Shown here in pieces: positions 1 through 64,000 of a stretch of DNA of 64,000 bases (position 1 is the stretch's first letter; each line of letters starts with the position of its first letter). This DNA comes from Vairimorpha necatrix. Lineage: Eukaryota. Location: positions 930,001-994,000 of the forward strand of contig CP142726.1 of the NCBI GenBank assembly GCA_036630325.1. The letters are read 5' to 3'. Both the position numbers and the translations under genes were made by a program. The notes beneath the pieces are model-generated. The model did not search any database. It was not told the DNA's origin and saw only the letters and a list, made by a program, of their open reading frames with translations.

Positions 1-432
1 AAGTATAACAAGCCTGATATACTAATTGTAGACAAGTTGAGGAAAGAAGTGATCGTTGTAGAAGTTGGAATCACAAGTTTTAACAACTTCCATGCAGTAG
101 AAACAGAAAAGAAACATAAATACGACTTGCTCGCAAATCATGTGGCTTCTCTCTACAAATACAAGCCGAAAATTATTCCTTATGTTATGACGTGGGATGG
201 AATAGTAACTAATTTTCACCGTACGCATATCAAAGTGCTCAGATTAGAACCCAGAACGGAAGCATATATACAGTCAAGAGTCCTTAAAATGACTTTAGAA
301 AGCCTAACTATGTCAGCCAGACATGGGCTTGATACAGATCAGGAAGGGGTCTTCGAGAGCCCAATGAGTGAATCTCAGAAGGAACTCCTGGAACTGCCAG
401 ATGAGACTGTAAGCGTATCTTGTGAAAAGTAA
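1..432 (+). mobile_element. 3' end of non-LTR retrotransposon ORF with restriction-like endonuclease (R4/NeSL/CRE-type), truncated by window edge
   Basis: Frame from base 1 reads KYNKPDILIVDKLRKEVIVVEVGIT...ETEKKHKYDLL, the PD-(D/E) plus KxxKY signature of RLE domains; stop at 430-432. Confidence 0.8.
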
Positions 433-2307
433 TTAATAAGCCGAATATTATACCCGAATAAATTATATAGTTTACTATTATTTTTTCCTATAGAATTATT
501 TTCGAATACACAAATGTATTCAAATTTTACAATAGGTGAAATTCGGTAAAGGTTTATTACATAGGTTTAGGATGAATGTCATACTAAAGAAACGGGGACG
601 GTTTATGTGATTAATTATACTTAAACGCAGAAGGTTTCTCTAATAATGATCTTTCGCTGTGTAATTACTTATCATTTTAGTATGAAAAACTAAAGGGTAG
701 ATGAGCAAATACCGGAGAGACGAGACGATAGATGAATTCTTAAGAAACAGCAACACAATGACGCTATCATGTAGTTATTATGTGCCATAAAAAATTTTCC
801 CACTAACTCGATTCACAAAAGTAAAATTTATTGAAGGTAAACTTAAAAAAAATCTTACTAAAATATAACTAACGTATAGTTAATTATGGGTGTAATGTAT
901 AATAAAAGATTAATTATTTAGTCTTATATTAAACTTATTATACGTGAAAAATATCAATCAGTCATTTTTTTTCGTTAAAGTTGTATGGGGAAAACTCTCT
1001 CAACGTATAAAAGAAAATTTGAAAAAATAATAGCCATTAAAAAGAGAAATCAAAATAAATAAATTTATTGTAAATTATCATTCTTGAATAAATATCAAGA
1101 TGCAATTCCATTAAGAAATTTCAAACAGTCTTTATTTTTTGATATTTATATTTTTAGCATTTTTCCTTCCTTTTGGTATTATGTTTGTATATTTTAAAAA
1201 AATTCGAGTTCTTAAACACAATTAAAGTATAGTTGAATTTGAATTTAGTGGTTTAAATTATCTTTTTATTAAACCCCCCCCCCTTTGCTCCATTATTTGT
1301 GAATGCATGTCAAGTATTATTCTATATTTCATATAACTATAACGATAAAGTTTTTATTAACTTATTTGTCATATAATAGATGAGAGGGGGGGGTTCACAT
1401 GTATAGGTACTATAATCACGACATAGAATTTAATTATTTATTTAAATAAAAAATTTCTTATTTCTTCACAAATTAATATTAAACAAAGCAAAAATTTATG
1501 TAAAATCTATAATCCTATCATACTTGCATAATTATAAAATTTCAGATGATTTAATTTTTCTAAATCTGAATGTGAACAATGAAACACGTAAAATCTTATT
1601 TTGGTGTCTTAAAAACATTATTTAATGTTTATGTAGCGCCAACTCTCCGTTTATTATCATATTATACTTTTTTTTAAATATTCGTACGACTGAATATAAT
1701 TTAAAAGCTTCTACATATGTTTATATTTGATTATTTGGTGAATAAAATAAGTAAAAGGAATAAAAATATATTTATCTATATTAATTTTACAAAAAGTTGG
1801 ATTAAGGAATAAAAAGAAGAAAAAATGTCCCATTGATTGCAAAGACTTCCTTGTTGTTGGTGTGGTTTATATTTTTATCGGACCTGCATGCTATTATTCT
1901 TTCTTTGGTACTATAATATTATTTTTATGTACAATAAAGACCGGATCTTGCAATTAATAACTTATTGACCCTACAAAAGTATTAGAACAACATAAATTTA
2001 TGTTCCACATCATGTATATTTCTAATTCTTCACTTTATGTTACATCTGCTTGGGTAATTCTTTTATTGAATTATCGAGCATTGATTTATTGCCCATGCAA
2101 TTTCAATTGTGTTTTTCTGTTTGCAGAGCCATTTTTTTACATCATCATTTACAAATAATCATTTTTTTGGAAAATACTCAATTCTTTATTATTTTTTTTT
2201 AAAGCGTATATTTCATTTATAACTATAAAAAAATATTTTAATTGCAATTCCTTAAATAACCAGATCAGTTTATAAATACAGCCCTATATTTTTCTAGTAA
2301 TTTAACC

Positions 2308-3966
2308 TGTACATGACCGTTTGGAACCCGCTTAAAGAAAATGAAGCCGCATTAGGAAAATGAACCCGTTTTGAAAAATTCAAAAAAAGGGAATTATAAA
2401 AAAAGGGACTTGATGATTTATTTTAAATAATGACAGAAGACAATTTATCCGGTGATTTTGGGGAATTTGGAAGCCCTGTGTAACTGTAAAAGGTACTCAT
2501 AGTGTTCTTCTTTGTTTATGTTAAGATCGAATATCTCTTATAGAATTGAGCCAAACCCAACTATTATATGGTATCATGCCTCTGAATCGCTAGAGGTTAT
2601 AGCATTTATGGAGAGATTCTTAGCACTGTGCTCCATCCCTTTGATTAGCCAATGTGGCATCATATGCTACTTATTGATAGAGATCATAATAGAAACAGGT
2701 TATACATTTTCTTGTATTACCTCAAGGAAAAAGCAGTATTTCTTCTAGTTACAGAAACGAGCAAGGCGCACGCCATTTCAGCATCAAATGTTTCCAAAAT
2801 AAACTTTTCTTTATATTCCATGTATAACTACTATTTATCACTAAAAACCTCATCTGCCTCAACAAACATTGTTTTTGCCAATTTTACTATTTTTTAAAGG
2901 GGGTCCTCTAAAATTTCAAAGCGGGGTTATTTTCCCAAAGCGGGTTCATTTTCCCAAAGCGAGTTCCAAACGGTCAGGAGCAGGGGGCCACTTTGGTCAA
3001 AAAATGGTATTTAAGCGAATTTGTTTTTTTACCCCAAAAATGAAAAGTCGAGAGGAAGAGCTCTTGAACATCTTTACAACAGCAATTCAAAATAAGACTG
3101 TAAAGTGTCCAAAATGCGATGCTTACTGTAAAGTAAGTAATAAAAATAAATTAATGACTAAATGTGTTTGGAAAGCATGTCGGAGGAAAGTGTCATTATT
3201 AAAAGACTCTCCATTTTATTACAAAAAAACAAATATTTTAGATGTTTTGTTAATAATAAAATTATGGTCTTGTAAGGTTAACCAGACTGCTATAGGAGAA
3301 TTTCTTGATATTGATAAAAGATGTATTCGACATATCATAAAAAAAACAATTTCTACAATTGAAAATAAAGTATACGAACGAACTGGTAAAATCGGCGGAC
3401 CAGGAATAATAGTAGAAATAGATGAAAGCAAATTTGGTAAAGTAAAATACCGCAGAGGACATCGGGTTGAAGGTGTATGGGTTTTTGGGATGGTTGAAAG
3501 AACCATCAAAAGAAAGATAGTTATGATTCCAGTCGACGATAGGAAAGCCAAAACACTAGAAGAAATAATTAAAAATTATGTTCACTCCGAATCAATTATA
3601 CACAGTGACTGCTTCAAGTCTTATTTTAAGTTAAAAGACTATTTTGCTGAACACAAAACTGTTAATCATTCATTGGAGTTTGTAAATAATTCCAATAGAT
3701 GTCATACTAACACAATTGAAGGAAATTGGAGTGGAAAAAATGAGACTTCGGCAAGACACAGAACCAGAACATTGATTACTGGTTCGTTGATAAGATATAT
3801 GTTAAGAAGGAACTTTGAAGGTGATTTATTTATGAATATTATTAAATTTATTTTTTCTTCCTTTTTTTGCCGTTTTGACTTTCCAAAAAAAGGGTCTTTT
3901 TTTAAAAAAAATATTTATACCATTTTTTTGACCAAAGTGGCCCCTTTAACCAAACGGCCATGTACC
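2308..3966 (+). mobile_element. Composite Merlin (IS1595-like DDE) DNA transposon: passenger module 2308-2975 plus transposase module 2984-3944
   Basis: Outer inverted ends TGTACATGACCGTTTGG (2308) / CCAAACGGCCATGTACC (ends 3966); flanks ATTTAACC (2300-2307) and ATTTAACT (3967-3974) match 7/8 as a TSD. Internal IR pairs bracket each module. Confidence 0.65.
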
Positions 3967-3972
3967 ATTTAA
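3040..3972 (+). CDS. Merlin/IS1595-family DDE transposase
   Basis: N-terminal CPKC...C zinc ribbon, VEIDESKFG, WVFGMVER, IHSDCFKSY, TVNHS, HTNTIEGNW. ATG at 3040 follows ACCCCAAAA. The frame reads through the right IR, so the native stop may be lost. Confidence 0.85.
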   Translation: MKSREEELLNIFTTAIQNKTVKCPKCDAYCKVSNKNKLMTKCVWKACRRKVSLLKDSPFYYKKTNILDVLLIIKLWSCKVNQTAIGEFLDIDKRCIRHIIKKTISTIENKVYERTGKIGGPGIIVEIDESKFGKVKYRRGHRVEGVWVFGMVERTIKRKIVMIPVDDRKAKTLEEIIKNYVHSESIIHSDCFKSYFKLKDYFAEHKTVNHSLEFVNNSNRCHTNTIEGNWSGKNETSARHRTRTLITGSLIRYMLRRNFEGDLFMNIIKFIFSSFFCRFDFPKKGSFFKKNIYTIFLTKVAPLTKRPCTI

Positions 3973-4169
3973 CTTTTTGTATGGCTATCCGTTGTTTAAT
4001 TTATATTTTTTCATATCAAAGTGCTTTTTTTTCTTTCTGATCTTGTAATCTTCTTTCATTTTCCATTTTGAGAGCGTTCCTGACATTATAGGAAATTCGA
4101 ATTTGAGCGTTATATATACAGTCTTTTAGCGTCATTAACTTTTATATGAAGAGTAAATATATTTGTTAC

Positions 4170-4919
4170 TGTTGAGAATATATATTATATAAAGTAACCC
4201 TTAACTTAGAATTATCCTTCACTTGGTGAAGAATAAAAAACGATTGAACCCAAACATAAACAAAAGAAGAGGTTATAAGTTCCTCCGAGGCATGAGACTT
4301 AAAAAATACAGTATAGGTTAGAATGAAGATGGAAAGTAGTCTAACGTAGGAGAAGGTGATGACTTGCATCAGTCGAGGGACCGGATAGGAAAGACGTAGA
4401 GGAGCTATGGAGAGTAGCAAAGAAACAGTATTTACTGTAATAAGATTTGGCATAAGAGATATGCAGATTGAATGTGATTACACAATTCACTTTTCACTTT
4501 TAAAGCTATCGTGACATGATAGCAGAACCATCAGTTTTCAAAAATCCAGAGAGATTTAGAAAGAGAAGAAATTAAAAAGAAATTGTGTTGTAGTTTAACA
4601 GTGAAATAGACGGATAAAATCCGGTTCCATTGTTAAGAGAAATGTGTAAAGAAAAATCCCATGCCCATAAAGTTTATGTACTAAAACAGGAGAAACAAGT
4701 ATGTAAAGACCAGTACAAGAAGGGCAGTTAGTTAAACGCGAAACAGTAAAGCGCAGCCCATTTCAGTTAACATAAAAAATGCAACTCTATTTTGAAAGCC
4801 CAGTAGTAGGCGTAGGAAGTATTAAAGATAATTACATCATACAATTCTAAATTTAGCGCGGGGATGTTGAGAATATATATTTAATAAATTAAACCCTTAA
4901 CTTGCAATTATCTTTAATA
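4170..4919 (+). mobile_element. Decayed ~750-bp miniature LTR element (TRIM-like) with ~55-bp LTRs
   Basis: Diverged direct repeats TGTTGAGAATATATATT...AACCCTTAACTT..AATTATC at 4170 and 4865; TGG PBS-like start at 4224; purine-rich GCGCGGGGA before the 3' LTR; 5-bp TSD GTTAC (4165-4169, 4920-4924). Confidence 0.7.
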
Positions 4920-5055
4920 GTTACATTTTTTTTAGTTGGTAAATATTTTTTCTTTTAAAAAGAGTAGATGAGTTTAAAAGAAATTGCATGTTCATTAAAA
5001 AACTTTTTTTTTAAATTTGTGTTTTAAACATTGGTTGTGATAACCACGTCGAATT

Positions 5056-7115
5056 TGTGATGTACATGACTACATCACATAGACAACTGTCAAAACAATC
5101 AGCTGTCAAACATCTTAAACGGCATGTAATGATGAGTCACACAAACAAACAAACGAAGGTTGGATGGTCGTTACTACATTCGTAAGTACGCCAATGTTTG
5201 TGTTTAGTGTTGACAAGAAATAATAAATTAAAAATAAACTATAAAAGAAAGTCTGTCTGTGAAGGGTATGGTATATATGGAATATATAGAATCCAAGAGA
5301 GAGACTAAAACCATCAATAAACATATTTACATTAAAAACTATTTAGAGAGATATTATAAAAATGGCCATGTACCCCGGATACATGACATAATTGAATTCA
5401 ATTCCCACAAAGTATCAAAAGGGGACAACAACGCAGTAATTAAAGAAGCGTTAGAATTTAAGTATACGATCGAAGAGATCGATTTAGAAGTAAAAAAAAA
5501 CTTAAGTATAATAAAAAACATAAAAGAATATAATGAAATGGAGCTAGATACATGGTTTGAGGATTTCAACCAAATCAGCAGAAATAAAAAATGGGATTTT
5601 AAAAAAGAAAAAATCGCCTTAGGAGAATTAGTGCGAGATCCCACATTGCAACAAATATTTGGATTACCAGATTTAGAAAAAATAAGAAGATATATTGAAA
5701 AAAATGTAAGTCAAAGATCAAGTCCTGAGATGCTACATTTAAAGCTACAGGCATGCAAACAAATTAATTTTAGATACATTAAAGAATATTTGTTTGAAAT
5801 AAAGAATCTAGTAGATCAGTATGCTAGACTAGAAAACTTAACGAGAAAAGAATACGAAAGAAAGTTAAGAGAGAGTTTTTTCTTGGGATTAGGTTTTTCC
5901 ACTCGTCTTAAGATATTAGAGCTTGGAAAAAATAACGTCGAAGAAACCATGACGTATTTAGAAACAGTGGAAGAGTGTTTGATTTTTGAAGGAAAAAGGC
6001 GTGAAATAACATATGAATCAGTTCATAATGATAGATTCAAGTTTGAGACCGAAAAGGACGGTTACAAGAACAATAAATGGTGCCGCCTCCATAAAAACAG
6101 TACGCACAATACAGAGGATTGCTTTAGACTAAACAATACCTCAGAGCAGCTTAAGAAAAATTTAGAAAACATAAAAATGCCGAATATTGTTCCAGAAAAA
6201 TTATTTACAATTAGAGAAATAAAGAAAAATAACATACCAGAAGAGGTAGTATTTAATAGAGAAAATAAAGTCGAGAACATTAAAATAAAAAATCAAGAAG
6301 TAACTAATAAAGAAAATTCAAAAGAAGTGAAAACAAAACATGAAACATCGAAAAATGATGAAATAATAGCGAAAACGCTTAGTCATGAGAAACTACAGAA
6401 TGTAGTTGGAACAAATATATTAAAAGAGAAGGATTTAATTGTCAAAAGAAATACAGATATTGACAAGAAGCTTAACAATCCGATGAAAAATATAGAAAAA
6501 GAAAATAAAAAAGATGATAATAAAAGAAATCGAGGTAATAAATTAATAAAAATAAAATACCGTGATAAATATAAACAAAAGAAGACATATAAAATAAGAA
6601 AGAAAAAAAATGAAATATTAGAAAGTATAAACACGAAGAATAAGCAAAAAATGTTAAGTAGTGTTATAGATAAAGCAATAGTAGACCCGCCGAATATAAT
6701 ATTGAAACATGAAGAGTGGTCAGGAATATATAAGAATGAAGTGGTATCTTTAAAAAATTTAAAGCTTTAGGAGAGGGCAGAATGTGATGTACATGACTAC
6801 ATCACATAGACAACTGTCAAAACAATCAGCTGTCAAACATCTTAAACGGCATGTAATGATGAGTCACACAAACAAACAAACGAAAGTTGGATGGTCGTTA
6901 CTACATTCGTAAGTACGCCAATGTTTGTGTTTAGTGTTGACAAGAAATAATAAATTAAAAATAAACTATAAAAGAAAGTCTGTCTGTGAAGGGTATGGTA
7001 TATATGGAATATATAGAATCCAAGAGAGAGACTAAAACCATCAATAAACATATTTACATTAAAAACTATTTAGAGAGATATTATAAAAATGGCCATGTAC
7101 CCCGGATACATGACA
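5056..7115 (+). mobile_element. Young non-autonomous gag-only LTR retrotransposon with 333-bp LTRs
   Basis: LTRs 5056-5388 and 6783-7115 (TG...CA, one mismatch seen); TSD GAATT (5051-5055, 7116-7120); PPT GGAGAGGGCAGAA at 6770-6782; no pol. Confidence 0.9.
5259..6770 (+). CDS. Gag-like protein with variant zinc knuckle and long K/N-rich tail (start uncertain; frame opens inside the 5' LTR)
   Basis: LDTWFEDF and LQACKQ capsid-like segments; WCRLHKNSTHNTEDC (C-x2-H-x4-H-x4-C); lies between LTRs. Confidence 0.75.
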   Translation: MKGMVYMEYIESKRETKTINKHIYIKNYLERYYKNGHVPRIHDIIEFNSHKVSKGDNNAVIKEALEFKYTIEEIDLEVKKNLSIIKNIKEYNEMELDTWFEDFNQISRNKKWDFKKEKIALGELVRDPTLQQIFGLPDLEKIRRYIEKNVSQRSSPEMLHLKLQACKQINFRYIKEYLFEIKNLVDQYARLENLTRKEYERKLRESFFLGLGFSTRLKILELGKNNVEETMTYLETVEECLIFEGKRREITYESVHNDRFKFETEKDGYKNNKWCRLHKNSTHNTEDCFRLNNTSEQLKKNLENIKMPNIVPEKLFTIREIKKNNIPEEVVFNRENKVENIKIKNQEVTNKENSKEVKTKHETSKNDEIIAKTLSHEKLQNVVGTNILKEKDLIVKRNTDIDKKLNNPMKNIEKENKKDDNKRNRGNKLIKIKYRDKYKQKKTYKIRKKKNEILESINTKNKQKMLSSVIDKAIVDPPNIILKHEEWSGIYKNEVVSLKNLKL

Positions 7116-7466
7116 GAATTGAACCGGCTTGTGATGATACAGTTTGATATCTGATAGAGAGCACTGATTGGTCACAAGAGTTACGACAGTATTATATAAT
7201 TTTTTTTTGGTTTTTAGTATATGGTGATTCTTCCTGATTATGTTTGTTCGCTTCAAAATTCATTGCAAGGGCTATTTTTTTTGTATATGGTGGCGGACTT
7301 TTCCACCCGCTTAATTGAATAATCTGTTATTGGTCTAAATTAAATAGTTACTTAAAAGAAGATTTACTGTTGTCATTGTTATTACAACTACATCATTGTA
7401 TAGAAAATATAAAATCTACATTGATGGATTATATTTTTGATAATACAAATGTCTAATGCCCCTCTC

Positions 7467-7940
7467 ATGATGTCGTCCTTGTTAGAAAATATAAACACTC
7501 AAGAAATAAAAATAAGAGTCTTTTTTAAACATAAAATAGAAAATTTCGGATTTCTTGTAAGTGAAACATATAAAGACATAGAAGCCGGAACTAAGGTCGA
7601 TGTTCCACTGTACATTGCTCAATTTCTAATAGAAAATAATCATTGCACACTTGCCAATCCAATCCTTTCAGAGGAAACTGAAAACGATTTGAAAGCCAAC
7701 TCGTCAATAATTAATCTGAATTCTCTATACAAAGAATTTTACAAATTTATTGTAAATTTCAAATCTAATGATTTTGTTCTAAATATTATGTTTTCGAGGT
7801 ATACTACGCTTTATAAATTGATACTTAAAGAACAACTTGATGAAGATGACGTATTTATGTTAGACAATAGTGAGAAAAAAATTATAAAGATGGCAAGGAA
7901 AAAATATTTAATGTACAGGGAATATTTTATAAAAAGTTGA
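7467..7940 (+). CDS. PSF3: GINS complex subunit Psf3
   Basis: FGFL...DIEAGTKVDVPLYIAQFL N-terminal B-domain and DLKANSSIINL...FY, typical of Psf3; ATG follows CCCCTCTC. Confidence 0.75.
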   Translation: MMSSLLENINTQEIKIRVFFKHKIENFGFLVSETYKDIEAGTKVDVPLYIAQFLIENNHCTLANPILSEETENDLKANSSIINLNSLYKEFYKFIVNFKSNDFVLNIMFSRYTTLYKLILKEQLDEDDVFMLDNSEKKIIKMARKKYLMYREYFIKS

Positions 7941-9642
7941 AACGATAAAAAAAAGATACTATTGTTCAAATTTGTATAATTAAAAAATTTTAAATTTAAT
8001 TATACCTTTTATACAAATATGTAGGTAAATTTCAATTTTAACTCTATTTTTAAGATAAAATAAAAATTTCGTTCTAGAGCCTTGAATAACATATGCTAAA
8101 AAAATTTACTCCTTAAAATCTAATTTGAATACTTAATATAGTAAACGTAACATTAAAATTTTATATTTTTAGTATAATAGTGTTGTTTACATTTATAAAT
8201 GAACTTGTATTGTTTATGTTTATGTTTCTGTATATGATATAATTCATAGTTAGCTATTTCCAAACATGTTTGCATATATTATATGGTGTTTATAATAGTT
8301 TTTTTTTCGCCAAGTACTATTTGAATAATTTATAGCACTTTATTGTTTTTTTGTAATCTTTTTAGACATGTAATCATAAATTTAATTTATAAATGTTTTA
8401 TTAACGTAGATAGATCAAAAAATTCTACTTTTTAGTTTATTTTTACTACTTATGGTATTGTAACATTATATTTTTTTAACTATAACATTATATGCGGATT
8501 GAAAATAACTTCTGTTATATTACATTTCATTGTTTCGTAAGAAAGTCTTAAATAAAAATTTTTAAAAAAACATTTAAAGGTTGTAAACAAACAAAGGAAA
8601 GCGATGATCATAGTGTAATGCATTACTTTAATTATACTTGATATTTTTTGTTTTTTTTCTTCTTCATATTTTTTCTGCTAAGACTTTCAAATTTTTTGTC
8701 TATATACATAGATAAAGCTAAAAGTAAATGCAAAAAAATGCACATGGTAATAAACTATAAAAATATATAAAAGATTTCTTATAGTTTTGATAATAATTTT
8801 GATTATCTGCAATAATCACTTAAAGTCGTATAATACATGAAATATTTTCATAGTACAATTTTCTGTCATATTCGCTGTAATTAAAGTGATTATGGTATCC
8901 AAAGCAAATAGACGTTTATAAATGATTAAATAAATAAAGTAATACAGGGCATTGTATGTTTCCACTTCTAGTATGTGCACAATATAAATTAAAAAATATT
9001 GGTTAGAATGAAAAAAAAACTTTATGTAACAAAGGCTGATCTTCCATTTAATTTAGCAAAATATTAAGCTGTAAATGTTATATTTGTTCCATTATTTCCC
9101 TGCAGTTGTAAAACACCTATAAATGTGTCGATATCCTCTAATAATATTAGAAATAATCAGTGATTGTTTCCAAACATATTCTTTGTTTGTTTATTTATCA
9201 ACTAAATATTTTAGCAACTCTTACATGCAATTAACGAGTGAAGGCAGAATCAAAAATGTCGCAAAGCAAAGAAGTCATTAATAAATACATCTATCCTCAT
9301 AACATTTATTTTATAAATTTCATCAGATTAAAGATACATTTTTGTTTGCAAATAAAAAAATATTAATTAAAATGTCAATTGTCTCAATTTGTAAATATAT
9401 TGGACATTTGGCGTTTTATTTATACAACAAGATAAATTAAGAAAAAAATTATTTAAAAACATATAACAATTATAAAATAAAAAATACATCTCATGTGTCA
9501 AATCTTTTAAGGATGAGTCATCGCAATTAAAATAGATAATACTATTTTCGAGCTCAACTTCTAAATAAACAAGGATATACAATTTTGAGTAAACTTTAAA
9601 TTTTTTTTTTTCTATTTAAATAATTTTTTTTCTACCCTTTTA

Positions 9643-10863
9643 ATGAATGCAATAATTTTTTATTTTGGATTGTCTACATTTATAGCTACTATAATAACGA
9701 CTAAAATCAATCAGAAAATATTATTAAACAAGATCAAGGATATTAATAATGCCAAAAACTGCTATTTGTTTGAATCGCAAATTCATGATTCCGATCTTTC
9801 ACTTGCTGAAGTTCAATATATTGGACATACTATATGGAGAGAATTAACTAATAAAAAGGAGTTTAGAAAAACTTTGAAAACAAACAATTTAGATGGTATT
9901 TTTAATGATAAAAAAGAATATTTTTACAATAAGTACATAAATAAACTATTGATTGGTTTTAAATTAAAAAGTGAAGGTACTAAGACACCAGAACTAATAA
10001 AAGATGAAAATGGTTTTATTGAACAAACAGTTTTCATGACACAAGATATCTTAAGATCTTTAAATTTATGCTATAAAGATACCATTAGTAAAGCAAAATC
10101 ATTTAAAGATATCATTCATAAAATCTTTGAAAAAAGTTTGTGTCTTAAAAATTACGGCAAAGACACGTTACCAGGAGTTTATCATAGACATTGTGAAGAT
10201 TTTGCGGAACATTATATTAATTGTAAGGTGTATGATAGTCAATACATGAAACAATGGTTTGAAAAGCATCGAGAGTTTTTATCAACTGATAGATGTATCG
10301 AAAATAATATAAATTATGACATTAGGTATACTAAATCCACTACTAATAGTGAAGATACATTAGATAGAAATACTACCACTACCGCCCAAAATCCTGTCAA
10401 TCGGGCTAATACTAAAAAAAATAATAGTCGTATGGTTAAAAGTACTACTCAATCCAATATTACAAATTCGGACGACAGTATTAATACTTCTACTCCCACT
10501 AATTTTGACTTTAATACTGATACTACTAATAGTGATAATATTTTGAATACCACTACGACCAATACTTCTGATTTTTTAACTAGCCGAAATATAAATTATG
10601 ATTTTTTGAATGCACATAATAGTGGAAATGATACGAATAACACTATTGCCCATGCTGGTTTTGGTAATAATATCTTAGGATTTAATACAAACAATGATAT
10701 ATTATCGGGAAATGGGACTTATATAATTGGAGGCTTTATTATATTTATAGTAATGCTTATAATCGGAAGCATTAGTTTTATATTTTATCGAAGAAAAAAA
10801 AATTCTGCTAAATATAGAATAATAAAACCAGAAAATTACAAAAAGCGACCAGAATTTCCATGA
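9643..10863 (+). CDS. Predicted type I membrane/surface protein with Thr/Asn-rich stalk
   Basis: Hydrophobic N-terminus, Cys-containing ectodomain, T/N/D-rich region, TM segment YIIGGFIIFIVMLIIGSISFIFY followed by RRKK; CCC upstream of ATG. Confidence 0.8.
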   Translation: MNAIIFYFGLSTFIATIITTKINQKILLNKIKDINNAKNCYLFESQIHDSDLSLAEVQYIGHTIWRELTNKKEFRKTLKTNNLDGIFNDKKEYFYNKYINKLLIGFKLKSEGTKTPELIKDENGFIEQTVFMTQDILRSLNLCYKDTISKAKSFKDIIHKIFEKSLCLKNYGKDTLPGVYHRHCEDFAEHYINCKVYDSQYMKQWFEKHREFLSTDRCIENNINYDIRYTKSTTNSEDTLDRNTTTTAQNPVNRANTKKNNSRMVKSTTQSNITNSDDSINTSTPTNFDFNTDTTNSDNILNTTTTNTSDFLTSRNINYDFLNAHNSGNDTNNTIAHAGFGNNILGFNTNNDILSGNGTYIIGGFIIFIVMLIIGSISFIFYRRKKNSAKYRIIKPENYKKRPEFP

Positions 10864-13500
10864 ATAAACGTTTTAATTATTTATTTTGTACTATTTTCTT
10901 TAGAAATTTACATTTATGATTAAAGTTTTAGTAAGATTTTTTCAATAACAAAAATATTCAAGATATTTAATTTATTTAAATATTAAATTTTATATCTTAA
11001 TATTATAAATATTAACTATTTTTTAGTGTATATTTTAATCAAAGAAAAATAATATTAAAGATCTCATAGATAATAACGAATATTACATGTCATTTATATT
11101 AATATTTTTATTAAATAGTGTTTTTAATTTTTTTTCTTTCTAAATAAATTATTTTAATTTACGATCATAATGACATCAAAACTTGTTTTGATAAGAGGAA
11201 GCCTCTACTTGCAAGAGTAGAGTTCTTAGACAAGATGATTGTACAACGATATATCGTTATACGAGAAAAGGAAAGGCTTGTAAGCCAAAACAGATCTAGA
11301 GAAATCTAGAAGAAAAAAACACACTTTTACCTAGGGGAGATATGGCAAGCTGTTGGTGCCGTAGCATTTACGTTAAACTAGTTAGGTTCTTAACTGACGA
11401 GTGGGCCAGGCGCGCTATTCTCTTAGAATCTTGCTGAACCCAGGTCACAGGCACACCTGTCTGTGATTCTAATCCTAAGAGATAATTTTTCTCCTACAAG
11501 CAGGGCCATTATGGTATGCTGGTGTGTATCACAAGTTATTGGCTGTTGAAGTTTTTACTTGCTGGGTAACCTTTCTTAATAACATTAAATTTTTTTTTCT
11601 TTTTAGTTTTTTTTTAATCTGCTACAATTCGGTTAATTATCTTATTGTTTTTTTATTTTGATTCAAAAAATGAAAAAATATTTCAATTTACGTTAAAAAC
11701 ACATTATTTACTAAATTTTGTAACATTCAAACTGAATAGTATCTTCTCTGAAATTCTAGCAGTTTGTTTGATTTTTCTATCTTTATTGTAAGTGGATAAC
11801 ACAATATTGACTAAGATCTGAATGCTATAAGATTGCATTTGATTTTTTACTTATATATGAGTTTTAGTTTAGGTTCTTTGTAAGTTAAAAAAAAAAATTT
11901 TTCGCATAAAAATGTCCTCTTTAAGTTTTGATCTTTTTGCATTGTTTTAATATCTAAAGTTTATAAATATACTATATTATCATTGCAAAATAAAAGAAAC
12001 AGACGTCTCAATTACGTTATTTTTTGTTCAATATACCAGACAATTTTCATTTTTTGCTGTATCAGTTTCTAAATATTCTGATTATTGCAAAATTTATAAG
12101 CATAAAAAATATCATTTAAAACTTTTAGCTTATTTTTTGTGAACTTTTAACATGCTTGCGTATCTTGGTTTATATGCTTTGTAAAGCTAGTTTGATATAT
12201 TTAAGCTATAATTATTATTTATTGAAAGAGATACTACATCTTAGGATACCACGTTTATTGATCTAACTTTTTAAAACAAAGGAAGAATTTTACAGCCAAG
12301 TATATGATGATTTAAAATAATTTTACTTTTTTTTACAATCACTTATTTATTGATGTATATTTTATAGATTTGCAAATATTTGAAAAATATTTCTATGCCA
12401 TGTGTGGTATAATGGATCATACCACATGATTTCTAAAAACCAATAAATACTAAAACGCTGATGCTTCTTCGGAAAGATCAGCTATGGTCGACTATTATTG
12501 GTCAGCCAAATCTTATTTCTTTCTATTGATTTCTATGTAATATAAATAGAGAAATTCCATGAACAACATGGTACAACATCAGAACGCAAACAAACACTCT
12601 TCCTTCTACAAATCAGATAAACAAAACTCTTTTCATAACAATAAACAATCCTTTCTCTTTAACTCTTTTAACTCCGGTTTTCACGGCTCCCCAAACCGTA
12701 GCATCATTGAATGCTTCCTTGCCACAGGCAAGCTTCCCGGTAACACGCCACCATGTTTTTTAACTTATCATGTTCATCTCGCCCATATATTTTATTTAAG
12801 TAATGGATCAATTTTCACTCTGTGTTGATATCAATTTTTTATTATAATATTGTATTTATAAAATAGAATTTCAATCAAATTCACTTATAAGTTCACGACA
12901 AGTTCTGAACAATAACAGTTAGTATATAAATAGAATTAGCATATAAAAACTCTAAGATAATTTTTTCTTACCCATTTTGAAAAAAATTTAATTAGACAAA
13001 ATTTTTATAATAATAATGTTAATGGTTTATCAATTTTTGCATGCATGTGTTATATTTGTTCATTGGTTTTAGATACAAGCAAAATGTTTTCCATGACAAA
13101 TTTCGATAACGCCCACACTATGCATAATAAATTTTAATTCAAATGTTTCTTATTCGTTTTGTATTGTATTGTACATCATCTTAAATGATAATTATTCAGT
13201 AAGCTTCTATAAAATCTATAATGTAGTATGAAGATTTTTTTTGTAAATACAAATAAAAAGCTCTCGTTTCTAAAAATTAATACAAATTTTAATGTAATTA
13301 AAATATCAGATATTTTTATAATATTGGCTGTAATTGCAATCTTCCTTTCGCTTATGTAAAAATCCCGATCTTAGATAATAAATGAAACATATAGCCAAAT
13401 AATACTATAGCACTTTATTTTATTCACGAGGAAGCAACAAATTGATTTATCTGTGACTTTATCATACATCAACTAATTCAACCACTCTAATAATATTATG

Positions 13501-14716
13501 GGCGCATCGGTCAGAACCCGGACTTTTTTCTCTCTAAGGGTCCCCCCTTGGAGAGAAACGAAAAAAAATAATAATAATAAAAAACCATTTTATTCTAAGA
13601 AAACTTTGATAATTTCAATGAAGAACTCTCTTGAACTTTTGATGTTTTTATAAATTGCACATCTTCTTCTCCACTTAAATTCTTCCAAAAAATCAGGGAT
13701 AGCACTTTCTTTGATCCCTTTTCTAGCTATTATATCACATTTAAGATGTGACCAAACACCTTCTATTAAGTTTGTGGTCTCTCCTGCTTCGTTTTTAAAG
13801 TTTTCATCATGAATTACAACGCGATGATCACCGTTGATAGATTCTACTGCAGCGGGATAAGATTTATGACCATCAGTTATGCATGTAGTGTCGTTTTTTA
13901 TATACTTTTTAAAAAACCGAGTCATCGTCTGTATAGTCCGGTTAGGTACTATTTCGATTCTCAGTTCTAACGTTCGCTCGTCTATCGTCCCTATTAACCA
14001 CACACAGTTTTTGACTGTGTCATATCTTTCCGATGGAGATTTGACAAACTTCCCCTTTACTATAACCGTTTCATCGGTCTGTGTCACTTCTTCAAATCCT
14101 CCAATTTTTTTTTGGTGTTTGAGATTTTCTTTTTTCAGTGCTTCGTATATTTTTTTTTTAGCCCTGAAGACACTGGAAGCAGACACCCGGGAATTTTTAT
14201 TTAGGTTTAGTGTAGACTGATTTTCAGTGAACGAATACAGAATATACAAATAATGATGTATAGGTATTCGGGGATTAGAAAATGAAGTTTTATCAAAAAC
14301 TCCGATTGATGTTCCACATCCAGTCTTCCCCCTACACTTAAACCGGTGGCAGTTAATGTACGAATCGTCCGGTGTTAATATCATTATACCAGGACATTTC
14401 GTACATTCCATTGTTGTTTTTAGTAGATTTTCATCCACTAACCAACATATTGCCTCATGTGGGTCTTGGAATATTTTCGACCTACTGTCAAGTGGCTCCA
14501 TACATACCATAAGGGTAAAATATTTCTGAAAAAATCATCTAAAAAACAAAAATGTTTATAACTCAAGAAATATTAATGCGAATGAAATTTAAACAAATCT
14601 GTAAAATTTCGACTCTTGGGGATATGGTTCGTAAAAAACATTTCCCCACTTTACGGTCAGTACCCGGATTCAGTACGTAAAATATTATGGAAAGTCCGGG
14701 TTCTGACCGTTGCGCC
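13501..14716 (-). mobile_element. Intact Merlin DNA transposon
   Basis: ~26-bp TIRs GGCGCATCGGTCAGAACCCGGACTTT / AAAGTCCGGGTTCTGACCGTTGCGCC; perfect 8-bp TSD ATATTATG (13493-13500, 14717-14724). Confidence 0.95.
13590..14510 (-). CDS. Merlin/IS1595-family DDE transposase (intact)
   Basis: CTKC..C zinc ribbon; QTDET, ITDGHKSY, TNLIEGVW catalytic motifs. Confidence 0.9.
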   Translation of the reverse strand: MVCMEPLDSRSKIFQDPHEAICWLVDENLLKTTMECTKCPGIMILTPDDSYINCHRFKCRGKTGCGTSIGVFDKTSFSNPRIPIHHYLYILYSFTENQSTLNLNKNSRVSASSVFRAKKKIYEALKKENLKHQKKIGGFEEVTQTDETVIVKGKFVKSPSERYDTVKNCVWLIGTIDERTLELRIEIVPNRTIQTMTRFFKKYIKNDTTCITDGHKSYPAAVESINGDHRVVIHDENFKNEAGETTNLIEGVWSHLKCDIIARKGIKESAIPDFLEEFKWRRRCAIYKNIKSSREFFIEIIKVFLE

Positions 14717-15133
14717 ATATTATGTATAAGGTAAATGAAAACATCCCAGTAAGTCCTAAAGATTTTTTTTGTAATATATTGTCTTAGATACTTTTAATTT
14801 ACAACATTATATATAAAATTATATTATATTTTACGCTTTAATATCCCGTAACTTTTATAATAAAATTTTTTTTTTCAAAAATGAAAACAAAAAAATGGTT
14901 ATAAGGTATTATAACACCTTCATGATAATTCATCGGGTTGAGTGTTTAACATAAAAAATATAATTCTAAAAATCATGTATTTGATCTAATCTATGCAGTA
15001 AGACATAATTAACCTCATACATGGTGTTGGAACAAAACATGGGTTTATTTTTATAAAATTATTTAAAAGATCAGATGTCAAATATATCAACTCGATTATA
15101 TATTTGACATTGACATTGACATATATTCCTACA

Positions 15134-18100
15134 CTACTTCCCCTTTAAAAGTTTTACATGATTTCGATTCGCTGTAATCGTTCTTCCGTCGTCAAGTAAA
15201 ACACTATACGATTTAAACCTTTTATCCAAGACTGTTCCTTTATCTTGCCATTTTGGTTCCAGTTTCCCTCCTTGGGGCAAAATTAGTCTGTACCATACCC
15301 TGTCACCTACCTTTATTTCTTCCAATTGGGGCGCACCCGTTTTCTCATGTGTTGCATACTCCCCTCTGTATCGTTCTAAATTCTCCTTCGCTCTAGTCCT
15401 AAAGTCTGTTCTATCCATTCTAATATTAATTCCCTCCTGCAGATCCATATGATTAAGAACTAATCCTTGGTGCAATTCTATGGGCGCACAGCCTATGGCA
15501 CGGTGATAGGACTGCATATAGGCTTTATTTACTTTTTTTGCACATTTGGCCCAATCGAACTTGCCAAATTCCGTGATCTTCCTCAGTTTAATTCCTATTG
15601 TTCTGTTAAATCTCTCTATTAATCCTGTGGTGGTCGGACTGTATGGTGATCCGTATTTCCAAGTAAACTGTTTCTCTTTTGCATAATCCTCACAGATTCG
15701 ATTTTTAAACTCTCGTCCATTATCTGTTAAAATTGCCTTCGGAATTCCATATTTCTTTATGATGTATCTGTCCACTAAATACACTATTGTGTTCATGTCT
15801 TTTGTATGGATCGGGATAATCTCCCCCGTTTTTGAGAAATGATCTACCATTGTCAGTAGATACCTGTACCCGTCCTCACTCTCCTTGAATGGTCCTACTA
15901 TGTCAATTTCCCAAATCTCTCCAATGTTGTTTGCCACCAATGGTACAATATCTTTGAATTGTTTTTGTTCTCTTTCCTGTTGGCAGATTTCGCAGTTCTC
16001 TACAAACTGATCTATATCTTTGTTAATTTCCTTCCATTCATATTTACGTCTCATGTTATATTTCATATTTTTCTTTGAGCCATGGCCCAACATATCGTGG
16101 TAAAATCTGACCAGTTCTAGTCCCCTTTTCCTGTTTATAACTTTCCTTTCTTCAGCAGTGCTTACCGTTTCAATTTTCTTCATCTCTATTTTGAAGTCTC
16201 TACTTAAATGGTCTACATGGTTTGAGGGTCCCGCAATGTACTCAATTTCAAAATCATATTCCTGAAGGAGGAGCGACCATCTCGCCAACCTTGCCTTAAT
16301 ATTCCTTGACTTAAAAAGATACTTTAAAGCCTGATGGTCCGTTCTTAAGGTAAACTTTCCCAACAGTAGATATTCTCTGAAGTGTTGAAATGCTTTGACT
16401 ACCGCCAACAGCTCCTGTTCTGTTGTAGAATAATTTTTTTCCGCTTTCGTGTGCAAAGAACTAAAGTATGCTACCATTTTTTCCTCTCCTTCTATTACCT
16501 GGGATAGCATGGCTCCACTTCCTTCATTTGACGCGTCCGTCGTCAAAATGAATTTATCTCTCGTATTTGGGATAGTCAATAATGTCGCTTTATTCACAGC
16601 TGCCTTTAACGCTTCTATGGCTTCGATAAACTGCCTGTTTTCTGATGCCCTTTTCCAAAATTTGATTTCCTCTTCCTTTTTCAACTTAATGATCCTATAC
16701 AATGGGCTTACTATCTTATGACTGTCTTTTATAAATTTCGAACAGTAATTATATAGCCCCAACAATGATTGCAATTTCTTTTTGTTTTTTGGAATTGGCA
16801 ATTCCTCAATACTCTTTATCCTTTATGTGTCGATCCTAACTCCTTCCTTCGAGATCACATGCCCCAAGATTTTCAGTTCTTTCTTATTAAATTCACACTT
16901 TTTCTCATTCAGCTTTACTCCAGCATTTACCAACTTCTCCATAACCAGCCTAACATGCGCTTGATGTTCCTCGAACGTTCTACTATAGACCAAGATATCA
17001 TCCATATAAACAACCACGAATTTGTATAAAAACTCTCTAAGTATGTTATTCATTGCTCTCTGAAATGTGGCTGGCCCGTTTACTAGACCGAAAGGCATCT
17101 TTACAAATTCAAAAAGTCCTTCTCTGCATGCAAAGGCAGTCTTCTCAATATCCTTTGGAGCCATATTGATCTGGTGATATCCCGATTCTGCATCCATCTT
17201 AGTAAAATAACTTGCACCCTCTAGTGCATCAATAAACTCATCCACTCTAGGCATGGGGTATGCATCCTTAATCGTAATATCATTAAGCCGCCTGTAATCT
17301 ATACACAATCTATATCCTCCATCTTTTTTTGGCACTACAATCACTGGACTTCGCCAAGCACTCTCACTTGGCCGTATCACCCCCAGCTCAAGGTATTCCT
17401 TTATTATTTTAGATGCCTCTTTTTCTTTCGTTCCGCCTAATTTATATAGCTGAGCCATGACTGGCTCACTATCTCCCGTGTTAATCCTATGATATCCAAT
17501 TGCATTTCCTTTAAGGATTTGTCCCGACTCCATGTTGACCTTTCCATTTCCAAATCTTAGGTCAACTTCATATTTGTCCAATAATGTCCATCCTACTATG
17601 CACGGCATGGTGATGTCCCGTGTTACAATAAATTCGTCTTCAAATATGTATCCTTCTATTTTTATTTTCAACATCGTTTTCCCTATGATTCTTATCTGTG
17701 ACCCGTTGGCCGCCCGTAATTGAAGATTATCTCTAGTCAATCTCGTTTTGTCTTCGAGGTGTTCCGGCCTAATCAAATTAACTTCTGCACCTGTATCTAA
17801 TAATACCTTAAACGGTCGTTTACTGTTCTCAAGTGTAGCCAACTTAACAGTGGATCGATTACTTCTGCTATTTAATAACCTATAATTAAAAATAAATTTA
17901 TTCAAGTCCTCTTCTTCCACATCTATCTCATCATTCCCTTGTGGTATACTAACCTCTCTAACTTGTTTTTTCACCTTAGAGCTTTTCCTTAAACTGTTGA
18001 AACGACATTGAGAGACCACATGTCCTTGCTCGCTACAGATCAAACATCTAATTTTTGAATAGCTTGATTTTTTACTATTAACTTTGTTTCTTATTGCTTC

Positions 18101-18652
18101 GACTTTAACTTCTTGACCGTATGAGGATGCTATCTGGTTTCGCTCGGTCTCTCTCGTATCCTTAATATTCTTTAATGAATCATAGATGTATTTCCATGTA
18201 AGGCCCTCTTTGTTGTTAATAAGCACGATGTTAGCTAGATTATTCGGCAGACCATTCAATGTAAACGCTACCAGGACTTGTTCTGGTACATTTCCTTTCC
18301 TCGCTATGGCACCCATTCTGTCGAGATAGTTCAGAATAGATCCACCTGTATACTTCAATGCTGCAAGCTTTTCCAAACTAATCTTCAGAATTATATTACT
18401 GACAAATCTCTCCCTGATTCTATCTATTAGTTCACCCAAGTCTAGCCCTACTGGTTGGGCCATTATCCAATCTTTTGCTTCTTCCCTAAGAGACATCTTG
18501 AATGTAAGTAACAGCTTACCCTCGCTGTACTCATTCAACCTGCCCACTTCCATCAAGTCCTCTATGAACTGTTGTGGGTCGTCTTTCTCTTCATTTCTGA
18601 AGATGAGAAGAATATTTTTGTCGCTTGTCGCCAAATTGTTGGAACAAAACAT
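15134..18652 (-). pseudogene. Ty3/Gypsy gag-pol polyprotein with one in-frame TAA at 16823-16825
   Basis: CLICSEQGHVVSQC knuckle, LLDTGA protease, RLCIDYR/YMDD RT, TDAS RNase H, HHCC and DDE integrase; the two track ORFs are in the same frame (GVRIDT*RIKSIEELPIP). Confidence 0.9.
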
Positions 18653-18673
18653 GGGTTTATTTTTATAAAATTA

Positions 18674-19716
18674 CTAGCGTATGTTTTCCCGTTTTGAAAA
18701 CGGGATCTAAATGTTTAGTTTTTTAATATGTCCAGTCTCAGTAAATTTTGTTAAGTTTCCATTTTGGGATGATTGAATTTGACAGGGTGAAGACATGTTT
18801 ATTAAAAATACTTTTTAGTGACATAGAAGGAGTAAAGTTGGGTTAAAACATTTAATAATATCAATGAGAGAATTTTGAGAACTCCTAAAGCTCGATTTTG
18901 ACACTTATTATTCGAAATTTCTTAAGTTGAAGATTTTTAGAATTTTTTGTGGAAGGGTTAAATAAATTCTAAAAAACGATTCTGACGATATTTTGGAACT
19001 GAGTTTTACAAAAAACTTTATTAAAAACGAAAAGTATTAACATATAGTATACGCATCTACAATTATCAAATTGAAACATTAAATCTAAAAACGATATTTT
19101 AATAACATATTAAGCATTAAATATGTAGTTTGGAAATTATAAAATCATAAAAAAGAGGGGTAAAAAATTAAATAAAATTCTTTTATATATATGACTAGCG
19201 TATGCTTTCCCGTTTTGAAAACGGGATTTGAATGTTTTGTTTTATAATATGTCGCTCCTCGGTGAATTTTGGTGAGTTTCTATTTCGGGATGATTGAATT
19301 TGATAGGAGGAAGACATCGTTTTCAAAAATACTTTTTAGTAACATATAAGGAGTTAAGTTAAGTTAGAAACACTTATGAATCATATTGAAATAATTTTGG
19401 GAACTTCTAAGCTCAAGTTTTGACAGTTTTATTCAACTTTTTTCTTTGGTTAATATTTTTGTGAATTTTTTCTAGAAGGGTTAAATAAATTCTAAAAAAC
19501 GATTCTGACAATATTTTGGAACTGAGTTTTCTAAAAATAAGAATTAAAATGGAAATGTATTAACATACAGTACACACACCCATGATAGTCAAAATCATTC
19601 AATGAGTTTATATTTGATATTACAATAACACAATAAGCTATAATAAGAAGTTTAGATTTTACAAAACCACAAAAAAGAGGGGTAAAAAATTAAATAAAAT
19701 TCTTTTATATATATGA
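18674..19716 (-). mobile_element. Head-to-tail dimer of non-autonomous mini-Helitrons (18674-19194; 19195-19716)
   Basis: On the minus strand each unit starts TCATATATATAAAAGAA and ends with hairpin CCCGTTTTCAAAACGGG then CTAG; inserted at A|T in the outer LTR with no TSD. Confidence 0.93.
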
Positions 19717-19718
19717 TT

Positions 19719-22700
19719 TGTTAACCATTTATTTATTGAGGGTTCTAAACCCTACATCCCCCCTCCAGACAGGTAGTCTCTCCATCTTCTAAACAACTCT
19801 TCCTTATCTCTTTCAAATCATAATGCCTCTTTTTAACAATTTTACCATCCAGTAGTCTCACAATATATGAATCATTTTCACTTATAGCTACGATCCTTCC
19901 GCGACCCGTGAATCTTCCCTTGTCTGTTTTCGCACGTGTACCTAAATTTTCTCTCCTAGCGATTCTTACCTCTTGGCCTACTGTAAATGTCTCTCTGTGT
20001 CTTCTCTTGAACCGACCAGCATATTTTCCATTTTCATCATTTTCAATTATAACTTCAGCAGTTTGATCTCTCCACGCTTCCATCGGCGTACATTTTATTG
20101 CTGTATGTAGTGTATTATTATATCCTTTGATTGCTCTTTCTATCTTTTCAGAAATATTCCCATCATTTTGCTTTATCAATGTCTCTCTTATAGTTCTGAT
20201 GCATCTCTCGATTCTACCATTACTCCTATGAGCTTCTAAGCCCACTTTCCTATGTTTAATATCATTAATACTACACCATTCTTTAAATCTATTACTTACA
20301 AACTCTTTTCCGTTGTCTGTCACATATTCCTCTGGAAATCCATCTTCTCTTATCCACTTTTGTAATACCTCTATAACTTCACTACTCTCTTTACATCTCA
20401 AATTCGAACCCCACAACCTTCTAGTAAAGTAATCAATACCCAGTAACACATACCTATTCTCTCCACCTATGTCCATTAAATCCAACGCCACTTTCTCCAA
20501 TTTCTTTCTAGTTACTACGAAATCACATCCTCCTGTGTTTTTCCTATTGTTAATCCCACATATTTCACAATTCTTAATTACCTTATTAATATGATCTTTC
20601 ATACCAGGCCAATACCATCTTTGTTTAATGTTATAATAAGTGCCTTTGACACCTCTATGGTTTAACTCCTCATGTACTCTTGTTATTTCATGCTCTCTAC
20701 TATCTAGGCTCAATATCTCTTTCACCTCACCTGTGGAAAATTCCCAATACTGTTTACCGTCCTTTTCTTTAATATGTTTCTGCTTTTTTCCCAAAATTTG
20801 TTTTTCGATCACTTCTTTTCTCTTGTTGTCCTTTTCTTTTTGTTCATCCGAAACTTCTACCTGATCATACTGCCTACTTAACGCATCTGCATCTGTCATC
20901 AACTCCCCTTTCACATACTCTATTGTAAAGTCAAACTCTTGTATCTGTTCTACCCATCTGTTTATTCTGTTATTATTGAAGTATGGCTTATTTCTGATCT
21001 CTGCTAATGCTTTATGATCCGTCATCAAATGAAATTTCCTTCCTCTCAAATCACTTTCAAACTTCTTTATTCCAAAAAACACCGCCAACATCTCCTTCTC
21101 ACTTATCGTATATCTTCGCTCGGTAGGAGTCAACATTTTCGATGCCCATTGTATCGGAATCCACTCACCCTCTTTATTTTCTTGTAATAGAATTGCTCCG
21201 ATCCCCGTATCACACGCATCAGTTCTTACTCTAAATAGCTTTTTTCCGTCCGGAATCTTCAACTTTTTCATATCTCTCAAGCCTTGCTTCATATCCTCAA
21301 AAGCTCTTTCCATATCCTCCGTCCAATTCCACTTAACATCTTTCTTTAAAGCCTCAGTAAGCCTTACTGTTCTATACGCATAGTTGGGAATAAAGTCTCT
21401 AAACCAACCAGTTAGTCCTAAAAATCTTCTTAACTCTCTAACATTCTCAGGTTTTCTATATTCCAATGTCTCCTGCTTTTTAATCTCATTCGGTCCCATG
21501 ACCTCCCCATTAATTGTTACTCCCAGCAACATCACCTCATCTTTTTTGTATTGTATCTTTGTTTGGTTTATTCTCAACCCACACTCTTTAAACTTTTTAA
21601 TTACCCTCTCTAGTAACTCGTCATGCACTCTTACGTCTTTACCATGAATAACTATATCATCCATATATACTTCCACGCCTTTACCTCTGAATTCATCTAA
21701 AACTCTGTTCATTACTCTCTGCATTATATGAGGCGAATTCTTAAACCCCATAACCATACTATTCCATTCGTATACTCGACCATTCACTTCAAATGCTGTT
21801 TTGTGCTTATGGTGCTCCTCAATCTCAATATGATAAAACCCTTCTTTTAAGTCGATAACCGTAAATACTTTTGACCCCTGTGTGGCTCTCATAATATCCT
21901 TAATTAACGGTAGTGAGTACGGGTCCTTGTCAACCAAATCGTTTAACGCCATCAAATTGCTTACCAATCTTACGTCCCCATTTGGTTTTTCAAGTGCTCT
22001 TATTGGACTCCTCCACTCACTTTTGGAACGTCTTATAACCCCTCTATTTTCCAACTTATTCAAGTACTCCTCAAATTTCACCCTAAGGTAGTATGGCACA
22101 TTCTGCCCTCTTTTCACAACCTTTTCACCTTGCTTAGTATTTATTGGACACTTCTCTCCTGTGAGATATTTTATCTTTTCTTCTGATTCTTTAAAAACTT
22201 CCGGATACTTTTCAATTAAATTTTCTAACTTATTTACTGTTTTACATCTTTTCCCTTCATTGTTGATAATTGGTTCTTTCTGTAAAACTTGTTCCTTTTT
22301 AATTTTATATTTTTCCCTACCAGCTACACTTTCATGACATTCTCTAGCGTAATGCCCTTCTTTCTTACATATAAAACATTTTGTAGTTTCTCTGATTTCT
22401 CTTCTTTTCCTATACATCCTAAGATTTTCTTTTCTTTCTTCCCTAAACTCTTTCAACACTTTATCCATAATCTCTTTAATCATTTCTTGTCTTTCTTCTG
22501 ACTCTCTCTCAAATTCTGCTCCTTTTTGTAAGCCTTTATAAATTTCCTCCCAACTGCTCCTTCCGTCACAAAAATTTTCAAAAATATAATCCTGCAAGTT
22601 CGCAGATGCCAAATCCATAACATCTTTCCACTCAACTTTCAATATTAACTTTAGTCTCTTATCTATCCTAATTGCCTCTTTCTCTAATGTTCTAGCCTCT

Positions 22701-22784
22701 TGACTACGGGACTCTCTTGTTTCCCTGTTCATCCTTGTGTTCGCCATGTTAACCATTTATTTATTGAGGGTTCTAAACCCTACA
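19719..22784 (-). mobile_element. Inner Ty3/Gypsy element with identical 38-bp LTRs
   Basis: TGTTAACCATTTATTTATTGAGGGTTCTAAACCCTACA at 19719-19756 and 22747-22784; TSD TGATT; PPT GGAGGGGGGA; PBS-like TGGCGAAC. Confidence 0.95.
19745..22756 (-). CDS. Single-ORF Gag-RT-RNaseH-integrase polyprotein, no recognisable protease
   Basis: CFICKKEGHYAREC, DLKEGFYHI, YMDD, TDAC, HEELNH..CEIC, TDNGKEF, NGRIER; uninterrupted 1003 aa. Confidence 0.92.
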   Translation of the reverse strand: MVNMANTRMNRETRESRSQEARTLEKEAIRIDKRLKLILKVEWKDVMDLASANLQDYIFENFCDGRSSWEEIYKGLQKGAEFERESEERQEMIKEIMDKVLKEFREERKENLRMYRKRREIRETTKCFICKKEGHYARECHESVAGREKYKIKKEQVLQKEPIINNEGKRCKTVNKLENLIEKYPEVFKESEEKIKYLTGEKCPINTKQGEKVVKRGQNVPYYLRVKFEEYLNKLENRGVIRRSKSEWRSPIRALEKPNGDVRLVSNLMALNDLVDKDPYSLPLIKDIMRATQGSKVFTVIDLKEGFYHIEIEEHHKHKTAFEVNGRVYEWNSMVMGFKNSPHIMQRVMNRVLDEFRGKGVEVYMDDIVIHGKDVRVHDELLERVIKKFKECGLRINQTKIQYKKDEVMLLGVTINGEVMGPNEIKKQETLEYRKPENVRELRRFLGLTGWFRDFIPNYAYRTVRLTEALKKDVKWNWTEDMERAFEDMKQGLRDMKKLKIPDGKKLFRVRTDACDTGIGAILLQENKEGEWIPIQWASKMLTPTERRYTISEKEMLAVFFGIKKFESDLRGRKFHLMTDHKALAEIRNKPYFNNNRINRWVEQIQEFDFTIEYVKGELMTDADALSRQYDQVEVSDEQKEKDNKRKEVIEKQILGKKQKHIKEKDGKQYWEFSTGEVKEILSLDSREHEITRVHEELNHRGVKGTYYNIKQRWYWPGMKDHINKVIKNCEICGINNRKNTGGCDFVVTRKKLEKVALDLMDIGGENRYVLLGIDYFTRRLWGSNLRCKESSEVIEVLQKWIREDGFPEEYVTDNGKEFVSNRFKEWCSINDIKHRKVGLEAHRSNGRIERCIRTIRETLIKQNDGNISEKIERAIKGYNNTLHTAIKCTPMEAWRDQTAEVIIENDENGKYAGRFKRRHRETFTVGQEVRIARRENLGTRAKTDKGRFTGRGRIVAISENDSYIVRLLDGKIVKKRHYDLKEIRKSCLEDGETTCLEGGCRV

Positions 22785-23054
22785 TGATTTAAAAGATCAG
22801 ATGTCAAATATATCAACTCGATTATATATTTGACATTGACATCGACATTGACATATATTCCTACACATGGATAAATATATGGTATAGTCTAATATCTTTA
22901 TTAACACTAAAAAGTTTTATAAATGTCTATTAAAAATAAGATATCAATACTAGCAAGAAATATCTTAGAATACAATTGACGCATGAAATCAACATACAGA
23001 TAATTTTAGACTTTCTTAATATAGTTAAAATTCTTTAAATTTTTTTTTACACCC

Positions 23055-23324
23055 ATGAATCAAAAAGATAAAAAAGTGCCGATTTTTAAGGAGGATGATT
23101 TTCTTCCTTATGTTGACACATCTGCATTCTTTTCGTATATTTTCCTTTCTATCTGTTTCCTGTTTGGTTCTTTATTTTATAATTCTCAGTTGATAAGTTA
23201 TGGAGTTGTCCCATTGGCCTTTGCTAATATGGTAGGCTGCTATAGTACAGAGAAATATATTCTTTATGTAGTTGATATAACATATGTGTTTTATATATTA
23301 TTACATATTAAAACATTAATATAA
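23055..23324 (+). CDS. Small hypothetical multi-pass membrane protein
   Basis: ACCCATG start context; 89 aa with about three hydrophobic segments. Confidence 0.65.
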   Translation: MNQKDKKVPIFKEDDFLPYVDTSAFFSYIFLSICFLFGSLFYNSQLISYGVVPLAFANMVGCYSTEKYILYVVDITYVFYILLHIKTLI

Positions 23325-23481
23325 ATGTATTAAAATTTATATTATTAGAATACTTATATTTACGGCATATTCTCATACATTTCATTTATATGTCAATTTT
23401 TTACACTTTATATATATATATTTAATAATATTCATTAATATAGCTTTTTATATTAAGTCTTAAAATAAATATTTTTTTTAT

Positions 23482-24096
23482 TTATCTAAATCTTCTTAAG
23501 CTTGTTGTTACATTTCTCTTCCAACATGCTCTTACTGATCCTCCTATAGTATTATTATACTTAATACCATGTCCTAATCCTCTACTCTTCTTAGAAGCAG
23601 AAGTGAGTCCTCTGCATTCCCTGTGTTTCATCACGCCCTTACAGATCCAGTTAAGCTTAGGATCATTTCTTATAGCGTTATGGAAAGGGTCTACCATTAT
23701 GACTTCAAAATATTTATAAACTAAATCTTGGTTTACCCAGTAAGAGTTAAGAACTCTGAGATTTGGGTGTCTTTTCCCGACTATCTGTTCGGCAGTGGCC
23801 TGGTGTCTCACTGCAGGAGTGATCTGATGAATACGAGCATTTTTACATTTACCCCGTGTGTTACCATTGTTGTATTCCCTTTTTCTATTTCCTTTCTTCA
23901 CTCTGGCGATGTAGCACAAGACACCTTCTTTATTTCTGTATCCTAGAGTTCTAGCCCTTTGGAGGAAAGTAGGGCGCTCTACTCTGAACACTTCTCCTCT
24001 TTGTCTGTATTCACAGACTCTGAGTCTTAGTAAATATCTCATGATGTCAGATTGTTTAGCTTTCTGGATTTCTCTAATGTAATCAGCAGCAGCCAT
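23482..24096 (-). CDS. RPL15: 60S ribosomal protein L15 (eL15)
   Basis: [55 protein letters not shown]; 204 aa. Confidence 0.98.
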
Positions 24097-24274
24097 AAAA
24101 AATAAGGGGGAAAATAAAAAAGAAAAAAAATAATTAAGAACTTTCAGGAATTTTCTGCTTTTTTATGCAAGAATTTTTTACATTTTATAGAAAACACAAT
24201 CCCAATAGAATAAAATTGTTTTTCTTTATACTGTCATAATTCGAGTCTAGTGATGTATTAAATAATAATCTTTA

Positions 24275-24695
24275 CGGCTGTGTTATACACGCCAAATTCA
24301 AGACAAAAACTTAAAGATGACATAACTGACAATGATATAGAAGATAAAATATGCCTCGTAAATATAGTTCTACTTTAAATAAAAAGCCTTCTTCATTGAC
24401 CAGCTCTACTTTTGATAATAAAATGCATTAATAAGATCAGACATGTAAATATTTAAAGTAGAACTTTTAGAATCTAAATCCGACATTTATAATCTTCTTG
24501 CTGCCAGAAGGAAAGCTTGTTATTGAAGATGGCTTTTTATTTGAAGATAAACTAAATATAGATTTATCATTTCCAGTCTATTTGAGATTTCTCAAATAGT
24601 TTTAATCTCGGATCTAAAACTATCATGTTTCAGATCATTATAATTTGTTTCATCTTTCAGTTTCAGTCTGATTATTGGCGTGTGCAACACACAGG
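24275..24695. mobile_element. Degenerate MITE, probably Tc1/mariner-derived
   Basis: Imperfect TIRs CGGCTGTGTTATACACGCCAA / TTGGCGTGTGCAACACACAGG, each flanked by TA (24273-24274, 24696-24697). Confidence 0.55.
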
Positions 24696-25387
24696 TAACA
24701 CTTACATTTTAAAGAATAAATTCATGTAAGTTTTAAAAAAGCTATCCTAAACTAAACTAGCCTGCTGCTTAAGAATGTATTAAACATTCTATATTAGAAT
24801 ATTTCAATATATAATCTTAATAAATGAACGAGGAATACGCCGCAGAAAAAAGGCGGCATAAAGCGGGCCACTGGGGATGTATTGCTTAAGAAAGGGAGTG
24901 TTAGCACAAATCCTAATAAATTAATAAAGCATGTGCACTATATCTAAAATTTGTAAGAATTAATATCGGCAATTTGTGTGCTAATATCTTTTTGAAAATT
25001 ATTTTAAAAAATATTTTATAGTTTATATGATCATGTAAATTTGATAGTGCGCCAGTGTTGAGCTTCCATCTAATATTAGTACAATAATGTGATATGATCT
25101 TTTGTAATATGTTCTTTGCATTTTAGATCTTTTATTATTAATTTATCATTTTTTTTGCTCTTCAAATTATTTTATATGCTAAAATTTTTTAAGTAATTTA
25201 TGCATTTTCAAAATTATTAAATATGTCATAAAATTTAATGAGTTTGTTTGTAAACAAACAAAGTGTAAAATTAATCAAAAAATACAAATTTAAAAAAATA
25301 TTAAAAAAATGAAGAAAAAATGAGCATTGCTACAAAATATAAGCACATAACATATTCAGGTATAAAATTGAATAAAATTCAGGCAAA

Positions 25388-25540
25388 ATTTAGTTCATTT
25401 ATTAATTATTTCTAAATTATAATTTATATTAGCAGTACAACAATGCTAATATTACATTTTATTTAGTTCATTTATTAATTATTTCTAAATTATAATTTAT
25501 ATTAGCAGTACAACAATGCTAATATTACATTTTATTTAGT
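25388..25540. repeat. Perfect tandem duplication of a 73-bp unit containing a hairpin
   Basis: ATTTAGTTCATTTATTAATT...ATTACATTTT repeats at 25388 and 25461; each contains ATATTAGCA-n9-TGCTAATAT. Confidence 0.9.
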
Positions 25541-25881
25541 TAATTAGCATTCTTATACAAGTAAATCTAATTTTCATACATTTTCCTACCTTTTAATTCT
25601 TATATCAAATATTAATAATTATGCATTTTTATTAAATCTTATGTAAAATTATTTATTAGATTTTTTTCCCTAATTTCAAAACGAATGTCAAAAATTTAAT
25701 AAAAAAAACATCTAAGTCATAATTTTTTTGATGGAATTTTTTTTCATAAAAATTAGTTTAATAATCAAATTTTTTTTTTGTTTGTTTACAAAATTATAAA
25801 ATCACTTTGTTTTACAACTTTTCATATAATGACACTTCATTTATTGAGCAATATTAAAATAAAATAATAAATTTTAACCTT

Positions 25882-27171
25882 ATGAAAGAAGACTTTGTGA
25901 TTAATGTTGATGTATTGACCAAAACAAAACAATATAAAAAAGGGGATATCATAATTGAAATGACTAAACAAGAACGAGATGATAAAAATAAATATTTACA
26001 AGAGCATTCAAGTGTAGCGAATGTTAGTAAATATGCATCAGAACAAAATACGAGAGATATTAGTTTTAAGAATAACCTTAATAATGAAGAAATTAGAAGG
26101 AATGTAGAATTGGATTTAAATGTGCCTAATGTGGAAAATATTAGTGGAAGTAGAGAAGGAAAGACGATTTTAAATAAAACTCCTGAGTTTTTTAATCGTG
26201 GTCAATCACAAGAGCCACAAAATTACGAAAATGAATGTAATCCTATAAATAATAATTATAATCATAATTCATATGAGAATAAAAATATTTCATATGAAAA
26301 TAATCATAATTCATATGAAAATAATCATAATTCATACGAAAATAATCATAATTCATATAATTACGACAATAATCTTTCTTATGACAATTCGCCATTTGAT
26401 AATGAAGTTAGATTTAGTAGAAATAAATCTTTACACAATGCAAATATAAAACAAGGAATATCTCCTGGATTTTTTTATCAAGGCGACTTATACAATCATT
26501 TCTCTGGTGAACCAGAACACGAAGGCTATTATAATTTCCAGTCTCAAGACATAAAATCACAGCCAAATAATTTATTTGCTCAAACATTTGGACATTTTAA
26601 TAAAAAAAGATCTTTCAGCGAAGCAGACTTGAATAAATCAGTTAGAAATAGTCCATTTGTAAACTTCAGGCGTACTCCGCAATATCCAGAAGAATATTAT
26701 AAATCTAATACAGATGATTATTATAAAACAAGTAGAATTTCTGATAATTGTATAGATCCCAGAATGTTTTATAAAAATATATCAGGAGGACATATAAAAA
26801 ATAAAGAGAATCATTCTAAACCAGCTTTTTCATATGCGCAAATTATTACTAGAGCATTAAATGGCAGTAAAGATGGGAAATTGACATTAGGAGAGATTTA
26901 TAGATGGATTGAAGATAATTTCGAATATTATAAATACGCAAATCCAGTATGGAAAAATTCTATTAGACACAATTTGTCACTTAGTAAATGTTTTAAGAAA
27001 GTTCCTAGGGAACCGGGGACGAGAGGCAAAGGAGGAAAGTGGCAAATTGACCAGGAATTTATAGCACAAGAAGAACAAAGGAAGAAGAGAAAGAGCTTTG
27101 ATTCAGAGAATTTGATGAATTATCATTCTTATGATTTAAACCCAGAAGATCCGAGATTTTATCAGCTGTAA
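25882..27171 (+). CDS. Forkhead-box transcription factor
   Basis: [46 protein letters not shown]; internal NNHNSYE repeats at ~26255-26360. Confidence 0.95.
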
Positions 27172-27366
27172 ATAAAATTATTAAAATAAGGAATGTCAAA
27201 TATTATGGATATGATTTATTTATGCATAGATGAGTTTATTGTAAATTTGTTTGTTTTGATTTATGCGCATAAAGTTTAATTTAAAAAATAATTTTTAATG
27301 TGCACATAAAGTTTATTTAAAATTCGACACATGTTTTATTTGACTTAGATCTTATTTTTGTTTTTA

Positions 27367-27825
27367 TTACTCATGTACTTTTATAAAGTATACTACTGTG
27401 TCAGGATATTTCTCTATTGGTCTCACATATCCACTCACTTCACATTTGAACCCCGAGGCCGCGATGGCGTACTCAATCACCCCTGTCATGACAGACTCGG
27501 GGCAGAAATCTTTCCATGTCTCTGTAAGTGGCACATGCTTAGTGAAAAATGGCTCATATTCAAATATGAAATATTCCTTATTATTTGTACTAGAAATCTC
27601 TAATTTTCTTGGGGAAGAATGAATCTTTTCTAGTAGTGTGTAAGTTATATTGTAGAGTAGACTCTGTAAATCTGTCTCTCTATTAAAATCTAGTATTTCC
27701 AGGGCGCTTCTACAGAAGATGTGTCCAATTTTCTTCATTTCGTTTTCTATGTCTTCATTGTTGTCTTTTAAGTCTTGGACTAAAGCGCATAAAGCAAATT
27801 TGAGAAATTGATCATTTTCCTTCAT
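27367..27825 (-). CDS. TRS31: TRAPP complex subunit Trs31 (TRAPPC5)-like
   Basis: RETDLQSLL, LEIS..KEYFIFEYEP, GVIEYAI..SGFKCEVS..P.TVVYFIK pattern; ATG at 27825 after CCC. Confidence 0.75.
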   Translation of the reverse strand: MKENDQFLKFALCALVQDLKDNNEDIENEMKKIGHIFCRSALEILDFNRETDLQSLLYNITYTLLEKIHSSPRKLEISSTNNKEYFIFEYEPFFTKHVPLTETWKDFCPESVMTGVIEYAIAASGFKCEVSGYVRPIEKYPDTVVYFIKVHE

Positions 27826-27941
27826 GGGATAAAAAAACGAAGAATTTTTAAATATCATTAGATTTATAACATAAAATATAATACTATATTAAATTAATTT
27901 AATATTTATTATATACTACTTTATTGTTTTAAATTTCATTT

Positions 27942-28490
27942 TTACTCCTCTTTTGGGTCTAGTAATTTACTATGCTTTTTATATTGAAATGATACATTGT
28001 AATTTATATCTAGTGCTTCTTTAATCTCATTAATCACATTAACATGCTCATTGGGCTGGGGAATATTTTTAGACCAAATTGATAACTTGAATTTCCCGTC
28101 TTTATTGACGCCCACAATCCCCGTGGGCTCAAAACTCTTAAAAAATCCAAGACACATTCTCAATAATATTTTCTCAAAATACCTCTGACATATTTCCTTC
28201 CTTAGGACTAAACTCCAACTGCACCCATTTTTATTATTTTCATCTTCCCAGAGGGGCAGGATCCCCTCCTTGAAGACATTTAAATAAAAATTATCAAGTC
28301 TGTCGAAGCTCTTTAGTCTCTCCAGGAAATATAAAATATTTCCTGGGTTTTCTATTTTACATAATGTTTCTAGATCTTTGTTGTAGGTCTCTTTGTTCAC
28401 TTCTGAGTTGTCGATTTCTTTAAATGTGACTACATAATTTGTGTCCCATGTGTGGACGAAATCAGACTTTTTTCTTTGTTCGACTTTCAT
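27942..28490 (-). CDS. eIF4E: Eukaryotic translation initiation factor 4E
   Basis: VFKEGILPLWEDENNKNGCSW and KLSIW motifs. Confidence 0.9.
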   Translation of the reverse strand: MKVEQRKKSDFVHTWDTNYVVTFKEIDNSEVNKETYNKDLETLCKIENPGNILYFLERLKSFDRLDNFYLNVFKEGILPLWEDENNKNGCSWSLVLRKEICQRYFEKILLRMCLGFFKSFEPTGIVGVNKDGKFKLSIWSKNIPQPNEHVNVINEIKEALDINYNVSFQYKKHSKLLDPKEE

Positions 28491-28585
28491 TTTAGGGTCT
28501 AAAAAAATAAACGAACAAATGTTTAAACAATAATTTAAATCATATTATACATATGTATATTATTAATTATTATATAAGTTATAAA

Positions 28586-29314
28586 TTATATTATCTCTAT
28601 TAGATCAATGTAATATTCCTTTTCTTTAGTATTCAATTTATCATAAAAATTATCAAACTTGTTCTTCTTACTAAGTCGCTCGTATAAAGAAAACATGAAC
28701 ATTTTTAAATATTTCAAATCTGTCTGATACGACAAAATTGAACAAACATATTTTAAATATTCCATCTTAGTGTCTCCTATAAATAAAGTAGACCTCTTCT
28801 TTAGAATTATAGGATGAAATAACTCATAATCTTCAGATGTAAAATATGACATAAATAATCTCCCCATAGGCATGGCTATACTGGAAAAAGTACTCAATTT
28901 TAAATTATCTTTCTCGCTTAAATTATTTCTTAATTTAAAATTTGAGAAATTATTAAAAATATTTACATTTTTATATCTTTGTATATCAAAGATATAAAAA
29001 AATCTTAATAATTTATCTAATAAAACAAATAATGCATATCTTCTATCTAATGAATCAATAAATCTTTTAGTAAATATTTCATCTATTAAACTACATAATA
29101 AAGTATCAGATTTCTCATAAAATAATATTAAATCTTTTATCTCATCAATACCATTTCCTTTAATATAACTACTAAAAATATTAGCAGTTATAAAAAATAA
29201 CTTCTTAATATATTTATATTCTTTAAGTGTCTCTGCTGATAATTTATAACCAGATTTACAGAACTTAAAATCTTTGGGTTTAATTCTTGTTTTCTTCATA
29301 AATGATTTTAACAT
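28586..29314 (-). CDS. Possible CYRI/FAM49 (DUF1394)-like protein
   Basis: LLRFFYIFDIQRYKNVNIFNNFSNFK..KLSTFSSIAMPM resembles the FAM49 core (F.LRFDELKM.NPAIQNDFSYYRR..RMSLFYA.ATPM) by eye. Confidence 0.5.
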   Translation of the reverse strand: MLKSFMKKTRIKPKDFKFCKSGYKLSAETLKEYKYIKKLFFITANIFSSYIKGNGIDEIKDLILFYEKSDTLLCSLIDEIFTKRFIDSLDRRYALFVLLDKLLRFFYIFDIQRYKNVNIFNNFSNFKLRNNLSEKDNLKLSTFSSIAMPMGRLFMSYFTSEDYELFHPIILKKRSTLFIGDTKMEYLKYVCSILSYQTDLKYLKMFMFSLYERLSKKNKFDNFYDKLNTKEKEYYIDLIEII

Positions 29315-29362
29315 CTTAAAATAATAATTTTAAGATTTTAATATATAAAGGAGTAGACTCCT

Positions 29363-30889
29363 TTATAATTGATCATCATATTTATTATTAATAAAATTGA
29401 TAATACTGTCGTATTTTGATATGTAAAAATTCACTAATTTGTATAATCTTTCTAATCTAAATTTGTTTTTCTTGTGAATTTGTTTGCTACACAAACAAAA
29501 CTTCTTTACGACACACTTCGTGTGTCGTCTTAAAATTTTATTAATTTCTTCATTATTAATATTTCTCAATACTGGTGGATTTACAATATTGAAATCTTTT
29601 TCAGAGGAATAACTTGAAAAAGATTGCTTTTCATTTTCTGATGATTCGAATATTCTTCTAGACCCGTAATTTGTAGACATTTGTATCGTCAAGTTTTCAG
29701 AAATAAATTCTGTATTATTTGAATCTTTAAAATCTAATAACTTGTGACACAATGAATATTTAACAAGATCTGGCTCGGTTTTACTTGTTTCTACTTCATG
29801 CGCGGATTTTTTAAATTTTTCTTTTTTATTGTGTGGTTCTAAAAAGCTCCAATCTGTTGTTATTTCTTCATTGATTGATGCTTGCTCGAAATCTTTGACA
29901 TTTGACGCAATTGAGGCACGTTCGTCTGTGTTTATATTTTGTTCGCTATTAAGTGTGTTTTGCTCGTTGATTGGTGTATCTTCAGTTTTATTATGGAACT
30001 CCAATTCGCTCATTGCTGTATATTTCCCATCTTTTATGGTATTTTCATTGAGCAGATCTAATTTGTTTGTTTTTTCATTGAGTATTTCTAATTTGTTCAT
30101 AGACTCGTTGTTTTGTACATTCTTTTTCAATGTATTAGATTCTTTTTTGGCAACATGCTTCTCTTTTCCTTGTTTCTTAATAGGTTTAGATTTGTTTTCG
30201 TCTTTATTATACACTTTTAATTGATAATTAATCTCTTCATCGCTCATATCTCCTTTTTTATTATTTATTTCTTCACTAATGTCCACCTTTGTTTTGTCTG
30301 GTGTCGGCGCCACTAAATTGAATTTGTTATTTTCACTTGTTAAATTATTTTTCTGTACTTGCAATTTTCTATATATCTTCTTGTTTAATTTATCTATAAA
30401 ATTTTTATCTGATGACTCAGTCTCAAATTTAAATGAGAAACTACTGTAAAGTATTAAATTATACTTTCCATCTTTATAATACGCTTCTTTAATCGATTCA
30501 TATTTGATTATATAACTTTCTTTTTCTAAATAAACATTTACAGTTTCAGGATTCACATAAACAATCGCTTCATTGTAACTTAATTTCTTATAACTTATAT
30601 TCTTGGCTTGGGCACAAGGAATTATTTTCTTATTTTTGTTATATTTAAACATAAAATCGTCAAGTTTCTTATTTTTTATACTTGAAATAAAATCATCTGT
30701 AAACTCGTCAAACATATTAGAAGTCTTGATTTTTAAAACTGGTACTTTCGAGGAGATTGTTTTTAAAAAGTTTTTTTGTTTTTCTACTGAGGTTAAAGTA
30801 GAAATAAATTCGCCAACTTTTCTAAGATTGGAAATCTTGGTGGGAGATTTTAATAAAATTTCCACGTCTGATTGATTTGAAATATTCAT
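29363..30889 (-). CDS. Hypothetical protein, low-complexity K/N/E-rich
   Basis: 508-aa ORF in a gene-dense block; no recognised motif. Confidence 0.75.
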   Translation of the reverse strand: MNISNQSDVEILLKSPTKISNLRKVGEFISTLTSVEKQKNFLKTISSKVPVLKIKTSNMFDEFTDDFISSIKNKKLDDFMFKYNKNKKIIPCAQAKNISYKKLSYNEAIVYVNPETVNVYLEKESYIIKYESIKEAYYKDGKYNLILYSSFSFKFETESSDKNFIDKLNKKIYRKLQVQKNNLTSENNKFNLVAPTPDKTKVDISEEINNKKGDMSDEEINYQLKVYNKDENKSKPIKKQGKEKHVAKKESNTLKKNVQNNESMNKLEILNEKTNKLDLLNENTIKDGKYTAMSELEFHNKTEDTPINEQNTLNSEQNINTDERASIASNVKDFEQASINEEITTDWSFLEPHNKKEKFKKSAHEVETSKTEPDLVKYSLCHKLLDFKDSNNTEFISENLTIQMSTNYGSRRIFESSENEKQSFSSYSSEKDFNIVNPPVLRNINNEEINKILRRHTKCVVKKFCLCSKQIHKKNKFRLERLYKLVNFYISKYDSIINFINNKYDDQL

Positions 30890-31133
30890 GCATTAATTTT
30901 TTTTTTCTGCTTTTATAATTTTTTGCATGAAAAAAAAAAATAAAATTTTTTTAAAAAGATACAAAATTATTAAATTTATAAATTCTATGTGTTTATTGTA
31001 TATTATTTGAGTATAATTAGAATTCTAAATAAGCTTTATTTTTTTTTAAATTCTATATGAAAATGAGTAAAAAAAACTGTACTTCAAACTATTAAATAAC
31101 GGATTATAAAAAATTTACAATGTCTTAATAAAA

Positions 31134-31451
31134 TTAAAACTCATAATTGTAAACTAAATAATTATTTTTATGACATAATTGGTGCATAAACTCCAATTCA
31201 AAATTATTAAATTTGCGATTGATCATTACTGTAATTTCGTATTCTGCGATATTTTGTAATATATCGCGCAATATTATACTACCTTCTAAAATTTCAATAT
31301 AATCTCTAAATTTTTTTAAACTTTGTATGTCTGAAAAAATAAAACTAGAATTTTCTAGATAAATAATTTTCTTCTTTTTAGTGAAAATTGTATTTTTATG
31401 TTGTGTAAATATTTTTTCAATTGTTTTCTGATTTTGAAATGATTTGTACAT
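31134..31451 (-). CDS. Hypothetical protein
   Basis: 105 aa; ACCCTTTAAATG start context. Confidence 0.65.
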   Translation of the reverse strand: MYKSFQNQKTIEKIFTQHKNTIFTKKKKIIYLENSSFIFSDIQSLKKFRDYIEILEGSIILRDILQNIAEYEITVMINRKFNNFELEFMHQLCHKNNYLVYNYEF

Positions 31452-31502
31452 TTAAAGGGTAAAACTAAAAAAAAATTTAATTTCAATTAATTAAATATTT
31501 AA

Positions 31503-32378
31503 TTATTTATTAAAAATATTATAAGAAATCGCTGTAAATGTTTTTGCGCACCACAAAACAATTATCGATACTGGAAAAAAAAGATAATCAATCATTTTCT
31601 CACAATCAAATCGTATGTGACAAAAATAAGTAAACCAATCTATTGTAATGATCTTTCTATTTTGAAAGTTTTCTATTAGAAAATTAGCACAATCATCTGG
31701 ATCGTAAACCCTAAAAATGCTTTCTATTGTTTTTGCATATTTAGGCTTTGTTCTATTTTCAATATCGAATCCTCTAGTTTGCATATTTGGTGGACTAAAA
31801 AAATGTAAATTGACACCCATGTTTTTTAGCTCTCGGTATGTTGAGTAAAAAAACGAAAGCATTGCGCTCTTGCTGGGACTGTAAGTAGAATATCCCTCAA
31901 GAGGAAATGTAGCCAATGTTGAACCAATCATAATAAAATCAAATGGTTTTTTATTCAAACTAATATAATTTTTAAGTATTTTTATCATTCCTAAATAATT
32001 AGTACCTTCGCAAAGTTCAAAACTCTTGACTGATGATTTGTTAAGTGAGGCTGGTATTGACAGACCAGTACAATAAAAAATAATATCGTAGTCTGTTAAG
32101 ACATTTTCAAATGAAGAATCATCAAAAACATCACAATAAAACGCTTTCATATTAGTACATGTATTTATTTCGTCTATTAAATTTTGATCTCTGGACGTTA
32201 TTGTAACTTTATTAAATCCAATATTAAGCTTATGAGCTAAAGATTCGCCTAGCCCACTTCCTCCGCCTATTATTAATACTTTTTTATTGTATATCTTGGT
32301 TCTTTTTGTTTGTTTAGCAAAAATATAATTTAAAATTATGACAATTGGCAAACAACACCATATTAATGTAAGTATCAT
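31503..32378 (-). CDS. TSC10: 3-ketodihydrosphingosine reductase (SDR family)
   Basis: N-terminal TM, IGGGSGLG, NYLG, GYSTYSPSK (YxxxK), GFDIENRTKP. Confidence 0.85.
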   Translation of the reverse strand: MILTLIWCCLPIVIILNYIFAKQTKRTKIYNKKVLIIGGGSGLGESLAHKLNIGFNKVTITSRDQNLIDEINTCTNMKAFYCDVFDDSSFENVLTDYDIIFYCTGLSIPASLNKSSVKSFELCEGTNYLGMIKILKNYISLNKKPFDFIMIGSTLATFPLEGYSTYSPSKSAMLSFFYSTYRELKNMGVNLHFFSPPNMQTRGFDIENRTKPKYAKTIESIFRVYDPDDCANFLIENFQNRKIITIDWFTYFCHIRFDCEKMIDYLFFPVSIIVLWCAKTFTAISYNIFNK

Positions 32379-32486
32379 ATAAGGACAAATTATTTGTCGA
32401 TTATTAACTCATTTGTTTAATAAAGGGGAATTTTGTATTTGACGTTTCATATTAAAAATAAAAAAAATAAAGTAAATAAAAACAAA

Positions 32487-33869
32487 ATGAAAAAGAAATA
32501 AATTTCTTATTTAATAATAGCAAACGAGTTCTGCGAAAGATATAGTTTTTATGCATTAAAAACAGTTCTATTTGGATTTCTCCGCAATGAATATTTACTA
32601 TCAAAAAAAACTTCAATTTTCATTGTTCATCTTTTCGTATCTTTGTGCTACTTATTTACTTTGTTTGGTGGATTTGTTTCTGATATGTATTTGGGCAAAT
32701 ACAAAACTATACTTTATCTCAGTATTGTGTACTTTATTGGTACGTTATTTACGACATATAGCTCATTAATAGTCAAATCTCCTTTTATATTGTTTTGGGG
32801 ACTAGGATTAATTTCATTAGGCACTGGAGGTATTAAACCATGTGTAGCAGCATTTGGTGGAGATCAAATTGATGGAGTTAATGATCAAAAAAAACGTGAA
32901 AAATTCTTCGAATTTTTTTATTTTGCTATTAATTTAGGCAGTATGATTTCATCTTTTCTTGTGCCATTACTTGCAGAATGGTCTTGTTTGGGCAACAAGA
33001 CATGTTATCCTTTAGCTTTTGGCAGTTCGAGCGTGTTACTTTTGATTTCAATTGCAATATTTATATTAGGATCAAGTCATTATATTAAAATAAAGCCTAA
33101 CAAAAATAGATTTTTGAAATTAATTGCTGATATCAATGAAGAAAAGGCGGAGGATAACAGTGAAAATATTTCCAATGAAATTCACAGAAACCAGACTAAA
33201 GATTTTTCTTATATGAATATTTTGAAGTTATTTATTCCTATAGTGTGTTTCTGGATGCTATACGATCAACAATCATCAACCTGGATCGAGCAAGGATTTA
33301 AAATGAGTACAACAGCATCATTCGGCAGTTCAAAATTTAAAATTTTATCTTCTCAAATGCAAACATGGAACTCGATTTTCATTTTATGTTTTATACCATT
33401 ATTCACCAAGTATTTGTATCCTACGATAGAATATTTTGGTTGGAAACTAACACCTATAAAAAAAATGGGATGCGGAATAATGCTCGCATCACTTAGTTTT
33501 TTATCTTCTGCTTATTTAGAACATAAAATTATTGAATATGCCACAAGAAAAGAAACTATCTGCATATTGTGGCAACTACCGCAATATTTACTTTTGACTG
33601 CTGGTGAGATTTTATTAAACATGACAGGATTAGAATTCGTATATTCCGAATCTCCAGAATCTTTAAAAACTTTAATTCTGGCAGGATGGTTATTGACAGT
33701 AACAGTCGGAAATATTTTTGTTATTTTGTATTCGTTTATAGATTTGGCTAGAATTATAAAACCATCAGAGCCTGAAACTTTTAATTTTTTAGTTTATTCG
33801 TTTTTAGGAATATCAGCTTCATTGTATTTGTTTAAGTTTGAATCAAAGTACAAAAAAAATATTAAATAA
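32487..33869 (+). CDS. POT/PTR-family proton-dependent oligopeptide transporter; in-frame TAA at codon 5
   Basis: NEFCERYSFY (ExxER), GGFVSDMYLGKYKTI, GTGGIKPCVAAFGGDQ, FYFAINLGS, WQLPQY, GLEFVYSESP; the frame extends upstream of the track ORF to ATG 32487. Confidence 0.88.
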
Positions 33870-34034
33870 TAAAAAATTTACAATTATTTTTTATTATATT
33901 AATTGCAAATCAATGCAATCAAAAACATATTGAGGATCTAATTAATTAATAAGTAAAAATTTCATGAATTTTAATAAAACATGTAAAATTCTATTCTGCA
34001 TTTTTATTATTTTAAGATCTAATTTGTGTAAAAA

Positions 34035-34568
34035 TTATATTTCTAACATGACGTCTCTATCTCTCCTTCTTCTTTGACAATATTGTTTAACACTTTCCTT
34101 ATATCGCAATCCCAATAAATCTGGATGTATAATATAAATTAAAACCAAATTCAAAAAATTTAAAATATATGAAAAAACTATTAACACTAGTATAAACTTA
34201 AAATTCGAATATGAAGACCAACTATAAGGATACAAAATTGAAAAAATATACATTCCAAATAAAATAATTTCACAAATTATTAATATGCCTAATACTCTAA
34301 GTTTAGTACGTGTGCCTCCAGGATTCAAAGATCTATGAAGATATAAATCATTTAAATCTCTACCTACAAAAAAAGCAAAAATTCTTATTCCTATAAAAAT
34401 TATTAAACTTGTGTATAAAATGCTTATATTTTTGGTAGTGAAAAGTTTTGTGGCGGAAAAGTCATCGTCCAAACTAATAAGCCTTTCTCCAAGAATACCG
34501 TAATTGGCCAGTGAAACGAAGTTTATAAAGACGAATAAAGCATTTTTTACCTCTTGAAAAATTCTCAT
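34035..34568 (-). CDS. Hypothetical multi-pass membrane protein
   Basis: 177 aa with about four hydrophobic segments and a basic C-terminal tail. Confidence 0.7.
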   Translation of the reverse strand: MRIFQEVKNALFVFINFVSLANYGILGERLISLDDDFSATKLFTTKNISILYTSLIIFIGIRIFAFFVGRDLNDLYLHRSLNPGGTRTKLRVLGILIICEIILFGMYIFSILYPYSWSSYSNFKFILVLIVFSYILNFLNLVLIYIIHPDLLGLRYKESVKQYCQRRRRDRDVMLEI

Positions 34569-34771
34569 TATTTTTAATTATTGTAATATGGATGAAAAAT
34601 AAAATTAAATTTGCGAAAACAATATAAATAGTACTTTGTTTGTAAACAAACAAACTTCAAATATTTTCAATAAAATATCTGTACTTATTATGGATTGTAA
34701 AATCAATATATTCGTTCGCATTTGAGGCATATTAATTTTTATATGAAAAATCAAGTATTAATTTGCAAATG

Positions 34772-35807
34772 GGACCTTCGGACCGAAATTCACCTTTTTT
34801 TGATGTCTTCAAATTTTCATTTTTTCACCCCAAAAAATGAAATTCCAAAAGTTGAGGAAAAGAGAGATTGAAAAAAAAAAAAACAACAAATAAAAATCTT
34901 ACAACTTAGCGGTTGTAAAATATGCAATGAAGAGCTTACATCATACACAAAAAATAAGTATGAATATATGAAATGTACAAATAAAATATGTCCACTATAA
35001 AAAAAACATATTAATGTTAAAAAGAGACAATATTTAGTCATGTAAAAATTTCTAAAGTGAAATTTGTCGAGGTATTGACCTCTGGTTATCAAAATGTAGT
35101 GTGGATACTATTTCATACGTAACCAGAATTGATAAAAAAGTTATATGGAGAATATTGAAAAAAACTAGTGAAGTACTAGTTAAAAAATTCTACCAAAACA
35201 TTGAATATATTGGAAATCCCGGTGAAACAGTTGAAATGGATGAGTCAAAGATTGGAAAGAATAAATATAATCGTGGACATCCAGTAGGAGGAGTTTGGCT
35301 CTTTGGAGTAGTTGAAAGAGATGGCAAAAAACAGTCATATTATTTCAAGTTAGTGATCGTACCATAAGTACGTTAAAATTTCACATTAAAAATAGTGTAA
35401 AAGAAGGTAGCAAATTATATTCTGACTGTTGGAAGGGATATACGGGCATTCAAAATGAAGGTTATAGTCACCACACTGTAAACCACTCTAAATTTTTTAA
35501 AGATCCCGAGACAGGAATACATACTAATTCTATCGAAGGAACATGGTCTGGTTTAAAACAGCATATACCATACAGATGTAGAACGAGGAAATTAATTAAT
35601 AGGTATTTAGTGAGGTACATGTTAATAAAAAACTATAATACTCATCCAGTAATAAGTTGCTTAACGTAAATTATGATGAAAAATTAAATATTTAAAACTT
35701 TTATTCTTTTTTTGTTTCCTTCCTCAACTTTTGAAATTTCATTTTTTGGGGTGAAAAAATGAAAATTTGAAGACATCAAAAAAAGGTGAATTTCGGTCCG
35801 ATCAACC
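34772..35807 (+). mobile_element. Merlin transposon with ~90-bp TIRs, transposase pseudogene
   Basis: TIR TCGGACCGAAATTCACC...AAAAGTTGAGGAA and its inverse at ~35720-35801; flanking GCAAATG duplicated; frameshifted VEMDESKIG, YSDCWKGY, TVNHS, HTNSIEGTW. Confidence 0.9.
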
Positions 35808-35917
35808 GCAAATGTCATAAAATAAATTAGCCTAGTAAATGAAATATTTACATACCAATTTACACAAGAAGCGTTATTATAATTAAATTATGTAGAATGA
35901 ATATATAAAATATCAAT

Positions 35918-36505
35918 TTATACTTCTTTATTTGTTTTTGAAAAGTTAAAATGTTCTTTGTTATTTTTCAATACTGTAAACCCAACATCATTCTTTAAAG
36001 CAGAAACAATGATCAAGTAATCAGGCCGACTTAAATCTACTTTCATTCCCTCCAAGGTCGAAGTTATCAATTCAAATATCCTTTTCCTAGTATCTTGAGG
36101 AACGAATCTTTCTTCATACTCAATTTTAAATGTCAAAGATTTGTCAATATCAACCAAGCCCTTCCTCATTACATTTTCATTGTACGTTGTGAATCTATCT
36201 AAAGGTACAATTCTATGAACGTATTCTAGTTTTACGCCTCTCTCCTTTAAAATGTAAAATAGTTTTGAAGGTGTAAATGGAGAAGAATTTGAGACATAAA
36301 ACATGCTTTTATAAGTAAAAAAAAGAGAGAAAAATGATTTTTTTAGAATTCTAATTTCATTTTTTATTTCTTCAGAAACGTTTAAAGTACTGTAGTCTGG
36401 TTGAGTTTCTATGGTATCAAAAGATGTGTTTAGTACTGTTTGCAGTTCTTTGAAAGCTTTTTCTTCTTTTCCTTTTTTACAAGATACAAAAAAACCGCTT
36501 TTCAT
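35918..36505 (-). CDS. THUMP-domain protein (Tan1-like), copy 1
   Basis: GFFVSCKKGKEEKA, YVHRIVPL, KVDLSRPDYLIIV. Confidence 0.8.
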   Translation of the reverse strand: MKSGFFVSCKKGKEEKAFKELQTVLNTSFDTIETQPDYSTLNVSEEIKNEIRILKKSFFSLFFTYKSMFYVSNSSPFTPSKLFYILKERGVKLEYVHRIVPLDRFTTYNENVMRKGLVDIDKSLTFKIEYEERFVPQDTRKRIFELITSTLEGMKVDLSRPDYLIIVSALKNDVGFTVLKNNKEHFNFSKTNKEV

Positions 36506-37289
36506 GTATTAGGGACATAAAAACGCTGATTATGCTTAAATTTCCCCTAGAAAAAGCGCAATTTGTTTTAAAATTAAAAAATTAAGCTTAAAAAAACCAA
36601 GCACTAGCACACAAATTTCTAACCTTTTAAAATATTTATCAAATAAAAATAGTTATTTATTATATAATCATTTGACGGAAGTTAGTTATGTGTTTCATTG
36701 TTCTATAGCTGCCGTCATTTCTTTGTTTACACTTAGTTATTCATAATTGTAGATTCTTAAAAGAAATTTCTTATATAATGAAAAAACAACTTAAATAATT
36801 TAAACATCAAAGAGTATAATGCTTAGTGATTAAAATGTTACCGATGACTTATTTATTAATTAATACTTGTATAAAGCATATGTTTACTTTGTTTTCCAAT
36901 ATCAAAAATGCATAGCAATTTTTATCTTATTCTTATATCGAACTTAATTTTTAGGACTCGGGAAAAAATTTGAAATCCTTTAAAGGTGAGGGGTCGTTTC
37001 TGGCCGAGCTCTTGAAATATCATTAGACATAATGCTATAAGTTTTTTACGTGTATTTATATAGCTTAGAGATCCATGATGATTTAAATCATTTAGCCCTC
37101 TGCCTACATTCAGCAAAAAATTTTATACTTGTACACAAAACGCCCATATTTTTAGGGAAATAGTTTTGTAGCAGAAAGGTCATTGTCCAAACCTGAAAGC
37201 ATTCTCGGCGAGACAGTGGAATTACATGCAGAAAGTGAGCCAGAACAAATATAATTTGGCGCTTTTATGGCATTCGAACAGACACAAAG

Positions 37290-37900
37290 ACTCCCCCTCT
37301 TAATAAAAAAAAATATGGAAAAATACTAGAAATGTATTTAAATTGAATAAATTAGATATAAATCAATAAAATAATCATAAAACCCCTCTTAATCGTCTCT
37401 TTTAAAAAATACTTTTGCTAAAATAAATTCGATGCGCCAAGTACCTATTTCATTATGCTTAATTCAATGTTTTTTTGGCAGTTCAGATGTTGCCTCAACT
37501 AAACGTTCTCGATGTTGTTGGTATGAGCTTCATCTGGAGATTTGAACCCGATAGAGTTGTTTACAGCCTTATGCTCAAAACAAAAAATTCGTGTCACGCC
37601 TGGATAACTTGGATGTCGTCAATGAAAAATTGAACCTATACCTATTTTACATTCCAAGGTCTCTGTTAAACACTCGACAGTCCTATTCTCCACTCTTGTA
37701 ATGTAAAAATGAAGATATGAACAGCTTCTACTATGCCCAATATTCAAACTGTTTCAAGAATTGATTAGTCGGAACTTGTTGAATATCCTATTTTCATCTA
37801 CTACAAATAACGGACACATCGACTTTGAATTCAACCTAATCCATCAACAACTAGACTTTTAGACCATCTATTTTTAAATAAACTTTCTTGAACGATTTTT
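37290..37900 (-). pseudogene. Highly degraded Ty3/Gypsy integrase remnant
   Basis: Minus-strand fragments resembling the integrase core (..VECLTET.., NNSIGFKSPDE) and PPT-like AAGAGGGGGAG at ~37291-37301; many stops. Confidence 0.4.
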
Positions 37901-39019
37901 TTTGCATCAGCAATTGTCGATGATGAAACTTTTGATTTTGCTCTAAAAAATAGCTACTTCTACATAAAATTAAAAATATGCATTCTCAGTTGTTATTTAA
38001 AGTCTTGCTTCCTTTGATAACTGTCACTTTTGCCCTGCACTTATAGTTTATACAACTGTATACTACTCTTTTAATCCATATCTAATTAAAAATAATCAAC
38101 TTTATAACTTCACTGCATTTAAAACATATTTTGTGTTCATTAAACACATACAACTCGATTAATGAGTCTAAACAATCGCTATTATTGTAAAAAGGCCTCT
38201 GTATTGGTTTGAGTTTTACTTTCGTGCTTTTCAATGGTATTCGATAAGAAATTTCAATGTCAAAATTTTTCATTTTTAGGGGGTCGAAATTTTTTTTCAA
38301 AAAACACGATCTAATACCAAAAAGCGTCGATAATTCTTTGATGAATCCACCTAACCTACATAGTTAGATTGTTTTAATGCATGTAGTTTATTATGTTTAC
38401 ACGGGGATGGTTAAGGGTTGCCGCGAGAGCCCTTGTAGAATTTGTGGATCCACTGGTTTCTTTGGTATTATGCATTTCTATTGTATTTAAGATTTCTTAA
38501 ATACTTTTAATATCAGATCAATTTATATAAAACTCCTGTTTCAGCCTTTAAATTAGTGTAGAATAACTTCAGGTAACAATCATGAACAATTTTATGCCAT
38601 AGATATCGAAAGTGATTAGAGAAACAAAGTTTATGAAGACAAATAAAGCCTTTTTACCTATTAAGAATACTATTATATTTGAAATTGCTGAAATATGTAT
38701 TAAAAATGTATCTTATTGGCCGAGAACATAATAAAAAATACTTTGTTTGTTAATAAACAAACTCTAAATATTTACTATAAAAAGGCTGCATGAATTATGC
38801 ATATCGAAAATCAAAATATTTATTTGCATTGGAAGCATATAAATTGTAAGTGAAAAAAATTTGCGTATTGATTTGGATATGTCAGATCATCATATTACCC
38901 AGTGAATAAAGCATCAATATACCAATTTAAACACGAAAAAGAGATTATAAAATTCATAAGAAAAGATATAATTGAAAATGATACTATTAATGCAAAAAAT
39001 ATTAATTTAAGCTTGTTTA

Positions 39020-39595
39020 TTATATTTTGACGAAGGAATCATCACTTACGTTCTTTGGCAATACTGTAAACCCGACATGATCATCTATCGCAGAAACAAT
39101 GATCCAGTAATTAGGGTCTTTTAAATCCACTCTCATTCCCTCCAATGTCAAAGTTATCAGATCAATTATCTTTTTTTTAATATTATGAGTCACAAAATGT
39201 TCTTTATAGTCAATAGCATATGTTAATGACCTGTCAATTTTTGCCAAGTCTTCCCTTATAGAATCTTCATTGTACGTTGTGAATCTATTCAAAGGTAAAA
39301 TTCTATCAATATATTTAAATTTTAGTTTTTTATTTAATAACCAGTTAATTAGAAATGTAGACGATTTATAAGAAGTATTTTCAAGGTAAATTATGCCTTC
39401 ATGGTCGAAAAATAGAGTAAAAAATAATATTTCCAAATGTTTATTTATAAAATTTTGTTCTTCAGTAGAGTTTGAAACACCACAAAAGCTTATTCCCTTT
39501 ATGGGATACAAAGATCCACGCAGTGCTGTTTGTAATTCTTTAACAGCTTTTCCTTCCTTTCCATTTTTGCAAGATACAAAAAATCCACCCGTCAT
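39020..39595 (-). CDS. THUMP-domain protein (Tan1-like), diverged copy 2
   Basis: MTGGFFVSCKNGKEGKA, RFTTYNE, LEGMRVDL; ATG at 39595 after CCC; clear paralogue of 35918-36505. Confidence 0.8.
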   Translation of the reverse strand: MTGGFFVSCKNGKEGKAVKELQTALRGSLYPIKGISFCGVSNSTEEQNFINKHLEILFFTLFFDHEGIIYLENTSYKSSTFLINWLLNKKLKFKYIDRILPLNRFTTYNEDSIREDLAKIDRSLTYAIDYKEHFVTHNIKKKIIDLITLTLEGMRVDLKDPNYWIIVSAIDDHVGFTVLPKNVSDDSFVKI

Positions 39596-39904
39596 TAATA
39601 AGGGTATAAAAAATTTTATCAAGATAAATAGATTATTAGTTAATTGTCTATTTTGTTTAGATATTTGTAGCACAGATTGTTCCAGTGTCGCTCATGGGAT
39701 TCAGCTCTTCACAGATTATGTTTTTGTAGAATTATTTTCGTAAAAATTTTACTAAAAAGATTTAAAAAATTCATCAGAAAGATCAATATTCACATTTCTT
39801 AGTTTTTATTTCTAAAAAGCAAATTTACAATAGACTTTTCAGATTTAGAAATTTTGATTTAATAAGACCAATTTATAAAATTTCTGATTTTTCTTACCCC
39901 CAAA

Positions 39905-42900
39905 ATGGATCTCAAATATGGTAAAGAATATAGTTGGGACATAATTACTAAATTCTTTGAACAGAAAGGCCTTGTAGGTCAACAAATTGATTCTTTTGAT
40001 CAATTTGTCAAGACTAAAATGCAAGAAGTAATTGACGAATCTCCCACGATCACCGTTCAAACTACTCTCTCTGCTGGTAATGAGTCAAGGAGAAAAATAA
40101 CTCTAAAATTTGGCCAAATTTATGTCTCTAAGCCTCCTTCTTATACAGAGGCAGATGGTACGACAATTACGCTTACGCCAAATGAGGCCAGACTCAGAGA
40201 TATAAATTATTTATCGCAGTTGTACATAGACGTCACTAAAGAGACTGAAAGTGAAAGCGGCATGGTCGATCAGCATAAATATTCAAGAATACCTTTCGGA
40301 AGTCTACCAATTATGGTCAAGTCTTCATATTGTTCGACATACAAATTGACAGACGAAGAGTTGATTAAAATTGGGGAATGTGAATATGACGTAGGAGGAT
40401 ATTTTATCATTAATGGATCTGAGAAAGTTATTATTGCTCAAGAGAGAATGGCGACTAATACGATTTATGTTTTTAAGAAATCTCAACCCGCGTCATATTC
40501 TCATTATGCAGAAATAAGGTCAGTACCAGAAAAGGGCGCCAAAAATCCAAGTGCAGTTTCTTTGAAATTATGTAAAAATCCAAATGTCATTAGAGTTTCA
40601 ATTCCGTACTCTAAACAAGAAATTCCTCTTTTTATAATTTACAGAGCTCTTGGTTTTCTTAGTGACAAGGAAATTACAGACCACATCGTCACTTCTAATG
40701 ATGAAGAAATGTTTGATATTTTAAAAGATAGCATTTTAGAATCTACTGTAGTACAAGACCAAAATGTAGCTTTGGATTATATTGGGAAGAGATCTGCTCC
40801 TGTTGGATCTTCTAGAGAAAAAAGAATAAATTTTGCCAGAGATTTGCTGGCCAAGGAATTATTGCCTCATATCGGGACACAAGAATTTAATGAGACAAAA
40901 AAGGCGTATTTCTTAGGCTACATGGTCCAGAAGCTTCTTATGGTAGCATTAGGAAGAAAGAAGGAAGATGATAGAGATCATTATGGGAAAAAGAGAATGG
41001 ACTTGGCTGGTCCTTTACTGGCTTCTTTGTTCAGATCTTTGTATAAGAAATTGTGTTCTGAGACTGCCAAGCACATGCAGAAATGTCTAGAAGGAGGCAG
41101 AGATTTCAATATTGCCCTAGGATTAAAAGCGAGTACAATAGCTCAAGGCTTCAGATATGCCATAGCAACTGGTAATTGGGGAGATCAAGCTCAGGCCATG
41201 CAGTCCAAGGCGGGAGTGGCCCAAGTTCTGAATAGATACAATTTTGTCTCTACGTTGAGTCATCTAAGGAGAGTCAACACACCAATAGAAAAAGAGGGCA
41301 AATTGGCCAAGCCCCGTCAGTTACACAATACGCATTGGGGGATGATTTGTCCCGCCGAGACCCCAGAGGGCCAAGCCTGTGGGCTTGTGAAGAATCTTTC
41401 TCTGATGGCTTACATTTCCGTGGGCTCGTCTTCTGAGCCAATTATTGAATTTCTAGAAGAATGTGGCCTAGAGAGTCTTGAAGAGCTTTCTCATTTTCAG
41501 TTACAAAATTCTACTAAAATTTTTGTAAATGGTGTCTGGGTTGGAATTCACGAAGATCCAGAATATTTGATAAATTCCTTGAGATTATTAAGGAGATCTT
41601 TAGAAATTGATAAAGAAGTGAGTATTGTGAGAGACATAAGAGAAAGAGAAATTAGAATTCAGTCTGATTCAGGGCGACCATGTCGCCCTTTATTTGTAGT
41701 AAAGAATAATAAGTTGTGCATAGATGAAGCGTATTCTAATAAAGAAGAAATTAAGAGATGCACTTGGAATGAATTCATAGAAAATGGACTTATTGAGTTT
41801 TTAGATGTAGAAGAAGAAGAAGTTTCAATGATAGCCATGTCTCCAGATCAACTTAATGAAAACAGATTTAATACCAAAGATTTAAGATATAATAATAATA
41901 TCCGCAAGGATCGAAGTAAAGACGTTGATTTCGATAATAATAGTACTAGTTTGAATTACACACATTGTGAAATCCATCCTGCTACTATTTTGGGGATTTG
42001 TGCCTCTGTTATTCCTTTCCCTGATCATAATCAGAGTCCTCGTAATACTTACCAGAGTGCTATGGTCAAACAAGCCATGGGAGTCTTTGCTACTAATTTC
42101 ATGCTTAGAATGGACACGCTGAGTAATATTCTCTATTATCCTCAGAAACCACTGGTCACTACTAAAAGTATGGAATATATGAAATTCAAAGAACTTCCTC
42201 CTGGTCAGAATGCCATAGTGGCTATAGCTTCGTATACGGGGTACAATCAAGAAGACAGTATAATAATGAATCAAAGCGCCATAGACAGAGGCCTCTTTAG
42301 GAGCTTCTTCTATAGAACTTATACTGATCAAGAAAATACAACCCGACCAGGAGCCCACGAGGAATTCTGTAAACCAAACAGGAGTGAAGTTCTTAGGATG
42401 AGAAATCTGAATTATTCCAAATTAGACGAGGATGGGATTATTCCCATAGGAGTCAGAGTGACTGGAGATGATGTGTTAATAGGAAAAGTAAGTCCAATTC
42501 TAGACCCAGAAAGAAGTACTAAGGCGAACCCAGTGTACTTGAAAAAAGACAGTAGTACAAGTATGAGGAGGACTGAGAATGGATTTGTAGACAGTGTAAT
42601 AGTCACAAATAAGGACGGGTATAAATTCGCGAAAGTGAAAGTGAGGACTAGTCGAATTCCACAAATGGGCGACAAGTTTGCGTCTCGTCATGCCCAGAAG
42701 GGGACCATGGGAATAAGTTTGAGACAGGAAGACATGCCTTTTACATCTGAAGGAATAGTCCCGGATATCATTATTAATCCTCATGCTATACCAAGTAGAA
42801 TGACTATAGGCCACTTAATAGAGTGTCTGTTGGGGAAGACATGTGCTTTGACTGGGGAAGAAGGAGACGCCACCCCTTTCAATGGAGTGACAGTGGACAG

Positions 42901-43390
42901 CATAAGCCAGAAACTGAAAGAGTTTAATTATCAACAAAGGGGATTCGAAGTCATGTACAATGGAATGACAGGGCATAAACTCAGGGCTCAAATCTTTATA
43001 GGCCCGACTTATTACCAAAGGCTTAAGCACATGGTCGAGGACAAAATCCACGCCCGGGCGAAGGGGCCGCTTCAAATTCTGACTCGTCAGCCTGTAGAAG
43101 GCCGATCGAGGGACGGAGGCCTGAGATTCGGGGAAATGGAGCGTGACTGCATAATTTCCCATGGTGCTTCTGCGTTTCTTAAAGAGAGACTGATGGATGT
43201 CAGTGATCCGTACAAATGTTCAGTGTGCGATGAATGTGGACTTATAGCTATTGATACTAAGAGATATAAAGAGTGTAAAGGATGTCATAATAGGACTAAT
43301 ATAAAAATGGTAGAAATACCTTATGCGTTTAAATTATTAATACAAGAATTAATGGCCATGAATATAGCACCCAGAATAAGAGCCGAATAA
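39905..43390 (+). CDS. RPB2: RNA polymerase II second-largest subunit
   Basis: GYFIINGSEKV, DDRDHYGKKR, RQLHNTHWG, GYNQEDS, GDKFASRHAQKG, GLRFGEMERD. Confidence 0.99.
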   Translation: MDLKYGKEYSWDIITKFFEQKGLVGQQIDSFDQFVKTKMQEVIDESPTITVQTTLSAGNESRRKITLKFGQIYVSKPPSYTEADGTTITLTPNEARLRDINYLSQLYIDVTKETESESGMVDQHKYSRIPFGSLPIMVKSSYCSTYKLTDEELIKIGECEYDVGGYFIINGSEKVIIAQERMATNTIYVFKKSQPASYSHYAEIRSVPEKGAKNPSAVSLKLCKNPNVIRVSIPYSKQEIPLFIIYRALGFLSDKEITDHIVTSNDEEMFDILKDSILESTVVQDQNVALDYIGKRSAPVGSSREKRINFARDLLAKELLPHIGTQEFNETKKAYFLGYMVQKLLMVALGRKKEDDRDHYGKKRMDLAGPLLASLFRSLYKKLCSETAKHMQKCLEGGRDFNIALGLKASTIAQGFRYAIATGNWGDQAQAMQSKAGVAQVLNRYNFVSTLSHLRRVNTPIEKEGKLAKPRQLHNTHWGMICPAETPEGQACGLVKNLSLMAYISVGSSSEPIIEFLEECGLESLEELSHFQLQNSTKIFVNGVWVGIHEDPEYLINSLRLLRRSLEIDKEVSIVRDIREREIRIQSDSGRPCRPLFVVKNNKLCIDEAYSNKEEIKRCTWNEFIENGLIEFLDVEEEEVSMIAMSPDQLNENRFNTKDLRYNNNIRKDRSKDVDFDNNSTSLNYTHCEIHPATILGICASVIPFPDHNQSPRNTYQSAMVKQAMGVFATNFMLRMDTLSNILYYPQKPLVTTKSMEYMKFKELPPGQNAIVAIASYTGYNQEDSIIMNQSAIDRGLFRSFFYRTYTDQENTTRPGAHEEFCKPNRSEVLRMRNLNYSKLDEDGIIPIGVRVTGDDVLIGKVSPILDPERSTKANPVYLKKDSSTSMRRTENGFVDSVIVTNKDGYKFAKVKVRTSRIPQMGDKFASRHAQKGTMGISLRQEDMPFTSEGIVPDIIINPHAIPSRMTIGHLIECLLGKTCALTGEEGDATPFNGVTVDSISQKLKEFNYQQRGFEVMYNGMTGHKLRAQIFIGPTYYQRLKHMVEDKIHARAKGPLQILTRQPVEGRSRDGGLRFGEMERDCIISHGASAFLKERLMDVSDPYKCSVCDECGLIAIDTKRYKECKGCHNRTNIKMVEIPYAFKLLIQELMAMNIAPRIRAE

Positions 43391-43582
43391 AATTAGTTAA
43401 ACTAATAAATTTAGTGTTTTATCTATTAAAATAATATTTAATTTAGTTAACTAATAAATTTAGTGTTTTATCTAGTAAAATAATATTTATTTTACATTTA
43501 ATTTTATGTTAATATTTTACTTTTAATTTTATGTTTAAATTTTACATTTAATTTTTTGTTTAAATTTTACATTTAATTTTTT
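43391..43582. repeat. AT-rich tandem repeats between convergent genes
   Basis: Two ~50-bp copies of TTAGTTAA.CTAATAAATTTAGTGTTTTATCTA.TAAAATAATATTTA, then about four copies of TTTTACATTTAATTTT.TGTT. Confidence 0.75.
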
Positions 43583-43948
43583 TCATGTAAAATGTTTACT
43601 GGGTTGAAATTTCGGGGAATTTATTGGCATGTCTAAAATATAAAATGGGTCTAATAAAACATAGTCACAAAACTCTTGAAATATCAATTTATACAAACTC
43701 GTCTCTTTTTTATCAGACACAAAAATAAAAGACAAATTAGTAGCAGATCTGAAATATGAAATGACTTTATTTTTATAATTAAAATATTTTACAGAGACAT
43801 CTTCTTTGTTTAATTTGTCTATCATACAATTGACAGAGTGGAGTGTGCCAGATAAAATTAATAATTGATTTGTAGAAAATTTAAAATATTTCTGGTATGT
43901 GTAGATCATTGAACCAGAACTATTTATAATTAGAAATTGGTAGATCAT
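43583..43948 (-). CDS. TRS23: TRAPP subunit Trs23 (TRAPPC4, sybindin-like)
   Basis: IINSSGSMIY, STNQLLILSGTLHS, DYVLLDPFYILDMPI..KF; ATG at 43948 after CCC. Confidence 0.8.
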   Translation of the reverse strand: MIYQFLIINSSGSMIYTYQKYFKFSTNQLLILSGTLHSVNCMIDKLNKEDVSVKYFNYKNKVISYFRSATNLSFIFVSDKKETSLYKLIFQEFCDYVLLDPFYILDMPINSPKFQPSKHFT

Positions 43949-44001
43949 CTTAAAAAGGGTAAGATAATAATTTATACATAAAATGAATATAATTATATTT
44001 A

Positions 44002-44298
44002 TTAAATAAAGCATGAATTTAAGTTTTTATGTCTGCAAATTGGACACTTCTCGTTTAATTTGTTCCATGTTTTTATGCAGATCTTGTGAAATGCTGTCAT
44101 GCATTTTAGGCACTGTTTTATTTCTTCATTTTTAATGTCTTCTAGGCATATCGAACAGTGAAATATTTCATAAGAATGAGAAATTAATTCTAAAATGTCT
44201 TCAGATATTTTAAATTCTTGTATTTCTAATTGGCAATCGTAACAAGAATCAAATTGTCTAGTCACTTCTATAAAATTACAATATTTACATTTATGCAT
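44002..44298 (-). CDS. Small RING-finger protein
   Basis: CSICLEDI..C..C...FHKICIKTW.....CPICR. Confidence 0.8.
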   Translation of the reverse strand: MHKCKYCNFIEVTRQFDSCYDCQLEIQEFKISEDILELISHSYEIFHCSICLEDIKNEEIKQCLKCMTAFHKICIKTWNKLNEKCPICRHKNLNSCFI

Positions 44299-44323
44299 AA
44301 AACTAAAATATTGATTTTTTTAA

Positions 44324-44396
44324 GTGACCTTAGTGTAGTGGTTATCACGTTTGTCTAACACGCAGAAGGTCCCCAGTTCGAGCCTGGGAGGTCACA
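44324..44396 (+). tRNA. tRNA-Val (anticodon AAC)
   Basis: Acceptor stem GTGACCT/AGGTCAC, D-loop AGTGGTTA, anticodon loop CT-AAC-AC, T-arm CCCAG-TTCGAGC-CTGGG, followed by a T-run. Confidence 0.95.
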
Positions 44397-44509
44397 TTTT
44401 TATTACAAAATATTTATGCAGGCGTAGCATATCTTAATATTCTAAAAATTTAATTGATTCTTCATATTATTGGTCAATTTTCTTTTATATTTCCCTTTAT
44501 TTTATATTT

Positions 44510-44845
44510 ATGAATTATAAAATAGAAATCCCAAGAGACTGGCGCACTTCGGAGATCAGATTTATAGACGAAATGCCTTTATGTCTAATTGACAAATTAG
44601 ACAAGGAAATTTATAAAGAAAGCATTAATTCCATAAATAATATTTTTAAGCCTAAATATTCGTACTTGGGCATTTTCAAGATGCTAACACTTGTCCCGTA
44701 CTTGTTTAGTGACAAATCGTCATATGACAAAGATTTGGACAAAGTAATTGAAAATGTAAATAAAAAACTCAAAGACAAAGGAATGTCCTTTGGGAATCCC
44801 AAATATGAAAACTATACACATTTAGTACTGAAAATTGATGAATAA
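44510..44845 (+). CDS. Erf4/Golgin A7-like protein
   Basis: IPRDW..IRF...P..L....YKESINSIN...KGMSFGNP pattern of the ERF4/GOLGA7 family. Confidence 0.6.
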   Translation: MNYKIEIPRDWRTSEIRFIDEMPLCLIDKLDKEIYKESINSINNIFKPKYSYLGIFKMLTLVPYLFSDKSSYDKDLDKVIENVNKKLKDKGMSFGNPKYENYTHLVLKIDE

Positions 44846-47558
44846 AATATATAAAGCCAATTTGACTTATTTTTTATAACATAAAATGTCAACTTATTAA
44901 ATTATATTAAACTATTTATTCTCTTTTTTTTTCTTACGAGTTATTCTTTCTCTAATTATTTCAATCTTCGAATTATATTTGTCTAGTGATCTTATCTCAT
45001 ATTTACCTAATCTAGATCTGTCCACATCTCGCAATAAAAGTGTAAGTTTCTTGTTAATTAAAATTAAATCACGCATTATTTATTTTTTTGAGATTCAATT
45101 TATTTTTTATTTATGTTGTTTTAGAAATGAAAAAAAAACAAAAAAATAAAACAAATAACGTATATAGATAGCCCATTTAAATAATAAGTGATATATTTAA
45201 TAAGTAATAATTTTTTTAATTAATTAAAATTTTGTTTAATTTATTTTTTGCATAAACGAATTAATAAGCCAGTAAAATAGTAAAAAAACTAAAGAAGTTT
45301 TTTAAAAAATAAAATAAAAAAATTTTATATATTGGGCTGTAAATATATATTATTTTTTACGAAAAAAAATGTTTTGTAGTCAGGATACGAAAAATTAAGC
45401 GACCAAACATATCAAAATATCATAAAAATAGCTTATATTAAAAATATAGTAAATTCAGTATAGATATGGGGAAAAACACAATATAGTTATATTTTATAAT
45501 ATAAAAAACGTAATATGCGTCATTAAACGAAGATTTTGAATGACAAAAAAAAAATTTTTTAAAAAACAATATTGAGTTTAGATAAACATAAAATCTTTGA
45601 TAAAAGTTAAGCTAATAACGAATTTAAGATAATTAATCATACAAATCAAGTTCTAAAAAATTAAAATATCTCAGTTTATCAGAGTTCAATTTTACAATTA
45701 TAAATTACATAACTTAAAAAAAAAATTATTAATATATCAAGATTTTCGATGATAAGTCTTTTAATATATTACTGAATATGGTATAAACTACATAATATCT
45801 TTTAATTTTAAAGTTATTAAACAATATCAAATTAAATTTCTACTATTACAAAAGTAGCGATATACAAAGGCTCTTGTAGTGGTCTGTTATAATGACAAAT
45901 AAGACTCACTGAAATGCAAAAAAAAATCAAACTTAAAATAAGTATTTGGATTTTTTAATTAATGTAAAAAACAAAACTAAAACATATTTGAGGTTCTTGT
46001 AAACGCTACTTTTGTTATTTTATCTCTTGTAAGTTTTTACAAAATCATGTCTTGTAAACTTCCCTCTGTAAAAAGCTCTGCGTTTTATATGCAATTTGAT
46101 ACAAAGATAGCTAAAACACTATATTTACATCGTGTCAAGAACATTAAAAGCAGATACAACAATAGATTAGGCTTTGATTGCACAATAAAAACATCATTAT
46201 GTAGAAATCAAGGTCTTTTATTATCATCTGAAGCCTATATCATTTATAGCTCGGGCACATCATCAATTTTGCCTTTCATATTGCGTAGATTCTGTATCGC
46301 AAAGGTTTTGTTCTCCATAAACAATAAAAAAACTTCAATCTCAAACTAACAGTTTTACTCTCTATCCAAGCATTTAACTAAAGTAGACCTCTAAAATTTC
46401 AAAACAAAGTTGGCTTTTGGTAATTTTGAACTTTTAATAAATAAATTTTGATTTTAATAAAATTATTGTTTCGAATGCGTTTTTGTGGTATTAATATAAG
46501 TCCAATTGTGCCTAAACACATAAGATTCATAGTCTAGACTAAAGATTCCCGTGCACACACTTCATCGTCTTGAAATGATTTTACATTACTTAAAAAAATT
46601 AAACTGCTATGTTAAATATCGAGCATTCTTCTTTGTATATCGGCGCAATATTTTCGAATTTTATAACGAATTTTGTATCGACTAAAGTTTTAAGTCTTAA
46701 GCTACTTTACACTAGTCAATTTAAATATAAAACAAGCATTGCACGCTGTGCAGAACAATTATATATGAGGGAACTATAGAAAGCTACTTCTTCACTATTT
46801 AAACTTAACTTATATATAATTAATTCGCCATTTTCTTACATATCTCCAAATTCGTGTTTTGTTTTTTTTTAGTTATAGTACAATAATAACCTGACATGTA
46901 AAGACAGACATATTGCAATGATATATTCAATCAGAATGTAGTATGAAAACAAACATAAAAGTTGCACATTGTAAAAAAAAATTATTGTTTACTAAAATTG
47001 GAATGTCTGGTGAAATTTTATTTCGTATAATTATAAATTACTACATAATTTTTATCTGAAATTAAAAATAATACTGAGAGCTATTCTTAATTCGGACAAC
47101 GAGTCTATATATTGCTTATTTAATATACGCCTGATTATTTCTATGGACAAAATATTTTATGATACATGAACCGGTTCAAGCAAGATATAAGATCAAATAA
47201 GATGTGTATTGTTTGCTCTACGTGTTCAAGAAAAAAATTAGCATAAAACGATTTACTTTGAACCTTTTTTTTCCTGTATAAGTACAGTGAAATAATATTT
47301 CTCCAACGATACTTGGGAGTATAAATAAAGCGAAATGACGATTATATCAATGCAAAATAATAATTAAAAAAAATTAGTTTTTTATTTAAATACTTTATTT
47401 TTTTAGGTTTTTATAAACCTTTGTTTTTAATATATTGTGATATATTTGTATAATTTCTATCCCCCATTATGATAAATAAAGACATATATTTAAATTTTTT
47501 TCAATTTATCTGCTGTTGCTGTTTCTGCTTAAATGTCACATCGTTTTTTATTTTGTTG

Positions 47559-49244
47559 TTATTGTGTAGATTCTACTATTTTTTCCTTAATATCTTCGAA
47601 AATTTTGTCCTGAATATCATTTAAGTTAATAAATTCTTTGATCCTTTTCCCTCTAAAACTATCTCTTTTCCCTTCTTTAATTTCATAAATGCTATTTTCG
47701 GGTTCTTCAAATAATTTTAATAACAACTCTACACATTGTTTAGAATTTTTATTGTATTGTTTTATATCTCTCAATCCGCTATAAACTTCTCTACATATTT
47801 TTGTTAAGTAGCCCACATTTTTTTTCATTTTATCTTTTTTTCTTTTGATTTTTGGTCTAATCGATAATGCATCTATTAAAATAATATTTCTTATTTCATT
47901 AAGGGTTTTGAATATTGTATTTTTAACTTCAATGTTGTCTCTAATAATATTTTCACCTTCAAAAAAGAAACAAAACTTTATCATACATTTAATAAATTGA
48001 TTTTTATCTTTGCTTGATAAATATTGAACTACGGCTTCTGTTAATTTATTTTTTTCTGTTTGATCTAAATATTTATCTTTTGTTATTATTTCTACGTTGT
48101 TTAAAATTTTTTTATCTAAATTTAAACAAATATGTTTAAAAAATATATTTATGGCCGAATCTTCTTTATCTAAAATTTTGTTTATAAAAAATTTAACTAA
48201 ATTGCTAGTTTCTAAAAATTTATATAACACACCAATGTATTCATGCCAATTCTTTTTGTTTTTCGATATAAATTTTAAAATTTTACAAAAATCGTTAAAG
48301 CATTCTCTACTGATATGTGTGATATTTTTTCCAGATTTTGTATCATTTTTGTATGAATAAATATATGTTCCTTTTGATTGTTTAAATACTATTTTCTTTG
48401 TCTTTATATTGATTTTAAATAATAAATCTTTGTTTTTGATCATATTCTTTTTTATAGTCGTAGATTTATAGAATTTATATTTTTTTCTTTCTCTAGATCC
48501 AAGAAACTCAAACAACTCGTTTACATGCTTGTTTAGCTCTTTTTTCTTTTCATCGTCACTATAATATTTATCAAGAGTGTTACTACATTTAACAGTAAAA
48601 TCTTTATCATATACTTCAAAAAAATAACTTACATCGTCTTTGTAAAATTCAATTGTAAAGCAGTAGAACTGCTTTTTCAGTTTAGAAGAATCTTTGAAAA
48701 CATTTAAACAATCAGAACTTTGCGAATAAATCATACTTTCGTCTCTATCTATAATTCTTCTCTTCAGTAAACATTTATCTTCAAAAATAAAATCGTAATA
48801 TAATTCTGTTCTTCTAACAACTTTTCTGTTTAGATTTATTTTTTTTATATGTGTTATAAGATCATTCATAATTTTATAATTTTCTATCTCGTTTTGTTTA
48901 TATATAAAAATAATGCAATATTTGTTAATATTCATATCAATTTCATACAGCTTTTTCTCAATATCTTTGGCAATGTTTTCTATCTTTCTATATTCGTTTG
49001 TGGTCTCATCACTTTCATATATCAACGGAATATCAAAAATTCCAACGATTCCACCAAGATTCACTACAACACAACAATATGGACCAGAGTGAGAGATGGT
49101 CACTTTACAATATATTTCATTATAGTTAAAACATGTAAAATCTTTAATTTCTGTTTTCTTAGTGATGATATCTTTTAATAAGACTTGTAAATTTGTAATA
49201 TAATTTAGTGATATTATTGGTGATAAAATTATAAAAAATTTTAT
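47559..49244 (-). CDS. Putative secreted protein; canonical ATG missing
   Basis: Frame is open from 49244 (IKFFIILSPIISLNY..., signal-peptide-like) directly after ACCCAT; about 560 codons. Confidence 0.65.
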   Translation of the reverse strand: MKFFIILSPIISLNYITNLQVLLKDIITKKTEIKDFTCFNYNEIYCKVTISHSGPYCCVVVNLGGIVGIFDIPLIYESDETTNEYRKIENIAKDIEKKLYEIDMNINKYCIIFIYKQNEIENYKIMNDLITHIKKINLNRKVVRRTELYYDFIFEDKCLLKRRIIDRDESMIYSQSSDCLNVFKDSSKLKKQFYCFTIEFYKDDVSYFFEVYDKDFTVKCSNTLDKYYSDDEKKKELNKHVNELFEFLGSRERKKYKFYKSTTIKKNMIKNKDLLFKINIKTKKIVFKQSKGTYIYSYKNDTKSGKNITHISRECFNDFCKILKFISKNKKNWHEYIGVLYKFLETSNLVKFFINKILDKEDSAINIFFKHICLNLDKKILNNVEIITKDKYLDQTEKNKLTEAVVQYLSSKDKNQFIKCMIKFCFFFEGENIIRDNIEVKNTIFKTLNEIRNIILIDALSIRPKIKRKKDKMKKNVGYLTKICREVYSGLRDIKQYNKNSKQCVELLLKLFEEPENSIYEIKEGKRDSFRGKRIKEFINLNDIQDKIFEDIKEKIVESTQ

Positions 49245-51514
49245 ATGGGTAAAAAAAAATAATTATTTATATTTTTTTTAAATTAAATTTTCCGTTTAAA
49301 AACGTAAATAGATTATGTCCAATGATATGTATCTCCTTTAATCTTCATAAGTTTAGTATTGAAAAATAAGAATATTAAAAGGAGAAATTTTTATTTTAAA
49401 TAAAAAACGTATATATGATTAATTTACGCAATTTGTAAATGATTGTAACTAAAACTTAAAAATTTTATAAGCTCAATCCATAACACTTTTTTTGATTTTT
49501 AGTCTTCAACGTTTCTAAAGATTTGAAAATAGGCTTAAAAAGATATAAAAACGTTTTTGATGATATTTTGAAACTTAGTTAAAAATAACATAAAAATATT
49601 ATTTAAACAACCTATATGTACGCTATTATAATAGTCAAATTGAAGCATTAAATTATAACAAAATAAGAATAATAGAAGTTGTTTTAAAACTTTAATGTCT
49701 TAAAAGAATAACACTTATAAGAAAATTCTTTTTATAATAAAGTAAAAGTAGATGATAATAATAAAATCAAATTGTACAAATTACGGAAGGGCTTATATGT
49801 ATAAATTTTATTTTTCCATGTTTTATGCGTGGAATAAAAAAAAATAACAAAAAAATAGGACAATATGGCTTATTTAAAACATGGCCATTGTTTGTATGAA
49901 AAAATAATAGTACCGAAATGGGTTAATTGAAACATGAATGCTTTAAATTTTTGATATTTATTGATCAATCAGTCATTGCCATCAAAAACGTTTTGAAACG
50001 TTTGACAGGCAATGTATAATTTCGAAGAAATATAATATTGCTCAAAAATGTATTCGTATCATTTATATAAGTTTTGAGTCATATTTTATACTTTTACTTT
50101 TATTAAAAAAATTTGGAATTTTTTAAAAAGATGCAGAGTTTTCTGTTATGCTCATTTAGTTATTAAATTATATTAATTTATTCGCAACATGTAAAGTAAC
50201 AACATCGGGAAAACGACAAAACAGAAACTAAAATATTTGAGCGCGTTTCGAATAACAATATGCTGCAAATATTTAATGTCTGCCCATTTTAATTGTAATC
50301 AGATTATATCTAGCTATAAATGCTTAAACAATTTATTTAAAATTTTTAGATATTGTGACTTTTAGTTTGACAATTTGCCTTCTAAGTCATTTATTTACGT
50401 TCAAATTTAAGGACAAAAATTTTACCCATATTTTAGTATTTTCTGGCCGAAGCCGTGTTGTTGTAGGGGATTCTAACACTTTTAAGGATCTTAAATATAA
50501 TAGCTTTTTGTGTATATTTTTTTTTGTTACTACAAAGTGACATTTTTTTTTATCATAACTGAAAATAGCCCCTTGTCCTTTATTAAATATATATATAACT
50601 ACTTTCTTGAGTGGCCTTTATGCGTAGAATATACCCATTTAATATATTTGATTCTTAGATCATTTTATTCTATATAAGATTTTTTTAAAAAATCCTGAAA
50701 TTTTTTATAACTGTGTAAAAAAATTATTTTTATCTACAATGAAAATATACTTTAATACTAAAATGTAGTTTTAACAAATATCACTCCAAATTTTACGTAT
50801 TTATTCTTATTATAGTATGGAATCTAATAAAAATAAATTTTTCTGTATACGATCATCATAAGCAACTAATAAAATTAAATTTTGATCTTTTTAATCATCA
50901 TCATATATATAAAAGAATTTTATTTAATTTTTTACCCCTAAAACTCAAAAAAAGAGAAAATTTAAAATGGTAAAATTTTTGTTTTAAAACAAAATTAAAT
51001 GCTTTCATTGTATTTTATAGACAATTTTAGACCAGATACATTATTTATATTTTAATTATAAATCATTTTTGAAATTATTAGAAATATGATTTTCTCCTTT
51101 TTAATTTCTTCCTTTTAGAAAAAGAAAACAAAAACAATATGAAACAAAATGTATAAAAAATTGGTTACTAATGTGTGAAATTAACTCAGTTGAATTTATA
51201 TTTGTTTCTGAATTAACTTTACCACTGCAATGTTGGTTCAATAATATACTTAACTTCTAAAAAATACATTGTTCCTTTTTAATTCTTCCTTTCAGAAATG
51301 TAAAATCAAAAATCAAAACAAGAAACAAACATTAAAAAGATGATTTACAAACATTAGAAATTTATCAACTGACTTACAAACTCAATTAAATAATATTTAG
51401 ACTAATATCAATGCTATTTATAAAAAATCATTTTCTCATTTTTGTTTTCTTCTTTCCCAAAATGGAATTTTAATTTTAAAAACTATAAATACTTTTTTTT
51501 TCTTTACCCCCATT

Positions 51515-54500
51515 ATGTTTACGAAAAATCAAACAAATTGCGATTTTAGTGAACAACCAAAAGCAACTATCACTATCTCTCAGGAGATATGTAGTAATAC
51601 TGAAAATGACAATGTTATTTTCTATGGGGCCAATGCCTCTGTACATAACACAAAAAATAAAAAAACAAATGTCGGTGAAACAAAAAAAAGGAATTTTATA
51701 TTCAGTTTCTCTGGCGAAAACAAAACAATTCTTAATCCAACAAACAACACAGAAAAAACAGCTAGATTAGCAGACAACACAACAATAGAAACCTTGACAG
51801 AAAAACTAGATGTAGCTTGCAGAATCATAAGCAGAAACCATGCTGAACATTATTGTGGAGATTTGAAAGAAGAATGTGGCTTTTGTGGTGCATTACATTT
51901 TGCTGGAGAAGCAAGCAGCAATGGATTATACAAAAGCTGCTGTCATTTTGGGAAAGTCAAATTACAAAGAACAAGAGACTTTCCAGATGACATTAAGAAT
52001 TTATATATAGGAAAAAATAAAGATGCAAAAAACTTCAGAGACAATATTAGGTCCTACAATGCTGCTCTTTCTTTTGCTTCTCTTGGTGCTCAAATAGAAA
52101 CTGTATCCAATGGACCATATGTATTTAAAATACATGGTCAAGTGTATCATAACACTTATAATGTAAATAATATGGACTCTAATGCACCAAAGAAGTATGC
52201 TCAATTATATGTAGTAGATAGTGATATGGCAAATGTTCAAAGAATGATGAATCCATCTAATAGAAATTGTGATATATATATCATGAGCAAATTAGATGGA
52301 TTTATAAGATCTGCTAATCCATATTCCAATGCGTATAAAAATATGTCTGAAATAGTAAAGGAGCAAAAGGAAATGGGGAAAGAAGTTAAAGACATTTCTA
52401 TGGTCTTTAATAAGAATTTAGAAAGAGATCAGAGAAGATATAACGCTCCCTCTACAAGTGAAATCGCAATGATTTTCACTGATCCAAATGGAGAACCACC
52501 ATTTGAGAGGGACATTAAAGTATATAGCAAGGGTCTTAGTTCTGATAATTTACATTTGGATGTTTTAAGTCCCCATCTAGATCCCATGACATATACTTTG
52601 TTCTATCCATATGGGGAAGCTGGGTGGAATGCAAATTTAAGGATTGAGTCTTATCATGGGGAATCACAGAAGATATCTTTACTACAATATAAAGTAGCAC
52701 AAATATCTATAAGAAAAGATAAGTTCAATCCTTTACTCTATGGAGGGAAGTTGTTTCAACAATGGATTGTAGATTCATATCTACAAGTAGAAGCAAACAA
52801 CTTAAACTTCATAAAGTTAAATCAGAAGACGTTGAGAGTAGATCTTTACAAAGGCTTAGTAGATTATGTAAATAATGGAATAGAAAGTAATGCTAAGCCT
52901 GTAATTTTACCATCAAGTTTCCAAGGATCTCCAAGAAATATGAGAGAGAGATACCATGATGCAATGTCAATTGTAAGAAATTTCGGAAAGCCCGATCTTT
53001 TCATTACTATGACTTGCAATCCAAATTGGAAGGAGATAAAGGAGAATCTATTTGAGGGACAAACTGCAGTTGATAGGCCTGATTTGGTAGCAAAGGTCTT
53101 CAACTTAAAATTAAAAAGCATGATGGAGGAGATTTTGTCAGGAAGAGTATTTGGGGAAGTTGAGGCTCATGTCTATTCTATTGAGTTTCAGAAACGTGGA
53201 CTTCCTCATGCTCACATATTGATAATGTTAAAGGATAAGATTCGGGATGAAGAAAGAATAGATAAGTATGTGAGTGCAGAAATACCATCACCCATGGACA
53301 ATGAGATGTTACACAACTGTGTAACAAAACATATGATTCATGGACCATGTGGACTAAGTAACTTGACAAGTCCATGCATGGAAAATGGTGTCTGCACGAA
53401 AGAATATCCCAAAGAATATAACTTTGAAACAAAGATAAATAATGACGGATATCCTGAATACCGAAGAATAAGAGGGACCGAGTACAATGTAAGGGGAAAC
53501 ATTGTTACTAATGCTAACGTGGTCCCCTATAATGCTTATTTGCTTGAAAAATACAACTGTCATATCAATGTAGAAGTTTGTACTTCTATCAAGTCAGTAA
53601 AGTATATTTTCAAGTATATTTACAAGGGATTTGATTGTGCAGAAATGAGAATAACCGACAACAATGAAATTGATCATTTTGTGAATTCCAGATATGTTTC
53701 AGCACCAGAGGCTACCTGGAGATTAATGGAATACAAGATGCATGGGAGATCTCATAAGATCCATAGACTTCCTGTGCATCTTCCACAAGAACACTTGATC
53801 ACTTTCGAAGAAGGGAAAGAAGAGGAAGCTGTTAGATTATCTGATCTTAGACAGACTCCTCTTTTAGCCTACTTCAAGTTGAATGAAGTTGATGAAGAGG
53901 CAAATCAATTTGCATATAGTGAGATACCCTATCACTATACATATAAAAGGGGAGAATGGATAAGGAGAAAGAATAAGTACAGCAAGATAATTACTAGACT
54001 TTATTCTGTATCTCCTACAGAGAAGGAAAGATTTAGCCTCAGAGTCCTATTGATCAATGTAAAGGGGGCTAGATCATATGATGATTTGAGAACTGTAAAT
54101 GGTATAGTTTATAGTTCTTTTGCAGAAGCGGTTGAAGAAAGAGGACTTCTTCAAGATGACAAAGAATGGGAAAGGGCTTTGGATGAGGCAGTAGCAACCG
54201 AATCCCCAGCAATAATAAGAGCATTGTTTGGATATATTTGTGCTTTTAATAAGCCAAAAAATACCAAAAAACTCTTTGATAAGTATCTTGGAGATATGTC
54301 TGAAGATCTAGATCAGAATAGTAGAGACGAAGTTATTAGTAGATTAAAAGATATAGTTAATGCTCATGGATGGAGTCTAAATGCTCTGGGTTTAGATGAG
54401 CCGATTAACTATATCGTGAAGGCAAAAACTATCTCTGATAATGGAAAAGATCTAGATCAGATGATCTCCTCTTTAAATGCAAAGCAGAGGGATGCTTTTG

Positions 54501-55819
54501 ATAAAATAACAGATAATATTGATAAAAAGGGCAATTTATTCTTTTTAGATGGACCAGCAGGATCGGGGAAGACATATCTATATAATGTCCTGACCGAGTA
54601 TTTAAACAAGAATAAAAAATCTTCAATACAGATGGCAACCACAGGTATTGCTGCAGATTTATTAAAGGATGGAAGAACAATGCATAGTTGTATGAAACTT
54701 CCTGTTCCTTTGACAGAGACCAGCGTATCTAGATTAAAAAGAAATACTCCCGAAGCAGAGAAAATAATAAAGGCCTCTTTATTGCTAATAGATGAAGTTT
54801 CAATGATGTCAAAACATGCATTGAACGCAATAGATGAGGTGCTTAAAAGACTCTGTAACAATGATGATATCTTCGGAGGGAAAACTCTATTGTTGGGTGG
54901 TGATTTTAGACAGACATCAACCATTGTAATGAAGGGTACTCCAAATGATATCATCGAGAACTCATTAATTAGTTCAAGGCTTTGGGTACATGTCTGTGTA
55001 CTGAAGCTTGAAACGAATATGAGATCTTACAATCAATTGGAGTTTAATAAGTGGTTGTTAGATATAGGTGAGGGGCGTACTAGAGATAGTAAAGGATGTG
55101 TGGAGATACCCAAAGAATATCTTGAAGAAGGGGACATAGTCGATAGCATTTTTGGAACAACCAAAATTGAAGCAGGTGATGATTCTTTGTTTGATAAGAT
55201 TATCTTAACAAGCAAAAATGAACATGCAAATGAATTGAATGCCAAAGTGTTAAACCTACTTAATGGATCTTCTAGGGTATATGTGAGTTCTGATGCTATA
55301 GAATCAGAGGATATCGAAGAACAACTGAGATTTCCTCTTGAGTTCTTGAACATGCAACAGCCATCAGGACTTCCTCCACATAAGTTAGTACTGAAGATAG
55401 GGGCAATAGTGATGTTGTTACGCAATATTGATCCTAAGAATGGATTATTAAATGGGACCAGATTGAAGATAAAAAGTCTCAGAGATAATTACATCTTAGG
55501 TGAAATAATAACAGGAAGGGGAAGGGGCACCCTTGCTGTTATACCAAAGATAGACATGATGCCAAGTGACACTCTTCTTCCGTTTGTACTTAAAAGAAGA
55601 CAGTTTCCTGTGGTATTGTCATATGCTATGACAATACATAAAGCACAGGGACAGTCTTTTGACAAAGTGGGAGTGTATTTGCCTGAGGATGTATTTTCTC
55701 ATGGTCAATTATACGTAGCTTTGTCAAGAGTGAAGAAGAGTGAAAACTTGAGAGTCAAGTTGGGGGGAAACGGGGGCAATGTCAAAAATGTAGTTCTACG
55801 TGAACTAATTGGCCCATAA
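51515..55819 (+). CDS. Helitron Rep/helicase (HUH endonuclease plus PIF1 helicase), intact
   Basis: FITMTCNP, EFQKRGLPHAH, YIFKYIYK; GPAGSGKT, DEVSM, GGDFRQ, TIHKAQGQS, HGQLYVALSR; 1434 aa uninterrupted. Confidence 0.97.
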   Translation: MFTKNQTNCDFSEQPKATITISQEICSNTENDNVIFYGANASVHNTKNKKTNVGETKKRNFIFSFSGENKTILNPTNNTEKTARLADNTTIETLTEKLDVACRIISRNHAEHYCGDLKEECGFCGALHFAGEASSNGLYKSCCHFGKVKLQRTRDFPDDIKNLYIGKNKDAKNFRDNIRSYNAALSFASLGAQIETVSNGPYVFKIHGQVYHNTYNVNNMDSNAPKKYAQLYVVDSDMANVQRMMNPSNRNCDIYIMSKLDGFIRSANPYSNAYKNMSEIVKEQKEMGKEVKDISMVFNKNLERDQRRYNAPSTSEIAMIFTDPNGEPPFERDIKVYSKGLSSDNLHLDVLSPHLDPMTYTLFYPYGEAGWNANLRIESYHGESQKISLLQYKVAQISIRKDKFNPLLYGGKLFQQWIVDSYLQVEANNLNFIKLNQKTLRVDLYKGLVDYVNNGIESNAKPVILPSSFQGSPRNMRERYHDAMSIVRNFGKPDLFITMTCNPNWKEIKENLFEGQTAVDRPDLVAKVFNLKLKSMMEEILSGRVFGEVEAHVYSIEFQKRGLPHAHILIMLKDKIRDEERIDKYVSAEIPSPMDNEMLHNCVTKHMIHGPCGLSNLTSPCMENGVCTKEYPKEYNFETKINNDGYPEYRRIRGTEYNVRGNIVTNANVVPYNAYLLEKYNCHINVEVCTSIKSVKYIFKYIYKGFDCAEMRITDNNEIDHFVNSRYVSAPEATWRLMEYKMHGRSHKIHRLPVHLPQEHLITFEEGKEEEAVRLSDLRQTPLLAYFKLNEVDEEANQFAYSEIPYHYTYKRGEWIRRKNKYSKIITRLYSVSPTEKERFSLRVLLINVKGARSYDDLRTVNGIVYSSFAEAVEERGLLQDDKEWERALDEAVATESPAIIRALFGYICAFNKPKNTKKLFDKYLGDMSEDLDQNSRDEVISRLKDIVNAHGWSLNALGLDEPINYIVKAKTISDNGKDLDQMISSLNAKQRDAFDKITDNIDKKGNLFFLDGPAGSGKTYLYNVLTEYLNKNKKSSIQMATTGIAADLLKDGRTMHSCMKLPVPLTETSVSRLKRNTPEAEKIIKASLLLIDEVSMMSKHALNAIDEVLKRLCNNDDIFGGKTLLLGGDFRQTSTIVMKGTPNDIIENSLISSRLWVHVCVLKLETNMRSYNQLEFNKWLLDIGEGRTRDSKGCVEIPKEYLEEGDIVDSIFGTTKIEAGDDSLFDKIILTSKNEHANELNAKVLNLLNGSSRVYVSSDAIESEDIEEQLRFPLEFLNMQQPSGLPPHKLVLKIGAIVMLLRNIDPKNGLLNGTRLKIKSLRDNYILGEIITGRGRGTLAVIPKIDMMPSDTLLPFVLKRRQFPVVLSYAMTIHKAQGQSFDKVGVYLPEDVFSHGQLYVALSRVKKSENLRVKLGGNGGNVKNVVLRELIGP

Positions 55820-55827
55820 GAGCCAAG

Positions 55828-55937
55828 AGATGGAGAAATGCGCCGTGAGCGTACAAGAACTATGCCATTTTTTCCACAAAAACAAGATAAAAGATGGTAA
55901 AATGCGCCGTGAGCGTACAAAAACTATGCCATTTTTT
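55828..55937 (+). repeat. Two 46-bp direct repeats in the Helitron 3' region
   Basis: AGATGG..AAATGCGCCGTGAGCGTACAA.AACTATGCCATTTTTT at 55828 and 55892. Confidence 0.9.
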
Positions 55938-56025
55938 TAAAGAATAAATATAATGTGATAAAATTAAAACATGTACCAATGCAAACACAAACAACCCGTT
56001 CTAAGAACGGGTCTGTATACACTAG

Positions 56026-58093
56026 TCATATATATAAAAGAATTTTATTTAATTTTTTACCCCTCTTTTTTGTGGTTTTGAATTTCTAAACTATTTATTT
56101 TGATCTTATTAAGTTATTATAATATCAAATATAGATTTATTGCTTTACTTTGACTATTCTAAGTGTGTAAGTTATCAGTTAATACATTTTTATTTTGATT
56201 ATTATTTTTGTTAAACTCAGTTCCAAAATATCGTCAGAATCGTTTTTTAGAATTTATTTAACCCTTCTAGAAAAATTTTAAAAATAATTGCCAAAAGAAG
56301 AAATTGAATATAAGTGTCATAAATTGAGCTTAAAAGTTCCCAAAATTATCTCATTATAACTATTAAATGTTTTTAGATCAAGTTTACTCCTTATATGTTA
56401 CCAAAAAGTATTTTTCAAATTCATGTTTTCTCCTTTTTAAATTCAATTATCCAAAATGGAAACTTTACAAAATTTAAGGATCAAAGACATATTATCAAAC
56501 TAAACATTTAGATCCCGTTTTCAAAACGAAAGCATAAGCTAGTCATATATATAAAAGAATTTTATTTAATTTTTTACCCCTCTTTTTTATGATTTTGTAA
56601 AATCTAAACTTCTTATTACAGCTTATAATATTATTGGAATATCAGATATAAACTCAATGAAGGATTTTGACTATCATATGTGCGTGTACTGTATGTTAAT
56701 ACATTTCGATTTTAATTCTTTGTTTTGTAAAACTCAGTTCCAAAATATCGTCAGAATCGTTTTTTAGAATTTATTTAACCCTTCTACAAAAGTTTTAAAA
56801 ACAATTGACAAAAGAAGAAATTGAATGTAAGTGTCAAAAGCTGAACTTTAAGAGTTTTGAACATATCTCATTAAGATTCATAAGTGTTTTTAACTTCATT
56901 TTATTCTTTAATTGTTCAAAAAAAGTGTTTTTTAAAATATAAATCTCCTTTTCTTTATCATACCAAAAATGGAAACTCAAAAAATAAAGTAGAAATAAAT
57001 GCCATGAACAATATATCAATCCCGTTTTCAAAACGGGAAAGCATACGCTAGTCATATATATAAAAGAATTTTATTTAATTTTTTACCCCTATTTTTTGTG
57101 ATTTTGTAAAATCTAAACTTCTTATTTTATGCTTATTGTGTTATTAAAATAGTGTTTTCGAATTTAATGCTTTCGTTTATTTATCGTAAGTGCGTACACT
57201 ATATATTAATGCATTTTTATTTTAATTCTTTGTTTTGTAAAACTCAGTTCCAAAATATCGTCAGAATCGTTTTTTAGAATTTATTTAACCCTTCCACGAA
57301 AAATTGTAAAAACATCTGACAAATAAAGATTTTGAATATAAGTGTCAAAAAATGAGCTTAGAAGTTCAAAATTATCTCATTGAGATTATTAAATGTTTTA
57401 CAACAACATTACTCCTTATATGTCACTAAAAAGTATTTTTAAAAATCATGTCCAATCTGCCAAATTCAATTATCCTCAAATGGAAACTCACTAAAATTGA
57501 ACGAGAAGATACACATTATAAAACAAACACATTTATCCCGTTTTCAAAACGGGAAAGCATACGCTAGTCATATATATAAAAGAATTTTATTTAATTTTTT
57601 ACCCCTCTTTTTTTGAATTTGAAATTTCTAACTAAACGGTACATTTTGAGCCTTTTACGTTAATATAATATCATACATAGAATTAATGTTTCAATTTGAT
57701 AATTATAGATGCGTATACTATATGTTAATACTTTTCGTTTTTAATAAAGTTTTTTGTAAAACTCAGTTCCAAAATATCGTCAGAATCGTTTTTTAGAATT
57801 TATTTGACCCTTCTACAAAAATTTCAAAAAACATTTAAATGTAAAAATTTTGAATAAAAGTATCATAGTTTAGCTTTAGAACTTCACAAACTTATATCAA
57901 TTAGATTAATAAGTTTTTTTAACCATATTTTACACTTTCGTGTTACTTAAAAAGAGTTTTTTTAAATCATACCATCATCTCCTTTCAAATTCCTTCTTCC
58001 CAAAATGGTAACTTTCTAAAATTGAATGAGAAGATAGACATTATGAAACTAAAAATTTAAATCCCGTTTTCAAAACGGGAAAGCATACGCTAG
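56026..58093 (+). mobile_element. Array of four divergent mini-Helitrons: 56026-56542, 56543-57051, 57052-57567, 57568-58093
   Basis: Each unit runs from TCATATATATAAAAGAATTTTATTTAATTTTTTACCCCT to hairpin CCCGTTTTCAAAACGGG and CTAG (unit 1 hairpin partly damaged); every junction is CTAG|TC; the array is followed by T. Confidence 0.95.
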
Positions 58094-58212
58094 TCTCTTA
58101 CTAAAAGTATTTTGATTTTTAAAACTTAGGAAGTCGAGATTGTTTTATAGTTTTTAAATGATGCTTGATAGAAATAAATGCTCTTACTTCCCAGTATTTG
58201 ACTTATTTAATT

Positions 58213-59235
58213 GGCTAAAGTCAACTTTAACGGAAAAATTTCGATATAGGGTTTTTTGATTTTTTTGCCCCTTTTTTAAAAAAATGGAGGAGAGAAAATG
58301 TTGAGGAAGAAACAAAAATAACAAATAAAATATATAATTTAATAATGCGTGAAACCCCGGGGTAGAAGAGTTACTTTGTAGCATATACCCCGAATAATAA
58401 AGTTTAGTACTATGAACAGATCTGTTTCTATTTGGAATAGAATTTTTAAAAGAGCGCCAATTACCTTCTATGGTATTGGTATGAACTCCGGTTATTGGGT
58501 CTCTGAAGTGTAGAGAATGATTTACCACCAGATGTTGGTTAAATGTTAAGTCCAAATTACGGTAGGCTCTCCACATATTGCTATAAATTGTACTATTTCT
58601 GTCTACATACTTTAACAAAAGATTAGTTAGCGTTATTTTGTCTCTTTTCTCAATATATATAAATATAATTCGGCGTTGTATGGTACGTTCGACCAATCCA
58701 AAACACCAGAAACCTTTTACTGGTTGGCCTCTATTATATTTATTTTTACCAATCTTAGATTCATCAATTTCTACAATAGTATTATTACCACCTATAATTC
58801 CGATACTGGCCAGATATGTCTCATAAATATTAATTTCTTTTAACTTTTTTAGTATACTAGATATTGATTGCCGAGAACAACCTAGGATTTGACAGATAGG
58901 CTTACGAGAATATCCTAGAATCCACATATTAAGTATCTGCAATACTGTAATATGGTCTAGTCTAGAATGCTGAAAGAAAGTATCTTTCCATACAGAAACA
59001 TTAAATTTGCATTTAGTCCATTTACATCTTAGGATCATGCTTTTTTTTGTCCTTTATTTTCATTTCTGACCCACAAGATTCACATTTGCGTTTCGCTTTT
59101 TCTATTTTCAATTCATAGTATATATTTTCAAGTTCTTCTCTTGTTTGAATTCTCTCCTCCATTTTTTTATAAAAGTGGCAAAAAAATCAAAAAAAAACCC
59201 ATATCGAAATTTTTCCGTTAAAGCTGACATTAGCC
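58213..59235 (-). mobile_element. Merlin transposon with ~85-bp TIRs; transposase pseudogene
   Basis: TIR GGCTAAAGTCAACTTTAACGGAAAAATTTCGATAT... and inverse; ATG at 59162 is frameshifted relative to the main ORF at an A-run; the second catalytic Asp reads Asn (YSNMWRAY); no clean TSD. Confidence 0.88.
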
Positions 59236-62200
59236 ATATTTTTCATTGGATAATAATAAAATTGTATGAGCCCAAGCTTTTTAGTTTAAATTTACACTCC
59301 CAAATTTCTTTTTTTGCTCATCTTTTAAAAATAGCTTAGAATATAGGCAAAAATTGAAACACCTGAAAAAATCGAAGTTTCAAAAATGCACGTACTTTTT
59401 TATTACTCATATTACCTATCGTATATTTTAAATCTTTATGAAAACAATAATTTTAAACGACTTTTTCATACATATTGCAAATATTGTACAAAGTAAAATT
59501 TATTTAGTTTTTCATATTATAAAATTATTTCAGCTCATTAAACAAAGAAGATTCATTTTAACGTTTCTAGATTTTCTTATAAGTTGAAAAAATTTAATGT
59601 ATTTTTTTAGAACATATGTTATTGTGTAATATCTTTTGATTTTGATCTTAGACAGCATTTCAGAGTTTAAAATGAGTACTGTGTTTTGTACTTTCTCATC
59701 AACACATTATGCAGTTTTTTTTGCTGATCTAGTTGTTTTTTATATCGAAACCTATTATATTGTTCTGATAATGAGACTTAATGATTGATGCCTTTTGTTT
59801 TCTCACTTAAAATCATGATTATATTATTTGTGTAGCTTTGCTGCCATACACTCATGTAACCCGGCAATTTTAGTGCTATATGTATGAACGAAAAAACATT
59901 ATTTGGAAGTAGCCAAATTTAATTAATTAAAGCACAAATTTTTTATTATTTTCGTTAAAATGAACTATGTACATAATTATAATTGAATTTTAATATAATA
60001 AATGGAGAAATTATAAGAATTTATTTACATGTACATTCATGATTTAAAAATTTTAATTTTGCCTTAAAATCACGCAAGCAAAAGGAAAACCAAATATATA
60101 TAGAAAAGCTTTATTATTTTTATATATACTATTAAATACAATAAAATTTATAGATAATTATTAAAGCAACGGAAGATTCGTTGAAAAATTTAATTTTGAA
60201 TATATGTGAATTTAGGTCAAAATGATTGTTTAAAACATTATATGCAAAAAGATAAAATTAAATACATTATTTTGAATATTTCATTTTTATTTGGATTTTA
60301 GTATAAAATATTTATAATGTTTAATCGACTTATATTATACATCAATTATTTTAACAATAATTTTAAACTAATTTTATGAAAAATTACCAATATACATAAA
60401 CTCTTTTTATTGCATTTTTAATTTGTAAGACCAACAAACTCAACAATATATTTTGATTTAACGATTTAAATATGATCTTGCAGCAAACGTTTTAAATTCT
60501 TTTTGATAACGTGTTTAATATCTAAATATATTTTATACACAATATCCCCAAAATATTGTTAATATATGTTGTTTGCCTCGCAGTAATTAAATTTAAAAAA
60601 AATTCTAAGAATTTGCTGGCTTATATTTGGTTCGACTTTTTGAACAAGCCCAAGCTGTATATTTTTAGTTATATGGTGTTGCAATTTATAAAATGTGTTC
60701 CAAGTAAAACAATAAAAATTCGATAATACTTAATTTAATTTACAAACTTCAAATATATTAAAACCTAAGGAAAATGTAAAAAAATTTAGTTGAAAAATTG
60801 TGGAATATTTAAAGATAAAAAAAACCGAATATAAAACAAAAAGATGGTAAAATTTCAACTCGAATAGAAAACCCGTATAAGTGTGTGATAATAGCTGTAT
60901 TAAGTAAAAATCAGACAAAGCAATGACTAGAAAATTATACTTTTTAGAACCTTAACCTTAATTAGATCTTTTTTAAAAAATAAATACTATTAGTATCATT
61001 CAATGATATAACCAACAGGGTCGACTTCTATAGATGAGAATGAAAAACTAAGAAAATATGACCTCTTTGCGCATGAAAGCGGACTAATACAATAATCCCG
61101 CACAAGAGTAGTTCATTTATGTAAAACATGGGGATGGAGTGGCGAACAATATTACAGAAAGTACACCAGGGAGCTAAATCTAACATACCTTAGAACCAAG
61201 TATTTTGTGCTGAAGAATACTTTAGTATCCATCTCTTTGGAACGACGACGAGAATACAAAAGAGAAATAAGTGGCTAGAGCTGTAAGCGCCTTAACAAAA
61301 AGAACGAAAGTTAAAAAGGTTGTGTCGTTTATAGAAGCTAGAAATCTGGAGCTATAAAATATTAATGTAATCACAAAAACTATGCCTTTAACAATACAAA
61401 TCACAAGGAGAAACCATAACAAGCTGGATGTAATTTTCTAAACTAGATTTAACTTCTTCTCAATACTGATCTATACCTCAATTTTTATCTTGACTTAAGA
61501 ACATCCAAAAAACATTAGAAAACAATTATGATGTGACTGATGAAACCTGCATGTATCTTGTGGAAACCATTGTCAACAGCGCAACAAACAAATTACTTTA
61601 AAGACAAATATTACGGTACATCGTTAAAAACATATGGATACATCTTAAAATAATAAACATTATGAGCATATTGTTATAAATTTTTATTTTCGATAAACTC
61701 AACAATATTGATAGTTAAAGAAAATAAACTATGATTGAGAATTTACATGGCATTTTTTAAAATATATTTTAGACAGAACCTAAAAAAAAGACTAAAAATT
61801 CATATAGTTTTTTCAATTTATACCGTTGACTAATTATTTAAGATTTTTGAATCCTAAAAAACCATGTATATTATGAAATCTTTGCTGTACAATAACCCCA
61901 AATTAAAATTTTAAGAGCGTATATGAGTTAAACAAAATGAAAATATTGATATTTTAGATTTCAACTATAGATTTTCAGTTTTTTAATGAATTTAGAATGC
62001 ACAGTATAACATATTTGTCGTTGTTGTGCCTTTAACATTATATGAAGCTTACATTGTACTTTATATAGCTAAAAATGAAAATTTTAAAATTTGCTGACCA
62101 ACCCGTTCTAAATATTTTACAAATAAAAAACATTTATTTATCATCGGTTTATTATCTCAACTATCTTTTCGATCAATTTTTTTCTCATAATTTTAATAGC

Positions 62201-64000
62201 TTTTTTTATTTAATGGGGACTCCGGACATAAATCTTCTAAAATTTTATTTTTTTCAAACATTCATACTGTCTTATATATGGTTATACAAAAAATTTGTTC
62301 TTGCTCCAGTAATAATTAATATTATCGCACAATACTTATGTTTAAAAAAATTTATATGTTATTCACACAATTTATAAATTAAAAACAATTATATTAAGCA
62401 AGTTAATGCCTCGTTCATGGCTAAATGTATGATATTCATTTGAGTTGTTATATGACATAATATCTTTACTAATATCTTTTAAAGTTTGCAACAATAAGTC
62501 TTTTTGTACTTCACTTTCATAAATATTTTTTTTCTACTTCAACGGAAAAAAAAATTTGATCAAAAAACAAAATACACTATTGGGGTTCAATTCAGATTCT
62601 AAAATGGTCGTATAATTTTATTGTTTTCTTTTCAATTATTTATTTTAGATCATTTATATCTATTGTATTTTTAATGTACAAAAATTTTGTAAAATATCTA
62701 TAAACCCCTGACCCGGCATCATAGAAGATTCTACGAATGAAAAATTTAATTTTGTTATATTTTTTTCATAAAATACAACGATTCTAGTTTTTTCTGTAAT
62801 TTTGTGTACTAATCATGCTAGGTATATTAAATATCAAGATACTAACTTTACTACGACATCGTTCATCTATAAAATGGCCCGTTTTGTCGCAAATCAGAAT
62901 GTTACGTAAAAAAGACACATATTCTTTGACTCTAAATTCATTTTGTCTTCTTCTGAGCCTTTTTTCCTTTTATAATATGCGTTTTGTTCACTTATTCATG
63001 TATTTGTTCATAAAACGTTTCGTTTGTCAACAAAAGGTACAAAGGCAATTTGATACCACGCCCTTCAATAAATCAACACATTTCATAAATATTTCGTCAG
63101 TTTAATTTTTTTTTTAATGAATGTCATTGCGGGCAATGAGTTTGATAATTTATTTATGTCGTTTTTAACCAACAATAAATATTTTCTAGATTTATTCTAA
63201 ATCCAATACTATGCCCATTTTTCAATGCATTTTGCACTATTTTATGCAAAATTTAAGACTACACAAGTTATGTTCTTTTGCATACTGCATTTCACCTATT
63301 TCTTTCAGTGCTTCTTCTATATAGGATTTTTCCAGAGCGATATGTCTGTAAATAAAATTGTACTTTGTTTCTTTTTCATATTTTTTTTTGTTGTTCGGAA
63401 TTTTAATTTCTTCTAAAACATCTTTTATTGGAACGGTTTTATTAGTATTGATATAGTGCCTTATATTTTTTTCGTATATCAAGATAGCCGAATCTAAGTC
63501 ATCAAAATCTATACTTGAAGTTAAGCGTGATTCAAATTAATAAAAAATGTCTAAAAGAGTTTTCATATTCAAGATAAAATCTGTTTGTACGCTCATCGTC
63601 AGCGAGAATTTTTTTTGTTTCAAAATATACCATATATTCGTCCTTCGTCATTAAAAATTTAAGCTGAAACATGTACGCTTAAATATGTTTTATATAGATT
63701 AAGCGCCAAATAATCCCCAGTCTTTATTTTTTCTAAAATTTGATTTTTAAAAATTTAAACATAAACTGTTTTGCTAGTGCAAATACAATTGATAAAAAAA
63801 ATTCCAGATATTCATAGTAATAAAATAAATTTTATATAAATACAATGCATTAATAATTTATGATCGTTTTGGGAACAAGGTAGTGTAAAGCATATTCAAC
63901 GTTAAAATAGATACTTATTTCAAGGTAACATTTTAAAAAAGAGCTGGTTTGTATTTTTTGTTTTATTTTGTGAATGTATTTACAATGAACAAGATAAAAA

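Follow-up and report, generated by a model that had tools for sequence, protein, structure and literature searches.

In the 64-kb stretch of DNA analysed here (the window), a canonical, Helraiser-like Helitron family is represented by one 5.1-kb autonomous copy and by non-autonomous derivatives of about 0.5 kb, which stand head to tail in trains of unlike elements that were probably built by serial insertion at the boundaries of resident copies. One train consists of the autonomous element and four minis, and a second, described here for the first time, of two further minis alone. Every internal boundary joins the CTAG end of one element directly to the TC start of the next, and the units so joined are not clonal.

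An autonomous Helitron and its train of minis

The main train lies on the plus strand and is made up of the following features:

50901-56025, plus strand: autonomous Helitron (H), 5125 bp, with 5' TC and 3' CTAG; host A at 50900
50901-50939, plus strand: 39-nt 5' terminal block of H, with identical letters in H and each of the six minis
51515-55819, plus strand: Rep-Hel ORF of H, 1434 aa, single and uninterrupted
55995-56025, plus strand: 3' terminator of H, a 17-nt hairpin (55995-56011) and then 14 nt to CTAG
56026-56542, plus strand: mini U1, 517 bp, hairpin weakened by a 2-nt deletion (nhmmer, E 1.2e-136)
56543-57051, plus strand: mini U2, 509 bp (nhmmer match)
57052-57567, plus strand: mini U3, 516 bp (nhmmer match)
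57568-58093, plus strand: mini U4, 526 bp (nhmmer match); host T at 58094

H is a canonical autonomous Helitron that combines, in one protein, a Rep nuclease (HUH motif, two tyrosines) with a PIF1-like helicase. Pfam matches to Helitron_like_N (E 4.8e-62) and PIF1 (E 3.5e-55) were found in its ORF, and the H protein is very close to the bat element Helraiser: comparison with its solved transposase (7lcc_A) gave 1227.8 bits over residues 110-1421, a full-length match in which the HUH, tyrosine-pair and Walker A motifs line up between the two proteins. Rep-Hel was the sole enzyme that Pfam searches revealed for the train of H and U1-U4.

An earlier, sequence-only reading of this DNA had described an intact Rep-Hel Helitron followed without spacer by four units of 509-526 bp, visibly divergent between conserved blocks, and this description was borne out. 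All four internal junctions are CTAG|TC, and only the outer borders of the train (A50900 and T58094) follow the A|T rule, as that reading had stated. The 5' end of about 39 bp that it attributed to parent and units alike is exact in all of them; seven copies occur in the window with 0 mismatches (shuffles expect 0), five of them belonging to H and U1-U4 and two lying on the minus strand. All seven intact elements of the window (H, U1-U4 and the minis V1 and V2 described below) begin with TC, end with CTAG and carry a 3' hairpin followed by 14 nt. The claim that each unit has its own hairpin and CTAG end likewise applies to all four minis of the main train, with the reservation that the U1 terminator is damaged: when folded as DNA, the hairpins of U2, U3 and U4 reach -9.3 kcal/mol and that of U1 only -4.6 kcal/mol, and, in addition to the 2-nt deletion, a further base is changed at the U1 3' end. 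Hairpin energies of the minis other than U1 range from -9.3 to -7.8 kcal/mol, and the H hairpin, similarly folded, has -9.1 kcal/mol (z -5.4), with an upper stem and loop unlike those of the minis.

Between 56026 and 58093 there is no ORF of at least 80 aa, and Rfam searches of the units gave only sub-threshold scores (27.9 bits against a gathering threshold of 50, and 20.3 against 55.6). Tandem Repeats Finder (TRF) overlooks the array, whose units are longer than the 500-nt period that it can handle. A decayed Helitron 5' end was also sought in the 3' flank of U4, and the idea was rejected (scores 7 and 8, null mean 7.8; p ~0.65 and ~0.5).

A second train without a helper

Three further members of the family lie on the minus strand:

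19195-19716, minus strand: mini V1, 522 bp, heading the second train, preceded by host A (E 1.2e-151)
18674-19194, minus strand: mini V2, 521 bp, joined to V1 by CTAG|TC and followed by host T (E 1.9e-145)
49288-49767, minus strand: old, decayed mini copy, apparently solitary (~61% identity over ~500 nt, E 4e-27)

The V1-V2 train (18674-19716) adds to the original finding. No Rep-Hel gene lies beside it, and its neighbours are Ty3/gypsy-type pol ORFs; the suggestion that minis hitch-hike behind a helper element is, therefore, not needed. Both trains have A and T as their outer flanks, with no duplication visible, and a search for a paralogous site that is empty or only partly filled was negative for both.

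The decayed copy was also detected by nhmmer at 49465-49654 (E 3.3e-09). Its ends and core have decayed along with the remainder, and this sole decayed copy differs from the intact minis in having lost its ends.

Conserved blocks and a mini-specific core

Overall identity among the mini units is 70.1-81.1% and strongly patchy, with 99% in the 5' 46 nt, 96% in a 60-nt internal core, 94% at the 3' end and 68-70% in the remainder. One of the 46 columns of the 5' block is variable, as are 6 of the 60 core columns and 5 of the 34 columns of the 3' block, as compared with 62.5% of columns in the variable blocks (binomial p against the variable blocks 2e-18, 3e-17 and 1e-08, respectively). Because near-invariant ends stand beside about 30% divergence elsewhere, neutral decay in place is excluded, and the pattern argues that the three blocks have been kept by selection for mobility.

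The core has a mean pairwise identity of 96.3% over 60 columns, and a pattern drawn from it has six matches, each with at most one mismatch:

56729-56776, plus strand: mini-specific core, U2 example
56212-56259, 57239-57286 and 57758-57805, plus strand: other copies of the core, same pattern
18960-19007 and 19483-19530, minus strand: copies of the core, same pattern

When the core was sought in H, no counterpart above chance emerged (scores 14 and 16, null mean 16.9). The mini interior does resemble the H leader (~50956-51338), with local scores of 58-62 as compared with a mean of 34.9, a standard deviation of 6.2 and a maximum of 53 for 200 AT-rich chunks. As non-autonomous derivatives, the minis thus retain the 39-nt 5' end of the helper, this stretch distantly related to its 5' leader and a matching hairpin-CTAG terminator.

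Relatedness of the units

In the first variable block, the closest relatives lie across arrays (U2 and V1 share 88% identity, U4 and V2 79%), the U4+V2 clade has a support of 99/100, and a single clade of U1-U4 is rejected (p-AU 4.15e-05). In the second variable block, monophyly of U1-U4 is not rejected (p-AU 0.162). The identity of V1 to U2 falls from 88% in the first block to only 60% in the second, and the V1-V2 pair resembles no adjacent pair of U units. Taken together, the comparisons indicate that the units are not clonal. That they are patchworks recombined at the core was also considered; the distances are suggestive, and the tree tests fail to establish it (p 0.148 and 0.298), the first of these values being that at which the second variable block still tolerates a grouping of U2 with V1. 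No age gradient runs along the main train, and damage to conserved blocks, which is greatest in U1, fits insertion at neither side cleanly.

Further copies and sequencing runs

Exact-pattern scans gave 0 matches for the 5' end and the core in metagenome contigs, for the CTAG|TC junction in prokaryote genome contigs and for the 5' end in viral contigs, and a search with the Rep-Hel protein against genome and viral contigs gave pattern matches, none of which was confirmed. Of two sequencing runs (X1 and X2), one contains 0.33 and the other 0.26 of the sampled words, and no RNA run carrying these words was listed. Contigs from both runs are short and leave the bin 50500-50770 without cover. One 193-nt contig of X1 matches 58066-58257 with 0 differences. 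The minis had a much greater summed word depth than the ORF, although this measure is not a copy number.

Origin of the trains

The 5' ends of five of the seven intact elements abut a CTAG end, and all six intact minis stand in trains, in a window that offers 7573 A|T sites. Such abutment is far commoner than chance in this sample of seven intact elements from one 64-kb window; a preference for termini rests on that small sample, and part of the junctions may descend jointly, as blocks, from earlier trains. The explanation that we consider most likely is that different members of the family would have inserted successively and separately, each exactly at the boundary of a resident copy. Two routes would lead to the observed junctions. 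In one, the target would be a canonical A|T site composed of the host A and the first T of the resident; in the other, it would be a G|T, either at the 3' terminus of the resident or where two elements of a train already meet. In normal transposition the Rep nuclease already recognises and nicks either type of site, and the available text of one study reports that Rep cuts the plus-strand end-to-end junction precisely (Grabundzija, 2018; PMC5876387). The sequence-only reading had held that A|T insertions cannot yield G|T junctions, which is wrong: since the host A followed by the T that opens the resident is itself an A|T site, insertion there yields A|TC...CTAG|TC.... Integration at an existing terminus, which it proposed, may have taken place on the 3' side, and the present data fit this and insertion on the 5' side equally. 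The likeness to integrons that it drew is poor. Once a train had formed, any contiguous run that starts at one 5' end and stops at a 3' end farther along would probably be mobile as a block upon read-through of the intervening terminators.

Alternatives to serial insertion differ in where and how the units would have been joined. Trains might have been built off the chromosome or at another locus and then have entered an ordinary A|T site as complete blocks, in which case the train of H and U1-U4 and the V1-V2 pair would represent one insertion each, assembled by homologous recombination of unlike double-stranded mini circles at the conserved blocks into mixed multimer circles or by terminator read-through across neighbours. 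Such an origin, which we regard as unlikely, would account for the canonical A and T flanks outside both trains and for the V pair without an adjoining helper; circles are active as donors and 3' ends can be bypassed, according to the accessible part of one report (PMC4778049), and the weakened U1 hairpin (-4.6 versus -9.3 kcal/mol) would favour read-through. Hints of patchwork structure are also in its favour, namely the unequal identity of V1 to U2 in the two variable blocks and X1 and X2 contigs that switch units at equivalent positions, but the patchwork signal falls short of significance (p 0.148 for U2+V1 in the second variable block), and unit switches in de Bruijn contigs can be artefacts. 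However, it relocates the joining of unlike units and leaves it unexplained, and V1-V2 matches no adjacent U pair. Dedicated, integron-like accretion, in which mini circles would be captured serially at the helper's 3' terminus and travel with it as satellites, appears quite improbable. A G|T target is chemically plausible, as Rep natively cleaves CTAG|T ends and CTAG|TC junctions in the portion of that work available (PMC5876387); 3' insertion is one of two options given by Du et al. (2008), whose maize polymorphism, so far as their accessible text goes, fits it most simply (PMC2267711); and U1, which would be the oldest mini under such a model, has the most damaged terminator. Yet the age argument has n = 1, the V train stands without a helper, the argument that had excluded ordinary A|T insertion was wrong, the train lacks an attachment site, ORF-bearing cassettes and any recombinase besides Rep-Hel, and the end structure is the same as that predicted by insertion on the 5' side.

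The remaining explanations concern the reality or the age of the array. An old concatemer, produced by one rolling-circle run-on with copies diverging in place, would be expected to have junctions without host bases, as found here, but the units, whose divergence the sequence-only reading had rightly held against a single run-on, are only 70-81% identical and yet have almost flawless ends and core (p 2e-18 and 3e-17), and the sole truly decayed copy has lost its ends. Patchy identity and rejection of the U1-U4 clade in the first variable block (p-AU 4e-05) make a concatemer very unlikely, and it appears already close to refuted. Scarcely more credible than this is an assembly artefact that strung dispersed copies together. 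About 80 nt are identical around each junction, so that short reads could misorder the units, and no contig of X1 or X2 spans the whole stretch. Distinct units are, however, unlike the products of collapse or expansion errors, and there are two separate trains. The X1 contig repeats the junction of U4 with its flank exactly, although X1 may be the source sample. That the junctions themselves are artefacts is unlikely because the 3' block has no sequence in common with the 5' block, and joining them requires reads that contain CTAG|TC.

A more far-reaching version of serial insertion can be offered only tentatively. Rep might prefer resident termini and junctions, such that trains of unlike minis would grow, shrink and reshuffle in the ordinary course of the life cycle, with any contiguous sub-train able to exit as a mixed circle and the 60-nt core, which matches the ends in conservation although H lacks it, serving as a cis site, perhaps a loading, resolution or recombination site needed by minis. 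If so, Helitron ends would be natural self-targets, and there would be a sequence-defined path from a transposon to a satellite-like array. In the available text of PMC4778049, Helraiser is reported to insert randomly in HeLa cells, with no local hopping. This counts against the serial insertion at resident termini favoured above as well as against such a preference, with the caveat that HeLa cells carry no resident copies of an active family.

Helitron target choice and the origin of arrays have been argued mainly from sequence data, as a question of run-on versus insertion beside a resident. The principle of the latter is already published and the evidence here comes from a single 64-kb window, but the locus provides an unusually clear natural case for it, with perfect ends in units that are, nevertheless, not clonal. 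Should most minis prove to sit in trains genome-wide, this would argue that Helitron ends attract further Helitrons, with a bearing on the origin of Helitron tandem repeats and satellites. The conserved mini-specific core is a candidate cis element.

Comparison with known systems

The family shares with Helraiser/Helibat1 (7LCC) the Rep-Hel ORF, the TC and CTAG ends, a hairpin 14 nt from the end and the A|T flanks. It differs in that the terminal sequences are its own, that the minis contain a 60-nt core absent from the helper, and that the host appears to be an AT-rich, microsporidian-like eukaryote whose genes look intron-free.

In integron cassette arrays, small circular units are added serially at one boundary. 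The present locus differs from integrons in having no tyrosine-recombinase integrase, attI or attC sites, cassette ORFs or fixed platform, and nothing supports a dedicated, integron-like, helper-anchored system.

Tandem Helitron arrays from bat, plants and centromeres have been described as rolling-circle products (Pritham and Feschotte, 2007; Xiong et al., 2016; as cited in the accessible parts of PMC5876387, PMC5148889 and PMC6591975). These arrays are likewise head to tail with precise end-to-end junctions; they consist of copies of one element, as described there, whereas neighbouring units here do not group as closest relatives. Three tandem Helitron copies are reported from Metarhizium acridum in the available text of Chellapan et al. 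(2016; PMC5148889). End-bypass and composite Helitrons, in the portions available of PMC4778049 and PMC4224331, show that a 5' end may pair with a farther 3' end, so that parts of a train could move as blocks, and the weak U1 terminator is of interest in this respect. They have host DNA between their ends, in contrast to the present trains, in which nothing lies between elements.

Lep1 non-autonomous Helitrons have been reported from Nosema bombycis, and Lep1-like elements are listed at ~190-445 bp in the accessible part of PMC4038834. Han et al. (2013; PMC3789558) make no mention of tandem, head-to-tail, multimer or junction, and no trains of at least three unlike Helitrons, or microsporidian Helitron arrays, were found in a literature search that most subscription journals fell outside.

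The closest precedent is a pair of unlike, head-to-tail Helitrons in maize, attributed to consecutive insertions and polymorphic among inbred lines, for which both the 5' A|T route and the non-canonical 3' G|T route are stated in the available text (Du et al., 2008, BMC Genomics; PMC2267711). That pair has the same CTAG|TC junction without a host base, between elements too unlike to be tandem repeats. Because unlike Helitrons joined end to start were already on record in 2008, the present locus is not a new kind of system but a good new example of head-to-tail unlike Helitrons. The maize pair consists, as described there, of two large gene-carrying elements; here, five elements stand in a row, a second pair lies elsewhere in the window, and precise CTAG|TC boundaries join substantially different elements at five junctions. 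The units of the present trains, unlike the maize pair, are members of a single family and share three sharply conserved blocks.

The H train

Judged by sequence criteria, H is an intact autonomous Helitron, because its Rep-Hel ORF is uninterrupted, the product carries the Pfam domains Helitron_like_N (E 4.8e-62), PIF1 (3.5e-55) and Pif1 2B, and residues 110-1421 align at 1227.8 bits with 7lcc_A, the solved transposase of bat Helraiser, keeping the HUH stretch, paired tyrosines and Walker A in register. The protein is strikingly near bat-derived Helraiser (~1300 residues aligned), though the host appears microsporidian-like; Helitrons of the Helraiser type are known to spread horizontally, which this closeness would fit.

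Elements of the H train, plus strand
50901-56025: H, Helitron, 5125 bp; 5' TC after host A50900, 3' end CTAG
51515-55819: Rep-Hel ORF of H, single, 1434 aa
56026-56542: U1, mini-Helitron, 517 bp
56543-57051: U2, mini-Helitron, 509 bp
57052-57567: U3, mini-Helitron, 516 bp
57568-58093: U4, mini-Helitron, 526 bp, then T58094

The sequence-only reading had described H followed without spacer by four minis of 509-526 bp across 50901-58093, and this train is confirmed, far exceeding what chance would give. The first 39 nt are common to H and U1-U4, and the 39-mer has seven exact matches in the window and none in shuffles. Each unit ends in its own hairpin followed by 14 nt closing with CTAG, as had been noted; folded as DNA, the hairpin has an energy of -9.3 kcal/mol in U2-U4 and -9.1 in H (upper stem and loop differ), though only -4.6 in U1 because two G are missing. 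Every internal junction reads CTAG|TC, and the outer borders are A50900 and T58094, again as first described.

Two public sequencing runs, X1 and X2, yielded short contigs only; one of 193 nt from X1, a run that may be the source sample, equals 58066-58257 exactly. Across 50500-58600, summed contig word depth in X1 and X2 ran from hundreds to about 36,000 over the minis, far above the Rep-Hel ORF (0-381 in X2), which suggests that mini-like sequences far outnumber helper-like ones in these samples, depth being no copy number.

Several other features lie in or beside the train. H contains two 49-nt direct repeats between stop codon and 3' hairpin (55825-55937; 92% identical, 64 nt apart), GC-rich relative to the surrounding region, and its 5' flank holds a 36-nt direct repeat (50824-50901; 78% identical, 42 nt apart) whose second copy reaches exactly as far as the insertion point. 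A Merlin/IS1595-type DNA transposon (58184-59236) lies ~110 bp 3' of the train; its inverted repeats of ~87 nt (58212-58296 and 59150-59236, 91% identical) enclose an ORF of 284 aa that encodes a DDE_Tnp_IS1595 domain (E 2.3e-14), and a second such transposase ORF lies at 2869-3972.

A second train and other copies

Beyond what the sequence-only reading listed, two further minis form a train of their own, also joined at CTAG|TC. No Rep-Hel gene adjoins it; it is bordered by Ty3/gypsy-type pol and gag-pol ORFs.

Mini-related copies on the minus strand
19716-19195: V1, mini, 522 bp, preceded by host A
19194-18674: V2, mini, 521 bp, followed by host T
49465-49654: weak profile match, E 3.3e-09

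A six-mini profile search of the 64 kb recovered only the six minis, the 5' 39 nt of H and the weak match, which belongs to an old copy (49288-49767; ~61% identity by BLAST and alignment) with ends and core decayed as well. Within the window all six intact minis thus stand in trains, and five of seven intact elements have a 5' end touching a CTAG end. Pattern scans of metagenome, prokaryote genome and viral contigs gave no further copies, and searches of genome and viral contigs with the Rep-Hel protein gave no confirmed one.

On the minus strand between 15025 and 22830, the V1-V2 pair is bracketed by two short motifs, each repeated at borders of nearby Ty3/gypsy-type ORFs (39 nt, 19757-19719 = 22785-22747; 37 nt, 18673-18637 = 15061-15025), and the same ~44-nt stretch precedes each of the other two copies. 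Without the Helitrons, the distance from one pol stop to the following gag start would be only ~55 nt, making the retroelement arrangement odd. The window, AT-rich throughout (GC 22-38% in 2-kb steps), carries both Merlin/IS1595-type transposase ORFs and Ty3/gypsy elements; a forkhead-domain protein (25882-27171) and a complete RPB2 (39905-43390) are each encoded there by a single intron-less ORF. Together these features would suit a microsporidian with a large genome, and the two intron-less genes in such low-GC DNA are what makes the host look microsporidian-like.

Divergence and descent of the minis

Compared pairwise as a whole, the six minis are 70.1-81.1% identical, and block-wise alignment showed the divergence to be very uneven. 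Against a null of 62.5% variable columns, taken from the two variable blocks, binomial p was 2e-18 for the 5' end, 3e-17 for the core (a 60-nt mini-specific block) and 1e-08 for the 3' end.

Alignment blocks: mean pairwise identity, variable columns
5' end, columns 1-46: 99.3%, 1/46
First variable block, columns 47-188: 70.3%, 84/142
Core, columns 189-248: 96.3%, 6/60
Second variable block, columns 249-495: 67.7%, 159/247
3' end, last 34 columns: 93.9%, 5/34

In the first variable block, nearest relatives belong to different trains (U2-V1, 88.4%; U4-V2, 78.9%), the best within-array partner being no closer than 73% for U2 and 66% for U4. The maximum-likelihood tree of this block supports U4+V2 at 99/100, and U1-U4 as one clade is rejected (p-AU 4.15e-05). 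Array neighbours are therefore not each other's closest relatives there; monophyly within an array was a refuting condition named by the sequence-only reading, and in this block the array withstands it. The second variable block gives no rejection (p 0.162). With this rejection and identities of 70.1-81.1%, the view that the units are too divergent for a single run-on product stands; on these comparisons, the array units are not clonal. V1 and U2, alike in the first variable block, are only 60% identical in the second, which hints that the minis may be patchwork units; tree tests (p 0.148 and 0.298) do not establish this, and X1/X2 contigs that change between units at equivalent positions, possibly chimeric, are only consistent with it.

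Beyond the 39-nt end, mini interiors align with the H leader (~50956-51338) at local scores of 58-62 (null 34.9 ± 6.2, maximum 53, n=200). Given this homology and the hairpin base and 14-nt spacing common to both, the minis look like old deletion derivatives of an H-like helper. Nothing in H matches the core better than expected by chance (scores of 14 and 16 against a null mean of 16.9), and an Rfam search returned no match reaching threshold. Because it is as conserved as the ends, the core may be needed for spread of the minis. In the H leader (51092-51475), a T-rich motif occurs three times, spaced, with starts at 51092, 51269 and 51433; the last copy closes with a short motif that all minis likewise conserve near their 3' part.

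How the trains arose

It had been argued that insertion at A|T cannot produce G|T junctions. This is mistaken: host A and the resident's first T together make up an A|T target, and an element entering at this point leaves A|TC...CTAG|TC.... For two unlike head-to-tail maize Helitrons with a G/T junction, each present or absent among inbred lines, Du et al. (2008; PMC2267711) concluded consecutive insertions, by non-canonical insertion at GT at the resident's 3' end or canonical insertion at AT, formed by host A and the resident's 5' T. Both possibilities were also raised for three tandem Metarhizium copies (Chellapan et al. 2016; PMC5148889). Because Grabundzija et al. (PMC5876387) show that plus-strand cleavage by the transposase falls precisely on the end-to-end junction, we infer that both boundaries of a resident copy, and all internal junctions, are native Rep cleavage sites and natural targets. 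Given that the window offers 7573 A|T sites, five exact abutments cannot be put down to chance, unless several were inherited jointly as blocks.

Serial insertion aimed at resident termini is the probable origin. Different family members would insert one after another exactly at the termini of a resident copy, on its 5' (host-A|T) or 3' (G|T) side, and sub-trains would move later through terminator read-through, which the weak U1 terminator may help. The main alternative, that mixed multimers formed first, by circle recombination or bypass, and then inserted whole, is rather unlikely. The helper-anchored, integron-like platform with satellite minis, as originally proposed, is improbable: its structure is indistinguishable from that left by 5'-side insertion, the V1-V2 train lacks a helper, and cassette genes and an attachment site are absent. 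An old concatemer is very unlikely, since neutral decay in place, whose effect on the ends is visible in the copy at 49288-49767, could not leave 5' end, core and 3' end so conserved relative to the variable blocks, and U1-U4 are rejected as a clade in the first of these; an assembly artefact is just as unlikely.

Comparison with known systems

For Nosema bombycis, a published table lists a Helitron fraction (PMC3614468). The present locus represents a Helitron family of the Helraiser type, with minis stacked head to tail; what deserves further study here is the mini-specific core, together with the way trains seem to predominate. Since published work already covers both the phenomenon and the two mechanistic routes, the locus is a new, unusually clean example of a known phenomenon.
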